A stretch of DNA of 64,000 nucleotides from Bacteroidales bacterium. Lineage in GTDB: Bacteria; Bacteroidota; Bacteroidia; Bacteroidales; Marinilabiliaceae. Of the stretch, positions 1 through 64,000 are shown piece by piece. The translations under genes and the position numbers were made by a program. A model generated the notes under the pieces. It was not told where the DNA came from. It made no database searches and saw only the letters and a program-made list of their open reading frames with translations. Location of the stretch: positions 37,122 to 101,121 of the forward strand of contig JAKSLH010000004.1 in assembly GCA_024401335.1 (NCBI GenBank), given 5' to 3'. Position 1 is the first letter of the stretch, and each line of letters opens with the position of its first letter.

Positions 1-102
1 GCCGGTGGCAACTATGCAGGAACGCTCGAAGAGGCAGTAAAGATATACACCGACAACATAGTCAACTTCTATGCAGAATGGCTGAAAAAAGAAGCTAAAT
101 AA
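1..102 (+). CDS. 3' end of an unidentified CDS (begins upstream of window)
   Basis: Frame 1 is open from the window edge to TAA at 100-102 (...AGGNYAGTLEEAVKIYTDNIVNFYAEWLKKEAK*). Too short to assign a family. Confidence 0.4.
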   Translation, partial: AGGNYAGTLEEAVKIYTDNIVNFYAEWLKKEAK

Positions 103-109
103 CAACGCC

Positions 110-613
110 ATGAGATCTACCATCTTCATAATACTGTGCATTGTCATACTTGCCGCTGGATGCAAAGAAGAGAAGCAGCAGAGACGACACATGACTAAGG
201 CAGAGCTAATAGAGTATAACACAAAACTTGTGAAACGCGACTCAGCCTTTATAAGCCATTATTGCTATGCTCAGGGACTAGACTCAATTCCCAACAAGCA
301 AGGATTATGGATCACGATACAGGAAGAGGGAGACGGAGAATACGTACAAGATAAGGAGATGGTAGATATTGCATATAGAATATCAGACATAACAGGCAAG
401 GAGTACTACAATAGCGAACGCGATGGCATAAAGCATATCACAGTCGGAAGCGGACAAGACATAATGGCGCTTGACCTTGCGTTGCCTCAGCTAAAGCATG
501 GAACAAAAGCTACTCTAATCATAATGCCCGACCTTGCATACGGGCTAATGGGCGATGACAACAAGATCGGATCGAGACGTATTCTGCGATATGACATTGA
601 AATAATCAAATAA
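110..613 (+). CDS. FKBP-type peptidyl-prolyl cis-trans isomerase, lipoprotein
   Basis: 167-aa ORF with an N-terminal lipobox (LAAGC). The C-terminal half has the FKBP-like pattern (...HITVGSGQDIMALDLALPQLKHGTKATLIIMPDLAYG...). Confidence 0.75.
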   Translation: MRSTIFIILCIVILAAGCKEEKQQRRHMTKAELIEYNTKLVKRDSAFISHYCYAQGLDSIPNKQGLWITIQEEGDGEYVQDKEMVDIAYRISDITGKEYYNSERDGIKHITVGSGQDIMALDLALPQLKHGTKATLIIMPDLAYGLMGDDNKIGSRRILRYDIEIIK

Positions 614-635
614 GTACATAGAAGAGACATAAGCA

Positions 636-1298
636 ATGAGAAAAGCCATAACAGTCATACTTGTAGCATTGCTATGTTGGGCATGTCAAGAGTCGGTCAC
701 CCCTGCCACATATAATGGTATTGGTTCGATAGAGAGGAATGACACTGTAGCAGCGATACATTATTATGACCACACGTTTCTCATAGAAGACATGCCGATG
801 TCTTTAGTTGACTCATCACGCGTTATATTCCGTATAGAAGTCACCGGCAGAGCAAACGACACGACAGAGACATACAACGCAAAGATCATCGACATATCAT
901 CCGACATACGCCGTGAGATAATCAACATCAATTCGACAGCAGGACTAGGGGAAGAGTCGGGAGTAATGGTGAGCGACCTACACCTAACACGAGACTTCAG
1001 ACGTCTAGACTACTTTAACATCACGACAATATTCGAGACTCGAGAAGACAATGACGACAAGATAAATCTTGTACTTGAACAACGTGACGACAGCAAGAAA
1101 GAGGCAACGCTTTGGATTAAGCATTGGCAGAAATCGACAGACTCTCTCAATATCATTCAAAAAGACATTATGAGTGTGCCTATGAACGGCATGATAAATG
1201 ACGAGACCAGTGAGAGGTTATTATTACATGTCAAATGGATAAAAGCCATTGGTGACACAATAAGTGAGGACTTCACCTACAGCTATTACAACAAATAA
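636..1298 (+). CDS. hypothetical lipoprotein
   Basis: 220-aa ORF with signal peptide and lipobox (LLCWAC). Tightly packed between flanking genes. No recognisable catalytic motif. Confidence 0.6.
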   Translation: MRKAITVILVALLCWACQESVTPATYNGIGSIERNDTVAAIHYYDHTFLIEDMPMSLVDSSRVIFRIEVTGRANDTTETYNAKIIDISSDIRREIININSTAGLGEESGVMVSDLHLTRDFRRLDYFNITTIFETREDNDDKINLVLEQRDDSKKEATLWIKHWQKSTDSLNIIQKDIMSVPMNGMINDETSERLLLHVKWIKAIGDTISEDFTYSYYNK

Positions 1299-1300
1299 AA

Positions 1301-1768
1301 ATGGAAGAGACAAAATTCAACGAACATAACAAGGAAGAGCACAGGCCATCACACACAACAGAGCACATCATCAACCGCACAATGATAAACATGTTTGGTT
1401 GCGGACGTGCTGTAAGTGCGCATGTTGAGAAAAAAAAGTCGAAACTGGACTATGCCCTACCCTCTGCACCAAGCGATGTTCAAGTTGCCGAACTTGAGAG
1501 ACGAGTAAACGATGTCATCGGTCAACACCTCGACGTAACATTCGAAGTAATAACTCAAGACGAAGCGGCAAAACGATTTGATATGAAGCGCTTGCCAGAT
1601 GGAGCATCGGAAATGGTGAGAGTAGTAAAGATTGGGGATTATGATGAATGCTTGTGCATAGGACAGCATGTAGGGAACACAAGCGAGATAGGCACATTCA
1701 AGGTAATGAGCCATTCATACGATGCAGAAACCAAAATATGGAGACTAAGATGGAAAGTGACTGAATAA
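1301..1768 (+). CDS. alaX: AlaX-S-like tRNA trans-editing domain protein (Thr/Ala-tRNA synthetase second additional domain)
   Basis: 155 aa, carrying the zinc-binding HxxxH (HTTEH) and CxxxH (CIGQH) motifs typical of free-standing AlaX editing proteins. Size matches AlaX-S. Confidence 0.7.
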   Translation: MEETKFNEHNKEEHRPSHTTEHIINRTMINMFGCGRAVSAHVEKKKSKLDYALPSAPSDVQVAELERRVNDVIGQHLDVTFEVITQDEAAKRFDMKRLPDGASEMVRVVKIGDYDECLCIGQHVGNTSEIGTFKVMSHSYDAETKIWRLRWKVTE

Positions 1769-1807
1769 GTATCACTTACAAGAAGATAAACACTATACGT
1801 CACACAA

Positions 1808-1851
1808 CAAAAAGCAACAGGAGGCTAACTCATCACGAGCTGGCCTCCTGT
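1808..1851 (-). terminator. intrinsic terminator downstream of the GH3 gene (end of PUL operon)
   Basis: 9-bp stem ACAGGAGGC (1817-1825) / GCCTCCTGT (1843-1851). On the minus strand it is followed by TTGCTTTTTG. Confidence 0.5.
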
Positions 1852-1893
1852 CATTATAAATAAAACTCTAAAAAAACTACTAGTTCGAAAGAA

Positions 1894-4248
1894 TTACTTC
1901 CAATCAACGCTCTTGAGAACGTTGCTAACCTTAGCATCAGAAGCTGCTACAGCAACCTCAGCAGTAGCGCGGATATCGCGGCTAGAAGCACCGATATTCA
2001 ACTTATAGTCGCCAGCCTCAACAACCCATGCAGACTGAGCCACATCGAACGAAGCGAGTTCTGAAACTGGGACAACCAAAGTAACAACTTCGCTTTCGCC
2101 AGCAGCCAATTCCTTAGTCTTAGCATAAGCCTTGAGTTCCTGAACAGGCTTTTCGATAGAACCAGCAGGAGCAGAAGCATAGAGCTCAACAACTTCCTTA
2201 CCAGCGACCTTACCTGTATTAGCTACAGTAACATCAACAGTAATATTCTTACCATCGTTAGCAACCTTAACATCGCTGTATTCGAATGTAGTATAAGACA
2301 AGCCATATCCGAATGGGTAGCTAACCTCGAGGTTCTGCTTATCAAACCAACGGTAGCCAAGCCAGATACCTTCCTTATGGTTAGTATAGTCATAAGTGTC
2401 AACAAGATCAGTCTTTTCAGCCTGAGAGCCACCCATGAATATGCTCAAGTCGAGTTTGAAGTTTTCAGCTCTTGGGAAGTTCTCGCTAGACTTGTGGTCA
2501 ACGAATGAGTTAGGCCAAGTCATAGTCAACTTACCAGATGGAGAAACCTTGCCGCTCAATACGTCTGCAACAGAGTTACCACCCTCCTGGCCAGCCTGCC
2601 ATGCGAGGAGAACAGCATCAGGAATATTCTTCCAAGACTGAGTCTCGATAACACCACCGATATTCAAAACCACAACAACCTTCTTGCCAGCAGCATGATA
2701 TGCTTTGCTAACAGCGTTGATGAGAGCAGTTTCTTCCTTAGAAAGGTTAAAGTTGTCGACAGTACGATCAAGGAACTCACCAGAGATACGGCCGAGTGTG
2801 ATGATTGCGGCATCGTTAGCCTTTACAGCTGCCGAGAGATTAGCAGAAGAAGGTATGATTTCTGCAGGAAGACCCTTTGGAAGGAAAGCCTCAAGCATCT
2901 GTTCTTCCTTGCTCTTCTTAGCCAATTCGTCAGCAATCTGCTGCTGGTAGTCTTCATAAATCTTCTTTACATTCTGGTCAACAACATAACCAGCGTTGCT
3001 AAGACCTTCGAGGAGTGAAACAGTATAAGCACGGTTTACGTTACCAGAACCAGTACCGCCAGCGATGAACTGATATGAAGTTAGACCATATACAGCTACA
3101 TTCTTAACATCGGCAGACAATGGAAGAGCATTGTTCTTATTCTCAAGGAGTACCATACCCTCAACTGCGCTCTGACGAGTAACAGCAGCATGAGCCTCAA
3201 GGTCAGGCTTATTGCTATACTTATAACCTTTGAAACGAGGAGTGCGAACAACGAGTTCGAGGATACGCTTAACGTTACGATCGAGATCAGCGACATCGAG
3301 AGTACCATTCTTAATGCCATCAACAATCTGAGTGAACTGTGAAGGACGACCTGGCTGAAGCATATCGTTGCCAGCATGCATCTGAGCAACAGCATCCTTA
3401 CCGCCATACCAGTCGGTCATTACAGTACCTTTATAACCCCAGTCAGTACGAAGAACATCCTCAAGAAGTTCCTTATTCTCTGAAGTATAAACATCGTTCA
3501 CGTAGTTATAAGAAGTCATAACAGTCCAAGGATCACTCTCCTTAACAGCAATCTCGAAACCCTTAAGATAGAGTTCACGAAGAGCGCGAGTCTCGATGAT
3601 AGAGTTGACACCAGTACGGTTAGTTTCCTGGCTATTAGCCATGAAGTGCTTGATAGATGTACCAACATTCTGGCTCTGAATACCACGAACATAAGCTGCA
3701 GCGGTCTTACCAGAAATGATAGGGTCTTCAGAATAGTATTCGAAGTTACGACCGTTGAGAGGGTTACGGTGAATATTGAGTGCAGGAGCCAAAAGCACGT
3801 CAGCACCATATTCGAGAACCTCATTACCGATGCTCTTACCTACTTCCTCAACAAGTTCCTGATTCCAAGTACTAGCAAGGAGAGTACCGATTGGGAAGTG
3901 TGTGCAATAGTAAGTCTGCTCATCACCTTCGCGAGTAGGATTGATGCGGAGGCCTGCTGGGCCATCAGCCAAAACTACAGCAGGAATACCCAAACGAGGT
4001 ATTGCATGAGTAGAACCAGCAGCTCCGGGAACAAGGTCAGCTTGTTCGCCAATTGTAGCAGCCAGGGTATCACCACCTTTGTCCATTCCGACACCGATAA
4101 CGAGAAGAGCCTTCTCTTCGAGAGTCATAGCCTTTACGATCTCGTCGATATTGTCAGCACGGAGCTTAAGCTCTTTAGGACCACAAGATGTCAAAGATGC
4201 AGCGAGAGCAACAGTAGCGGCACCAACGAAAAAATATTTACCGTTCAT
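1894..4248 (-). CDS. glycoside hydrolase family 3 exo-glycosidase (beta-glucosidase/xylosidase-like), lipoprotein
   Basis: 784 aa with lipobox LTSCG. GH3 pattern including the nucleophile context GTVMTDWYGG and a C-terminal FnIII-like domain (PFGYGLSYTTFEYS...). Confidence 0.9.
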   Translation of the reverse strand: MNGKYFFVGAATVALAASLTSCGPKELKLRADNIDEIVKAMTLEEKALLVIGVGMDKGGDTLAATIGEQADLVPGAAGSTHAIPRLGIPAVVLADGPAGLRINPTREGDEQTYYCTHFPIGTLLASTWNQELVEEVGKSIGNEVLEYGADVLLAPALNIHRNPLNGRNFEYYSEDPIISGKTAAAYVRGIQSQNVGTSIKHFMANSQETNRTGVNSIIETRALRELYLKGFEIAVKESDPWTVMTSYNYVNDVYTSENKELLEDVLRTDWGYKGTVMTDWYGGKDAVAQMHAGNDMLQPGRPSQFTQIVDGIKNGTLDVADLDRNVKRILELVVRTPRFKGYKYSNKPDLEAHAAVTRQSAVEGMVLLENKNNALPLSADVKNVAVYGLTSYQFIAGGTGSGNVNRAYTVSLLEGLSNAGYVVDQNVKKIYEDYQQQIADELAKKSKEEQMLEAFLPKGLPAEIIPSSANLSAAVKANDAAIITLGRISGEFLDRTVDNFNLSKEETALINAVSKAYHAAGKKVVVVLNIGGVIETQSWKNIPDAVLLAWQAGQEGGNSVADVLSGKVSPSGKLTMTWPNSFVDHKSSENFPRAENFKLDLSIFMGGSQAEKTDLVDTYDYTNHKEGIWLGYRWFDKQNLEVSYPFGYGLSYTTFEYSDVKVANDGKNITVDVTVANTGKVAGKEVVELYASAPAGSIEKPVQELKAYAKTKELAAGESEVVTLVVPVSELASFDVAQSAWVVEAGDYKLNIGASSRDIRATAEVAVAASDAKVSNVLKSVDWK

Positions 4249-4262
4249 ATTTATAGATTTAA

Positions 4263-5468
<1,206 letters not shown>

Positions 5469-6707
5469 TTATTTGAAAATTTTCTGTGAGAATTCAGTGA
5501 AATAGATACGCCAGTTGCGCCAAATGTGGCCACCAGGAGTCTCGAGATATTCATAAGGATAATGATGAGCATCCATATAAGCGCGCATATCATCAGAACC
5601 CTTCTTGATAAAGTCGATCTCACCTATAGCGATATAGTAGAGATAAGGACGATTCTTAGGAGAGAAGAGGTTAGCCATCTGCTTGTCGAAATCCTTATAG
5701 ACAGGGCAAGTAGAAGGAGCGCCATCACCCTTACGGCTATCGCCAACACCAGCACCACTGAAGAGACCAACATAACCATATTCACCAGCATAGTACTTAG
5801 AAATCTGCTCAGAATGGAAGCTACCCATAGAGAGACCAGCGATAGCACGATGCTTCTTATCGTTGATAGTACGGAAATTCTTCTCAACGAACTTACGAAC
5901 GTCAGGGAAAGAGAGCTCGAAAGCAGCTTCCTTCATACCTTCCTTAACGCCACCCATAACCATTTGAGGTTGCTTGAAACCATCTTTAGTCTCACCAGGA
6001 GCAGCCTGCTCGTATGCGTTACCATTTGTCATAACGACAATCATAGGCTCAGCCTTACCAGCGGCGATAAGATTGTCGAGAATCTGGCTGATACGGCCCT
6101 GAGTATACCAAGCTTCTTCATCACCACCAGAACCATGGAGGAGGTAAAATACAGGATACTTCTTGCCAGAAGTCTCGTAACCAGCAGGAGTATAAACAGT
6201 AAGACGACGCTGCATGCCGAGTGATGGGCTATCATACCACATCTTACGGATAGTACCGTGAGGCACATCGTTAACCTTATAAAGATCGCCCTTATCACCC
6301 TTTTCATTGCTTACGATAAAGCAGTTAGTGATAGTAGCAACATCGCGGTTAATATAAACGTTAGCAGGGTCAACAGTCTTCTGACCATCGATTATGAGGT
6401 TATAGCAATAATATTCGCTTGAAAGAGGAGCTTCTGTAGTATATTCCCAAACGCCATCTTTTTCAACAAGATTAGCAGTGCCAGGAAGAGCGTACTTGCC
6501 ATAGTTAGGAATATCGACAACATTTTCTGGCAAGAAATCGCCAGTTATCTGAACCGTCTTAGCTTTAGGAGCCTTGCAGCGAAATGTTACAGTATTGTCT
6601 GCATTGATTTGTGGTGAAACGATCTGCTGTCCACCCCAAAGTGCCTGCTGTGAAAAAGCTGAGCCAGCACACAAAGCAGCACATGCTATAGATAAGAGTT
6701 TTTTCAT
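5469..6707 (-). CDS. CE1-type esterase, tandem paralogue of 4263-5459
   Basis: 412 aa, colinear with the neighbouring esterase (same [26 protein letters not shown] blocks). Only 9 bp separates the two genes. Confidence 0.8.
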   Translation of the reverse strand: MKKLLSIACAALCAGSAFSQQALWGGQQIVSPQINADNTVTFRCKAPKAKTVQITGDFLPENVVDIPNYGKYALPGTANLVEKDGVWEYTTEAPLSSEYYCYNLIIDGQKTVDPANVYINRDVATITNCFIVSNEKGDKGDLYKVNDVPHGTIRKMWYDSPSLGMQRRLTVYTPAGYETSGKKYPVFYLLHGSGGDEEAWYTQGRISQILDNLIAAGKAEPMIVVMTNGNAYEQAAPGETKDGFKQPQMVMGGVKEGMKEAAFELSFPDVRKFVEKNFRTINDKKHRAIAGLSMGSFHSEQISKYYAGEYGYVGLFSGAGVGDSRKGDGAPSTCPVYKDFDKQMANLFSPKNRPYLYYIAIGEIDFIKKGSDDMRAYMDAHHYPYEYLETPGGHIWRNWRIYFTEFSQKIFK

Positions 6708-6741
6708 TATGTATGTGTTTATTATTAATCAAGAGAGAAAG

Positions 6742-6782
6742 AACAGAGTCGGCCAATTCAGTCGGAATCAACCGACTCTGTT
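6742..6782. terminator. strong hairpin between SGBP gene and esterase genes (intra-operon attenuator or antisense terminator)
   Basis: 11-bp perfect stem AACAGAGTCGG (6742-6752) / CCGACTCTGTT (6772-6782). The T-run TTTTTATT follows on the + strand and TCTTTCTCTC follows on the - strand. Confidence 0.35.
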
Positions 6783-6801
6783 TTTATTCACACTTTAAAA
6801 T

Positions 6802-8205
6802 TTACAATCCAATATTACCAGTGAAAACATAAGTTGCAGTAACTACACCATCACTGTTTTTAGCTGTAAGAATGATTGTTGTATCATCACCTTCTCCTTC
6901 AATCTTTAAAGAGCCTGCAGGAATATATACAGCTGTGCCCAAAACACCATCCTTTACTTCACATACATAGCATCCGCTTGGACTACCTGGGGAGAAAGCA
7001 TTATCACAACCAGCCTGTGCCACACCTGGTCCCATTTCAGCAGAAATATTATACTCACCACGAGCAAGTTTACCATCTGCACTAAATGGTTCGGCCTGAA
7101 CAAGAATACCATCACCTGAATATACAGTAGAACTGCTTGTTTCATCGAAAGTACCAGTAACTGTTCCATTAGCCATCTGAATATCGATGAAGTTGACACC
7201 CCAGCCGAAGCTAGCCCAGTTTGTTAATGAAGGCACAGAATTCATCACAAACACCTCACCAGCATCACCATCTGGGTCGAGTGCACCTATACCACCTTTG
7301 TATTCAGCATACACGCCACCTTTGCCTTGGTCAAGAAGGATAGAATACAAAGGACCATTCTTGGTAATTACGATATCACCTGTAGTAATCATCTGAGGCA
7401 CTCTCTGTCCATCAGAAATTGTATACCAAAGTGAACCCTTGAAATCCTCAAATGGAGGAACACCGAATGCTTCAAATGCATTATTCATAAATGTCTCACC
7501 AACAACATAACCTTCACCAGGCTTATAAGTACCAGGAGTCAACTTTCCATCAGTCGTCTTGATTACAAGCTGAAGATCATTGCCCTCACCTTTATAGATA
7601 GGAGCTGCATTCTCTTGAGGTATTTCCTCGTAACCACCAGTAGTGAATACAATAGTAACTGTACCGTCATAATTGTCAGTATACATAGATACAGAGCCAT
7701 CCCAACCAAATTGAGGTTTTATAGATGACAAAGCTGTAGGATCATCAGGAAGGAATTCGCTAAAGAAAGCACCTTTTAATCTATAGCTTTTACCATCTTG
7801 TGTAAAAAACACAGAAGTTGCAACAGCATAATCATCACCATTCTTAACGAGTGAGAGGCTACCGTCGACAATTGGACTGCCATTTACGGTTGAAACTCCA
7901 CTTACAATGTTTCCATTTTTAGCTGATGCTGCATCCCTGACAGTATATGTATTAGAAGTCAAGAAGTAATTGTTACAAAGCATAGTAACATTAACATTGG
8001 CACCTTCAGTAGTTTTTATATCCATTACGAAAGTACGAAGATTACCTTCCTTTTTTCTTTCTACATTTGCTTCAGTAACAGTAAGGTCTGATGGTGCCGC
8101 ATAAACACCTTGAAGATCGTCGAGGCCACCTTCATCGCATGACGTAGTTGCAAGTGAAAGACCAGCAACTGCAGCCATCATTATATATTTATATCTATTA
8201 TTCAT
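6802..8205 (-). CDS. surface glycan-binding lipoprotein candidate (SusE/F-position SGBP)
   Basis: 467 aa with lipobox TTSCD. Lies immediately downstream of susD. Three beta-rich modules with a recurring G-x-Y segment (LTSNTYTV / LTPGTYKPGEGY / LARGEYNIS). Confidence 0.55.
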   Translation of the reverse strand: MNNRYKYIMMAAVAGLSLATTSCDEGGLDDLQGVYAAPSDLTVTEANVERKKEGNLRTFVMDIKTTEGANVNVTMLCNNYFLTSNTYTVRDAASAKNGNIVSGVSTVNGSPIVDGSLSLVKNGDDYAVATSVFFTQDGKSYRLKGAFFSEFLPDDPTALSSIKPQFGWDGSVSMYTDNYDGTVTIVFTTGGYEEIPQENAAPIYKGEGNDLQLVIKTTDGKLTPGTYKPGEGYVVGETFMNNAFEAFGVPPFEDFKGSLWYTISDGQRVPQMITTGDIVITKNGPLYSILLDQGKGGVYAEYKGGIGALDPDGDAGEVFVMNSVPSLTNWASFGWGVNFIDIQMANGTVTGTFDETSSSTVYSGDGILVQAEPFSADGKLARGEYNISAEMGPGVAQAGCDNAFSPGSPSGCYVCEVKDGVLGTAVYIPAGSLKIEGEGDDTTIILTAKNSDGVVTATYVFTGNIGL

Positions 8206-8259
8206 AATCTTTGATTTTGAATGTCAAAAACATCTTTTAATCCGTATTTGTGATAACAA

Positions 8260-9816
8260 TTACCAACCTGGATTCTGCTTGATATTGCTATTAAGACGTA
8301 TCTCAGTACCTGGATATGGGAAGAGTTCATGCTTGCCCTTCTTAAAACCATAGAGTGCCGGATTAGTATTGTAAGTCTTATACTCAATCTCACCATTTGG
8401 ATTCAACAATGGGAGTTTAGAACCCTGGTTTGCTAAAAGATCACCAGCTATGCCCCAACGCAGAATATCGAGATATCGAGTGTACTCGCCACAAAGCTCT
8501 ATACGCTTCTCACGACGAATTTCCTCCTCAGTATAACCACTCTTTGTAGGAGCTTTTGCACGTGAACGGATCAAGTTCATGTATTCATCTGCTTTTGACT
8601 GGTTGCCTGCAAGGAAGTGGGCCTCAGCGCCACAAAGAAGAACCTCTGCATAACGCATCCAGCGAGGATTGTTGTCATCAACCATTGCATAAGTTCCATC
8701 AGGACACTGCTCATCAGTAAAACGCCATTTCCACATGAAGTAACCTTCACTGATAATAGCCTGAGTTACAGAACATCCCATATCATGAACCTGCTTGTAA
8801 GTCTTCATTGTCTCACCAAGACGATAACCATCTTTGCCTTCAACCTTTACAAAATCATCATAAAGACTCTGCTGAGGTGTAAGGAAGCCCCAACCCTGAT
8901 TCATTTCAAGGCCAACAGATGCTGGCACATTCATCTTGTCAATACGCCAGTGAATCATAACACCAGTCAAATCAAAATTACCGAATGTATTATTCACATC
9001 ATAAACACGGTTGCTTTCGAACATGCTCTCGCAGTTGTGCTTATTGTTGTAGCCAAGCATATCACCATAATTACCAGTGAAGAGAGCATATTTGCCACTA
9101 CTTACAACAGCGTCGAACTGTTCTGCAGACTTCTTATATTCCTTTGTCCAAAGATAAGCTTTACCAAGCATTGCCTGAGCAAACTGCTTTGTAACTCGCC
9201 ATGTCTTATTATCATCAACACTTGTCTTCTCTGGCAAGTATCCACCATCAATAGCAGTCTGAAGGTCTGTAATAACAAGATTCCAGAGATCCTCAGTAGA
9301 ACCATTAGGCTGGCTATATTCATCAGCGCCCAACTCATGGTCAACCAATGGTGGATTACCCCAAAGGTTAATCAGATAGAAGTAAGCCCAAGCACGCAAT
9401 ACACGAGCCTCAGCATGGGTACGTTTCTGGATATCAGAATTCTGAGGAACATGGCCTAAGATAACATTACACTTATAGACTATCGAGTAATAAGTTTCAA
9501 AAAGCGACTTTATATATTCAGCTTCTGTATTGAAAGTAAACTCATTAAACTGCTCGAGATCGGCATTATCGTTACGTGCAGAACCACCACTCCAGAAGTC
9601 ATCACCTAATGCATTGATGCACATATGGAGATTGTATTTTGAGGCATTAACCTGAAGATAAGCTGCTGCAGATGCATTTTCAGCCTCTTCATCGGTATTA
9701 TAGAATGTGTCGTAATTGAGCACACCATGCTGAGGTATGTCGAGATCATCTTCGCATGATGACATGCCGAATCCCATCAAACCAGCAAATGCAATATATA
9801 AATATTTAGTTTTCAT
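8260..9816 (-). CDS. susD: SusD/RagB family nutrient-binding outer membrane lipoprotein
   Basis: 518 aa with lipobox MSSCED. Lies directly downstream of susC. TPR-like SusD sequence pattern (RAWAYFYLINLWG..., YAEVLL...AEA). Confidence 0.9.
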   Translation of the reverse strand: MKTKYLYIAFAGLMGFGMSSCEDDLDIPQHGVLNYDTFYNTDEEAENASAAAYLQVNASKYNLHMCINALGDDFWSGGSARNDNADLEQFNEFTFNTEAEYIKSLFETYYSIVYKCNVILGHVPQNSDIQKRTHAEARVLRAWAYFYLINLWGNPPLVDHELGADEYSQPNGSTEDLWNLVITDLQTAIDGGYLPEKTSVDDNKTWRVTKQFAQAMLGKAYLWTKEYKKSAEQFDAVVSSGKYALFTGNYGDMLGYNNKHNCESMFESNRVYDVNNTFGNFDLTGVMIHWRIDKMNVPASVGLEMNQGWGFLTPQQSLYDDFVKVEGKDGYRLGETMKTYKQVHDMGCSVTQAIISEGYFMWKWRFTDEQCPDGTYAMVDDNNPRWMRYAEVLLCGAEAHFLAGNQSKADEYMNLIRSRAKAPTKSGYTEEEIRREKRIELCGEYTRYLDILRWGIAGDLLANQGSKLPLLNPNGEIEYKTYNTNPALYGFKKGKHELFPYPGTEIRLNSNIKQNPGW

Positions 9817-9828
9817 AGTTTCTTTAGA

Positions 9829-12800
9829 TTAGAATGTTACGTTCACACCGAATACAACTTTTCTAGAGTTAGGATATGAGCCCTTATCAACACCAAGAGC
9901 ATTACCTACACCTGTAACTTCTGGGTCGAAGCCTGGATAATCAGTGAATGTGAAGAAGTCTTCAAGAGAGCCGTAAACACGAACATTATCAATTGAAAGG
10001 CTCTTAAGCAAATCCTTTGGAATAGTATAACCGAGCTGAATCTGCTTGATCTTGAAGAATGAGCCGTCATATACCATAGCATCAGATGTCATGTAAGCAT
10101 CCATGCCGTTAGCACCTGCACGTGGGTTTGTAGCCTTTGCATTCTGCTCAGTTGTATTAGTCTTCTTCCAACGGTTGTCAGTTAAAGCAGTGAGCTTATT
10201 TACATAGTAGTCTGTACGGTTCAAGCAGCAGAAGATATCGTTACCTACAGAACCAGTACCGAACACGATAGCATCAAAGCCCTTGTATGCAGCAGTAAGA
10301 GTTATACCATAATTGAAATCAGCCATACCTTTGCCGATTTGTGTCTTATCGTTTGCTGTTGGATTATCAGTTATATCACCCGACTTAGTATAGAAGAGAG
10401 GGTCACCTGTTTCCTTATTTATACCAGCGAACTTATAGCCGTAGAAGTACCAAGCTGGCTTACCAACCTCAAAACGAGTGATTGCACCGTATGTGTGGAA
10501 TGTAGCGCCATCGATAGCGTCGAGAGACTCATGGATATAAGTAACCTCATTCTTAAGAGTAGCAAGGTTACCGCGAACACCATAAGTCAAATCACCTATC
10601 TTATCCTGCCAACCAACTTCAAACTCGAAACCTTTGTTTGTGATGTTACCTGCATTGACCGGAGAAGCAGTGTTACCAACTACTGTAGATGGAGTGATAC
10701 CTGATACGATAAGGTCCTTAGTCTCCTTATTGAAGTAGTCAACAGAGAAAGATATCTTATTGTTTAAGAAGCGAGCATCAACACCGAAGTTAGTCTGCTG
10801 AGAAGTCTCCCACTTGAGCTGATTATTACCAGTTGATGAAGGAGCATAACCAACTTCCCAAGAGTTACCATTCCAATAAGAACCTGTAGAAGCGATTACT
10901 GTAGCATAAGAATATCCACCGAGAGAAGCAGTTGAACCATTCTGACCCCAAGATACACGAATCTTCAACTGATCGAGCCAATCCTTAGTATTGTCCATGA
11001 AGCTTTCCTGGCTGATAGTCCAACCTGCCGACGCTGCAGGGAAGTAACCCCAACGCTTAGGCTGTGGAAGAACAGAAAGGTCGGCTGCATCAGCACGGAG
11101 AGAGAACTGTGCCATATACTTGCCCTGGTAGTCCCAATTCAAACGACCGAAGTATGCGAGCTTCTTATTATATAATGGCTCACCACCGTTGAGTGACTTA
11201 GAAGCACTTGAAGTAGCATATGAGAAATACCAGAAGAGAGGATCATCCTGCTTTACACCCTTATCGTCACTACCAGTATAGCTGCCGTTCACATCAAAGC
11301 TACGACTTGTACTCTGAGAGTGACCGAGCATGATACCTACATTGTGATCACCAAAGTTTCTATTATAGTTCAAGAAATTCTCCCACTGATAATAGATTGG
11401 GTGAGAAGCACCAGCATTTAGAGAAACTACAGGAGTACCCATATTAGGGCTGGCCTGATAGTCTTGACCTACACCATAACTCTCTCCACCGCTAAGACGA
11501 TACGAAAGACGTGTAGTAGCAACAAGACCTTCGATTGGAGTAAAGTTGAGTGAAGTAGTACCATTGATGTTGTGACCACGGTACTCACTGAACGAAGCAT
11601 CACGCTGCACCAATGGATTGGTTGTATTAGAAGTGATAAATGGTGAAAGACCATAAATATGACCATTCTTATCACGGAGCACCTCACCATATTCATTATT
11701 GTTCATAAGTGAAACTACATGATCAGGCAACTTGCTGTCGTCCTCGTAGCACACAGGAGTGAGAGGGTCAAACTGAATGACAGAAAGGAGTGGAGAACCA
11801 TACTCATTACCCTCGCCAACGCTACGAGTCTTATAGTATTCGATCTGGTTATTAGTACTAATTTCAAGCCATCTCTTAACCTTCCAACTAGCATTAACCA
11901 TGCCTGTAACACGCTGATAAATATCCTGATCACCAGCCAACATACCATTGTTATTTAAGTATGAAAGAGAGACATACATGCTACCAAGCTCAGTACCGGC
12001 CTGGAATGTAGCATTGTGACGTTGCATAATAGAGCGTTCGAAAGATTCCTTCGCCCAGTTTGTATTAGTCTTGAAGTCCCAGTTCTTATAGAAGTTTTCA
12101 AGAGTAATGAAGCCTGGCTCAGTGAAGTATTCTATATACTGCTCAGCATTCATCACCTCTGGAACCTTAGCCATGCTCTGAGTTGTGAGCTGGTATTCGT
12201 AAGTAATCTTGCCATCACCCTTACCTTTTCTAGTAGATATAAGGATAACACCGTTTCCTGCAGCTGCACCATATATAGCGGCTGAAGCACCATCCTTAAG
12301 AACTTCAATTGATTCGATATCGTTAGGGTCGATACCACCGATATCATTTGAAATACGACCATCAACCACATAAAGTGGAGAAGAATCACCGTTGGAACTA
12401 ATACCACGGATACGAACCGATGGGCTTGCACCTGGCTTAGCAGATGAGCTGAACACCTGAACGCCGGCTGTCTTACCCTGCAATGCCTGATTAGCATTTG
12501 TAATAGTACGAGCCTGCATATCTTCGCTCTTAACCTGGCTAACTGCACCTGTTACGGAACTCTTCTTCTGAATACCGTAACCAACAACTACCACGTCTTC
12601 GAGGTCGAGTGTATCCTCTTCAAGGACAACCTTCAAGTTGTTGGCTGCAGGAACTTCCTGATTGCTGTATCCCAAGAAAGACACCAATAAAGTAGCGCCT
12701 TCTTCAGCGGTGATGGAATAATTACCATCGAAGTCGGTAACAGTACCAATAGAAGTACCCTTTACCATGATTGTGGCTCCAATCACTGGATCGCCGTTTT

Positions 12801-12927
12801 CGTCTACAACTGTACCTTTAAATGTTTTAGCCTGTGCTGAAGCCAGTACAGGGAACATCACAGCCAAGCAGACGATCGCTAGAAGCATTCGAAATGCATT
12901 ACTAACATTTTTCTGATAGTTTTTCAT
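9829..12927 (-). CDS. susC: SusC/RagA family TonB-dependent outer membrane transporter
   Basis: 1032 aa with an N-terminal carboxypeptidase-regulatory-like domain (FKGTVVDENGDPVIGATIMVKGTSIGTVTDFDGNYS), a plug (IESIEVLKDGASAAIYGAAAGNGVILI) and a C-terminal ...FGVNVTF. Confidence 0.92.
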   Translation of the reverse strand: MKNYQKNVSNAFRMLLAIVCLAVMFPVLASAQAKTFKGTVVDENGDPVIGATIMVKGTSIGTVTDFDGNYSITAEEGATLLVSFLGYSNQEVPAANNLKVVLEEDTLDLEDVVVVGYGIQKKSSVTGAVSQVKSEDMQARTITNANQALQGKTAGVQVFSSSAKPGASPSVRIRGISSNGDSSPLYVVDGRISNDIGGIDPNDIESIEVLKDGASAAIYGAAAGNGVILISTRKGKGDGKITYEYQLTTQSMAKVPEVMNAEQYIEYFTEPGFITLENFYKNWDFKTNTNWAKESFERSIMQRHNATFQAGTELGSMYVSLSYLNNNGMLAGDQDIYQRVTGMVNASWKVKRWLEISTNNQIEYYKTRSVGEGNEYGSPLLSVIQFDPLTPVCYEDDSKLPDHVVSLMNNNEYGEVLRDKNGHIYGLSPFITSNTTNPLVQRDASFSEYRGHNINGTTSLNFTPIEGLVATTRLSYRLSGGESYGVGQDYQASPNMGTPVVSLNAGASHPIYYQWENFLNYNRNFGDHNVGIMLGHSQSTSRSFDVNGSYTGSDDKGVKQDDPLFWYFSYATSSASKSLNGGEPLYNKKLAYFGRLNWDYQGKYMAQFSLRADAADLSVLPQPKRWGYFPAASAGWTISQESFMDNTKDWLDQLKIRVSWGQNGSTASLGGYSYATVIASTGSYWNGNSWEVGYAPSSTGNNQLKWETSQQTNFGVDARFLNNKISFSVDYFNKETKDLIVSGITPSTVVGNTASPVNAGNITNKGFEFEVGWQDKIGDLTYGVRGNLATLKNEVTYIHESLDAIDGATFHTYGAITRFEVGKPAWYFYGYKFAGINKETGDPLFYTKSGDITDNPTANDKTQIGKGMADFNYGITLTAAYKGFDAIVFGTGSVGNDIFCCLNRTDYYVNKLTALTDNRWKKTNTTEQNAKATNPRAGANGMDAYMTSDAMVYDGSFFKIKQIQLGYTIPKDLLKSLSIDNVRVYGSLEDFFTFTDYPGFDPEVTGVGNALGVDKGSYPNSRKVVFGVNVTF

Positions 12928-12970
12928 TGTGATTATTATTGGTTAACGACTGTTATTAATTTTCACATTG

Positions 12971-12978
12971 CAAACATA
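12971..12978 (-). promoter_or_regulatory. Bacteroidetes-type -7 promoter box (TAtgTTTG) for susC operon
   Basis: The minus strand reads TATGTTTG about 45 bp upstream of the susC ATG. No clear -33 TTTG, as expected for an activator-dependent promoter. Confidence 0.45.
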
Positions 12979-13010
12979 GAAATTAAACATGTTTTAACGC
13001 TTTCGGATGT

Positions 13011-13057
13011 GTTCAAAAAGGTTTTCTACACGTTCAACGATTTGCGTATTTGTTCAA
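13011..13057. promoter_or_regulatory. three GTTCAA direct repeats spaced 21 and 20 bp (candidate HTCS operator)
   Basis: GTTCAA occurs at 13011, 13032 and 13052 in the divergent susC/HTCS intergenic region. This is upstream of the putative susC -7 box. Confidence 0.35.
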
Positions 13058-13151
13058 AAAACGCCATAAAAAGCCCATTTTCTATTGCATTAGCCCATTT
13101 TTTAGTAAATTTATATCGTCAAACAACACGATTAACACATCTTTAGAACTA

Positions 13152-16100
13152 ATGAAAAAACTGTTACTATATCTGACCGCATTTTTTATAACTATTTCAC
13201 AATTCGGATGCACATCAGAAAACGAAACGGCAACAACAATAACAGACATTCATATATCGTCGACGCTATCGAACCAACGCATCATGGGCATCACCCAAGA
13301 TGGAGACGGATACATGTGGTTTGGCACATACAGAGGCTTGAACAGATACAACGGCCATGAGATGCATCAATATTTCTGTGACGACAAGCCAAACAGCATT
13401 CCAGACAACCAGATAAGAGCCGTTTATACCGACCACAACGGAGACCTATGGGTCGCCACCAAGAACGGCATAGCGAAACACACAGAACAAGACGACTTTG
13501 AACAAATACCTATACATTCACAAGGGAAGTTCATCATAAAATTTGCCGAAGACAAAAGCAACAACTTATATGCATTTGAGACGAACAGTGTACTGCAATA
13601 TGACACAGCAAGACATTCCTTTGAACTAGTGATGAGCAACATAGAACGCGACAACTATATCAACTACGGTTCGTTCTTTGACTCTGAAGACAAGCTATGG
13701 ATAATCAACAGGACATCAGCGATATGCTATAACATAAGATACAAGCAGATCATCAACCGCATAAACCTACCAGGCTTGTCGGTTCAGACTGCAGAACTCA
13801 TAGGAGACGAGCTTTGGATTGGCAACGATGGTAACTTCTTGATATATAACGTCAAGGAGCAAGAATGGGAAGACATACCAGAAATATTCAAGAGACATCC
13901 GAAATTCAAGAACCTGTATATCGACTGTATAAAGAAGATATACGACAACAACGTCCTTATCGGAACGCTGGACGGTCTATTCATATACAACCAGGACAAG
14001 AAAACACTCGTTCACGAAAGTGAAGCCAACTTCCCTTTTAAGGCGCCAAACTTCAATGTGACCGACGCATTTACCGACGCAGATGGCAACCTATGGCTAA
14101 GTTCAGAATCGAAAGGATTCTTTGTTTACACAAGGGCCAGCAACCAGTTCAGCTCAAACAACTATCTGAGAACAACGTTTATGGACAAGCCCGTGTCATC
14201 GATAGCTGTTGATCCATATGAAAAGATATGGGTAGCTGAGCAACATGACAGGATCTATAGATACGACCCAGAGACCAACGACATGATAGAATTTGAGCTG
14301 TCGAAGGTCTCGCCAACGATGTATAACGAGCGAATACGCATTTATTACATATACCCGGACAGTCATGGAGATATATGGGTATCATGCTTGCCTAAGGGAC
14401 TGCTACAGCTACGCTACGAGAACAACCAATTGAGGCTCATTGGCATTCACGACGTCGGCATGGCAATTGTCATATCGGAAGACAAAAACGGCACAATCTG
14501 GATAGGATGCTACAACAGCAACTACTACACTAAGAAAGCAGGCGACAAGACTTTCGAGGCGCATCGTCTGTTTAACAACACATTCACCTACCTGGCTTGC
14601 CTAAAACAGCTGCGCAACGGCAAATTCGCTGCACTCATTAAAGAGCAGTGTCTAAGGTATGCTGATCTGGACAAAAACGAGCTTACGCCACCTGTGATAC
14701 CAGACTCGACGCTGGAGAAATGTATAGAACGCAATGTATTCCTGCCATCGGCTCTATTGGAGGATCACCTAGGTAATCTATGGATAGGCACTGTCAGCAA
14801 TGGTCTTATGCGCTACGACCCATATACAGGAGAACTTACAAACATCGAGGGTATAACATGCGAAGACATTTGTAGTATAGAAGAGGACCAACAGGGCAAC
14901 ATATGGGTAAGTACGCAATTCGGCCTGGCCAAATACAACACAGCGACAAACATCGCAATAAACTACTACAGGAGTGACGGCATAGGCGGAAACGAGTTCT
15001 ATGACCGTACGTCGTGCCAGCTAGCAGACGGAACACTGATATTTGGCGGAGCACATGGACTCACTGTATTCAACCCGACACAGCTCAAAGAGACATCTGA
15101 CATAAGACTATATTTTGAAGACTTAAAAATACACAATCAAGTTGTACGCCCTTCGCAAAGCGCCAGCATAAGCAAATCATTGAGATCGGCAGAAGAAATA
15201 AAGCTAAACCACCACGAGAATAGCTTCAGCATATCGTTTGCTGCACTCGACTACTGTGGTGACGACCGTTTCTCATATCAATACATACTAGACGGATTCA
15301 ACGACGAATGGGTAGATGCACACAATATCCGTGAGGCGTTCTACGCAAACCTCAAGCCAAAGAACTACACATTCAGAGTGCGTCTGACAAACAAAGACCA
15401 CACACAGGTTCTTGTAGAGAAGGCCATTGCTGTAAAGATCTCTCCTGCACCATGGGCTACATGGTGGGCAGAAATGATATACGCATTTGTTTCGGTAGGC
15501 CTTATACTGTTCATATTCCATCTGTACATGCGTTTGCACATGGAGCAATGGACTCGTCAGCAGTCAGAACGCGAGAAAGAGCACGAGAAACACGTGAACA
15601 GGATGAATATGAGCTACTTCGCAAACGTATCACACGAGTTCAGAACACCGCTCACAATCATCTCGGGTCCAATAACACAACTTGTCAACGACGAAAGCGT
15701 TTCTGCTGATCATCATGCATTACTATGCATAGTGCAACGAAGCGTCAACAGGATGCTCAGACTAGTAAACCAGATGCTTGACTTCCACAAACTTGAAGAC
15801 GACGCACTTCGTCTGCAAGTTAAGCACCAAGATATCATAGGACTGCTAAAGAACTCTGCAGAAGCCATTGCCCTACAAGCCCATGAAAAGAACATAGAGT
15901 TCAACACTATAGGACTTGAAGACAACTTCCTCGTATGGATGGATGCAGATAAGATGGAAAAGATAATGTATAACCTATTAGGCAATGCAGTAAAATACAC
16001 ACAATCAGGAGGACGAATAGACCTGTCATTTGACGTCATTTCGCAACAGAAAGTAGCAGAGCAATTCCCTATATCAGACAAGAACAACGACACTAAATAT

Positions 16101-17201
16101 ATAAAGATCACAGTAACGGATAACGGATCGGGCATTCCAGACGACAAACTAGAAAAGATATTCGAGCGTTACTATCAGCTCGACAAGCAGTCGAACGGAC
16201 AATTCAACTGGGGAACAGGTATAGGCTTGTACTTTGTAAAGAGACTTGTAACGCTCCATCATGGATATATCAAGGCAGAGAACAGACCAGACGGACATGG
16301 CAGCATATTCAGCTTCATCATTCCTACAAGCGAGAAAGCATACAGCGAAGAAGAGAAAAAATGTGACGAGCCACAAAATCAGTCGGTCCTCTACCCTCTT
16401 GCATCAGTGAACGAAGATGTTGACGATGATAGCATAGAAAAAACAAACGACGACCGTCAGAACATTCTAGTTATAGATGACGACGTAGAGATAGTGCATT
16501 ACGTCAAGACTCTCCTAGGAAGTAAATATAACGTAACAAGCCGTTTCGACGCAGAATCGGGATTGACTCTAGTGAACGACAAGGCACCGGACCTCATACT
16601 ATGCGATGTAATGATGGGAGGCAAGACAGGTTATGAATTCTGCTACGAGGTAAAGAACGACATACAGATATGCCACATTCCAGTGATACTAGTCACAGCC
16701 AAGACCACAACCCAAGACCAAGTGAAGGGCCTCGACTGTGGAGCAGACGCATACGTGACAAAGCCATTTGATCCAACATATCTTCAGGCGCTTATCGGTA
16801 GTATATTGCAGAATCGTGAGAAGGTTCGTCACTTGTTGGGAGAAACAACACAAACAGAAAAACTGGAGGAGAATGTGCTTTCGCCACAAGACAACTCTTT
16901 TATGACAGAACTCTATAAGATAATGGAGCAAGAGCTGGCGAATCCGGAAATCGACGTAACACACATGACAGACCTGCTCCACATATCAAGAACCAAGCTC
17001 TACTACAAAGTAAAGGGATTGACAGGAGAGAATCCTAGCATATTCTTCAAGAGATACAAGCTGAACCGAGCTGCTGAACTTATAAAAGAGGGCAAATATA
17101 ACTTCTCAGAGATAGCAGACATGACAGGATTCAGTACACTATCACATTTCTCGACAAGTTTCAAGAAGCAATTTGGAGTGTCTCCAAGTGAATACAAGTA
17201 G
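13152..17201 (+). CDS. hybrid two-component system sensor kinase/response regulator with AraC-type HTH (HTCS)
   Basis: Periplasmic beta-propeller repeats, TM segment, H-box SHEFRTPLT, HATPase (TDNGSGIP), receiver (ILVIDDD...LILCDVMMGG) and a C-terminal AraC HTH. The ATG at 13152 gives MKKLLLYLTAFF..., which I prefer over the upstream TTG at 13050. Confidence 0.9.
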   Translation: MKKLLLYLTAFFITISQFGCTSENETATTITDIHISSTLSNQRIMGITQDGDGYMWFGTYRGLNRYNGHEMHQYFCDDKPNSIPDNQIRAVYTDHNGDLWVATKNGIAKHTEQDDFEQIPIHSQGKFIIKFAEDKSNNLYAFETNSVLQYDTARHSFELVMSNIERDNYINYGSFFDSEDKLWIINRTSAICYNIRYKQIINRINLPGLSVQTAELIGDELWIGNDGNFLIYNVKEQEWEDIPEIFKRHPKFKNLYIDCIKKIYDNNVLIGTLDGLFIYNQDKKTLVHESEANFPFKAPNFNVTDAFTDADGNLWLSSESKGFFVYTRASNQFSSNNYLRTTFMDKPVSSIAVDPYEKIWVAEQHDRIYRYDPETNDMIEFELSKVSPTMYNERIRIYYIYPDSHGDIWVSCLPKGLLQLRYENNQLRLIGIHDVGMAIVISEDKNGTIWIGCYNSNYYTKKAGDKTFEAHRLFNNTFTYLACLKQLRNGKFAALIKEQCLRYADLDKNELTPPVIPDSTLEKCIERNVFLPSALLEDHLGNLWIGTVSNGLMRYDPYTGELTNIEGITCEDICSIEEDQQGNIWVSTQFGLAKYNTATNIAINYYRSDGIGGNEFYDRTSCQLADGTLIFGGAHGLTVFNPTQLKETSDIRLYFEDLKIHNQVVRPSQSASISKSLRSAEEIKLNHHENSFSISFAALDYCGDDRFSYQYILDGFNDEWVDAHNIREAFYANLKPKNYTFRVRLTNKDHTQVLVEKAIAVKISPAPWATWWAEMIYAFVSVGLILFIFHLYMRLHMEQWTRQQSEREKEHEKHVNRMNMSYFANVSHEFRTPLTIISGPITQLVNDESVSADHHALLCIVQRSVNRMLRLVNQMLDFHKLEDDALRLQVKHQDIIGLLKNSAEAIALQAHEKNIEFNTIGLEDNFLVWMDADKMEKIMYNLLGNAVKYTQSGGRIDLSFDVISQQKVAEQFPISDKNNDTKYIKITVTDNGSGIPDDKLEKIFERYYQLDKQSNGQFNWGTGIGLYFVKRLVTLHHGYIKAENRPDGHGSIFSFIIPTSEKAYSEEEKKCDEPQNQSVLYPLASVNEDVDDDSIEKTNDDRQNILVIDDDVEIVHYVKTLLGSKYNVTSRFDAESGLTLVNDKAPDLILCDVMMGGKTGYEFCYEVKNDIQICHIPVILVTAKTTTQDQVKGLDCGADAYVTKPFDPTYLQALIGSILQNREKVRHLLGETTQTEKLEENVLSPQDNSFMTELYKIMEQELANPEIDVTHMTDLLHISRTKLYYKVKGLTGENPSIFFKRYKLNRAAELIKEGKYNFSEIADMTGFSTLSHFSTSFKKQFGVSPSEYK

Positions 17202-17227
17202 GATCAAGCATAATTTTTCAACAAACA

Positions 17228-17259
17228 TTTGGATAATTAAAAACTAAGCAATAATTTTG
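17228..17259 (+). promoter_or_regulatory. Bacteroidetes sigma-A type promoter (TTTG-N20-TAatTTTG) for tRNA-Ser
   Basis: TTTG at 17228-17231 and TAATTTTG at 17252-17259, about 35 bp upstream of the tRNA 5' end. Confidence 0.5.
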
Positions 17260-17293
17260 CAACGTCTTTGAAAGACAAAGCACATTAATTATT

Positions 17294-17378
17294 GGAGAGA
17301 TGGCAGAGTGGTCGAATGCACCGGTCTTGAAAACCGGCATACCGCGAGGTATCCGGGGTTCGAATCCCTGTCTCTCCG
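17294..17378 (+). tRNA. tRNA-Ser (anticodon UGA)
   Basis: Acceptor stem GGAGAGA/TCTCTCC. Anticodon stem-loop CCGGT-CTTGAAA-ACCGG. Long class II variable arm. T-loop GGTTCGAATCC. Confidence 0.9.
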
Positions 17379-17465
17379 CAGAAATGACGGACAAGGCTCA
17401 CAATGAACTTTGTCCGTCTTTTATTTGATAACGACATCCCAGCGGGATTATCCATAATATTACAG

Positions 17466-18377
17466 ATGAAAACAAAAGCCCTCTGCATACTTGTTGGCGC
17501 CGCAATCATGGCATTATTCAGCCTATTTACTAACTATACTAATCGAATAGAGACAAACGCAGAAGAGACTCAAGCAGTGAACCTGCCACACAGCACATAT
17601 CTCCCCGCCATACCGGACACAATAACGTTATTTGGAGAATTAATGCCCATAGATAGGCAAGACGTAGCAGAATCGATAGAACGAGAGATGCTGACCAACA
17701 CGTTCTGGCACACAAACACAATGCTCGTAATAAAGCGTTCGAAGCGCATATTCGACGTAATAGATCCTATTCTCAGCGAGATGAACATACCATCCGACTT
17801 CAGATATCTGGCGGTAGCAGAGAGTAATCTATGGGTCGGATCGAAATCACCTGCTGGAGCTGTAGGTCTTTGGCAGATACTTGAAACGACAGGCAAAGAG
17901 CTTGGACTTGAGATAAATGACGAGGTAGATCAGCGCTACGACATAGAAAAGAGCACATACGCAGCATGCAAATTCCTAAAACGAGCATACGACTCACTTG
18001 GTTCTTGGGCATTGGTTGCCGCTGCATATAACGGAGGTCAAGGCAGAGTAAGCAAGAATAAGAGCAACCAGATGCAAGACTCGTACTACGACATATTGTG
18101 GGCAGAGGAGACAGCAAGATATGTATTCAGAATAGCTGCCTTCAAGATAATAATGAATGATCCAGCAACATACGGATTTAACATCACAGACGAAGACATA
18201 TACGAACCATACCCATCGCGTGACACAGTAGTTAGCACATCGATAGCTAACATAGCACAATTTGCCATTGACCACAACACCACATACAAAGCCATGAAGA
18301 ATCTCAATCCGTGGCTAAGACAAAACAAGCTGACAAACGCGCGTGGTCGCAGCTATACAATAAAGATTCCTGAATAG
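17466..18377 (+). CDS. lytic murein transglycosylase (SLT domain)
   Basis: MKTKALCILVGAAIMALFS signal/anchor. SLT motifs AVAESNLW (catalytic Glu), GLWQI and AAYNGG. The ATG at 17466 is preferred over 17403, which runs close to the upstream tRNA (17294-17378). Confidence 0.8.
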   Translation: MKTKALCILVGAAIMALFSLFTNYTNRIETNAEETQAVNLPHSTYLPAIPDTITLFGELMPIDRQDVAESIEREMLTNTFWHTNTMLVIKRSKRIFDVIDPILSEMNIPSDFRYLAVAESNLWVGSKSPAGAVGLWQILETTGKELGLEINDEVDQRYDIEKSTYAACKFLKRAYDSLGSWALVAAAYNGGQGRVSKNKSNQMQDSYYDILWAEETARYVFRIAAFKIIMNDPATYGFNITDEDIYEPYPSRDTVVSTSIANIAQFAIDHNTTYKAMKNLNPWLRQNKLTNARGRSYTIKIPE

Positions 18378-18378
18378 A

Positions 18379-20256
18379 CTACTTTAGTTCATCGGTAAGG
18401 CACTCCTCGTAGAAAGCCTCAAGAGATCTGTTGAACTCTAGCTTGGACAACTGGCTCCATGACTTGGTCTGAGCTGTAATGTCAACGAATTCTATCTCGA
18501 CGACACGTTTCTTCATAAAGAAAATCGCACCTGTCATGATGAGTCCAAGACTCTTAAGCAACAATCGAAGAAGCGAAGGAGTGGCGTTTAATCTATAGCG
18601 GCTCCATTCACTACCCCATAGTCCACGAATACGTACAGCAACAACATGGGTTTTCTCGGGCAAACTGCCGCAGATGCTATAAGCAAGATGTCGGGCACCT
18701 ATAGTCTCATGACCATCAGTTGTTATATGCCCGGAAGGATAGAACAAAATATTATCGCCCCTATTCAAGCCATCGACCACTATAGAATCGAGTTTCCTCA
18801 CCTGATCTAATCCTCGACGAGACAAACGTAGATCGGGAACCTCAACAGCATCAAACAAGCCAAGCACATGACCAAAGAATGGAAACTTGAAATAGCCCTC
18901 ATCAACCAGAGGCTGTAGTTTCTTGTCATAGAGTTCTGCAAAAAGCATAAGAGGATCGATAACAGCCCTATGCATAGGAAGAACGAGCATATTGTCTCCT
19001 TCAGGCAGATCAAGTGTATCTCGGCCAATAAGCTTTACATCATAATGCAAATGCATGAAGCTACGTCCGAAACAACAGATAGCCTCTTTGTTATCAAAAA
19101 GGAACAACAAAGAAGAAAATCCTATCACGATAGCTAACACAAGAAATACATATCCCGTAGGCAAGAAAGATGTGACAAGCATATTGGTGGCCGACGCCAT
19201 GAAGATGTAGATGAAAGAGACCAGATTGAAATAAGCGAGAACAACATTGAGTTTCTGCGAAGGAACTCGTTTCTGAATCTCAGCATCGAGAGGTATCTTA
19301 AATAATCCACCAACAAAAGCAACAAGAGCGATAACAACGGCAAAGCCAACAGGAGACAGCGGAGCAGCAAAAGCCACCAAGAGGAGCAAAGCATCGATGA
19401 TACCTAACAGAGGCACGTAACCAATCATGAAATACCTATGGTCGAGATAGCCACCCACAAGACAACCGGCAGTGATACCGATAGCTGTAAGGGCTAGAAG
19501 ATAACCAGTCTCAGAAGGCGACATGCCAAGAGCCTCATTACAATAGAGGATAAGGACAATCTGCAACGAAGCAGAGAGCCACCAGAAAAGTGAAAGAAGA
19601 TGTATCACATGATGGAGACCTTTATGCTGGCCAACAAGCTTAGCCGTATCACGAAGGAACACGTAAGGATTGGCAGAAGTGTCGGTATCAGCCTTTTGTT
19701 CATTAGCACGTATGGAAAATGAGGAAACAGCACCCATCACAGCCAACAGCAGCAAAAGAAAATAATAGTAATAGGCATCGGACATCTCAGCCATAAAAGA
19801 AGCTACAACAGTACCAAGCAGCATGCCGAAGAAAGCCACCGCCTCCATGCCTCCCATGCCCTTTGAGACTCCTTCGACACCACCAATATCCTTGATAAGA
19901 CCATATTTGGCAGGTGAATACAGAGCGCTCTGAAGCCCCATAAGAAGAACTGCAGAGAGAGCGAGCCATATATTATGAAAATAGAAACCAGCTATTGCGA
20001 CAAACATGATAGGCAACTCCATCAACTTAGCTGCTCTGAATATGCGTAGCTTAGAGAAAAACTGTGGCAATCGACCTGCCAAAGGCGAGAAAAAGAGATA
20101 GGGCAAAACCAATGCTCCAGCCGTTGCATTGACAACGAGAGACTGGTATTCATCACTAACCCACGCGACCCCGATAAAGCATACAAGTGTCTTCAGCAGG
20201 TTGTCGTTCATCACGCCAAAGATATTTGTGATATAAAGTGGTAGAAATTTCTTCAT
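18379..20256 (-). CDS. MFS transporter fused to PlsC-type acyltransferase (LplT/Aas-like lysophospholipid transporter-acyltransferase)
   Basis: 625 aa. The N-terminal ~400 aa is polytopic and MFS-like. The C-terminal domain carries the HX4D acyltransferase motif (PMHRAVIDPL). Confidence 0.75.
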   Translation of the reverse strand: MKKFLPLYITNIFGVMNDNLLKTLVCFIGVAWVSDEYQSLVVNATAGALVLPYLFFSPLAGRLPQFFSKLRIFRAAKLMELPIMFVAIAGFYFHNIWLALSAVLLMGLQSALYSPAKYGLIKDIGGVEGVSKGMGGMEAVAFFGMLLGTVVASFMAEMSDAYYYYFLLLLLAVMGAVSSFSIRANEQKADTDTSANPYVFLRDTAKLVGQHKGLHHVIHLLSLFWWLSASLQIVLILYCNEALGMSPSETGYLLALTAIGITAGCLVGGYLDHRYFMIGYVPLLGIIDALLLLVAFAAPLSPVGFAVVIALVAFVGGLFKIPLDAEIQKRVPSQKLNVVLAYFNLVSFIYIFMASATNMLVTSFLPTGYVFLVLAIVIGFSSLLFLFDNKEAICCFGRSFMHLHYDVKLIGRDTLDLPEGDNMLVLPMHRAVIDPLMLFAELYDKKLQPLVDEGYFKFPFFGHVLGLFDAVEVPDLRLSRRGLDQVRKLDSIVVDGLNRGDNILFYPSGHITTDGHETIGARHLAYSICGSLPEKTHVVAVRIRGLWGSEWSRYRLNATPSLLRLLLKSLGLIMTGAIFFMKKRVVEIEFVDITAQTKSWSQLSKLEFNRSLEAFYEECLTDELK

Positions 20257-20292
20257 CCGATAAATGGTTAAATTAATACTCGCTACGCATCA

Positions 20293-21264
20293 TCATAGAA
20301 GCATAGCCTTACAAGTTGCACGGTCTATCTTACCGGTGCCTGTGTGCGGAATAGAATCCACTCGCTTCACCAATTTAGGCATCCAATAGTGAGGGAGAGT
20401 CATCCGGCATACATCGGCAGCATCGTCGACAGACATTGCCGATACCAGCAGTACAATAATCTCGCCAAACTTCTTATCGGGCATGGATGTTATAGCGAAA
20501 TCACCCTTGATATGAGAAGACAAAAACGCTTCAACCTCCTCAATCTGCACCTTGATACCACCTGTATTGATAGTATTATCACGACGTCCTTGTATGCGGA
20601 AACAACCATCTTCACGTATTTCAGCAATATCATTGGTAACCAGGACACCTTCCGACACAAGAGGCGCATCGATGACCAAAGTACCTTCGTCACCAAGAGA
20701 GACAGAAACATCGCGCATAGGACAATACCATAGCGAAGCATCGGGACCATTAAGACGACGCATAGCGATATGCGACAGAGTCTCGGTCATTCCATACGTA
20801 GAGTAAACCTTATTGGGGAAAGAAACAAGCTCATTCATCAGCTCAAGATCGACAGAGCCACCACCAATGATTAGATTGTCGATATCCATAAGACGACGTC
20901 GCTCTACATCGACCTGCAGAGTATTATAAACCTGCATAGGCGTCATAGCAGCAAAAACGATATGCTCGGCGACATCGGCGAGGGGATGACCACATGGTTC
21001 GACAGCAACAAGCCTGAGATTACGTACCATAGAACGAACAACAACCATCTTGCCTGCGATATACTTCATTGGCATGCAGAGCAAAGCAGTATCACCACTC
21101 TTGAGAGACAAGAAATCACAAGTAAGACGAGCACTATTGGCCATCTTTTCCTTCAACGCCCAGAAAGGTTTAGGCTTACCAGTCGAACCAGAAGTATGGA
21201 CAAGCAGACGGTCAGAAGCGTCGTTCCACTCATTCTTAAAAGCTTCTATATCATCGATAATCAT
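20293..21264 (-). CDS. menE: short AMP-binding (adenylate-forming) ligase, MenE-like O-succinylbenzoate-CoA ligase
   Basis: 323 aa with TSGSTGKPK P-loop near the N-terminus, YGMTE, and GRRDNTINTGGIKV...GKIDR. Lies 9 bp downstream of menC. Confidence 0.6.
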   Translation of the reverse strand: MIIDDIEAFKNEWNDASDRLLVHTSGSTGKPKPFWALKEKMANSARLTCDFLSLKSGDTALLCMPMKYIAGKMVVVRSMVRNLRLVAVEPCGHPLADVAEHIVFAAMTPMQVYNTLQVDVERRRLMDIDNLIIGGGSVDLELMNELVSFPNKVYSTYGMTETLSHIAMRRLNGPDASLWYCPMRDVSVSLGDEGTLVIDAPLVSEGVLVTNDIAEIREDGCFRIQGRRDNTINTGGIKVQIEEVEAFLSSHIKGDFAITSMPDKKFGEIIVLLVSAMSVDDAADVCRMTLPHYWMPKLVKRVDSIPHTGTGKIDRATCKAMLL

Positions 21265-21273
21265 AGTCTATTC

Positions 21274-22329
21274 TTACGCATTAAGCCATTTCAAGAACAT
21301 TTCTGTTGATGGCATCTCGTCGACATTAGTTTCCATTGCGTCGCCAACAATTCTCAACGGCATATAGAAATTGTCAGTAAAGAGCTGTCCCGTACCAAGT
21401 CCTTGAGGCATAGAAGGATTCTTAGTGGCGCACCATTGAGCGATAGCATTAAGACCTACATTCGTTTCCAAAGCCGAGGTTGCCCACCACTTGATATTTC
21501 GTTGTTCTGCCTTAGCAATCCACTCTTCAGAGCCATGAATACCGCCATGAAGCGATGGCTTGAGAATGATATACTGAGGTTTTATAGTATCAAGAAGAAG
21601 ATCCTTCTGCTGAATATCATTAACACCTATCAGTTCTTCATCGAGTGCAATAGGCAGAGGCGTAGAAGCACAAAGGGAAGCCATTTCGCTCCACTGGCCG
21701 GCCTTGATAGGTTGTTCAATAGAGTGAATGTCGTACTTTGCAAGTTGTTGTAGCTTATTCATAGCATCATTGACTGCAAACGCACCATTAGCATCTACAC
21801 GAAGCTCGATGTCTTTCCGGCTAAAAGTAGTACGTATATGACGGATAAGATCAATCTCATGACCAAAATCTATAGCCCCTATCTTAAGCTTCACACAACG
21901 ATAGCCCTTTTCACGTTTCTCTTCGATACGCGCAAGCATCTCATCGTAAGTGCCCATCCAGACAAGACCGTTAATCTGAATGTTCTGAGAGCCGCAAGTG
22001 AAAGGAGATTTCCAAAGGCAAAAAGAGCCAGACTGGAGATGTCGAAAAGCCATTTCAAGACCGAACAGAACTGAAGGATAGCAACGCAGAGCCTCATAGT
22101 CGATATACCCCAATTCCTCTGTATGCCTACAAAGACGCTGAAGATGATTCTCATATTCGGGACCACGTTCGCAACTAAGATCGGGCAGAGGAGCACATTC
22201 GCCTATACCTACCCTATCGCCATCTCTCACCACGAGATACCAGACCTGACGAGTGGTATAAACACCACGAGAAGTACCCGCAGGCTGTTTGAAATGTAAT
22301 ATATGTGGATGAATATCAATCTTAATCAT
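21274..22329 (-). CDS. menC: o-succinylbenzoate synthase (enolase superfamily)
   Basis: 351 aa. N-terminal capping-domain pattern (FKQPAGTSRGVYTTRQVWYLV...GIGECAPLP) and a TIM-barrel with KLKIG...RVDANG...IEQP. Confidence 0.75.
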   Translation of the reverse strand: MIKIDIHPHILHFKQPAGTSRGVYTTRQVWYLVVRDGDRVGIGECAPLPDLSCERGPEYENHLQRLCRHTEELGYIDYEALRCYPSVLFGLEMAFRHLQSGSFCLWKSPFTCGSQNIQINGLVWMGTYDEMLARIEEKREKGYRCVKLKIGAIDFGHEIDLIRHIRTTFSRKDIELRVDANGAFAVNDAMNKLQQLAKYDIHSIEQPIKAGQWSEMASLCASTPLPIALDEELIGVNDIQQKDLLLDTIKPQYIILKPSLHGGIHGSEEWIAKAEQRNIKWWATSALETNVGLNAIAQWCATKNPSMPQGLGTGQLFTDNFYMPLRIVGDAMETNVDEMPSTEMFLKWLNA

Positions 22330-22392
22330 AGATGCAAATATAAGGTTGTTTTAAGATTTATTTGCTATTTTCGCAGTATAAAACACGAAACG

Positions 22393-24594
22393 ATGCCTCT
22401 GAAGCACACCATACTAACGCTATTACTGCTCTCATCCACATATACACTGGCCCAGAACATCACGGGAACAATAAGAGATGCGGAAACAAACGAACCATTG
22501 ACAGGAGCATATGTCATTTGGGCAGGGACATCGCGAGGAGCTGTCACAGACACTGAAGGACACTTCAGCGCGGCACAACCAGAAGGAATGACCAAGCTAG
22601 TAGCCACATTCGTAGGTTACGTCAATGACACCATAGACATCAGCAAGACAAGAGATGTGACGTTCAGACTAAAGACAGCCACGCTTGAAGAGGTAGAAAT
22701 ATCAGCACGCAAGGCAGGTCAAAACATGAACCGCATGAGCGCTCTGGCAACCATCGACATAGGTGCTTCGGAGCTGTATAAAGCCGCTTGCTGTAATCTA
22801 GGCGAGAGCTTTGAAACCAACGCCTCAGTTGACGTAAACTATGCAGACGCCGCTACAGGAGCTAAGACGATACAGATGCTAGGGTTGTCGGGACGATATG
22901 TACAGATGCTAGTAGAGAACGTTCCCAACCTCAGACTCATAGCCTCGCCATTCGGACTGTCGTATGTTCCAGGTCCATGGATGGACGGAATACAGGTGTC
23001 GAAAGGCGTCGGGACAGTGGTAAACGGCTATGAAGCATTTACAGGACAGATAAACATTGAGTATAAGAAACCGACATCGAACCAACTAGCATCGGCCAAT
23101 ATCTTCGCAGCAACCAATGGCAGAACAGAGGTCAATACCGATGTAACAGCCCACATAGGTAATCATGCATCGACAGCGATACTTGTGAATGCATCCAAAG
23201 ACATCAGATCAATGGACGAGAACCATGACGGATTCAGAGATGAGCCGACAACAAAACAACTCAACCTCATCAACCGATGGAACTACCATAACGACAGAGG
23301 ATACAACCTACATTTCACACTTAAGACACTTAACGAAGAGAGACGCAGCGGCCAGATGGACTTCAAAGGATCGGATATCTCAAAATCGTTATATGGCATA
23401 TACATCAAGACTGACCGAGTAGAGACATGGATGAAGAATGCATTTGTCTTCAACAGCGAGAACAACCTTGGAATAGCAACAGGATATATATACCATCATC
23501 AGCATTCGTTCTACGGACAGCAGACATATGGAGCGAATCTCAACTCATACAACGTAAATGTAATATATAACAGGACGTGGGACGACGAGAAACATGCGCT
23601 CCATGCAGGTGTCAGTTCACAAGGTGACATAATGAACGAGAAAGGCAACGGATCCGTATTCATAAATAGTCATCTTGAAGACATATCGATAGGAGCCTTT
23701 GCTCAATACACTTTGAAGTTAGAAGACATCCTTACCGTCATAGCCGGTATACGAGGCGATAAAAACAGCAACTACGGTACATTCTTCACGCCACGTCTGC
23801 ATATACGTTATGCACCTACACAAAACACAATCATCAGAGCCGCCATAGGCAAAGGATATCGCACAGGGGCGTTGATGGCAGAAAACAACTATCTGCTGAC
23901 ATCGTCACGCAAGTGGTATATAGGCGACGTATATGGTCAAGAGAAAGCTTGGAACATGGGCCTGAATGTCACCCAATATGTCACATTGTTTGACAAGCAG
24001 CTGACACTCAATGCTGAATATTACCGTACAGAATTCCAGAATCAGATGACGACCGATTTTGACTATTCTGCACGTGAGATGCATGCATATTTCTCAGAAG
24101 ACAGGTCATTTGCCAACAACATACAGATAGAAGCCAAATATGAGCCAATACGCAACCTCGAAGTCACAGCTGCATGGAGACGAAATGACACAAAGCAGAC
24201 CACAGGAGGAAAACTGCAAAGCAGGCCATTAGTAAGTAGATACAAGGGACTTGTCACGTTATCATATGCAACGCCACTCAAGACTTGGCAATTTGACATG
24301 AATATGCAGCTCAGTGGCGGTGGTCGCATACCGACAACAGCAGAGAATCCGATAGAACTACAAAGGCCAACAACATTCGGATCATACCAGATGTACAACG
24401 CCCAGATAACAAAACTATTCAGAAGGTGGAGCGTATATCTAGGATGCGAAAACATAGGCAATTACACACAGTTCAACCCTATCATAGATGCTGAGAATCC
24501 ATACGGGCAATACTTCGACAGTTCGCTTATCTGGGGTCCACTTATGACGAGGAAGTTCTACTTAGGCATAAGATGGGGCATAGACAGAGAATAA
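22393..24594 (+). CDS. TonB-dependent receptor (CarbopepD_reg-like N-domain + plug + barrel), non-SusC type
   Basis: MPLKHTILTLLLLSSTYTLAQ signal peptide. NITGTIRDAETNEPLTGAYV... domain, plug, and a long beta-rich barrel. The ATG at 22393 is preferred because the 22303 start overlaps menC. Confidence 0.8.
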   Translation: MPLKHTILTLLLLSSTYTLAQNITGTIRDAETNEPLTGAYVIWAGTSRGAVTDTEGHFSAAQPEGMTKLVATFVGYVNDTIDISKTRDVTFRLKTATLEEVEISARKAGQNMNRMSALATIDIGASELYKAACCNLGESFETNASVDVNYADAATGAKTIQMLGLSGRYVQMLVENVPNLRLIASPFGLSYVPGPWMDGIQVSKGVGTVVNGYEAFTGQINIEYKKPTSNQLASANIFAATNGRTEVNTDVTAHIGNHASTAILVNASKDIRSMDENHDGFRDEPTTKQLNLINRWNYHNDRGYNLHFTLKTLNEERRSGQMDFKGSDISKSLYGIYIKTDRVETWMKNAFVFNSENNLGIATGYIYHHQHSFYGQQTYGANLNSYNVNVIYNRTWDDEKHALHAGVSSQGDIMNEKGNGSVFINSHLEDISIGAFAQYTLKLEDILTVIAGIRGDKNSNYGTFFTPRLHIRYAPTQNTIIRAAIGKGYRTGALMAENNYLLTSSRKWYIGDVYGQEKAWNMGLNVTQYVTLFDKQLTLNAEYYRTEFQNQMTTDFDYSAREMHAYFSEDRSFANNIQIEAKYEPIRNLEVTAAWRRNDTKQTTGGKLQSRPLVSRYKGLVTLSYATPLKTWQFDMNMQLSGGGRIPTTAENPIELQRPTTFGSYQMYNAQITKLFRRWSVYLGCENIGNYTQFNPIIDAENPYGQYFDSSLIWGPLMTRKFYLGIRWGIDRE

Positions 24595-24613
24595 ACATAA
24601 AAAACATATATAC

Positions 24614-24922
24614 ATGAAGACAATAAAGATCATCATGCTAGCCATAGCAGTCTGTATCAGTATATCAGGCATGGCCCAAGACAACAACAAGAAAGATGAC
24701 AAGATAGCCGTTGTCGTATTGTCATCAAACATAAAATGCAACAACTGCAAAAACAAGATAGAGAAGAACATTCCATACGAGAAAGGCGTGAAAGACCTTG
24801 ACGTTAACATAGAGAAAAAGACTGTGACCATCAAATATCGTAAGGACAAGAACACAGCAGACAAACTATGTGAAGCAGTAACAAAACTCGGTTACAAGTC
24901 AATAATCATCGAAGAGAAGTAA
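24614..24922 (+). CDS. secreted heavy-metal-associated (HMA) domain protein
   Basis: 102 aa with a signal peptide. CxxC metal motif (KCNNCKNKIEKNI) in a beta-alpha-beta-beta-alpha-beta sized domain. Lies 19 bp after the TBDR. Confidence 0.7.
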   Translation: MKTIKIIMLAIAVCISISGMAQDNNKKDDKIAVVVLSSNIKCNNCKNKIEKNIPYEKGVKDLDVNIEKKTVTIKYRKDKNTADKLCEAVTKLGYKSIIIEEK

Positions 24923-24937
24923 ACCACAAATAATAAT

Positions 24938-27268
24938 ATGAATAAACCAACAAAAAAACTATTGACAGCGGCTGTTGCCTGTTCATTAGCATCATGCGCA
25001 TCGGGCCCTGCTGACAACAACATCGACAAGAAAGTCGATGCACTCTATGAGAAAATGAGCCAGGAGGAACGTCTAGCTCAGCTACACGGCATTTATCTGA
25101 CACAGTTTTTTGATGAGGAGGGCAATCTCGACACGGCTAAATGCGCAGAGATAATACCTAACGGCATCGGTCATTTCTCGCAGTTTGCACTCAATACACG
25201 TAAATCAGCAGACGAGTTGCGAGACATGGTAGCGACTATGCAAAACTGGCTCATCAAGAACACACCAAACGGCATTCCTGCTCTCTTCCACGAGGAAGTG
25301 TTGAGCGGTGTGAATGGATATGACGCGACAGTATATCCACAGCAGATAGGATTGGCATGTTCATTCAACCCAGAGCTCGCTGAAGAGAAGACATATCAGA
25401 CAGGTGCCGCACTACACAAAGTAGGTGGATATATGGCATTGTCACCTATGGTGGACGTAGTCAGAAACCCTTCTTTCAACCGTCTTGAAGAGTCATACGG
25501 CGAAGACAGCTATCTGTCGGCAGCTATGGGTGTGGCCTTTGTAAAAGGACTTCAACACGGTGACCTGAGAGAAGGAGTAGCTGCATGTACAAAGCACTTC
25601 CTAGGATATGGCGGAGGAGGTGATGCCGACAAGAAGGAGCTGATGGAGGAGATATTGCTGCCACACGAAGCCATCATAAGAATGGCCGACAGCAAAGTGC
25701 TCATGCCAGGTTATCATGCCATAGACGGCACCAAATGCGTAGCCAATCGCGAAGTACTTCAGGGCATCTTGCGCGACTATTTGCACTATGACGGCATTGT
25801 AGTAAGCGACTATGGTGCAATAGAGCAGATAGACGACAACATGAGCGATGTAGAGCGAGCAGCAGCAGCCATCAACGCCGGCAATGATGTAGATTTCCCT
25901 GAGGGCAACAGTTATAAGCACCTGTTTGAAGCAATGGACAAAGGTCTTGTATCACAGCAGACATTTGAGACAGCTGTAAAACGCGTATTGAAGCTAAAGG
26001 CACTTACAGGACTACTTGACGAGAATCCTGTACTTGCTGCAGAAGGACATATAGAGTTTGATACACCAGAAGAACGTCAGACATCATATAAGCTAGCGAC
26101 ACAGTCGGTAGTTCTTTTGCGCAACAACGGTATATTACCACTCAACAAGCCATCGAAGATAGCTCTCACAGGACCTAATGCCAACAGCATGTGGGCTATG
26201 CTTGGCGACTATACATACCAGTCGATGCGTTTCTTCTGGAAGTCATCAATAGAGGACGATATGCATCCACGCATCATAAACCTCAAGGACGGACTTACAA
26301 GTCGCCTTCCAGAAGGTTCATCACTTGAGTATTCACGAGGTTGTGACTGGACAGAGAAAGTTGAGACTGTTGTAGAAAGCAGTGGCGACCCACGAGTAGC
26401 ATATCTTGTCAACATCCAGAACAGAATGATAGACAGTGGCGAGAAAGCAGACATGAAAGAGGCTCTTGCCATGGCGAAGAAGAGCGATGTCATAATAGCA
26501 GCTGTTGGTGAGAATGCAATTCTATGCGGTGAGAACCGAGACAGACAACATTTGAGACTGCCTGGCCGCCAAGAAGAGTATGTAGAAGAACTCATTGCAA
26601 CAGGCAAACCTGTGATTCTTGTTATCTTCGGTGGACGTGCACAAGTGATATCAAAGATTGCAGACAAGTGTGCTGCAGTTATTCAGGCATGGTATCCAGG
26701 AGAAGAAGGTGGTAATGCCTTGGCAGACATCATATATGGCAATGTCAATCCATCGGGCAAGCTCAGCGTTAGCTATCCTAACGAGGAGATACACGAGGCT
26801 GTATGCTACAACTATGGCAACACAAATGATTCGCGCATAGCTTATCCATTCGGATATGGCCTTAGCTACACTACATACGAATACTCAAACATGACAATAG
26901 ACTCTGTTGCAAAGACAGATGGCGGACGTTTCAATGTTTCAGTAGAAGTTAAAAACACAGGAAATGTAGCAGGTGAAGAGATTGTTCAGCTATATGTATC
27001 ACCACTTGACAGATCGGCAAAACTCAAGCCTATACAGTTGCAAGGCTTCAAGCGAGTAGCCCTTGCTTCAGGCGAATCGAAGACAGTCACATTTGCAGTA
27101 TCACCACAGCAGTTGGGTTATTACGCAAATGGAGAATGGTCGGTAGATGCTGGTCGATATATGATAAAGTTAGGTGCATCATCGGCAGATATCCGTCAAG
27201 AGAAAGAGATAACACTCACTGGTGACAATCATACCATGGCACTACGTGACTGCTATTTTGCAGAATAA
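24938..27268 (+). CDS. glycoside hydrolase family 3, lipoprotein
   Basis: 776 aa with lipobox LASCAS. GH3 blocks (KHFLGYGGG, nucleophile context IVVSDYGAI) and a C-terminal FnIII-like domain (YPFGYGLSYTTYEYS). Confidence 0.9.
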   Translation: MNKPTKKLLTAAVACSLASCASGPADNNIDKKVDALYEKMSQEERLAQLHGIYLTQFFDEEGNLDTAKCAEIIPNGIGHFSQFALNTRKSADELRDMVATMQNWLIKNTPNGIPALFHEEVLSGVNGYDATVYPQQIGLACSFNPELAEEKTYQTGAALHKVGGYMALSPMVDVVRNPSFNRLEESYGEDSYLSAAMGVAFVKGLQHGDLREGVAACTKHFLGYGGGGDADKKELMEEILLPHEAIIRMADSKVLMPGYHAIDGTKCVANREVLQGILRDYLHYDGIVVSDYGAIEQIDDNMSDVERAAAAINAGNDVDFPEGNSYKHLFEAMDKGLVSQQTFETAVKRVLKLKALTGLLDENPVLAAEGHIEFDTPEERQTSYKLATQSVVLLRNNGILPLNKPSKIALTGPNANSMWAMLGDYTYQSMRFFWKSSIEDDMHPRIINLKDGLTSRLPEGSSLEYSRGCDWTEKVETVVESSGDPRVAYLVNIQNRMIDSGEKADMKEALAMAKKSDVIIAAVGENAILCGENRDRQHLRLPGRQEEYVEELIATGKPVILVIFGGRAQVISKIADKCAAVIQAWYPGEEGGNALADIIYGNVNPSGKLSVSYPNEEIHEAVCYNYGNTNDSRIAYPFGYGLSYTTYEYSNMTIDSVAKTDGGRFNVSVEVKNTGNVAGEEIVQLYVSPLDRSAKLKPIQLQGFKRVALASGESKTVTFAVSPQQLGYYANGEWSVDAGRYMIKLGASSADIRQEKEITLTGDNHTMALRDCYFAE

Positions 27269-27288
27269 CAAGAGATAGGTAAAAAGGG

Positions 27289-27330
27289 ACACCGCATTTC
27301 ATCAATATATGAAATGCGGTGTTTTTTATT
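27289..27330 (+). terminator. intrinsic terminator after GH3
   Basis: 14-bp perfect stem ACACCGCATTTCAT / ATGAAATGCGGTGT, with a 6-nt loop followed by TTTTTTATTT. Confidence 0.85.
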
Positions 27331-27525
27331 TATATGAGCGAATAATCTTGTTTATCAGAAGACGGAAAGATTTTACTATCATAGAAGGGATGAAGCGTAA
27401 GATATAATTGGAAAACATAGAATCATTCAGTCTGAAATCTAACGAGAAGTCGCGAAGGACATCCTTGTCGGTTATCAACATAGCCTAAGATTAAAACGAG
27501 TCAGCAGGAAATGAAGCATGGCACC

Positions 27526-28154
27526 CTACCCTATTGGATTGGACATCGCCTTCAGAACCAGCTTGCCTTCAGGGCCCATATTGAAAAGGAGGTCGAGTAT
27601 GGACAGTCCTTTCACGAAACCATATTTATCACGGAAGACTTGGTAATACTCTACATCGCTAATCCCAGAAGCAAGGCGATCGCCCTTCTTATGTTCGATA
27701 GCGACACGATAGTCGCGAATGTTTTCAGGGCATTTTATATAATCCTCAGAAAAGGATGGCATAACATCGATATTGAGCAGTTCGGCGACAAGCTGCATCA
27801 TATCCACATTGAGATCCCAAAGAAGTTCGTGATTCTTGGCATAGACAGCCTTGAAGTCGTCTTCATAGAACTCATAGAAAGGCGATGCGTTGTAAGCAGA
27901 GCGGAAGGCGTTGAGATGTTCTGATGTCCAGTCAGTACTATAGTTGATACGCGAGAGAGCGTAAGGCTCGTCGTTGTTGCTATAGACTGGGACCGTCATG
28001 TCGATAGGACCATTGGCCGACATGATGGTGGTACGGCTACGGAAAGTGCGACGAAGGTAATTACCATGCGCCTCAAAAACATTTCGGCCCGGTGTGAGCA
28101 ATTGAGCCCAATGCCACACCGAACCGAAATATGGTAAGTTGAATAATTTATCCA

Positions 28155-28155
<1 letters not shown>
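27526..28155 (-). CDS. WbqC-like family protein
   Basis: 209 aa. The N-terminal pattern (LPYFGSVWHWAQLL...) and overall length are typical of the WbqC-like family common in Bacteroidetes. Its start overlaps the upstream stop by 1 nt. Confidence 0.6.
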
Positions 28156-29780
<1,625 letters not shown>

Positions 29781-30133
29781 TTATTTCGCGGCAAAGTTAA
29801 TAATAAATTAATGACTGACAAATGCGTTTTTGTTTATTACTAGTTCTTAACGTTCTATAACCAAGGGTATTGTAAAGCAACAGGTAACATTATACTCGCA
29901 TATTGTATACTTGGATATATTATGAAAGTACGTGTTTCGATGAACATGAAGATAATTAGAAGAGTATTGGGACATATAAGACAGCGCTTTCCTCGCGTCA
30001 TCTGCTTCTGTACGGATTATAGCGGCTACAAATGTCTGTGATTTATTTTCGTTTAATGAAATGCAATATTTCGCCACAATCATCGTTCATTGTGGTGAGA
30101 TTTATTTCATTGTGATGGGTTGTGGCATTTGGG

Positions 30134-30166
30134 CTTGATTTATTGAGCTAAAAATGTGTACTTTTG
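30134..30166 (+). promoter_or_regulatory. candidate promoter for pepF (cTTG-N21-TActTTTG)
   Basis: TACTTTTG at 30159-30166, 20 bp upstream of the ATG. CTTG at 30134-30137. Confidence 0.4.
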
Positions 30167-30185
30167 TGCACCAAACAACTCATAA

Positions 30186-32060
30186 ATGAAAAAACACGTT
30201 ATTACACTGGCCGCTATCTTATGCGGCATGACCGTTATTCCTTTTAATGCTATGGCACAAAAAGAAAGATCAGAAATTGAAGAGAAATACAAGTGGAACG
30301 TATACGACTTGTATGCCAATGACGAGGCTTGGGAGGCAAAAAAGGCCGAACTCACAGGAAAAATTAAGGAGGTTGCCTCTTTTAAGGGCACACTCGGCAA
30401 GAGCGCAAAGAACTTGCTTGATTTCTTTGAGTTCAACACTGCATTGGGTCAAGAGTTGTCGCAACTCTACATCTATGCTTCTTTACAGAAAGATCAGGAC
30501 TTGAGAGTGGCTGAAAACATCTCACGCATCAAGGTTCTCCAAAACCTCAGCACTGAGGCTGCTCAGCTTTCTGCATTCGTAGATCCTGAACTTGCTGCTA
30601 TCGACAACGAGACTCTCGACAAGTTCATGGAGCAGGAACCTAAACTCAAGACTCTCTATGGCATGCGTATCGACCGCATCAAGAGAAACAAGGTTCATAC
30701 TCTAAGCCCTGTCGAAGAAGAACTAATGGCTAAGATGGGTATCATGGGCAATGTGCCATCTGACACGTATGACGTATTTACCGACGCCGAAATGCCTTGG
30801 CCAACAATAACTCTTAGCGATGGCACTGAGGTGGAACTCAATCAGGCTGCCTATAGTCAAGTAAGAGCATCACAGAACAGAGATGACCGCGAAAAGGCTT
30901 TCAACGCATTCTGGAGCACATACAGAAAGTTTGAGGGCACAATAGGCGAATTGATGAATGGCAACATCAAGCAGAATGTATTCTATTCAAAGGCCTATAA
31001 GTACGATTCAGCCCTCGAAGCAGCTCTCTACTATAACAACATACCTACAAGCGTATATCATTCGTTGATTGAAAATGTCAACAAGAGTTTGCCTACTTTC
31101 CACAGATACCTCTCTCTCAAGAAGAAGTTGATGGGACTTGACGAACTCAAGTATTCTGACATCTACGCTCCTGCCGTTGATGGTGTCGACCTCAAATTCA
31201 CATACGAAGAGGCACAAAAGCTGGTTCTTGAAGCTGTAAAACCTCTCGGCAATGATTACGGCAAAGTTGTAGAAAGAGCATTTAACGAAAGGTGGATTGA
31301 CGTATTCCCTAACAAGGGCAAGGCTTCTGGTGCATATTCGAACGGAAGCGCTTATAATGTTCACCCATACATCTTGCTCAACTACAACGGCCAGTATGAC
31401 GCTGTAGGCACTCTCATCCATGAGATGGGACACACAATGCACAGCTATTTCTCGAACAGCAAGCAGCCTTACCCAACAGCACGATATGCGATATTTGTTG
31501 CCGAAGTGGCATCTACATTCAACGAGGCTCTGCTCGATGACCTCATGCTCAAGAAACTCACTGATAAAGGTGAAAAGATCTCATTGCTCATGAGTATGCT
31601 CGACGGCTTCAAGGGCACTCTGTTCCGTCAGACTCAGTTTGCTGAGTTTGAACTTAAGATGCACGAGATGGCAGAAAGAAACGAGCCAATCACAGGCAAG
31701 TCGCTCACAAAGCTATATGGTGATATAGTAAAGAAGTATTACGGCGATGCAGAGGGTATTTGCAAGGTCGATGATATCGTAAGCATAGAGTGGGCATTCA
31801 TTCCTCATTTCTACAATGGATTCTACGTTTATCAGTACTCGACATCGTTTGTAGCATCTCAGGCTCTTGCAGAAAGAGTGCTCAAAGGTGGCGACAAAGA
31901 GAGAGAGATGTATCTCAACTTCATCTCGGCTGGTGGTTCAAAATATCCTATCGACATACTCAAGGATGCTGGTGTTGACATGACAACTTCAGAGCCATTT
32001 GACAATGCCATTAAGCGCATGAACGAACTGATGGATGAGATAGAGAAACTGATGAAATAA
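30186..32060 (+). CDS. pepF: oligoendopeptidase F (M3B metallopeptidase), secreted
   Basis: 624 aa with a signal peptide. HEMGH zinc motif and M3-type downstream Glu region (EVASTFNE). Confidence 0.85.
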   Translation: MKKHVITLAAILCGMTVIPFNAMAQKERSEIEEKYKWNVYDLYANDEAWEAKKAELTGKIKEVASFKGTLGKSAKNLLDFFEFNTALGQELSQLYIYASLQKDQDLRVAENISRIKVLQNLSTEAAQLSAFVDPELAAIDNETLDKFMEQEPKLKTLYGMRIDRIKRNKVHTLSPVEEELMAKMGIMGNVPSDTYDVFTDAEMPWPTITLSDGTEVELNQAAYSQVRASQNRDDREKAFNAFWSTYRKFEGTIGELMNGNIKQNVFYSKAYKYDSALEAALYYNNIPTSVYHSLIENVNKSLPTFHRYLSLKKKLMGLDELKYSDIYAPAVDGVDLKFTYEEAQKLVLEAVKPLGNDYGKVVERAFNERWIDVFPNKGKASGAYSNGSAYNVHPYILLNYNGQYDAVGTLIHEMGHTMHSYFSNSKQPYPTARYAIFVAEVASTFNEALLDDLMLKKLTDKGEKISLLMSMLDGFKGTLFRQTQFAEFELKMHEMAERNEPITGKSLTKLYGDIVKKYYGDAEGICKVDDIVSIEWAFIPHFYNGFYVYQYSTSFVASQALAERVLKGGDKEREMYLNFISAGGSKYPIDILKDAGVDMTTSEPFDNAIKRMNELMDEIEKLMK

Positions 32061-32082
32061 TCAGCTACATAATAAAACAACT

Positions 32083-32123
32083 ACGGCAGTATGCATACTC
32101 ATATGCATGCTGCCGTTTTTTTT
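32083..32123 (+). terminator. intrinsic terminator after pepF
   Basis: Stem ACGGCAG-ATGCAT / ATGCAT-CTGCCGT followed by a T8 run. Confidence 0.8.
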
Positions 32124-32229
32124 ACATAATGTCCCTCAACAGCACCAAATTGTAATATTTAACCCAACAAAAGAACAAATAAGATACTATTTATGACACA
32201 AAAAAGGCACAACCAAAGGTAATTATGAC

Positions 32230-32237
32230 TATTTTTG
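32230..32237 (+). promoter_or_regulatory. candidate -7 box (TAttTTTG) for first YfiR-like/TBDR module
   Basis: TATTTTTG lies 32 bp upstream of the ATG at 32269. No clear -33 element. Confidence 0.35.
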
Positions 32238-32268
32238 CCATAATTAAGCAACTAAAAAATAACCAAGG

Positions 32269-32772
32269 ATGAAGAAATCTTTTTTCATTTGCATCATGCT
32301 ATTGTTATGTGGCGTGTGCAAAGCTCAGATGGCGCAGTTCCAAGCGCTCTACATTTACAACTTCGCTAAAAATATCGGATGGCCTTCAGAAGACGGATCG
32401 AAAGACCTTGTCATCACTGTTGTCGGCGACAATGACCTGGCTGCTGAGCTCAACAAACTGGCAGCAACAAAGTCGATTGGTTCTAGAAAGGTTGTCGTAA
32501 AGGAATCAGCAACGACAAATGGCATTCAGAAAAGCGACATTGTATTCTTAGGCGAATCGAAATCAAGCCAAATAGCTTCGCTGATTACAGCCCAAGAGGG
32601 CAACAAAAACCTTATAGTCAGTGGCAAGAATGGACAATGCGGCCAAGGAGCTGGCATCGCGTTTTTGTCAGAAGGTGGCAAACTTAAGTTTGAGATATCA
32701 AACAAGAACATCTCGAAAAGAGGTCTGCAGGTAAGCCAGAAACTGCTTCAGCTCGGCACAGAAGTAGACTAA
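32269..32772 (+). CDS. YfiR/DUF4154-like periplasmic protein (copy 1)
   Basis: 167 aa with a signal peptide. Colinear by eye with Pseudomonas YfiR blocks (f..WP, l.v.VvG, c.vIyLG, ...GG.l.FE.n......GL.v...LL.LG). Confidence 0.75.
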   Translation: MKKSFFICIMLLLCGVCKAQMAQFQALYIYNFAKNIGWPSEDGSKDLVITVVGDNDLAAELNKLAATKSIGSRKVVVKESATTNGIQKSDIVFLGESKSSQIASLITAQEGNKNLIVSGKNGQCGQGAGIAFLSEGGKLKFEISNKNISKRGLQVSQKLLQLGTEVD

Positions 32773-32806
32773 AGGAACAGAACATCCCAGCTAAAAACTA
32801 TAAGCC

Positions 32807-35608
32807 ATGAAAATGAGAATAAAATATATTGCGGTGCTTGTATTGGCGTCGCTCATGTGTATCAATGTTGATGCTCAGCAGAAACTGACAAAGGATCAGA
32901 TCATGAGCATGAGCATAGAAGAGTTATCAGAGCTTCCACTCGAGGAGCTTATGGATGCAGTAGAGACACTAGGCGTTTCGAGTGTTGACGAACTCTTTGC
33001 ATTGATCATGAACAAGAACGTATCATCTGCATCAAAAGCAGAGGAGAACGCCTTCACCTCTCCCCTATCGACTACAGTAATCACAAAAGACGAGATGCGC
33101 ACATACGGCATACTCTCGCTTGAAGAGGCCTTCCGTCTTATACCAGGTATGATTGTCACAGAAAAGACACCAGGCAACTTTGATATACAGATGCGTGGCT
33201 TGAACAACATACCGGGTAACAGCTCTATCATGTACACAGAGAACGCTAACACGCTGTTGATGATAGACGGACGTCCTATGCACAACTATGGCATCGCGGC
33301 AATAACAATGGACCTCATGCCTATATCAATAGAGGACGTTGAGAGAATAGAAGTAGTAAGAGGAGCCTGCGGAGCATTGTATGGAGCTAATGCTGTGAGC
33401 GGTGTGATCAATATCATCACAGAGAAACCTGGCGAATCGTCGAAGACTGTTGCAGGAAACATACAGATGGGCAACAACAGTAACATGATAGGCGACATAG
33501 CAATACGTAATACATGGATGGACGGAAAGCTGTCGACAGGTGTCACATTCAACATGCAACACAGAGGACGCACAACAAACCTTCTTCCTAGCGCTCCATC
33601 ACAGTCGAACAGATATTACGTAGAAGACGACGACCTGCTCGAATCGACACGCAATATGCCTGTGGATGAGGAAGGACTGAAGAAGCTCTTGGAGAGCGGC
33701 AAGATACGCCTGGCTGTTGACGAAGAATGGATGTCGGCAAAGGATATTGACCGCTACCGCAACTATGTGGGCAGCACACTCAGCAATGCGACAGAGCCAT
33801 CTACAAACTTGACAGAGATGTATGATGATCCTAACGTGTCGCGCAACAACAAAGGCATAAACGGCTATATAAGTTTTGCTCCTTCAGATGGCATAAGATT
33901 CGACCTTACAGGAGGCTATCACCAGTCATCAGCATTAGTATCGACAGTAGTGGACTTCATCGCGCCACTGACAACACGCGAGGCTAAGAAAGGATATGTA
34001 AACCTTAACAGCCAGATAAAGAACTTCAGCGTAAACCTGGGCTATAACGCAGGTATACAAGACTATGTAAAAGGTCTTGCAGGATTCAAACTCTGGGAAC
34101 AGTCATTCAATGCAAACGCAGAATACACCCTCAAACTCGGGGATCTGGCGATCAAACCAGGCGTCTTCTATGAATGGATAAAATGTGAGGACTATCTGCC
34201 AGTATATAACACAGAAGGAGAAGCTAACCGCCAGACGCTAGTAAGTGCAGGTACATCGGCAACAGAAGCTTATTCATGGCATTATGAGAAGGCTGGAACA
34301 AAACCTGCCGAGGGTACAGACAGACTCTTTGGATTCTTCAACACAGAGACACACCTATATAGCGTAGCACCAAGTTTGCGACTCGACTACAAGATTGGCG
34401 ACTTGCGACTCATAGGAGCATTCCGTTCTGACAAGACAAGAATACCAGACAAGTGGAACAGCTCATGGCAGTTTGCCGCTAACTATAGCATCAACGATAG
34501 AAACTTTATTCGTTTTGTATATGGACGCGCCAACAGAAGTTGCTGTCTTGTGAACACATCTGCAGGCTTCCAATGGAACAAGACATACATGATGCCTGCC
34601 AAGATATACATGACTGGAAACCCTGATGCAGACCTTGTACATATAGACAATTTCGAAATAGGCTACAGATGGAGACCAACAAACAAGATATTGGTTGATG
34701 CAGAAGCTTTCTATTCAAGGTCGTCGGATTTCGGATTCTTGAGATCTGCTAAGTCTATGTTTGCAATCAGTGGCACTGACATGGTAACGGACCTTGTAGC
34801 ATGTGCGACAGTATTACGTCCGGTACTCGGACTTGACAACGCAACCATGGGTGGATATGTTTATAAGAACGGCATGGAGACTAGAACATATCTCAACTAT
34901 GAAAACGTACCTTTCAAGGCCAACCAGATGGGCTTGTCTATGAACGTTGACTACATCATCTCATCAAAGCTTATAGCAAAGCTGAACTTTAATGTGCAGC
35001 AAACAAAACTTGATGACTACTACGAATACAACAAGAATGTAGGCATATCTAAACAGCTTGGCATCGCGACACAAGAACTCTATGCACATCTGCTCTCGGG
35101 CGAGATTGTAGGCGACTTCTTCAAAGAGATAGACGCCATAATAGCAGAAACTGGTATGGATGCACAGACAGCTGTGGTTTCGTTCTTCACAAACCCACAG
35201 TATATCGACAAGCTCAACAAATTTGGCCAAGACCACGCTATCAAACATCAAGGCAATGACTTCTATTTCGGATCAACAAACTTTGAAGAGCCTCCAACAG
35301 AAAATGGTGTAAAACATGAAGCAACACCATCTGTCTATGGTATGCTCGGCTTGATATATAAGCCTATTGACAAGCTCAACATAGCAGCTTTTGGTAACTT
35401 CGTCGGCAAACGAACATTCAAGACTGGCTTTGGCGAACAGACACTTGACAACCGTTGTACAGTAAACGTCAAGATTGGATACAAACCTATGCAGAACTTC
35501 GAATTCTTTATGAATGCGCACAATCTATTCAACACAGAAAAGCAAGAGTTCATTTATAGTGACAAGATAGGTGGAACTTATACATTAGGCATCAATTTCG
35601 GCTTCTAA
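32807..35608 (+). CDS. TonB-dependent-receptor-like outer membrane protein with acidic helical N-extension (copy 1)
   Basis: 933 aa with a signal peptide. Plug motifs (LIPGMIV..., IERIEVVRGACGALYGANAVSGVINIITEKP), a long beta-rich barrel and a terminal ...GINFGF. Confidence 0.8.
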   Translation: MKMRIKYIAVLVLASLMCINVDAQQKLTKDQIMSMSIEELSELPLEELMDAVETLGVSSVDELFALIMNKNVSSASKAEENAFTSPLSTTVITKDEMRTYGILSLEEAFRLIPGMIVTEKTPGNFDIQMRGLNNIPGNSSIMYTENANTLLMIDGRPMHNYGIAAITMDLMPISIEDVERIEVVRGACGALYGANAVSGVINIITEKPGESSKTVAGNIQMGNNSNMIGDIAIRNTWMDGKLSTGVTFNMQHRGRTTNLLPSAPSQSNRYYVEDDDLLESTRNMPVDEEGLKKLLESGKIRLAVDEEWMSAKDIDRYRNYVGSTLSNATEPSTNLTEMYDDPNVSRNNKGINGYISFAPSDGIRFDLTGGYHQSSALVSTVVDFIAPLTTREAKKGYVNLNSQIKNFSVNLGYNAGIQDYVKGLAGFKLWEQSFNANAEYTLKLGDLAIKPGVFYEWIKCEDYLPVYNTEGEANRQTLVSAGTSATEAYSWHYEKAGTKPAEGTDRLFGFFNTETHLYSVAPSLRLDYKIGDLRLIGAFRSDKTRIPDKWNSSWQFAANYSINDRNFIRFVYGRANRSCCLVNTSAGFQWNKTYMMPAKIYMTGNPDADLVHIDNFEIGYRWRPTNKILVDAEAFYSRSSDFGFLRSAKSMFAISGTDMVTDLVACATVLRPVLGLDNATMGGYVYKNGMETRTYLNYENVPFKANQMGLSMNVDYIISSKLIAKLNFNVQQTKLDDYYEYNKNVGISKQLGIATQELYAHLLSGEIVGDFFKEIDAIIAETGMDAQTAVVSFFTNPQYIDKLNKFGQDHAIKHQGNDFYFGSTNFEEPPTENGVKHEATPSVYGMLGLIYKPIDKLNIAAFGNFVGKRTFKTGFGEQTLDNRCTVNVKIGYKPMQNFEFFMNAHNLFNTEKQEFIYSDKIGGTYTLGINFGF

Positions 35609-35634
35609 GAAGCATATTTAACCCATCAATAACG

Positions 35635-35672
35635 AGGTGGCAGACTACACAGTATTTTGCCACCTTTCTATT
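35635..35672 (+). terminator. intrinsic terminator between the two modules
   Basis: Stem AGGTGGCA / TGCCACCT followed by TTTCTATTT. Confidence 0.55.
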
Positions 35673-35862
35673 TACATATAACACGCTAAGACACACAACA
35701 TAAGATACAACCACACAAAAGGACAATCAATAGAACAAATCAGCAAATAATAGGAAGTATTTACGGACTCTTTTCAGGAATTATATCGGTATATTAGCAA
35801 CATATTAATAACATATACGTATCAAGCTAAATAACAAGTAATAACAACAAAACCATTTCTTT

Positions 35863-36366
35863 ATGAAAAGACTATTTTTCCTAGGGGTAATGCTTGCAAT
35901 TTGTGGTATATGTAAGGCTCAGATGGCTCAGTTCCAAGCGCTTTACATCTATAACTTTGCCAAAAACATCGGATGGCCATCAGAGGACAGTTCAAAAGAC
36001 CTCGTGATTACAGTTATTGGCGACAATGACCTTGCAGCGGAGCTCAACAAACTTGCGGCCACAAAATCTATTGGTGCACGCAAAGTCGTAGTAAAAGAAT
36101 CTGCCACTCCAAATGGCATACAGAAAAGTGACATCGTCTATCTTGGCGAAGCTAAATCTGGTCAGATAGGCGCATTGATAAGCGCCCAGGAAGGCAACAA
36201 AAACCTCATTGTCAGCGGAAAGAAAGGGCAATGTGCACAGGGTGCTGGGATATCATTCCAGTCAGAAGGTGGCAAGCTGAAATTCGAGATTTCAAACAAG
36301 AATATCTCAAAAAGAGGTTTACAGGTTAGCCAAAAACTATTGCAGCTTGGCACAGAAGTGGACTAA
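35863..36366 (+). CDS. YfiR/DUF4154-like periplasmic protein (copy 2)
   Basis: 167 aa, the same length as copy 1. The mature part is roughly nine-tenths identical by eye. Confidence 0.75.
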   Translation: MKRLFFLGVMLAICGICKAQMAQFQALYIYNFAKNIGWPSEDSSKDLVITVIGDNDLAAELNKLAATKSIGARKVVVKESATPNGIQKSDIVYLGEAKSGQIGALISAQEGNKNLIVSGKKGQCAQGAGISFQSEGGKLKFEISNKNISKRGLQVSQKLLQLGTEVD

Positions 36367-36396
36367 CAAACAAATAGAAACGCAAAAATCTACAAT

Positions 36397-39261
36397 ATGA
36401 AAATGAAGTATATCGCAGTCGCCCTCATTGCCATGTTAATGGCTACAAATGTGGACGCACAACAGAAATACAGTCGAGAGCAGATACTCAACATGAGCAT
36501 AGAACAACTTTCTGAGTTGCCTCTCGAAGACCTCATGGAAGCAGTTGAGACACTTGGAGTATCAAGTGTTGATGAGTTGTTTGCCATGATCATGAACAAA
36601 AACGTATCATCAGCATCAAAGCAGGAGGAAAACTCGTTCACTTCTCCTTTGTCATCAACAGTTATCACACGTGACGAGATACGCACATACGGCTGCTCTA
36701 CAGTAGAAGAGGCCTTGAGACTTGTTCCTGGTATGATGGTATCAGAGAAGCTTCCTGGTGTATTCGATGTTCAGATGAGAGGCTTGTCCAACATTCCGGA
36801 CAACAACATGTATGTTTACACTGAGAATATGAACATCCTTGTGATGGTTGATGGTAGAATTACTCACAACTACGCTGTGGGTATGCCTAGCCTCGAAAAC
36901 CTACCTATCTCTATAGAAGATATAGAGCGAGTAGAAGTAGTTAGAGGTGCGACATCATCACTCTATGGTCCTAACGCAGTACAGGGTGTTATCAACATCA
37001 TCACTCAGAAGCCGGACAACGCTCAAGCACAAGTAAGCGGTAGCCTCAAGCTTGGAAACAATTTCAGACAGGCAGAAGGTGCTCTCCGCAAAACATTTGG
37101 CAAATTGAGCCTTGGTCTTACATACAACATGCAGCGTCATAAGAGAGCTGTCAACACATTGTATCTTGCTCCTTCATCGAACACATACATCATCAATGAC
37201 AAATCGCTCTTTGATGGTCCGAACTACTACATGAGCAATGGTAATTTTGCTACTGGATTAGCATCAGGCAAAATAGAAGACGTGTCAGAAGGAAAGCACA
37301 TCTCACTGAATGACTACAGCAATTACTACACTGCATCAGGAAATGACGAAAATGGCATAGTATTCAGCTACAAGGGATTGAGCAACATTGAGGAGGCATA
37401 TCCAGACATTGAAATGGGCCGTAGAAACGACGGTATCAATGCGTATGTAACATTTGTTCCAAAGAGCGACATCCGTTTCGATTTGACAGCTGGCTACCAG
37501 TATTCATATCAAAACAATACACAGGTAGGTCAGGACAACGTTAGTGTGCGTGGTCGTGAATTCTCAACATTCTACACAAACCTCAATGCCGACATCAAGA
37601 ACCTCAAGCTTCTTGCCAACTACTATCAAGGTTGCAACCACTATTGTATGGGAGCTGCAGGTTTCCAGATGTATAACCAGCAAGCAAGTGTATCAGCAGA
37701 ATACACTATAAAGGTTGGCGAGTTAGGCATCAAGCCTGGTGTTGGATACCAGTACATCAAGCTCAAGGACCACAAGCCAGAGTACCTTGACTACAATGAC
37801 GGCACAGGTGTACATGAAACGTCTGGTTTCTGGGGTTACTATAGCCAAGGCAATGATAATGTAGAAAACGACGACATCTCTGGTAGCTTGCGACTTGATT
37901 ACAAGCACGAAGGTCTCCGCTTGATAGGTGCTGGACGTTTCGACAAGACAACTATTCCTGATGACTTCAACCCATCATGGCAGTTTGTTGCTTCATACGA
38001 GATAAACGACAGAAACTTCATTCGTGCCAACTACGGCCGTGCACGTCGATCAGCTGCCTTTGTAAACACTTCAAGTAACTACAACTGGCACAACGCATCT
38101 ATGCCACACTGGATTCAGTTCATGGGTAACGAAGATGCTTCACTTGTTAAGATCGACAATTTTGAACTCGGATATCGTTGGAAGCCAACCGCCAAGGTAC
38201 TTGTTGACGCAGAAGCATTCTACTCAATAAGCCAGGATTATGGTCAGCTTAAGGCATACAAGTCAATGTTGACACTTTCGTCAAACGACTTGACAACAAT
38301 ACTTGGTGGCCTCATGACAGGTCAGCTCACAAGCGAACAGGCAGGTGCTATGCTTCCTAACATGTTTGGTTCAAAGGCCTACATACGTTATGACAGTATG
38401 CCATTCAAGGTTTACCAGAAGGGTATCGGAGTAAATGTTGACTGGATCATTTCGCCAAAACTCATTGCTAAGGTCAACGCAAACGTTCAGCAGACAAAGA
38501 TTGACGACTACTACCAGTATAGCCAGGCAGACATGATCAGACAGCAACTTCTCACATCAGCTGCTGTCACAACAGCAAACATAACTCCACTCATCGGTGA
38601 AATCATGTATAATGTCCAGGTAGATGCTACAGCTGCAGCAACACAAGTAATGATGAACGGCGGCACTGCTGAAGAAGCACAAGTAGCAGGATTGGCAGCA
38701 GCACAGAAGTATGTAGGCGCATGCACAGGCTACACACCTGTACATCCTTACAGAGAGCAATATGAAGCTATGAGCGACAGCGAGAAGCAGACATACCTCG
38801 CAGGTCTTTTGCAGAAGTATGCCGCTAATGAGATGATTGATGGCAACGTACGTCCACTCGGTCTTTATTATGCGATGAAATATAACATAGAATATAACAC
38901 TGAGACTGACGAGTATTATTTCGGTTCATCAGTAGCCGAAAACCCAGAAACCCAAAATGGCTACAAGCACAAGGCTTGTCCATCATTCTATGGCAACATC
39001 GGTCTCATATACAAGCCAACCGAGAAGCTTTCACTCTCGACATTCGCTTACTTCATGAGCAAACGCGAGATCTGCACAATCTTCGGAACTCAGGACATAG
39101 ATCCCGTTTTCACAATGAACTTCAAGGCTGGATACAAGCCTGTCTCTAATTGTGAAGTATTCTTCGAAGCACACAACCTGCTCAACAGCAACAAGAGCGA
39201 ATTTGCTTATACCGACAAGATAAAGGGAACATATTCTCTTGGTATCAATTTCGCATTCTAA
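36397..39261 (+). CDS. TonB-dependent-receptor-like outer membrane protein (copy 2)
   Basis: 954 aa. The N-extension and plug are clearly homologous to copy 1 (MSIEQLSELPLEDLMEAVETLGVSSVDELFAMIMNKNVSSASK...). The barrel is much more diverged. Terminal ...GINFAF. Confidence 0.8.
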   Translation: MKMKYIAVALIAMLMATNVDAQQKYSREQILNMSIEQLSELPLEDLMEAVETLGVSSVDELFAMIMNKNVSSASKQEENSFTSPLSSTVITRDEIRTYGCSTVEEALRLVPGMMVSEKLPGVFDVQMRGLSNIPDNNMYVYTENMNILVMVDGRITHNYAVGMPSLENLPISIEDIERVEVVRGATSSLYGPNAVQGVINIITQKPDNAQAQVSGSLKLGNNFRQAEGALRKTFGKLSLGLTYNMQRHKRAVNTLYLAPSSNTYIINDKSLFDGPNYYMSNGNFATGLASGKIEDVSEGKHISLNDYSNYYTASGNDENGIVFSYKGLSNIEEAYPDIEMGRRNDGINAYVTFVPKSDIRFDLTAGYQYSYQNNTQVGQDNVSVRGREFSTFYTNLNADIKNLKLLANYYQGCNHYCMGAAGFQMYNQQASVSAEYTIKVGELGIKPGVGYQYIKLKDHKPEYLDYNDGTGVHETSGFWGYYSQGNDNVENDDISGSLRLDYKHEGLRLIGAGRFDKTTIPDDFNPSWQFVASYEINDRNFIRANYGRARRSAAFVNTSSNYNWHNASMPHWIQFMGNEDASLVKIDNFELGYRWKPTAKVLVDAEAFYSISQDYGQLKAYKSMLTLSSNDLTTILGGLMTGQLTSEQAGAMLPNMFGSKAYIRYDSMPFKVYQKGIGVNVDWIISPKLIAKVNANVQQTKIDDYYQYSQADMIRQQLLTSAAVTTANITPLIGEIMYNVQVDATAAATQVMMNGGTAEEAQVAGLAAAQKYVGACTGYTPVHPYREQYEAMSDSEKQTYLAGLLQKYAANEMIDGNVRPLGLYYAMKYNIEYNTETDEYYFGSSVAENPETQNGYKHKACPSFYGNIGLIYKPTEKLSLSTFAYFMSKREICTIFGTQDIDPVFTMNFKAGYKPVSNCEVFFEAHNLLNSNKSEFAYTDKIKGTYSLGINFAF

Positions 39262-39295
39262 AAGGGATTAACAACCATTATTTGTTATATTTGCA

Positions 39296-39332
39296 ATCCT
39301 GCCAGGAGGTTAAAGCCCTGGCAGGATTTTTC
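39296..39332 (+). terminator. intrinsic terminator after module 2
   Basis: 11-bp perfect stem ATCCTGCCAGG / CCTGGCAGGAT followed by TTTTTC. Confidence 0.8.
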
Positions 39333-39382
39333 ATTACAAACATTTTCAGCTTCAAGCCGTATTATAATCAAAACGAACCGAC

Positions 39383-41383
39383 ATGAAAAATTTACTACTC
39401 ATATTTCTTGCATGCCTGTTGGCCTCTGCATGGCAAACAACAGAAGCTCAAAAGAAATCGAAAGGTAAGCAAACCCAGAAATATAGTACAAAGAACAAAA
39501 AAGCCATAGAAGCATACGAAAAAGGCGAAATGGACGCCATGTATGACAGATACCAGTCGGCAATACTAAACTTTGAAACGGCGAAGAAATACGACCCGAA
39601 TTTCAAGGAAGCATACCATGCCCTTGCTGAGGTATATTATAACCTAGGAGATTTTGAAGAGCAGTTCCTTCACATACAAAAGGCCGTCACAATAGACTCG
39701 ACATATTTCATCACAGCATATTACAATGCCGGTGTAGCACTATGCAACCTCAACAGATTTAGCGAAGCCATGGAATGGTTTGATCTGTATAAGAAATTTG
39801 CACAGGGCAAGAAAAACATCAAAAACGTTGATGCTCTCATAAAGAAAGCTATGGCTATCAAATATATCATGGAACATCCTGTGCCATATAAGCCACATCT
39901 TGTCTCGGAAAATGTCGCTACAGAATATGACCAATACTGGCCTAGCATCACACTTGATGAAGAAGAACTCGTGTTCACGATGCAGCTGCCTCGCGATCCT
40001 GACGCCTATGCCAAAAACAAACTACTGCCAAGAGTTCCTTCTAACTTCCAAGAAGATTTTTATGTCAGCAGAAAAGTAAACAACGAATGGTCTGCACCTG
40101 TTCCAATGGTCAGCATCAACACTTCAAGCAATGAAGGAGCACAAGCGCTTTCGGCAGATGGAAGATGGATGTTTTTTACAGCATGCGGAAGGGAAGATTC
40201 AAAAGGATCTTGTGACATATATTTCTGCAGGAAAACACCGACAGGATGGTCAGAACCTATAAATGTAGGAGCACCTGTGAATACACCATACTGGGAGTCG
40301 CAGCCATGTTTTTCAGCTGATGGACAGACTCTTTACTTTGTCAGCGGACGCCCAGGAGGCAAAGGAGGTATGGACATATGGAAATCAAAGATAACAGGAT
40401 TCACTAAAACAGGCACGCCTATCTTTGGAACCGCCGTCAACCTTGGCGACTCAATCAACACAAGAGGAGACGAGACATCGCCTTACATACATCCTGATGA
40501 CAAAACACTATATTTCTCGTCCGACGGATGGCCTGGCATAGGAAAACTCGACATATTCATCAGCCGACGCAACGGCAATGGAGACTGGGGCACGCCAAGA
40601 AACATAGGCTACCCTATCAACACTCCTCTCGACGACAACGGATTTATAATAAACGCTGCTGGCACAACAGCATACATGTCATCGACAAGATTGCAAAAGA
40701 ATGGCATACAGAAACAAGACCTTCTATGCTTTGAAGTCCCAGAAGAGATACGTCCTGAACCTGTTTCATACATAAAGGGACATGTATATGATAGTAAGAC
40801 ATTACAGCCATTGATGGCGGACATAGAACTTGTTAGCCTTGACACTAAAGAGAATAGAGTCAAGTCGCAATCAGACAAGTCAAGTGGCACATTCCTAGTA
40901 AACTTGCCTGCAGGCAAAGACTACGGGTTGTTCGCGACATGCCCTGGATATCTGTTCAACTCACAGAATTATGCTCTGAGCAATGTCAAGGCGACATCAG
41001 GTATGGTCACACTTGACATACCATTGTCACCTATCGAGAAAGGTCAAAGAGTAACACTCAAAAACGTATTCTTCGACACCAATTCTGCCGAGCTCAAACA
41101 AGAGTCATTCGTGGAACTGGATAGGCTTATCGCACTGATGAGAAGCAATCCGAACATAAAGATTGAAATCGGAGGTCACACAGACAATGTCGGATCAGCA
41201 GAATATAACAAAAAACTATCTGAAGAGAGAGCGAAGACCACCGTTGACTATCTCTGCAGCAAAGGTATCAGTAGTGCAAAACTTACTTACAAAGGTTACG
41301 GCATGACGCAACCAGTAGCCGACAACAACACGGAAGAAGGCAGGGCTGTGAACCGCCGAATAGAGGCCAAGATCGTGCAATAA
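39383..41383 (+). CDS. porE: PorE-like multidomain protein (TPR + PD40 beta-propeller + carboxypeptidase-regulatory-like + OmpA_C peptidoglycan-binding)
   Basis: 666 aa. TPR region (residues ~40-140), repeated PD40 signatures (SADGRWMFFTA, FSADGQTLYFVS, HPDDKTLYFSSDG), CRD (IKGHVYDSKTLQPL...) and OmpA_C (FFDTNSAEL...GHTDNVGSAEYNKKLSEERA...NRRIE). This is the four-domain order described for P. gingivalis PorE. Confidence 0.65.
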   Translation: MKNLLLIFLACLLASAWQTTEAQKKSKGKQTQKYSTKNKKAIEAYEKGEMDAMYDRYQSAILNFETAKKYDPNFKEAYHALAEVYYNLGDFEEQFLHIQKAVTIDSTYFITAYYNAGVALCNLNRFSEAMEWFDLYKKFAQGKKNIKNVDALIKKAMAIKYIMEHPVPYKPHLVSENVATEYDQYWPSITLDEEELVFTMQLPRDPDAYAKNKLLPRVPSNFQEDFYVSRKVNNEWSAPVPMVSINTSSNEGAQALSADGRWMFFTACGREDSKGSCDIYFCRKTPTGWSEPINVGAPVNTPYWESQPCFSADGQTLYFVSGRPGGKGGMDIWKSKITGFTKTGTPIFGTAVNLGDSINTRGDETSPYIHPDDKTLYFSSDGWPGIGKLDIFISRRNGNGDWGTPRNIGYPINTPLDDNGFIINAAGTTAYMSSTRLQKNGIQKQDLLCFEVPEEIRPEPVSYIKGHVYDSKTLQPLMADIELVSLDTKENRVKSQSDKSSGTFLVNLPAGKDYGLFATCPGYLFNSQNYALSNVKATSGMVTLDIPLSPIEKGQRVTLKNVFFDTNSAELKQESFVELDRLIALMRSNPNIKIEIGGHTDNVGSAEYNKKLSEERAKTTVDYLCSKGISSAKLTYKGYGMTQPVADNNTEEGRAVNRRIEAKIVQ

Positions 41384-41469
41384 AATTATTTGATATATCA
41401 TCAAGTTTAATTAACTTTGTCACGACAACTATATGCGAGCACACGAACTGCCGCATGACATAAGCATTA

Positions 41470-44400
41470 TTGATGAAAAAAAGACTAACAGCCATAATAA
41501 TGGCTGCAACTGCCATTGGCGTATCAGCACAACGGTCAAGAGTTCACGAGACTGCACAGACTGAATATAACGCCGCAATGCAACTCTACGATGCAGAAAT
41601 GTGGGGGGCATCTCGTTCCGCATTTGCACAATTCATTGAGAATTGGAATCAGACAGATTTCATCCTATCTACCGACGCCAAGTATTTCCATGCCGTATCT
41701 GCCAAGCGCCTAAACAATAACGACGCGCCTGGCTTAATGACACAGTTCATTCGCGAATGCAAACAAAGCATTCGCCGACATGACATGTACTATCACCTCG
41801 GAGACTATTACCTTATCAACGAGAGTGAAAGACAGGCCCTCAAATGGTTTGAAAAAGCTGACTATAAGAAGGTCGACCCAGAACACAGAAATGACCTTCT
41901 TTTTAAAACAGGCTATTGCTATTTTGTAACCGGCAAACGAAACAAGGCATTATCATATTTTGACAGACTCAAAGGCACCTCACAGTACGAAAGCGCCGTT
42001 AAATACTATAAAGCTCACGTAGATTACGAAAACGGGAGTCTCAACGAGGCTCTTAAGACTTTCCTGGAACTTGAGAAGGATGCAGGGTTCAGTAATGTTG
42101 CACCATACTACATAGCTCACATCTTCTACCTCCAAGGACATTACACTGAAGCCATTCGCTACGCAGAGCCACTGACACAGACAAAGGGCAAGAAGGCCAT
42201 AGAGATGGTCAGAATAGTAGCAGACGGCCACTTCATGATAGAAGAATACCAGAAGGCTGCAACTAACTACGAGAGACTACAGAGCCTGACAAAGAATATG
42301 AACCGTGCCGACTACTACCATACAGGCATGTGCTATTATCATTTGGGTAAATACAACGAGGCTTCAAATGCTCTGTCGAAGGTCACTGGCGAGAAAGATG
42401 AATTGTCACAAAACGCATACTATCATCTTGCAGGATGCTATCTCCAGGCTAACGACAAGAAAAGAGCACGAACAGCTTTCGAGGCCGCATCTAAGTATGA
42501 CTTCGACAAAGCCATCAAGGAAGATGCACATTTCAACAAACTCAAACTAGCCTACGAACTCAACTTCACAGGATTCAACGAAATAGTAAGCGACTTCATT
42601 GAATTTGTCGATACATATCCTAAGAGCGACAAGGTTGACGAGGCATACGACTATATAAGCAAGGCATTGGTTACCACAAAGAACTACAAGCAAGCCTTGG
42701 CTACAATGGAAAAGATTCAGCACAAAAACCTGAAGATATACACGGCTATGCAACGCCTCTCATTCTACCGAGGCCTCGAGTTATACACAAACTTGAACTT
42801 CAACGAAGCGACTGAGTTCTTTGACTATAGCCTGCAATACGGAGACTACGACAAGAAACTAAAAGCACGCGCATATTACTGGAAGGGCGAATGTCTGTAC
42901 AGAACAAACAATCAGTATGCTGCCGCTGAACAGCAGTACATGAACTTCATTAACGCTTATAGTTCATCTGAGCTTGACGAATTCACTACAGCTCACTACA
43001 ACATTGCCTACACTCACTTTAACAGAAGGAAATATGCAGAGGCACGTAAGTGGTTCTTGAAATATGTAGGTCTATACAACACTGTTGACAAACGTCTGAT
43101 TTCCGACGCATACAACCGTTTGGGTGACTGCATGTATGTTCAGAGAGACTACAAACCTGCCATAGAATACTACGACTTAGCGTTGAAGACATCTTCACAA
43201 GTCGGAGACTATGCGATGTTGCAAAAAGGTATCTGCCTCGGCCTTACAAAAGACAACAAGGGAAAGATAACCCAGCTCAAGACTCTTATACAGCAATATC
43301 CTAAATCACAATATTGCGCTAATGCATATTATGAAATTGCAAGAGCACATGTAGCAATGGACGAGATTAAGGACGCTATCTACAACTACAAAGTGGTTAA
43401 AGAGAAGTACCCTAAGGGATCATTAGCAGCCAAAGCAATGGTTCAGCTCGGATTGCTATACTACAACGCATCAGAATACGACAATTCAATGGCGTTCTAC
43501 AAGAGAGTTATCAACGAATACCCATCTACATCTGATGCAAGTGATGCTTTAGCAGGACTCAGAAATGTGTATATGGAGCTTGGTGATTTCGATGGTTATC
43601 TGGCGTACACAAACACATTGGGCAGTTTTGCAAAGCTTGAGCTTCACGAGCAAGATTCATTGATGTTTACTAGTGCTGCAAGGATATATCTCAAAGGTGA
43701 CATGGAGAATGCCAAACCTGCACTCCAAAAATATCTGAACAAATTTGGAGATGGACGTTTCGTAATGGGTGCAAACTTCTATCTGGGCGAATGCTACTAT
43801 AGCGAAGGTAACAATGAGCAAGCGTTGACATCGTATGAATATGTGGCAGAACAAGCGCGAAACATATTCACAGAAGACGCTCTCCTGAGAACAGGCGAAC
43901 TATATTACAAAGCTGACAACTACGAAAAAGCATTTGCTTCATTCCAGAGACTGGAAAACGAGGCAGAGGTTGAAACGAATAAGGTTGAAGCTATAATTGG
44001 ACAGATGAGATGTCTTGAAAAAGCAGGTGACGCAGCATCATGTGTAGCTAGTGCCGACAAGGTTATCGACATGCCTCAGGCATCACCAGAAATAATGCGC
44101 GAAGCTAAATACCTGAAAGTAAAATCGCTCATCACCCTTCATAGGACAACAGAAGCGATACCAACACTTCGTGAATTATCTGAGAACACAAAGAGTGCAG
44201 AAGGTGCTGAGGCTAAATATCTTATTGCACAAGCATTCTTTGATCAGAACGATATCGAAAATGCAGAAAAAGAGGTGTTTGATTATGTAGAGCAAGGAAC
44301 GCCACATCAATACTGGCTTGCTAGAAGCTTTATTCTTCTTGCCGATATATATCATCAGAAGGAAGATGACTTCCAGGCTCGTCAATACCTCGAGAGCCTA

Positions 44401-44493
44401 AGTGAAAGCTACTCTGCAGACGACGATATATCAGACATGATTTCTCAACGTCTTTCTGCGTGGAAGGTGAACACTGCTACCCTACCTGATTAA
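41470..44493 (+). CDS. large TPR-repeat protein (YbgF/CpoB-like repeats), secreted
   Basis: 1007 aa with a signal peptide (no lipobox Cys). TPR-like A/Y/L periodicity throughout (..AYYWKGECLY.., ..ANAYYEIARAH.., ..ANFYLGECYY..). Confidence 0.7.
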   Translation: MMKKRLTAIIMAATAIGVSAQRSRVHETAQTEYNAAMQLYDAEMWGASRSAFAQFIENWNQTDFILSTDAKYFHAVSAKRLNNNDAPGLMTQFIRECKQSIRRHDMYYHLGDYYLINESERQALKWFEKADYKKVDPEHRNDLLFKTGYCYFVTGKRNKALSYFDRLKGTSQYESAVKYYKAHVDYENGSLNEALKTFLELEKDAGFSNVAPYYIAHIFYLQGHYTEAIRYAEPLTQTKGKKAIEMVRIVADGHFMIEEYQKAATNYERLQSLTKNMNRADYYHTGMCYYHLGKYNEASNALSKVTGEKDELSQNAYYHLAGCYLQANDKKRARTAFEAASKYDFDKAIKEDAHFNKLKLAYELNFTGFNEIVSDFIEFVDTYPKSDKVDEAYDYISKALVTTKNYKQALATMEKIQHKNLKIYTAMQRLSFYRGLELYTNLNFNEATEFFDYSLQYGDYDKKLKARAYYWKGECLYRTNNQYAAAEQQYMNFINAYSSSELDEFTTAHYNIAYTHFNRRKYAEARKWFLKYVGLYNTVDKRLISDAYNRLGDCMYVQRDYKPAIEYYDLALKTSSQVGDYAMLQKGICLGLTKDNKGKITQLKTLIQQYPKSQYCANAYYEIARAHVAMDEIKDAIYNYKVVKEKYPKGSLAAKAMVQLGLLYYNASEYDNSMAFYKRVINEYPSTSDASDALAGLRNVYMELGDFDGYLAYTNTLGSFAKLELHEQDSLMFTSAARIYLKGDMENAKPALQKYLNKFGDGRFVMGANFYLGECYYSEGNNEQALTSYEYVAEQARNIFTEDALLRTGELYYKADNYEKAFASFQRLENEAEVETNKVEAIIGQMRCLEKAGDAASCVASADKVIDMPQASPEIMREAKYLKVKSLITLHRTTEAIPTLRELSENTKSAEGAEAKYLIAQAFFDQNDIENAEKEVFDYVEQGTPHQYWLARSFILLADIYHQKEDDFQARQYLESLSESYSADDDISDMISQRLSAWKVNTATLPD

Positions 44494-44504
44494 ACGACAT
44501 TACA

Positions 44505-46325
44505 ATGATGAAAAGTATTATATATTCAATCCTGATTTGTGCTTTCCCTGTTTTGGTTCATGCACAACAAGACACAATAGCCAACAAGATAGAGAGAGAT
44601 GTCGAGGTGGTAAACAATTACCTGCCTACTATCTCTAATCCATATAAGCTACAAGTCGATCCTGTAATCGATGACACCATGTCGTACAAAGCGACATTTA
44701 AGTATGAGGTTCTTAATAAAGTTGAGACTGTCAAGACGAAGCCAGACAGCCTCCAGGTCGCTACCATGGACTTCAAACCAGAACAAATGCCATATAACGC
44801 ATGGGTAAAAGGTGGTGTCGGCAACTATGGCTCATTCATAGGTCAGCTTGTCTATAACATAGGAACTAACGAGAAATATCACCTTAATGTCGATTTAGGC
44901 AACAGCTCTGCACTAGGAAAGGTCAAGCTTCACGAAACAGACAAAAAGGTTAAAGCTCCTACAACAAACACCTGGATAAGCACAAACTATGCTAAGTTCT
45001 ATAACAAAATAGCGTTAGATGCTGACTTGAAGTTTTTAAACTACACTTATAAACACTACGGGTTTCAGAGCATCGACACGACACTCAATTATTTTAATTC
45101 TACAAACGACATTGTAAACGGCGAGTCGTTGGCAACCGACATCAAGCAAAGACAAACATCATTTGACATTCAGCTTGGATTCAACAATCGACTTGTTGAC
45201 CCACGTGACAAGTTTTCTTTCGGTGCAAGAGCCGGATTCGGATATTTCGGGAACAAAACAGGAGTAACAGAGAGAGACATACATTTCAACGGATACTTAA
45301 GATTCCCAATCAAGACAAATTATCTGTTTGACATCATAGCCAAGGTCAACAATTCAAAGATAAATGTAGATGATGACTATGAGGGGTCTATATACTCTTC
45401 TTCACCTAATGGGCTTAGCACGAGAAAGCATACAGACATCACACTTACGCCACATTTTGGCATAGACTTCGATCACATATCACTACGTGCAGGATTGAAT
45501 TTCGTTCTTGACTTTGGTGGAGCAGAAGACAACTTCTATTATCAACCAGATATTTACGCAGACTTTAATGTATCTGATGGAGCTGCATCGCTATACTTAG
45601 GTTTGACCGGTGGATATAGAGCTAACACTTTTAGAGAAGTGGCTAAAATCAACCCTTGGGTTTCTTCTGATTCATATGACCGAGCATGGGTACAGGAAAC
45701 CGGTCAATACGATGAGATACAGACAACTCAGACTCCAATAAAGCTGACTGCAGGCGTAAGAGCTAAGATTGCGCATGTTGTTGCATTTGATATTGCAGCA
45801 GAATACGAATCATTTGATGATGAAGTCTTCTTTGTAAACAAAAAGTTCTTGAAAGCCGACACAACAACGACAAAGTCATATTCATACACTAACATGTTTG
45901 AAGTGATAAACGAAAACGGTAAAGTGGGCAGAATAAAAGGAGAACTGAGCATAACACCAACTGCGAAGACTCAAGTAATACTAAAAGGTACATACTACAA
46001 GTGGAAACTTAACTACTTGGAAGAGCCTTGGTACAAACCAAACTATGAAGCAGGAGTTGATGTTCGCTTCTTCTGGAATGACAAACTGCTCATCAAAGCA
46101 GGAGTAAACTCTGTAGGAGCAAGATATGCATATAATCCAGAGAAGAACAGCAAAGAAAAACTCGACATGATACTAGACATCAACATGGGAGCTGAATATA
46201 GAATCAATAGCCGATGGACTGCATTTCTCGATTGTAACAACCTAGCTGCTCAAGATTACAGAAAATGGCTGGGATACTCTTCTCATAGAGTAAATGTTCT
46301 GGGTGGCATAACATTCAAGTTCTAA
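44505..46325 (+). CDS. predicted outer membrane beta-barrel protein of unknown function
   Basis: 606 aa with a signal peptide. Alternating beta-strand pattern and a C-terminal ...VLGGITFKF aromatic terminus. Lies 11 bp after the TPR gene. Confidence 0.6.
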   Translation: MMKSIIYSILICAFPVLVHAQQDTIANKIERDVEVVNNYLPTISNPYKLQVDPVIDDTMSYKATFKYEVLNKVETVKTKPDSLQVATMDFKPEQMPYNAWVKGGVGNYGSFIGQLVYNIGTNEKYHLNVDLGNSSALGKVKLHETDKKVKAPTTNTWISTNYAKFYNKIALDADLKFLNYTYKHYGFQSIDTTLNYFNSTNDIVNGESLATDIKQRQTSFDIQLGFNNRLVDPRDKFSFGARAGFGYFGNKTGVTERDIHFNGYLRFPIKTNYLFDIIAKVNNSKINVDDDYEGSIYSSSPNGLSTRKHTDITLTPHFGIDFDHISLRAGLNFVLDFGGAEDNFYYQPDIYADFNVSDGAASLYLGLTGGYRANTFREVAKINPWVSSDSYDRAWVQETGQYDEIQTTQTPIKLTAGVRAKIAHVVAFDIAAEYESFDDEVFFVNKKFLKADTTTTKSYSYTNMFEVINENGKVGRIKGELSITPTAKTQVILKGTYYKWKLNYLEEPWYKPNYEAGVDVRFFWNDKLLIKAGVNSVGARYAYNPEKNSKEKLDMILDINMGAEYRINSRWTAFLDCNNLAAQDYRKWLGYSSHRVNVLGGITFKF

Positions 46326-46340
46326 AACATCAATCATAAC

Positions 46341-46378
46341 AAAAGAAAAGGCGACAGACCAAGTCTATCGCCTTTTTC
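46341..46378. terminator. bidirectional terminator between convergent beta-barrel gene and aroC
   Basis: 12-bp stem with one mismatch, AAGGCGACAGAC / GTCTATCGCCTT. Flanked by an A-run upstream and a T-run downstream. Confidence 0.7.
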
Positions 46379-46404
46379 ATTTATAGTAATTGTCTAGTTA
46401 TATA

Positions 46405-47490
46405 TCAACCTCTAACAGTCTTATTCATTAATAAAGCATCGGCAATCACCATGGCAGCCATAGCTTCGACGATAGGCACAGCGCGAGGAACGACACAAGG
46501 ATCGTGACGACCTTTAACTGTTGTCTTCACCTCCTGATGAAGAGAGTTTACAGTGTCCTGCTCCATAAGGATAGTAGCAGTAGGTTTGAAGGCCACATTG
46601 AAATAGATATCTTCGCCATTAGATACGCCGCCCTGAATGCCACCACTGTTATTGGTTCGTGTGCGAACTTTATCGCCATCCATATAAAACAGGTCATTAT
46701 GCTGTGAGCCTCTCATCGCAGAACCACTAAAACCAGATCCATACTCAAAGCCTTTAACAGCATTAATCGACAACATTGCATGAGCAAGAAGTGCCTGCAA
46801 CTTATCAAAGCAAGGCTCACCCAAACCGACAGGTACGCCCGTTATAACACATGTGATGACTCCTCCTATTGAATCTTTCTCCATTCTAGCCTTATCAATC
46901 TCTTCTATCATCTTTTCAGCAAGAGACTGATCAGGACAACGGACTATATTTTCTTCAGCAGAATCAATGTTCAATTGAGAATACGGAGTGTCCAACACAA
47001 TGGATCCCACCTGTTTAGTATAAGCCTTAACAGAAATCCCATATTGACGCAGCAAGATCTTTGCAACAGCTCCTCCTACTACACGAGATATCGTTTCTCG
47101 AGCTGACGTACGGCCGCCACCTCGATGATCTCTAATGCCATATTTCTCGTGAAAAGTATAATCGGCATGAGAAGGACGGAACGTATCCACAATATTGTCA
47201 TAATCAGAAGAGTGCTGATTCTCATTCTCAACCATGAAACCTATTGGTGTACCTGTTGTCTTACCGTTAAACACACCGCTCAAAAGTTGAACACGATCCT
47301 TCTCATCACGCGGAGTAGTGATTTTCGACTGACCAGGACGTCGACGATTGAGCTCTGACTGAATATACTCAACATCAATATCTAATCCAGGTACCATTCC
47401 ATCAATAACACCACCAACTGCTTGGCCATGTGACTCACCAAATGTGGTTAGTCGGAATATATTGCCAAATGAACTTCTCACTTTAAACAA
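46405..47490 (-). CDS. aroC: chorismate synthase
   Basis: 361 aa with canonical blocks (FGESHG, GRSSARET-like [17 protein letters not shown]-like [18 protein letters not shown]). Confidence 0.92.
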
Positions 47491-47505
47491 AATTTATTAG
47501 AAAAA

Positions 47506-48093
47506 CTAGTGACAACAACCATCTTCACCACAGCCACCACCGCAGCCGCAATCGCCATGGTTTTCGCCGCTACCGCAACCGCCGCCACAACTGCCACAGC
47601 CGCCACCGCAACGATGTTGAGGATGCAATTCTTCTTCTGTAGCTTCGCGAACCTCAATAATTTCACCAGCAAAATACAGATCCTCACCGGCTAATGGATG
47701 ATTGAAATCCATCTTAACGACCTCATCAGTCACTTCAGAAACGATGCCATCGATACGCTGTCCCTGATCATTCATCATAGGAACTCGACCACCAACCTTA
47801 AGAAGATCTTCTCTCAGCTGACCATCAACGATAAAAACACTCTTAGGTATATCTACTACCGAATCCTTATCATACTCGCCGTATGCATCCTTTGCTACAA
47901 TGGTAAATTCAAACTTATCACCTGATGTCAAACCAGCAATATGGTTTTCAAACAAAGGAAGCATCATACGCATTCCAAAAACAAATCTAAGAGGTCTATC
48001 ACTTGTCACCTTCTCAACAAGAGGACCATTTGCCGAACCTTCTGTTCTCAATTCGTATGTAAGAACGACAAAAGCGTTTTTCTGTATATTCAT
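47506..48093 (-). CDS. slyD: SlyD-type FKBP peptidyl-prolyl isomerase with Cys/Gly/His-rich C-terminal tail
   Basis: MNIQKNAFVVLTYELR... FKBP + IF-domain pattern (DFNHPLAGEDLYFAGEIIEVREAT). Tail is HPQHRCGGGCGSCGGGCGSGENHGDCGCGGGCGEDGCCH. The ATG at 48093 is preferred over the extended 48204 start. Confidence 0.8.
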   Translation of the reverse strand: MNIQKNAFVVLTYELRTEGSANGPLVEKVTSDRPLRFVFGMRMMLPLFENHIAGLTSGDKFEFTIVAKDAYGEYDKDSVVDIPKSVFIVDGQLREDLLKVGGRVPMMNDQGQRIDGIVSEVTDEVVKMDFNHPLAGEDLYFAGEIIEVREATEEELHPQHRCGGGCGSCGGGCGSGENHGDCGCGGGCGEDGCCH

Positions 48094-48274
48094 CGTTATA
48101 AAAATTCTGTTTGACGCAAAAATAACTAAAATAAATAAATCATGCCTAATAGATAAAATATAAAAGGAACAAAAATAGATTAGGCTCGTAGAAAAAGGTG
48201 ACAAAAAGAGCGTGATTTAGTTTTTTTGACTAAATTCGCAATGTTAAACATGTTAAAAACTAACTAACAATATA

Positions 48275-49696
48275 ATGGGATTTTTCAGTTTTCTATTTGG
48301 TGGCAAATATCCATCTACCAAGAAATATGAGGCTCAGCTTGATCAAAACGTTGCTGATTTCGAAAGATTCAAACAGATTGCTAAATCTGCAGAATATGCA
48401 CGTTACATCGAACTAAACAACTTAACCAATTCTATAGATTTCAAAAACAAGGTTAATAAGCTGAAGACTGAGAAATTCAGTGACACCGAACCATATAAGA
48501 AAGAGCAGGAATATAAAAAGCTTAAAGATTCCGACGACATCAAGAAATACTGCAAATTCAAGGACAAGCAGCTTGATCAGCGATTGGCATTAGCAAAACA
48601 AAGTAGCGACTACAACCGTTTTGTAGAATTGAGCCAGGTCGTAAGCACATCTGAATTCAAGGCTCTGACTGCACAAAGAGACTTCAAGAAGACTCCTGAA
48701 TACCAAACCCTCAATGAGTATAAGAAGCTTGCCAAATCTAGCGCTGTTAAGTTTATAAACAAGACAGAAGCTTCTGATGCCTACAAAAACTTTGTAAGAA
48801 CTGAAGGCAGCGACAAACTCAAAAAGTTCAAGGAACTTGAAGAGTACGTAAACTCACAGGAATTCAAATCATTCAAGGCTGAAATAGAAGACTCTAAGCG
48901 CTTCAAGAAGAGTGAGGAATCAAAGATTCTGAACGAATATGAAGCATTGGCCAAGAGCAAGGACATCACTTGGTTCATCAAAAACGAAAAGTCAAATGCC
49001 TTTGCTTCAATAGCAAAGAGAAAGCTGATCTTTGAAGACAACTTCGTAAGTTTCGACAAGGCTAAATGGGAAATAGGCAGCTATGCCGGCAACGCTTTCG
49101 CTGCAGGAACCATTTATTCACAGATGAACGAAAGACAGATCACTAATTCTAAGAATATTGAAGTAAGCGCTTCTGAACTGAGCATCATAACTCGTAAAGA
49201 AACTGCTACAGGAAAGAGATGGAACCCTGCCCTAGGTTTTGTAAACAGTGAATTCGAATTCACTTCTTCACTCATCAACACTGGCAACTCGTTCCGTCAA
49301 CTTTATGGTCAATTCGACTTTAAGGTCAAGATGAGCAAGAGCTCTCCTGTTGTACACACTATCTGGATGCAGTCAGAAAAGAACACTCCTATAATTAATG
49401 TTGCTAGCTTAGGCTCTGACAAGAAAAAAATCATAGTAGGTTCAGCTAACGGCGATAAAGTCAAGAAAGTTTCCGTTGACGGAGCTGATTTCAGCGAATA
49501 TCAAATCATAACACTGTTATGGACACCAGAAAAACTTTCATGGAGCATCAATGGTGTCGAGGTGTTTAGCCAAAAAGACAATGTTCCACAGACTCCTATG
49601 TATATCAACATCGGTAGCAGCATAACAAACGACGGAGATGTAAACGGAGCGATAATGACACTTGACTGGATTCGCGTTTACGAGATCAATAAGTAA
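48275..49696 (+). CDS. leaderless protein: three ~60-aa K/E/F-rich helical repeats + C-terminal ConA/GH16-like beta-sandwich
   Basis: 473 aa with no signal peptide. Repeats share S.EY.RF.EL...V.S.EFK and ..EYKKLAKS. The C-terminal ~220 aa resembles the GH16/LamG fold (..LLWTPEKLSWSINGVEV...LDWIRVYE), but the ExDxxE site reads IINVAS. Confidence 0.55.
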   Translation: MGFFSFLFGGKYPSTKKYEAQLDQNVADFERFKQIAKSAEYARYIELNNLTNSIDFKNKVNKLKTEKFSDTEPYKKEQEYKKLKDSDDIKKYCKFKDKQLDQRLALAKQSSDYNRFVELSQVVSTSEFKALTAQRDFKKTPEYQTLNEYKKLAKSSAVKFINKTEASDAYKNFVRTEGSDKLKKFKELEEYVNSQEFKSFKAEIEDSKRFKKSEESKILNEYEALAKSKDITWFIKNEKSNAFASIAKRKLIFEDNFVSFDKAKWEIGSYAGNAFAAGTIYSQMNERQITNSKNIEVSASELSIITRKETATGKRWNPALGFVNSEFEFTSSLINTGNSFRQLYGQFDFKVKMSKSSPVVHTIWMQSEKNTPIINVASLGSDKKKIIVGSANGDKVKKVSVDGADFSEYQIITLLWTPEKLSWSINGVEVFSQKDNVPQTPMYINIGSSITNDGDVNGAIMTLDWIRVYEINK

Positions 49697-49720
49697 GATT
49701 TTTAGAATCATATATATCAC

Positions 49721-49750
49721 AAGCTGTGCTCAAAAGGCACAGCTTTTTTT
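49721..49750 (+). terminator. intrinsic terminator upstream of the MCP unit
   Basis: Stem AAGCTGTGC / GCACAGCTT followed by a T7 run. Confidence 0.8.
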
Positions 49751-49779
49751 ATGCATATAACAAAAAAACATGTCACATC

Positions 49780-49811
49780 CTTGTTTTTTTTATTTCAGTT
49801 GACTACATTTG
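49780..49811 (+). promoter_or_regulatory. candidate promoter (cTTG-N20-TAcaTTTG) for MCP-pbpC-A2M unit
   Basis: TACATTTG at 49804-49811 and CTTG at 49780-49783. This places the TTG ORF start at 49809 inside the promoter. Confidence 0.45.
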
Positions 49812-49850
49812 AGTATCAAAACAAGATTTGAAAATCCACAAAATTCTGAT

Positions 49851-51680
49851 ATGGGAAACACAAATGCTAACGAAAGCAGCAACCGCATTTCGGTAAAAAT
49901 GTCTTTGAGGAAGAAACTCCTACTATCAACACTACCACTTGTCGGACTAACTCTCATCGCAATGATGGCGGTCAACTATTACCAGGCTGTAAGCTCTAAC
50001 ACCAAAACAACAGAGCAATATGTAGCCGAGATAGCCGACAAATCTGCAATCAGCATCTCTCAAAAACTTGACCAAATAAAGACACAGCTAGAATGGATTG
50101 CAGAACGCAACGATGTCAAAAGCATGAATTGGAGTGCAATGGAAGAGTATATCAACATACGTGCTTTCAATGACAGGAACACATACAGCATGCTTTTTGT
50201 TATAGAACCAGACGGCTCATACTATATCGCTGGCAAAGGCAAATCCGACCACAACTTGAGCGAACGTGCTTATGTAAAAGATATTTTCGAACTGGACAAG
50301 TCGTTTTCAATGACTAATCCTGACTTCTCGAAATCTACTAACGAGATGAAATACACATTGGCTGTGCCAATCAACCGAGAAGGCATCATCGTTGGTATAT
50401 TAGCTGCCAACGTCAGCCTTAACGCTTTGTGCGACATAACTAATAGCATAAAGATCGGTGAAAATGGATATGTATTTGCAATCGATGGAGCAACCAACAT
50501 TATAGCACATCAGAACAAGGACTTCCTGCTTAACTTCAACCTACTTGATAGCACATTGACTGACTATAAGGGTCTTAACATAGCAGCAAGAAGAATAATG
50601 ACTGGCGAACGCATAAAGGAATATGTAGAAAAACCAGATGGCGATGATTACCTGATAATGAACTTTCCTATCGATGGCACGCCAAACTGGAAAATGATTG
50701 CAGCCATCCCTAAAAGCGACATAACAGCGGGCGCAAACCAAATGTTTGCCGGCATGATGGTGTTCTTTATAATATTATGTATAATCATAGTATCAGTAAT
50801 AAGCATCAGCATCAACAAACTGATTTCAAAGCCTATTCGCAAATTCTACTTTACAATCAACGAAATTGCCAACGGATTCTTCCATCAGACATTTGATTAT
50901 AAAGCTGACGACGAAATAGGAGAGATGAGCACCAAGCTACAAGAAATGTGTACAAAGCTTATTGAAATTGCAGAAGCTGTCAAAACAGGAGCAAACACAT
51001 TGGCTGTCGAAAGCGAACAGGTTCATTCTACGTCGCAGATGCTATCTAACGGCTCTAACGAACAGGCCGCAAGTATCGAAGAACTATCGGCAACAATGGA
51101 GGAAATGGCTGGAAACATATCTCAAAACACACACAACGCAGAAATGACAAACAGTGTGTCTAACGAGGCCTTCCAGAAATTCAACGAAGTTGTAAGAGAC
51201 CTTCAAAATGTCTTCAACTCCAATAGAGACATAGCAGAGAGAATAATGGTAATCAACGATATTGCTCAAGAGACCAACATCTTGGCGCTTAACGCTTCTG
51301 TTGAGGCTGCACGTGCAGGAGAATATGGGAAAGGCTTCTCTATAGTAGCCAACGAGGTACGAAAGCTCGCTGAAAACAGTAAAATCGCTGCCGACCAGAT
51401 TATCGAATTGTCAACTTCTGGTCTTAAGGTTTCTGAACTTGCTAATATCGTAATGAATGAGACCTTACCTAAAATACAAAGCACAAACTCTCTTGTCAGC
51501 GAAATAGTTGCTGCAAGCGTTGAGCAAAATGTTGGAGCCGGGCAAATCAACATTGCGATTCAGAAGCTTAATAATGTGGTGAGGTCAAACGCATCATCAA
51601 GTGAAGAACTTGCTGCTAGCGCAGAAGAGCTTGCCGAACAAGCACAAAGACTGAAAGAGACAGTAGAATTCTTCAAATAA
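49851..51680 (+). CDS. methyl-accepting chemotaxis protein-type transducer (TM - dCache-like sensor - TM - HAMP - MCP signalling domain)
   Basis: Canonical MCP hairpin tip ([44 protein letters not shown]) and a HAMP after TM2. The ~270-aa periplasmic domain has a Cache pattern ([10 protein letters not shown]...[19 protein letters not shown]). The start may instead be the ATG at 49899 (MSLRKKLLL...). Confidence 0.85.
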
Positions 51681-51682
51681 AA

Positions 51683-54016
51683 TTGAAACCTAGACATCAA
51701 AAAACAATCATAACAGCAATCATCGTCATAATAACGGCGATGATTGCTCTTCATATATGGGTACCAAGACCTTTATTCAAGAGCAGTACATCCACTATAA
51801 TATACGATAAAAACAACATATTACTAGGAGCAAAGATTGCTACAGACGACCAATGGAGATTTCCACAAACAGATACATTATCAAATAAATATATAGAGTG
51901 TCTCATCAACTACGAAGACCATAGATTCAGATACCATATAGGTATCGACATCATTTCATTGGCAAGGGCTGCATACCACGACATCAAAAAGGGACACATC
52001 GTTGAAGGTGGCAGTACTATAACCATGCAGCTTGCACGCATGGCTAGAGGAAACCAAAGCAGAAACATTATACAGAAAATTGCCGAAGCTTTATGGGCTT
52101 TCGACATAGAATTGTCTTATAGCAAGGATGACATACTGAAGATGTATGCCTCAAACGCTCCATTCGGCGGTAACATAGTAGGCATATCTGCTGCATCATG
52201 GAGATATTTCGGAAGAGAAGCTACCGAACTATCATGGGCAGAATGTGCTACATTGGCCGTATTGCCCAATTCACCATCACTGATACACGTCGGACGTAAC
52301 AGGAATGCTCTGAAAGAAAAAAGAGACAACTTACTGAAAACTATATATGAAAAAAATATAATAAGTGAGCAAGAATACAACCTTGCCATTGATGAACAGT
52401 TACCTGATATACCATACTCTATACCCAACATTGCGCCACAACTGCTTGCTAGCATCTCACAAACAAACGAGGGTGAAACTGTAAAGACAACAATTGATTA
52501 TCATATCCAGACGCTTGTTCAACAAATGGCTGACAGATACTCTCTACGCTATAAAGCTAATTACATTGATGACATAGCTGTATTGGTGGCAGATGTGGAA
52601 ACTGGCAACGTGATAGCATACGTAGGTAACAGCAGACAACCTTCAGCTACTATGCTTGTGGACAACATAAAGAGCGAAAGAAGCACTGGAAGCGTCTTAA
52701 AACCTATACTTTATGCTGCAATGATGAGCGATGGCGAAACAACACCAAGAATGCTTTTTGCTGACACACCATTAAACATCAATGGCTTTACACCACAAAA
52801 TTTCAGCAAAACGTTTTATGGTGCTGTTCATGCTGACGAAGCTGTCACACGCTCATTAAACGTACCTCTGGTAAGAATGCTGTCACAATACAATACGGGA
52901 CGATTCATGGCTGTACTCAAAAGTCTTGGAATGACAACTCTACACTATAGCGAAGATCACTACGGAGCTGCCATCATTTTGGGAGGAGCTGAGGGTACAT
53001 TATGGGACATCGTCGGAATGTATGCGTCATTATCACGACGACTGAACAGATTCACTGCTAACGGCAACAAATATAGTAGTGACGATATTCATCCGTTACA
53101 ACTAACTGACAAGAAAAGAAACGAAAACAAACTGGAAAACAAGGCCACTATATCAGCTTCATCTATATGGCATGCCTACAAAGCCATGAGTGCTCTAAAT
53201 AGACCTGAAGAAGAGGCCGACTGGCAAATGTTCAGTTCTATGAAGCAAGTAGCATGGAAAACAGGAACAAGCTGGGGCTCAAGAGACGCTTGGGCTATCG
53301 GCACAACAACAAAATACGTAGTTGGCGTATGGGTCGGAAACTCTAGTGGCGAAGGCCGATCTGGAATGACAGGCGTTGGATATGCAGCACCTCTTATGTT
53401 TGACGTGTTCTCGATTCTAGACAACAGCGAATGGTTCAAGGAACCGTTAGACGACATGGAAGAGATGGTGATTTGCAGAGAGAGCGGATGTATTGCTTCG
53501 CAAACATGCGATAAGATCGACACTGTGCTTATCCCACGTCAATGTACTGACACTAAAGTTTGCTCTTTCTGCCGTCTTGTACATCTGTCGACCGACAAAC
53601 GATGGCAAGTAAATAGCACTTGCGAAAACACTTCAAACATAATAACCGAATCACGATTCATATTGCCAACGGCACAGGAATACTACTACAAAAGCCACAA
53701 TTCATCTTACCAGCCTCTTCCTCCTATGCGCAATGACTGCCGCACTGAATCAAAGGATCATTTTGCTATCATATACCCTGAACACGGCACATCAATAGCT
53801 CTGCCAAGAGGATTTGACGGAGAACTGGAACAAGTGGTACTTAAAGCTGTATGTAGAGACCCCAAAGCAACTCTCTACTGGCACATGGACGACATCTTTT
53901 TAGGCGAGACATCTGGCATACACGAAATAGCGACGAAGCCTCAGGCTGGCACTCACACGTTGACTATAATAGACAACAACGGGAACCGGAAGACTATCAT
54001 TTTCGATGTAAAATAA
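51683..54016 (+). CDS. pbpC: penicillin-binding protein 1C (glycosyltransferase + transpeptidase + PBP1C C-terminal domain)
   Basis: GT51 motifs EDHRFRYHIGID and GGSTITMQLAR. TPase motifs STGSVLKP (SxxK) and KTGTS. The TTG start at 51683 is the only canonical start that retains the N-terminal TM anchor (KTIITAIIVIITAMIAL). Confidence 0.88.
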   Translation: MKPRHQKTIITAIIVIITAMIALHIWVPRPLFKSSTSTIIYDKNNILLGAKIATDDQWRFPQTDTLSNKYIECLINYEDHRFRYHIGIDIISLARAAYHDIKKGHIVEGGSTITMQLARMARGNQSRNIIQKIAEALWAFDIELSYSKDDILKMYASNAPFGGNIVGISAASWRYFGREATELSWAECATLAVLPNSPSLIHVGRNRNALKEKRDNLLKTIYEKNIISEQEYNLAIDEQLPDIPYSIPNIAPQLLASISQTNEGETVKTTIDYHIQTLVQQMADRYSLRYKANYIDDIAVLVADVETGNVIAYVGNSRQPSATMLVDNIKSERSTGSVLKPILYAAMMSDGETTPRMLFADTPLNINGFTPQNFSKTFYGAVHADEAVTRSLNVPLVRMLSQYNTGRFMAVLKSLGMTTLHYSEDHYGAAIILGGAEGTLWDIVGMYASLSRRLNRFTANGNKYSSDDIHPLQLTDKKRNENKLENKATISASSIWHAYKAMSALNRPEEEADWQMFSSMKQVAWKTGTSWGSRDAWAIGTTTKYVVGVWVGNSSGEGRSGMTGVGYAAPLMFDVFSILDNSEWFKEPLDDMEEMVICRESGCIASQTCDKIDTVLIPRQCTDTKVCSFCRLVHLSTDKRWQVNSTCENTSNIITESRFILPTAQEYYYKSHNSSYQPLPPMRNDCRTESKDHFAIIYPEHGTSIALPRGFDGELEQVVLKAVCRDPKATLYWHMDDIFLGETSGIHEIATKPQAGTHTLTIIDNNGNRKTIIFDVK

Positions 54017-54081
54017 AGCGACAACATTTACGTTGACAAAAAAAACAGTAAATTTGAGAATATATATACAAATCAAGACAA

Positions 54082-57000
54082 ATGAAGAAGACAGCATTAA
54101 TAGCAGTAGGAGTATTGGGTATAATAGCAGTTCTCCTATCTATCGTATTGAGCAAATGGAACTCTAATACATCATTCGTAGAACCTGTTTATAATGAGCA
54201 TGTTGCCGCCTATACCAGCGGCATAATTTCAAGAAAATCAAACGTATATATCATCTTTTCTCAAGACCTGTCTCAAGGAAGGATCGACAGTCTCAAAGCA
54301 GAACAGGTAATGACCATATCCCCTAAAGTGGAGGGTAAATATTACTTCTCTGATACCCACACGCTTGTATTCACTCCAACTAAAGAGATGGAACGCAATA
54401 CTGTATATACAGTTGAAGTGGATATTAAGAGTATATTTCACGAAGGAGAAAAGTTCACATACAGCTATACAACCAAACCATTTGCTGTCAACGGATGCCT
54501 CACTGCATTTGACGTGACGGACGATGACCAATACGAACTGACATTTGCCTTTAATACTGCCGACATAGAGTCTGCAGCAACAGTGGAAAAACATATTGGA
54601 CTTTCTGCTGAATGCACTAACACCTGGAGTCATCCTGCAGATGGCAAAACACATATACTCAAGGCTTTACTCAAAGGTGGCAAAGAGCAGACACTAGCGG
54701 TGACAACTAAAGCTGACAAAGAACTTAATCTCGAAGAGAACACCATCATTAGTACTGTTATTCCTTCATCGGAAACATTGTCTGTATTTGAGGTTAAATA
54801 CAAATCAGGAGACTCGAAGTATATCGAAGTGACATTCAACAAGAATCTTGACCCTAAGCAGAAGATGCGGGGCCTGGCCTATATCATGGGCAATCAATCA
54901 GAAGCTGTCGACATGGTTGAAGGCAATAAGCTGAAGCTCTATCCTGACGCTAACGCTCATGATGAAATAAGCGTTTTCATATCTAAAGCTATAAAGAGCA
55001 GAAGCGGACTGACGCTTAACGATGACAAGATATTCATGGTAACTGTAAAGGAAGCTAAACCAGAAGTGAGATTCGTTGGCAACGGCACAATAATACCACA
55101 GTCGGACAAGATACTTGTGCCATTTCAAGCTATATACATGAAAGGCATCAGGGTGAAGGTTTTCAAAATCTTCAGCAATATGATTGGCACAATGCTACAG
55201 AAAGGGGATATCGACAGCTACAACGAACTGAAGTATGCTGCTCGCCCAATAGCTGCTACTACATTCTACCTAGATGAATATGGCTATGATCTAAGCCAGT
55301 TCCATACATACGCCATCGATCTGACCGACCGCGTACAGCTGGAGCCTGGTGCTATGTACAGAATAGAGATGAGCCTTGATGCACGTCTCTCTGCTTGGGA
55401 GAGTGACTCACTGCCAACTACGACGAAAGAAGAGATGGAGGCAGAAGACCGACTGATGCTTACCCAGATATGCAACGAATTCGACAGAGGTGGATGGTAT
55501 TATACCGGTCAGACATACGACAATGGTGACTACGACTGGTGGATCGACAACTTCTATGAACTTAAGAAAGACCCAGCATCAAAGTATTTTTACTCCGATA
55601 AAGCTATCGGGAAGAACGTGCTTGCTACAAACATTGGCCTTACTGCAATAAAGGGCACCGACAACATATTACGCGTGACAGCTCTCGACATCCCTGAAGC
55701 GAAACCTATAGGTGGCGTAAATATCGAGGTTTATAGCATGCAGCAGCAACTTATAGGTAAGGGGAACACTAATGGAGACGGCATAGCTGAGATTACTATC
55801 GACGAAAAACTGGGCCAACCATTATACATAATGGCAACCAAAGGCTCCGATGTTTCCTATCTGAGAGTGAAACGTGGCGAAGAACTATCTACTAGCTCGT
55901 TTGACGTGTCGGGCGATATCATTCAAAACGGACTTAAGGGTTACATATATGGCGATCGTGGTGTATGGCGCCCTGGCGACACACTGCATATCTCTTTCAT
56001 GCTCAACGACAAGAACAAGTCATTGCCTCAAGATCACCCTGTGACACTACAGGTAACTAATCCTCTCGGACAATTATATCAGAAGCTGACAAAGACCGCC
56101 GGAGTGATGGGTACGTATGCATTCAACATCCCTATAGACAATGACGCGCCTACCGGAAGCTGGACAGCTCAGGTCAACATTGGTAATGTATCGTTCAGCA
56201 AGAGTCTTAGAATTGAGACTATCAAACCTAACCGCCTTAAGATTGACCTCGACCTTCCTAAGGTTATCAATGGCTACACACCGGCTAAGCTGCATACAGA
56301 GTGGCTTCATGGCGGTGTCGCAAGCCGATTAAAGTACGATATATCAACGACCATCGTAGAGACTAAGACTGGATGGAGTTCACTCAAAGGATATGTATTC
56401 GACAACATCACCAAGTCATACGAAACAAGCGAGCAGGAACTTGCCAAAGGTGAAGTGGGCGACAACGGCAACGCGACATTTACTCTTAATCCTCAAGTCA
56501 GCAACACTGCACCTGGTATGCTGAAGTGTAATGTCGTAACTCATGTATATGAACCATCCGGAGAATTCAGCTCCGATGTAATGCAGACTCTTGTTTCACC
56601 TTACTCTCGCTATATAGGAATCAAGTCGCCTCTCAAAAACGACGAAGCATATCTTGAAACGGAAAAGAAACACTCCTTTGATGTCATCAGTGTTGACAAA
56701 GACGGGAATACTGTGGGCGATGTGAATATGGAGGCTAAAATCTTCAAAGTTGAATGGTACTGGTGGTGGAGATCCAACAAGGAAGAGATGGCCGGATATA
56801 CATCGTCACGCTACCACACACCATACAAGACTCTCAAGTTACAGACCGGTGCCGACGGAAAGGGCCACTTTGAAATGCAGATTGACGAAGAGGACTGGGG
56901 TACTTATCTCATTGAGGTGAGAGACCTCAACGGTGAGCATTCTACTGCAATATTGAGCTATTTCGACTGGCCTGGCATGACACGACGTAACGAGAGCGGA

Positions 57001-59553
57001 TCTGAAGCGGCCACAATGCTTACTATAACTACCGACAAGAATGAGTATAAACCTGGTGACAAGATGCACATCTCAATCCCATCGTCGCAAGGTAGCAGAG
57101 CTATAGTAAGTGTCAGCAATGGCTCTAAGACTCTTGTCTTCAACAACTACGAATGTAAACAGGGCAACACAGAAATATGCCTTGACGTGACAGAGGAGAT
57201 GATGCCTAACGTATTTGTTGGCGTGTCACTTGTACAGCAATATGGCAAAAACATCAACGACATGCCTATACGCATGTATGGCTTCGTTCCTGTCACTGTG
57301 ACATCAGAGAAGAGTCGTCTGAATCCTATAATCAACTGCAATGACGAGATAAGACCAGAAGCGAAGTGCACTGTGACTGTCGGTGAAAAAGACGGACGAC
57401 CTATGGCCTATACTTTGGCAATTGTCGACGAGGGTCTTCTTGATCTCACACATTTCAAGACTCCTAACGCTTGGGATGCTTTCAATGCTCGCGAAGCTAT
57501 GGGCATTCGCATGTGGGACCTCTACGGACATATAAACGGTGCTTATGGTGGACGTATTGAACAGATGTTCAGTATCGGTGGCGACGAAGCACTCAACAAT
57601 GGTCCTAAGGCTATTGTGAACCGCTTTACACCAATGGTATATTTCTCTGGTCCTTATATGCTTAAGAAAGGTCAGAAAAACAGCCACAATATCAATGTTC
57701 CTAACTACAACGGACGTGTAAGGGTTATGGTTGTAGCTGGTGATGGCGAAGCTTATGGTAACGCAGAAAAATCGGTGCTCGTACGACGTCCACTGATGCT
57801 CATAGGAACTATGCCTCGTCAAATAGGCGCCAATGACGAAATGACTGTTTCCGCAACTGTGTTTGCATCTAAAAAACTTGGCAACGTAACAGTCGGGATC
57901 AAGGCTTCTAACGGACTTGAAATAATAGGAAACAATACTAGCAATGTGACATTTAATGAGGCTGGCGACCAGACTATAATGTTCAAGGTGAGAGCTGGCA
58001 AGTGCAATGGCTTAGGCAACGTGACAATTACCGCCGAGAGCAGCGACGACAAAATCGACTATTCTGCCAACATCGAAATTCGCTCTGTGAGCCAGAAGAT
58101 TAGCAAATCAACTCTCGAAAAGATTGATGCTGGCAAAGAATGGAACGGCAAGGTGACTATGCCTGGCGACGGCGATTACAACATAAAGATAGAGGCTTCG
58201 TCCAACAAGCCTCTCAACATCGCTAGCCGACTGGCTTCACTCATCGGATATCCACATGGTTGTGTCGAACAGACGACATCTAAGGTATTCCCACAGCTTT
58301 ATCTCAATGACTTCACCGAACTAACTGAAGCTCAACAGTCAAAGATCGAAAACAATATCAAGGCCGGAATCGACCGTCTGCGTTCATTCCAGACCTCAGA
58401 AGGTGGCATGGCTTATTGGCAAGGTAGCAACGTATCCAACGTATGGGCTTCTGCCTATGTGATGCATTTCCTTACCGAAGCTTCTGCCAAGGGCTACTAC
58501 GTTCCTGAAGAAATGTTCAAACGCCTGAAGAACTATGTGAGCGGCATCGCTAAAAACTGGCGAACAAGTGCATATCACCAGGAGATAACTGATGCATGCT
58601 ACTGTATCTATGTACTCGCTAACGCCCAGGCGACAGAACTGGGTGCTATGAATAGAATGAAGGAACAGATCGCCAACCTGAATAAAGTTGACCTCTATAT
58701 GCTTTCGGCTTCCTATGCTCTTGCCGGTCGCAATGAGATAGCGAAGGAGTTGCTTGCAAATAGCGGCAACAACGAATACTATTCTTGGTTCTCTGCCGAC
58801 ATCATGAAACTCATAGCACAGACCACATGTGACGACAGCGGCGCTGCTGATGTTTCTGAGGTAATACGCAAACGACTGATGAGCGACAACTGGATGTCAA
58901 CTAGCGAGACGTCTTATTCACTCGTTGCGATGTCAAAATACTACAAGAAGAATGCTGCATCTGAGGGATTGAAGTTCTCTGCAAGTATCGACGGCAAGCA
59001 GATATCCAACGTCAACAGCAGCAAATACTCTTGGACAACCGATATCGAGCAAAGCAGCAACTCTGCAACTGTATCGATAAAGAACAAGGGCAACGCTGTA
59101 ATGTACGCAAATATAACGGCCGAAGGTATAGCTACTCAAAGTCATGTTGACTCAAACAACAATGGCTTAGAGATAGGAGTAAGATATGCCAACATCGATG
59201 GTAGCGCCCTTAACGTGACTGAATTGCCACAGAGCACCACTTTCAAGGCTTATGTCACAATACGCAACACATCGGGCAAGAAACTCGAACACGTTGCCAT
59301 AACTCATATCTTGCCTGCTGGATGGGAGATTTTGTCGTTCGACCAGTCTAACAATGTCGACTTCTTCGATCAACGCGACGACCGTATGCTTTCTTACAAG
59401 GATAAGATGGACAACGGACAGACTATCACAATTGCGATGAACATATCTGCCACCTACGCCGGACGTTACTACATGCCGGCAATAACTGCCGAAGCAATGT
59501 ACGACGCTACAATATCTGGCTGCAACGAAAGCGGCGAATGTATAGTGAAATAA
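54082..59553 (+). CDS. bacterial alpha-2-macroglobulin family protein with thioester
   Basis: 1823 aa. CxEQ thioester motif GCVEQ (Cys codon at 58261-58263). Long MG-domain beta-rich N-terminal two thirds. N-terminal TM anchor. Adjacent to pbpC. Confidence 0.9.
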   Translation: MKKTALIAVGVLGIIAVLLSIVLSKWNSNTSFVEPVYNEHVAAYTSGIISRKSNVYIIFSQDLSQGRIDSLKAEQVMTISPKVEGKYYFSDTHTLVFTPTKEMERNTVYTVEVDIKSIFHEGEKFTYSYTTKPFAVNGCLTAFDVTDDDQYELTFAFNTADIESAATVEKHIGLSAECTNTWSHPADGKTHILKALLKGGKEQTLAVTTKADKELNLEENTIISTVIPSSETLSVFEVKYKSGDSKYIEVTFNKNLDPKQKMRGLAYIMGNQSEAVDMVEGNKLKLYPDANAHDEISVFISKAIKSRSGLTLNDDKIFMVTVKEAKPEVRFVGNGTIIPQSDKILVPFQAIYMKGIRVKVFKIFSNMIGTMLQKGDIDSYNELKYAARPIAATTFYLDEYGYDLSQFHTYAIDLTDRVQLEPGAMYRIEMSLDARLSAWESDSLPTTTKEEMEAEDRLMLTQICNEFDRGGWYYTGQTYDNGDYDWWIDNFYELKKDPASKYFYSDKAIGKNVLATNIGLTAIKGTDNILRVTALDIPEAKPIGGVNIEVYSMQQQLIGKGNTNGDGIAEITIDEKLGQPLYIMATKGSDVSYLRVKRGEELSTSSFDVSGDIIQNGLKGYIYGDRGVWRPGDTLHISFMLNDKNKSLPQDHPVTLQVTNPLGQLYQKLTKTAGVMGTYAFNIPIDNDAPTGSWTAQVNIGNVSFSKSLRIETIKPNRLKIDLDLPKVINGYTPAKLHTEWLHGGVASRLKYDISTTIVETKTGWSSLKGYVFDNITKSYETSEQELAKGEVGDNGNATFTLNPQVSNTAPGMLKCNVVTHVYEPSGEFSSDVMQTLVSPYSRYIGIKSPLKNDEAYLETEKKHSFDVISVDKDGNTVGDVNMEAKIFKVEWYWWWRSNKEEMAGYTSSRYHTPYKTLKLQTGADGKGHFEMQIDEEDWGTYLIEVRDLNGEHSTAILSYFDWPGMTRRNESGSEAATMLTITTDKNEYKPGDKMHISIPSSQGSRAIVSVSNGSKTLVFNNYECKQGNTEICLDVTEEMMPNVFVGVSLVQQYGKNINDMPIRMYGFVPVTVTSEKSRLNPIINCNDEIRPEAKCTVTVGEKDGRPMAYTLAIVDEGLLDLTHFKTPNAWDAFNAREAMGIRMWDLYGHINGAYGGRIEQMFSIGGDEALNNGPKAIVNRFTPMVYFSGPYMLKKGQKNSHNINVPNYNGRVRVMVVAGDGEAYGNAEKSVLVRRPLMLIGTMPRQIGANDEMTVSATVFASKKLGNVTVGIKASNGLEIIGNNTSNVTFNEAGDQTIMFKVRAGKCNGLGNVTITAESSDDKIDYSANIEIRSVSQKISKSTLEKIDAGKEWNGKVTMPGDGDYNIKIEASSNKPLNIASRLASLIGYPHGCVEQTTSKVFPQLYLNDFTELTEAQQSKIENNIKAGIDRLRSFQTSEGGMAYWQGSNVSNVWASAYVMHFLTEASAKGYYVPEEMFKRLKNYVSGIAKNWRTSAYHQEITDACYCIYVLANAQATELGAMNRMKEQIANLNKVDLYMLSASYALAGRNEIAKELLANSGNNEYYSWFSADIMKLIAQTTCDDSGAADVSEVIRKRLMSDNWMSTSETSYSLVAMSKYYKKNAASEGLKFSASIDGKQISNVNSSKYSWTTDIEQSSNSATVSIKNKGNAVMYANITAEGIATQSHVDSNNNGLEIGVRYANIDGSALNVTELPQSTTFKAYVTIRNTSGKKLEHVAITHILPAGWEILSFDQSNNVDFFDQRDDRMLSYKDKMDNGQTITIAMNISATYAGRYYMPAITAEAMYDATISGCNESGECIVK

Positions 59554-59573
59554 ACCCTAAACACACATACTAA

Positions 59574-60374
59574 ATGAATATCATGAATAGATTTGCAGCA
59601 TTGGCCTTGGCCATGTGCACATGCGTCTTGGCTATGGCGCAATACAAGACAGTAAGCGACATCCAGTATTCTGAGGTCAACGAATATGCCAAAGAACGAT
59701 GCAAACTTGATGTATATTATCCTGAGAATATCAAGGATGCTCCTGTCTTGGTTTGGTTCCATGGCGGTGGACTCATCGGAGGCAACAAATACATACCTGA
59801 AGAGATGCTCAACAGCGGTTATGTTGTCGTTGCTGCCAACTACCGTTTCGTGTCAAAGGCCAACATCGACGAAGTGATCGATGACGCAGCCGCTGCCGTT
59901 GCATGGACTTTCAAGAACATAGAGAAATACAATGGTTCCGCTAAGAAGATTTTCATAAGCGGCCACTCTGCTGGCGGATATCTGATCGACATGATTGGCC
60001 TCGACAAACATTGGCTTGCCAAATACGACATCAACGCCGACGACATTGTCGCTCTATTCCCTTTCAGCGGACAATGCGTAACTCACTACGAACTCCGCAA
60101 GCAACAGGGCATCAGCCCATTTCAGGCTACTATCGACAAATATGCGCCACTAACCTACGTCAGACCCGACGCCTCCCCTATCATAATCTTGTCTGGCGAT
60201 AGAGAAATGGAACTTTATGGTCGCTATGAGGAACAGGCTTATTTCTGGCGTATGCTGAAACTTTGCGGACACAAGGATGTCTCTTTGTATGAGATGCAAG
60301 GTTACAACCATGGCGATATGCCCCACCCTGCCTTCCACATATTGAAGGATCACGTTAAACGATTGCTTAAATAA
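59574..60374 (+). CDS. secreted alpha/beta hydrolase (HGGG / GxSxG carboxylesterase type)
   Basis: 266 aa with a signal peptide. VWFHGGGLIGG oxyanion motif, GHSAGG nucleophile elbow and a C-terminal NHGDM His. Confidence 0.75.
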   Translation: MNIMNRFAALALAMCTCVLAMAQYKTVSDIQYSEVNEYAKERCKLDVYYPENIKDAPVLVWFHGGGLIGGNKYIPEEMLNSGYVVVAANYRFVSKANIDEVIDDAAAAVAWTFKNIEKYNGSAKKIFISGHSAGGYLIDMIGLDKHWLAKYDINADDIVALFPFSGQCVTHYELRKQQGISPFQATIDKYAPLTYVRPDASPIIILSGDREMELYGRYEEQAYFWRMLKLCGHKDVSLYEMQGYNHGDMPHPAFHILKDHVKRLLK

Positions 60375-60436
60375 GCACATATAGGATTGTTACTTGACAT
60401 TTCATATTTTTGCATCATAATCAATCTATAATCTAC

Positions 60437-61720
60437 ATGAACAGAGTATCATTATTGCGCAATTGCGCTATTATCTTCAGTTCACTGACTATTGGGCTCA
60501 ACGCTACAGCGCAAACAGCGTTCGAAGAGCTAAAGGAAAACCCACAAAAAGCCGGCGGTGTCTACTACGCCTATCCTGGTCCTACCTCTACCCTCACAGA
60601 CGTGCCTGAAGGTTATGAGCCTTTCTACATCAGCCACTACGGCCGACATGGATCTCGATACCTTCTAAACGACAACGACTATAAGAGGGTTCTCGACATA
60701 CTGCGCAAAGCCGACGAGATGAATGTCTTGACTGAAACTGGCAAAAGTGCTCTGTCAAGAATGGAAGAGATATGGAAAGAGGCTGAATTCCACGGCGATG
60801 AATTGGCCCCACTGGGCAAACGCCAACATCGCGGCATAGCAGAAAGAATGTACAGCAATTACCCACAGGTTTTCAAAGGCAACTCACACATCACTGCGCG
60901 TTCGACTACCTCTATGCGAGTAGCTATTAGCATGATGGCTTTCTGCGAACGCCTCAAGGAGCTCAACTCTCAACTTGACATAGACTGGGAAACTAGCCGC
61001 AAGAACATGTCTTATTTGAATTATCACACCAAGCGCTACGAAGACCTCAAACGCGACCGCAACGGTTGGACAAAGAAACATGGAGAGTTCTGTTCGCGTG
61101 GAATAAACCCTGACCGATTCACGTCACAACTTGTAACAGATACGGCTTTCTTCCGACAGGCAAAGGTACATCCGTCTATGTTGATGAGCGGAATGTTCGA
61201 AATAGCTATCGACCTGCAAGATATGGAAACTGAAGTCTCTCTCTTCGACCTCTATACTCCTGAGGAGATCTTCGAATGCTGGAGAAACGGCAACAGCTGG
61301 TTCTACCATTGCGACGCAGATAGCCCTCACAACCAAGGCACAGCTATCGAAAGCACTCGCAATCTCCTTGCTAACTTTGTCGAAAGAGCCGACCTTGCTA
61401 TCGAAGGCAAAGGCGAATCTGCTACTCTGCGCTTCGGACATGACGGCAACATAATACCACTTGCCGCTATAATGCAGCTCAAAGATTGCGACGCTAGAGA
61501 AGAGGATATCCATAGCGTCGATAAGGTATGGCACAACTACTACGTGTCACCTATGGCTGCCAACATACAGCTAATCTTCTTCAAAAACGCTAAAGGTGAT
61601 GTCATACTCAAATTCTTGCACAACGAAAACGAGACTTCAATACCTGTCAAGACCGATATGTTCCCCTACTATCACTGGAACGATGTGAGGGCGTTCTTCA
61701 TGTCAAAGCTCGATAAGTAA
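60437..61720 (+). CDS. histidine acid phosphatase (branch 2), MINPP/phytase-like, secreted
   Basis: RHGSRY catalytic motif (HYGRHGSRYL) and a downstream HD (RFGHDGNI). Signal peptide begins at the ATG at 60437. Size is similar to Bacteroides MINPP. Confidence 0.75.
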   Translation: MNRVSLLRNCAIIFSSLTIGLNATAQTAFEELKENPQKAGGVYYAYPGPTSTLTDVPEGYEPFYISHYGRHGSRYLLNDNDYKRVLDILRKADEMNVLTETGKSALSRMEEIWKEAEFHGDELAPLGKRQHRGIAERMYSNYPQVFKGNSHITARSTTSMRVAISMMAFCERLKELNSQLDIDWETSRKNMSYLNYHTKRYEDLKRDRNGWTKKHGEFCSRGINPDRFTSQLVTDTAFFRQAKVHPSMLMSGMFEIAIDLQDMETEVSLFDLYTPEEIFECWRNGNSWFYHCDADSPHNQGTAIESTRNLLANFVERADLAIEGKGESATLRFGHDGNIIPLAAIMQLKDCDAREEDIHSVDKVWHNYYVSPMAANIQLIFFKNAKGDVILKFLHNENETSIPVKTDMFPYYHWNDVRAFFMSKLDK

Positions 61721-61745
61721 TAAACTCACAAACATATCTTTCCCC

Positions 61746-61777
61746 AAGCCGGCGTCAACAGATTGCCGGCTTTTTTA
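61746..61777 (+). terminator. intrinsic terminator ending the MCP...MINPP unit
   Basis: Stem AAGCCGGC / GCCGGCTT followed by TTTTTATTT. Confidence 0.8.
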
Positions 61778-61814
61778 TTTGCCACCTGTTTTATTCACCT
61801 GCAATATCCTCTCC

Positions 61815-61858
61815 ATAGGATAACGATAGGAAAGCGATAGGATAACGATAGGATAAAA
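61815..61858. repeat. four tandem 11-bp repeats ATAGGAWARMR
   Basis: ATAGGATAACG / ATAGGAAAGCG / ATAGGATAACG / ATAGGATAAAA, head to tail. A perfect 10-bp palindrome ATCTATAGAT follows at 61871-61880. Confidence 0.9.
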
Positions 61859-61944
61859 ACTCTTTCTACGATCTATAGATTGTAACTCTATTAGCGACTC
61901 TGCCTTTAACAACCTCAAATCATCAAAGGATAACCTGATTCAAG

Positions 61945-61980
61945 AAAACAAAAAATTAAAGGCTCGGAAAAAACCGAGCC
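61945..61980 (-). terminator. minus-strand-oriented intrinsic terminator with no annotated minus-strand gene upstream of it
   Basis: Stem GGCTCGG / CCGAGCC (61961-61980). On the minus strand it is followed by TTTAATTTTTTGTTTTC. The tail on the plus strand is not U-rich. Confidence 0.45.
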
Positions 61981-62319
61981 CTTAATCAACAATAGACAAC
62001 AACAGATGAAAAAATCTCCGTTTCACAACAGAGTATTCCAAAACTTGATTTTCACATTTATGGAATGCGAACTAATTCATTCGCACTGCAAGTTTAATTG
62101 TTTTTTTTCAAAAATAAATGCAAATAAGACTTAAATTTCAATCTTTTTTACATAATAATTTATATTATGCTAAATATCAAATATTTACGTAATTCCCAAA
62201 CACTATATACAAAACACTATCAGAAACACCACACAAGCCAACATACCCCATAAAATATTTACAACAATAAAAATTCAAACAAAACGCATAAAAGACCACC
62301 AATTAATCCAAAAATAGAT

Positions 62320-62327
62320 TAATTTTG
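62320..62327 (+). promoter_or_regulatory. candidate -7 box (TAatTTTG) for the low-complexity lipoprotein gene
   Basis: TAATTTTG lies ~65 bp upstream of the ATG at 62392. No -33 element seen. The AT-rich context makes chance matches likely. Confidence 0.3.
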
Positions 62328-62391
62328 GTACGATTATTGATTACTTTCAAACAAAAAAGAAAAGTAATAACTAACAAAAACGCCATACGCC

Positions 62392-63855
62392 ATGAAGCCA
62401 CTATTCCAAATAACAGTAGCATCAGCAGCCACGATTCTTATCAGCGGCTGTATGAGCACAGGAAGCATTAGCAACAATGCTATGAATGACGACCTCTACT
62501 ATGGAGGCACTCGTCAGCTTAGCTTAGGCTCCTCGTCTAACCCTAAAGATCAGGTTAGCACCAAAGACATCGACAGCTACAACCAGCGCGTCAACAGCTA
62601 CAGCACAGCACGCTACGCCAACGCGCCTGCTGGTGACTCATACGCTAACGACGAACGCGACTTCAGCGCTATCCAGGAATACTATAGCGCAGAAAACGAC
62701 GCCAACCTCGATGCCAACAAAGGCGAAAAGAAATACCTCGTTCAGGTCAACGACTCAACTTTCATGGAAGCTCAGGAAGCTGACGGCATTTGGCTTGGCG
62801 GATTCAAAGGTAGCGACTACGACCGCGACTATGCAGAACGCATCATCAAGTTCCATAGCCCTCTCATGAGCATAAGCTACTATGAACCTGCTATGTACTA
62901 CCTCCAATACTCTCCAGATTGGAACACATACATCGACAGCTATGGCTATGCACATATCATACCTTCATGGACTAACCCTTGGTACGATGACTACTACTAT
63001 GGCGGTTTCAGCTGGAACTGGGGATGGAGCCATCATCACCATCATTTCGGATTCGGATGGAACTGGGGCTATAGCAGCTACGCATGGGGCTGGAACGGCT
63101 GGTACGACCCTTGGTACTATGGCGGCGGATGGTATGGCTACCATGGCTATTATGGTTACTACGGCTACGGCCACCACCATCACCACCACTATGCTCACCA
63201 CCACCACGGACATGGCTTCTACGATCACTCATACTCACGACCAGAAAGAGGTGGCAACAGAGGCAACATCAATAGCGGCTCTCGCAACGCCAACAGCGCT
63301 CGCAACATCGCCGCTCAGCAGAGATACAGCAGAGGCAACGTATCACAGTACACTGCCGCAGAGAATAGGGAGCGTTCAGTAAGATCTTACACTCGCACTA
63401 GCAACACTTCCAACAGAAACGGCAACGCGACAACAACTGCTTCACCTAGCAGAAACTCATCTTCTGCCACAAGCTCTAGCCGCACTTCATCTACTGGCAG
63501 CAGCTCACGCGCATCTTCTGCAACAAGAAGCGACAACAGAGCCTCAGGCAACGTGTCACGCTCTTCTTCCAACAGAAGCTCCTACAGCGGATCGTCTACT
63601 TCAAGATCTACCTCTAGCGCTCGCACATCAAGCAGCTCTTCTCAGCGCAGCAGTGGCTACTCTAGCGGTTCTTCTTCTCGCAGCTCTCACTCATCAGGAT
63701 CTAGCAGCCGCTCATACAACAGCGGATCGTCACACTCCTCTTCGTCTTCACGATCTTCATTCAGCGGAGGTGGCTCATCTAGCAGATCTTCATCAGGTGG
63801 CGGCGCAACACGCTCATCAGGCGGTGGCGGACGTTCAGGCGGCGGACGTAGATAA
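62392..63855 (+). CDS. lipoprotein with YxWGxW-like W/Y/G/His-rich block and long Ser/Arg-rich, Gly/Arg-terminated tail
   Basis: 487 aa with lipobox LISGC. Residues ~190-280 read ...WNWGWSHHHHHFGFGWNWGYSSYAWGWNGWYDPWYYGGGWYGYHGYYGYYGYGHHHHHHYAHHHHGHGFY. The remaining ~200 aa are mostly S/R/N/T/G and end in GGGGRSGGGRR. Confidence 0.7.
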   Translation: MKPLFQITVASAATILISGCMSTGSISNNAMNDDLYYGGTRQLSLGSSSNPKDQVSTKDIDSYNQRVNSYSTARYANAPAGDSYANDERDFSAIQEYYSAENDANLDANKGEKKYLVQVNDSTFMEAQEADGIWLGGFKGSDYDRDYAERIIKFHSPLMSISYYEPAMYYLQYSPDWNTYIDSYGYAHIIPSWTNPWYDDYYYGGFSWNWGWSHHHHHFGFGWNWGYSSYAWGWNGWYDPWYYGGGWYGYHGYYGYYGYGHHHHHHYAHHHHGHGFYDHSYSRPERGGNRGNINSGSRNANSARNIAAQQRYSRGNVSQYTAAENRERSVRSYTRTSNTSNRNGNATTTASPSRNSSSATSSSRTSSTGSSSRASSATRSDNRASGNVSRSSSNRSSYSGSSTSRSTSSARTSSSSSQRSSGYSSGSSSRSSHSSGSSSRSYNSGSSHSSSSSRSSFSGGGSSSRSSSGGGATRSSGGGGRSGGGRR

Positions 63856-63893
63856 AGAAAACACATGTATAAACACACAAATAAATATAGGTC

Positions 63894-64000
63894 ATGAATA
63901 GAACAAACATCATATACGCACTTGCCCTTTGCGGAATGATCCAGGCAAATGCACAGTCATACCCTGACGCTCTTAGAATCAACCAGAGCAACTACGAGGG
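63894..64000 (+). CDS. 5' end of a secreted protein (continues beyond window)
   Basis: ATG at 63894 giving MNRTNIIYALALCGMIQANAQ|SYPDALRINQSNYE. Signal-peptide-like, and the frame is open to the window edge. Confidence 0.45.
   Translation, partial: MNRTNIIYALALCGMIQANAQSYPDALRINQSNYE

Follow-up and report, generated by a model that had tools for sequence, protein, structure and literature searches.

Two tandem DUF4154/YfiR-like and TonB-dependent receptor cassettes belong to a conserved, often multi-copy gene unit of Marinilabiliaceae-like Bacteroidales

The binding partner of YfiR is the CHASE8-bearing protein YfiN, which in E. coli consists of CHASE8 and GGDEF domains. YfiR engages both of its partners through its C-terminal face, by edge-strand pairing of β7 and by a hydrophobic pocket, and the Cys145 region lies within this interface and is required for stability (PMC4655355). 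YfiR-like proteins of the family DUF4154 are also encoded together with TonB-dependent receptors (TBDRs) and sensors, as a preliminary description of the present locus had stated for Proteobacteria, and we found such neighborhoods in Alphaproteobacteria, Acidobacteriota, Armatimonadota and Bacteroidota-like contigs. They form three-gene operons. In Acidobacteriota, in Armatimonadota and on a Sphingobium plasmid the order is TBDR, DUF4154 and CHASE8 hybrid kinase; in the Bacteroidota-like contigs it is TBDR, DUF4154 and 4HB-GAF-HisKA-HATPase-REC kinase, where 4HB denotes a periplasmic four-helix-bundle domain. Sampled members of class I, the TOL_0243/TOL_0244 type, have overlapping genes. A literature search for class I three-gene systems returned no published description.

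The locus studied here lies in a 64-kb stretch of Bacteroidales DNA, hereafter the window, and is composed of two tandem cassettes, 32269–35608 and 35863–39261 in the ORF list, both on the + strand together with the component features described below. Each contains a gene for a 167-aa small protein followed by a gene for a TBDR of 933 or 954 aa, separated by 34 nt in cassette 1 and 30 nt in cassette 2; these ORFs match the sizes and spacing of the preliminary description exactly. Cassette 1 is bounded on its 5′ side by the terminator of an upstream M3 oligopeptidase gene (32083–32116, + strand), seen in a consensus scan as a 15-bp stem with a T8 run and folding at −24.6 kcal/mol (z −7.3). A possible Bacteroidota −7 promoter box, TATTTTTG (consensus TAnnTTTG), was read by eye at 32230–32237, 32 nt ahead of the start codon of small gene 1. 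Direct reading of the sequence 5′ of cassette 2 revealed no counterpart. Both cassettes end in a strong hairpin with a U-tract, in line with the separate terminators proposed earlier at 35635–35672 and 39296–39332. The intrinsic terminator of cassette 1 (35634–35675) has its hairpin at 35634–35666, followed by UUUCUAUUU, and folds at −18.0 kcal/mol (z −6.0), while that of cassette 2 (39295–39336) has its hairpin at 39295–39328, followed by UUUUUCAUU, and folds at −21.9 kcal/mol (z −4.1). The simple consensus scan overlooked both; they were detected by folding against shuffled sequences, with 0/200 equally good shuffles in each case.

Small protein 1 (32269–32772) and small protein 2 (35863–36366) are 87% identical (145/167, BLASTP). 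HMM searches confirmed the families assigned by eye, with both small proteins matching the full Pfam model DUF4154 "YfiR/HmsC-like" (PF13689; E 4.4e-31 and 1.3e-30) and both receptors matching the Plug domain (E 3.3e-20 and 2.6e-19). Small protein 1 is secreted, with a signal peptide at aa 1–19 and probable cleavage between CKA and Q. Its AlphaFold2 (AF2) model (pLDDT 90.2) superimposes on the YfiR structure with a TM of 0.66–0.79 in Foldseek, whereas the family profile reaches PDB YfiR at E 7e-4 and ~20% identity. The block-for-block likeness to YfiR claimed earlier is thus clear in the fold and weak in the sequence. Residues aligning with the YfiR partner-binding face are retained in the small protein (E163 to E142, I169 to I148, and the C145 region), and across the family these positions are invariant or nearly so, whether the copy is paired or an orphan. 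The invariant C124, present in 98/101 family members, corresponds to YfiR C145; Ser or Ala stands in place of C152, and there is no C71/C110 pair, which agrees with the earlier view that a single YfiR cysteine is retained.

Receptor 1 (32807–35608, 933 aa) and receptor 2 (36397–39261, 954 aa) share 46% identity in pairwise alignment, and read-through translation placed receptor 2 in the reading frame of small gene 2. The plug domain of receptor 1 occupies aa 84–200 (33056–33406; PF07715). The AF2 model (pLDDT 86.4) shows a plug, a 22-strand barrel and helical loop insertions at ~aa 656–687 and 743–809, and Foldseek matched this model to PirA, BtuB, Cir and PfeA (E 1e-30 to 1e-28, target-normalised TM 0.66–0.85). 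As modeled, the receptor is a true transporter of the plug-and-barrel type. The label "atypical" given to it earlier does not apply to this classical 22-strand transporter fold, but does fit the large loop insertions and the conserved N-terminal extension, the latter not highlighted in the preliminary description.

The periplasmic N-terminal extension spans aa 24–83 of receptor 1 (32876–33055, beginning QQKLTKDQIMSMSIEELSELPLEELMDAVETLGVSSVDELFALIMNKNVSSASK) and aa 22–81 of receptor 2 (36460–36639), and the two are almost identical. It contains "LSELPLEELM...VSSASK" and ends in the TonB-box-like "NVSSASK", a TonB-box assignment made by position only. Conservation was 0.88–0.93 in the extension, whose 40 aa are the best conserved of the receptor family, 0.71–0.88 in the plug and 0.2–0.4 in the loops. 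Between the cassettes, dN is lowest for the small genes (0.079), followed by the extension (0.146), the plug (0.304) and the barrel (0.575). Synonymous sites of the small genes are saturated (pS 0.80), indicating that the similarity of the two cassettes reflects selection and not gene conversion. AF2 predicted the extension as short helices with a pLDDT of 42–72; low confidence together with the highest conservation is what a segment folding upon a partner should show.

The peptide "LSLE(E/D)LM", just ahead of the TonB-box position, occurs in every receptor that is encoded next to DUF4154 and has its N-terminus intact, and a second data set gave the same result. A strict regular expression for the motif matched 53 ORFs, all of them family receptors, and 0/467 other long ORFs; 17 further family receptors carry variant forms, as judged by inspection. 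The SusC-like receptors of the same DNA, the few negative controls, lack it in 4/4 cases. At one locus (L084) the motif is on a 409-aa outer-membrane protein encoded upstream of DUF4154, without recognisable TBDR plug sequence. Class I receptors have one motif copy, and the kinase-less class II has a three-part extension of ~55 aa. The motif marks DUF4154-adjacent outer-membrane proteins in four phyla, and motif-bearing TBDRs may occur elsewhere without a DUF4154 neighbor.

The close-family set comprised 83 related loci and the window, with 101 DUF4154 genes, of which 64 have a family receptor directly 3′. The cassettes form arrays of up to three, at 2–4 loci per genome and across many genera and habitats, and their flanks are unrelated between loci. 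The 83 related loci hold no conserved third gene; no third gene family recurs in more than 10 loci, and the recurrent neighbor families are explained by single-genus synteny. The TBDR–DUF4154 pair is a conserved, often multi-copy unit of Marinilabiliaceae-like Bacteroidales, upholding the two-gene unit seen at this locus.

A further 26/101 family DUF4154 genes are orphans located among housekeeping genes with no adjoining receptor, and with these orphans the earlier claim that the barrel is the sole possible site or partner of small-protein action goes too far. A diffusible regulator with another target fits the orphan genes at least as well.

No CHASE8, 4HB or GGDEF protein is encoded within the window. 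Its sole kinase is a PUL-type hybrid two-component regulator (13050–17201), and a dCache chemoreceptor gene lies at 49809–51680, 10 kb downstream of the cassettes. As first described, the locus has no cyclase or kinase partner, and neither do the 83 related loci. The kinase partner in relatives that had been named as counter-evidence does exist in distant relatives (~30–37% identity) but not in the close family. The 1.46 Mb sampled from these genomes, a clade sample and not a genome, contained neither a GGDEF signature nor a homologue of the 4HB or CHASE8 sensor domains. The module is probably not a c-di-GMP switch. Gene order follows the presence of the sensor, with TBDR, DUF4154 and sensor in 7 loci and DUF4154 before TBDR without a sensor in 23.

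We tentatively favor a model in which the cassettes are a sensor-less class II derivative whose small protein docks on the receptor extension, with docking coupled to TonB-box availability. The ancestor would be a widespread, undescribed three-component envelope system made up of a TBDR, a YfiR-like periplasmic protein and an inner-membrane sensor kinase with a periplasmic CHASE8 or 4HB domain. The small protein, probably dimeric like YfiR, would dock through its conserved C-terminal face. Because the extension lies immediately next to the TonB-box position, docking would be tied to the receptor's ligand and TonB state. Where a sensor is present, the receptor would trap the YfiR-like inhibitor and set the kinase free, in the way YfiB frees YfiN. 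In the cassettes here, which lack a kinase and have the three-part extension, the most likely output would be control of the receptor itself, with TonB coupling, and through it uptake, licensed or blocked. Since small proteins and extensions are nearly interchangeable while barrels and surface loops diverge, a shared pool of small protein may serve several receptor specificities. In a low-power mutual-information test on 59 non-redundant pairs, covariation of the small protein was not enriched for the extension relative to the plug (28% of top pairs versus 24% expected). No receptor-like motif was found in the periplasmic domains of the sensors, leaving a simple model of competition by mimicry unsupported. 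Alternatively, the extension could be the contact site for a dedicated TonB paralogue.

A possible, though somewhat doubtful, explanation is that ligand-bound receptors titrate the shared pool of YfiR-like protein and thereby free an unlinked inner-membrane sensor, be it a kinase, a chemoreceptor or another protein, with one small gene accompanying each receptor gene so that the stoichiometry stays balanced. This follows the logic of YfiBNR (PMC4655355), and presumably that of the class I three-gene systems. The orphan genes, the near-interchangeability of the small proteins, the retained sensor-binding residues of YfiR and the dCache chemoreceptor in the window are all consistent with it. However, interchangeable small proteins could not carry a receptor-specific signal, no sensor gene recurs near the cassettes, and the sampled DNA yielded no 4HB or CHASE8 homologue. 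The additional extension and flipped gene order of class II appear exactly where the sensor is missing, which suggests rewiring and not relocation of a sensor gene.

It is unlikely that the small protein is instead a half-size periplasmic substrate-binding protein that takes over a molecule imported by the receptor. Its best structural matches after YfiR are a Rhodothermus substrate-binding protein and the ABC_sub_bind structures 3LKV and 3LFT, the latter solved with L-Trp; the resemblance of YfiR to substrate-binding proteins was also noted in the YfiR paper (PMC4655355), and co-transcription with a transporter would suit such a role. Against this, the small proteins are almost static while the barrels and loops they would serve diverge strongly, and the residues they conserve lie on what in YfiR is the protein-binding face. 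In addition, the cassettes have no linked gene for an inner-membrane transporter, ABC-type or other, and the same protein family teams with sensor kinases in class I.

More improbable still is a redox or stress sensor in which the lone C124 reports periplasmic redox state, by a reversible intermolecular disulfide or a modification, and modulates the receptor. C124 lacks the intramolecular partner found in YfiR, its YfiR counterpart lies in the interface region needed for stability (PMC4655355), and L139–L142 contain a fusion of DUF4154 with an AhpC/TSA thioredoxin-like domain and a BlaR1-type sensor. However, this cysteine is retained in only ~30% of the wider Bacteroidota-like relatives and is missing from class I proteins, so the receptor partnership does not require it; the receptor extension showed no conserved cysteine, and C124 may be buried and purely structural. 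That the cassettes are decaying, functionless leftovers of three-gene systems, as the missing sensor gene might suggest, is effectively refuted by intact ORFs throughout, by strong purifying selection on old duplicates (dS saturated, dN 0.08–0.15 for small gene and extension) and by growth of the family into arrays at several loci per genome.

Among known systems, SusC/SusD resembles the cassettes as a multi-copy, two-gene outer-membrane uptake module of Bacteroidota with a dedicated accessory and diversified receptor loops. Here, the accessory is encoded upstream and is not a surface lipoprotein but a small periplasmic protein bearing a type I signal peptide. The receptor has no CarboxypepD_reg domain at its N-terminus, scores 20 versus 46 bits for the SusC signature and so lacks it, and the cassettes have no linked genes for glycan degradation. 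The FecA-FecR-FecI transducers share the concept of a periplasmic N-terminal extension by the TonB box that contacts a periplasmic or inner-membrane partner and reports ligand occupancy inward. The cassettes have neither an STN-type signaling domain nor genes for an anti-sigma or ECF sigma factor; their extension is a short helical peptide without a Pfam match, and a soluble YfiR-like protein is its putative partner.

YfiBNR (TpbB; P. aeruginosa, E. coli) and HmsCDE (Yersinia) have in common with the locus the DUF4154 family, the YfiR fold, periplasmic secretion, the partner-face residues with the Cys145 equivalent, and a small gene beside that of an outer-membrane protein that could sequester its product. 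The locus differs in having neither a CHASE8-GGDEF cyclase (YfiN) nor a YfiB lipoprotein, in using a TBDR as the outer-membrane partner and in being multi-copy. A Cys145–Cys152 disulfide is impossible in its proteins, the Cys71/Cys110 pair is missing, and they score 36 bits for the NCBIfam YfiR equivalog, far under the cutoff of 85. The best-scoring curated models for both proteins are NCBIfam TOL_0243 YfiR-like (NF053591) and TOL_0244 TBDR (NF053590), although scores stay under the cutoffs (100 versus 125 bits for small protein 1; 120 versus 645 bits for the receptor, plug only). Sampled members encode TBDR, DUF4154 and CHASE8 sensor kinase, whereas the window has the reverse order without a sensor, and its receptor differs from TOL_0244 in the ~55-aa three-part extension and a barrel 200–300 aa longer. 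What the two share is the DUF4154–TBDR pairing itself and the receptor motif "LSLE(E/D)LM ... V(T/S)S(A/V)SK".

The four open reading frames that the preliminary description had arranged as two tandem cassettes were found precisely as described, all on the + strand. In cassette 1, a gene for a 167-aa small protein (32269–32772) is followed after 34 nt by a 933-aa receptor gene (32807–35608). In cassette 2, a second 167-aa small gene (35863–36366) precedes a 954-aa receptor gene (36397–39261), with a gap of 30 nt. Both terminators proposed earlier consist of a stable hairpin and then a U-tract (−18.0 kcal/mol, z −6.0, and −21.9 kcal/mol, z −4.1). Because these close the two cassettes and the upstream M3 peptidase gene ends in a third strong terminator, each cassette is a separate transcription unit. 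The small and receptor genes of cassette 2 (35863–39261, + strand) share a reading frame, with one TAA stop and the 30 nt between them; those of cassette 1 lie in different frames, and the shared frame is probably coincidence.

The two small proteins are 87% identical, and the two receptors 46%. Synonymous sites between the small genes are saturated (pS 0.80), indicating that the duplication is old and ruling out recent gene conversion as the source of the high identity. As read from these substitutions, the likeness of the small proteins is a product of purifying selection. Nonsynonymous divergence (dN) between the cassettes is lowest in the small gene (0.079) and increases through the N-terminal periplasmic extension of the receptor (0.146) and the plug (0.304) to the barrel (0.575).

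Profile searches placed both small proteins in DUF4154 (PF13689, YfiR/HmsC-like; E 4e-31 and 1e-30), the family suggested for them earlier, with 108.3 and 106.8 bits against a cutoff of 24.9 and a match across model positions 2–142 of 143. Sequence likeness to YfiR is weak, the family profile reaching only E 7e-4 against the PDB. The likeness is clear in the fold. The AF2 model (pLDDT 90.2) matched P. aeruginosa YfiR in Foldseek (4zhu, 4xjy, 4yn9; E 1e-8, TM 0.66–0.79), so that the small protein has the YfiR alpha/beta fold, half of a type I periplasmic-binding-protein fold. The matches after YfiR were half-size and full periplasmic substrate-binding proteins, and YfiR itself has been reported with the same structural neighbours (PMC4655355). 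The equivalog cutoffs were not reached for YfiR proper of the YfiBNR system (NF053586, 35.5 and 36.8 bits against 85) or for TOL_0243 YfiR-like proteins (NF053591, 100.0 and 98.4 bits against 125); P0275, a true TOL_0243 member, scores 331 bits with the latter model.

In the YfiB–YfiR complex, YfiR meets both partners via its C-terminal face, where strand beta7 pairs by its edge and a hydrophobic pocket adds to the contact; E163 and I169 are key residues (PMC4655355). In the small protein these align with E142 and I148, which, like the C-terminal block around them, vary little or not at all across the family. YfiR also contains a Cys145–Cys152 disulfide and a Cys71/Cys110 pair, whereas the window small proteins retain only the Cys145 equivalent, as the preliminary description had supposed. 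This residue, C124, is the one invariant cysteine in an alignment of 43 family members; the Cys152 position is Ser or Ala, the Cys71 position Thr or Val, and the Cys110 position Ser. The small protein is thus a member of Pfam DUF4154 but falls outside YfiR proper in score, operon partners and cysteines. Its signal peptide ends 'CKA↓Q', which we take to fit both a type I signal peptidase substrate and the Bacteroidota 'Q-rule', and on this ground the mature protein is probably soluble and periplasmic and not a lipoprotein.

Receptor-less runs of DUF4154 genes also occur among the sampled loci, including three in a row after two cassettes (L034, 13004–15231) and others listed at L096, L101 and L117; pairs are found beyond L034. 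In P0275 (342 aa), two tandem DUF4154 domains are joined in a single protein. Such arrangements are consistent with the protein acting as a dimer.

The receptors were assigned to the TonB-dependent receptors (TBDRs) by the Plug profile PF07715 (73.0 and 70.1 bits, cutoff 23.9), in agreement with the earlier reading. The Pfam barrel model did not reach E 0.01 on the window receptors and is recorded for most homologues. The AF2 model (pLDDT 86.4) shows a plug within a full 22-strand beta-barrel, and Foldseek comparison to PirA, BtuB, Cir, PfeA and FepA gave E 1e-30 to 1e-27 and target-normalised TM 0.66–0.85. Judged by this model, the receptor is a genuine classical TonB-dependent transporter. 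Its unusual features are large helical loop insertions at about residues 656–687 and 743–809 and a periplasmic extension of about 60 residues at the N-terminus. The usual pre-plug TonB-box position is held by the non-canonical 'NVSSASK', a putative TonB box by position.

The receptor is a TBDR outside the TOL_0244, SusC and FecA-transducer families. With the TOL_0244 model NF053590 (cutoff 645) the receptors scored 120.1 and 113.8 bits, and the aligned part was the plug only (model positions 11–166 of 604). SusC/RagA-type receptors are marked by a SusC signature, a CarboxypepD_reg domain and a SusD gene, and the window receptors lack all three: TIGR04057 gave 20.4 bits against 46.2 for receptor 2 and no match for receptor 1, and neither the domain nor a SusD neighbour was found. 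In contrast, the true SusC/SusD pair of the window (8260–12927) does show SusC-type features. That pair (SusD, 8260–9816; SusC, 9829–12927) lies in a polysaccharide-utilisation locus (1894–17201) with GH3, two esterases, an unknown 467-aa protein and a hybrid two-component regulator (13050–17201) unrelated to the cassettes. FecA-type transducers differ in carrying an STN domain and adjacent anti-sigma and ECF sigma genes. The extension of the window receptors has no STN domain, nor any other Pfam domain at E 0.01, and no sigma or anti-sigma genes were found flanking the cassettes. Each cassette co-transcribes a classical TBDR with a YfiR-fold periplasmic protein that has a conserved protein-binding face.

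Scanning the close family with one genome per species gave 78 loci, all from Marinilabiliaceae-like Bacteroidales. Their hosts include gut metagenome-assembled genomes from horse, ruminants, reindeer and humans, and the cultured genera Marinilabilia, Carboxylicivirga, Geofilum, Alkalitalea and Natronoflexus; at least 17 genomes hold 2–4 separate loci each. With five further loci and the window, the set contains 101 DUF4154 genes. A family receptor directly follows 64 of these, in arrays of up to three cassettes, while nine have a receptor only before them, two lie at a contig edge and 26 are orphans. Orphan copies keep the same signature residues as paired copies. An ExbBD/TonB operon had been suspected around the orphans; Pfam instead identified housekeeping genes (UDP-sugar and glycosyltransferase genes, cmk-lytB-DUF4834-dNK and recF-dciA).

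No conserved third gene accompanies the pair. Clustering of all genes within four on each side at 83 loci placed every third family at 10 loci or fewer; apart from the receptor and additional DUF4154 genes, only single-genus synteny recurs. The proposed absence of a cyclase or kinase partner was borne out at the locus, where both a YfiN-type CHASE8-GGDEF protein (CHASE8 being the periplasmic domain of YfiN) and a YfiB-type lipoprotein are missing. The sole histidine kinase of the window is the hybrid regulator of the polysaccharide-utilisation locus, 15 kb upstream. Across 1.46 Mb sampled from the clade, a GG[DE]EF pattern matched none of 1,112 ORFs, and two 'HD..GYP' matches were both M20 peptidases. 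When the same sample was searched by BLAST with sensor domains taken from eight sensor proteins linked to DUF4154 (five full kinases and three shorter sensors), the only matches were generic kinase-core ones to PUL-type hybrid regulators.

Neighbouring genes give little indication of a substrate. No known RNA or riboswitch was found upstream in the window or in seven related loci, and no metabolic gene is consistently linked to the cassettes. In four loci (L002, L003, L029 and L036) the pair lies immediately upstream of metH, which encodes the B12-dependent methionine synthase; L002 showed no cobalamin riboswitch, and the adjacency therefore gives no firm link to B12. An M3 oligopeptidase gene (30186–32060) lies directly upstream of cassette 1, M3 and M20 peptidases occur near orphan copies in three loci (L021, L026 and L027), and an MR_MLE-type, dipeptide epimerase-like gene is directly upstream of the pair in L004 and L005. 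L025 and window positions 21274–22329 were also counted among these loosely recurring peptidase and peptide-related neighbours. The recurrence is a weak hint of peptide substrates and may be chance.

Three envelope genes on the + strand (39383–46325) lie directly downstream of cassette 2, behind its terminator. They encode a 666-aa TPR/PD40/OmpA protein, a TPR protein of 1007 aa whose repeats are YbgF/CpoB-like, and a 606-aa protein for which Pfam gave nothing beyond a weak beta-barrel match below threshold. The best NCBIfam models for the 666-aa protein are CHU_0125 'outer membrane integrity' and PorE, both below cutoff, and it scores 85.7 bits as YfiB against a cutoff of 128. As the trio is not conserved beside cassettes in relatives, it is probably an independent envelope cluster. 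Further downstream, 10 kb from the cassettes, a methyl-accepting chemotaxis protein with dCache_1 and MCPsignal domains is encoded at 49809–51680 (+ strand); the window shows no che genes. Few classical gut Bacteroidales are known to have chemoreceptors, and this one fits the Marinilabiliaceae-like affiliation. Next to it (51683–59553, + strand) are genes for a PBP1C-type penicillin-binding protein (Transgly, Transpeptidase, BiPBP_C) and, after it, an 1823-aa bacterial alpha-2-macroglobulin, the classical pbpC-yfhM periplasmic defence pair.

The best NCBIfam models of the two cassette proteins are themselves a matched pair, 'TOL_0243 family YfiR-like periplasmic protein' and 'TOL_0244 family TonB-dependent receptor', and from these paired names curators evidently noticed the DUF4154–TBDR pairing. 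We sampled wider neighbourhoods starting from P0275. In Acidobacteriota and Armatimonadota, overlapping three-gene operons encode a TBDR of about 715 aa, a DUF4154 protein and a CHASE8-HAMP-HisKA-HATPase-REC kinase, and plasmid pSRL1 of Sphingobium indicum likewise has the order TBDR, DUF4154, CHASE8-kinase. This context is found at three sampled loci (L086, L087 and L168) and in part at a fourth, L084. There, a 409-aa outer-membrane protein (5784–7013), with no recognisable TBDR plug sequence and no Pfam match on record, replaces the TBDR and is followed by the DUF4154 gene and a CHASE8 kinase. Another sampled DUF4154 locus is an orphan beside transposases. YfiN/DgcN at the E. coli reference locus joins CHASE8 to GGDEF, making DUF4154–CHASE8 the canonical partnership, and by analogy the TBDR of the three-gene operons stands in the place of YfiB.

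A metagenome scan with a Bacteroidota-like DUF4154 subgroup (30–49% identical to its query) added 80 loci. The order was DUF4154 then TBDR, with no sensor, in 23 of the 80; TBDR, DUF4154, then sensor in seven; and DUF4154 then sensor in nine. Four had DUF4154 fused to a BlaR1/M56-AhpC/TSA membrane protein, 24 were other or orphan, ten were at a contig edge and three had no DUF4154 ORF called. Here the sensors are hybrid kinases in which a periplasmic four-helix bundle (4HB) precedes GAF, HisKA, HATPase and two REC domains. Gene order tracks gene content: the receptor comes first if a sensor follows (class I), and the small gene comes first if there is none (class II), with exceptions in the close family at L030, L032 and L039. 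YfiR-like proteins are recurrent TBDR partners in at least four phyla, usually with a sensor kinase too. The preliminary description had held that a kinase partner in relatives would count against its reading; such partners exist in distant relatives, as TBDR-DUF4154-kinase operons, and are absent from the close family. The TBDR, DUF4154, CHASE8-kinase context was found neither at the window locus nor at the 83 close-family loci, and the window cassettes are missing the sensor of other lineages.

In the fusions, at L139–L142 (e.g. L139, 4674–8450), DUF4154 forms the C-terminal part of a BlaR1/M56-type membrane protein of 1258 aa, in which an AhpC/TSA thioredoxin-like domain is present too; a free DUF4154 gene follows. 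They wire DUF4154 to a membrane sensor in another manner, possibly with a redox link.

Every DUF4154-adjacent receptor with an intact N-terminus carries a shared motif after the signal peptide, directly before the TonB-box position. It reads 'DLTDFSLEDLMNLEVTSVSK' in Acidobacteriota, 'DLTELSLEDLLDVEVKVTSASK' in Armatimonadota, 'SLEELRDM...LDVTSVTR' in Sphingobium and 'LSLEDLMNIKITVAS' in Bacteroidota-like class I systems, so that the motif at the receptor tip accompanies DUF4154 across phyla. The 409-aa protein of L084, in which no TBDR plug is recognisable, has 'DLTELSPEELIDMDV' before its DUF4154 gene, which argues that the peptide travels with DUF4154 adjacency and is untied to the TBDR scaffold. 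In the close-family data, a strict regular expression matched 53 ORFs, all of them family receptors, and 0 of 467 other long ORFs; the 17 family receptors that it missed have motif variants on inspection. The motif is also absent from all four SusC-like receptors of the same DNA, a small number of negative controls.

Class I, sensor-linked receptors have one motif copy. In class II, sensor-less receptors, an extension of about 55 residues in three parts is present at any barrel size (690–1030 aa) and reads 'LTKDQIMSMSIEELSELPLEELMDAVETLGVSSVDELFALIMNKNVSSASK' in the window. This periplasmic tip is the most constrained part of the TBDR. Among 62 family receptors, conservation is 0.88–0.93 at residues 41–80, the highest of the whole protein, compared to 0.71–0.88 in the plug and 0.2–0.4 in the loops. 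The extension is modelled as short helices of low confidence (pLDDT 42–72), and the combination of high conservation with low model confidence is the pattern expected for a segment ordered by a partner. The N-terminal peptide is the obvious candidate docking site. APC-corrected mutual information, a low-power test here, showed no enrichment of covariation between the small protein and the extension, and no mimicry was found between the extension motif and the periplasmic domains of the sensors.

We infer that the small protein docks on the receptor extension. Since this segment borders the TonB-box position, its contact with the small protein would be linked to the release of the TonB box upon ligand binding. 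A class I receptor would in this way sequester the YfiR-like inhibitor and switch the kinase on, as the TBDR equivalent of YfiB. In class II systems, the small protein may license or block the TonB coupling of its receptor in a self-contained manner. We favour this role, with some reserve, because the sensor has been lost, the extension lengthened and the gene order flipped. A broader and more speculative reading is that the 'LSLE(E/D)LM' peptide and the YfiR-like protein mark an unrecognised, multi-phylum class of TonB-dependent transducers, in which a short N-terminal peptide beside the TonB box would recruit a soluble periplasmic adaptor. The class I adaptor would pass ligand occupancy to CHASE8 or 4HB sensor kinases. 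In class II, the lengthened extension and the adaptor would form a self-contained periplasmic 'safety catch', capping or exposing the TonB box and thereby gating energy coupling of the whole paralogous receptor set.

The main rival supposes that several receptors titrate a common pool of the small protein, whose target would be an unlinked membrane component; the many orphan DUF4154 copies speak for this arrangement, which we consider possible and somewhat less likely than the self-contained role. A ligand shuttle would suit the fold of the small protein but not its constancy against such divergent barrels, and is improbable. That C124 serves as a thiol sensor is very improbable, as most of the wider relatives lack this lone cysteine. 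The selection data, namely saturated synonymous sites and low dN, exclude a decaying remnant.

To our knowledge, the one role described for YfiR is that of a periplasmic brake on a single diguanylate cyclase, and TonB-dependent transducers are described only in the form of FecA, anti-sigma and ECF sigma. The comparative data here link YfiR-like proteins with TonB-dependent receptors; our literature search found no paper relevantly joining DUF4154, YfiR or CHASE8 with these receptors. The sensor-less class II form, its extended N-terminal peptide and its expansion in gut Bacteroidales appear to be new. The window cassettes represent this form, whose expansion took place in Marinilabiliaceae-like Bacteroidales of gut and marine origin. 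Should the docking model prove true, it would describe a new periplasmic route of signalling or gating for outer-membrane transporters and give a function to a slice of DUF4154, a family of about 20,000 clusters at 50% identity. The hypothesis lends itself to direct tests, since some hosts are in culture (Carboxylicivirga, Marinilabilia) and the interface that it predicts is small. In function, the closest analogues are YfiBNR, in which an outer-membrane protein sequesters a periplasmic inhibitor, and the FecA-type transducers, which signal via an N-terminal extension beside the TonB box.
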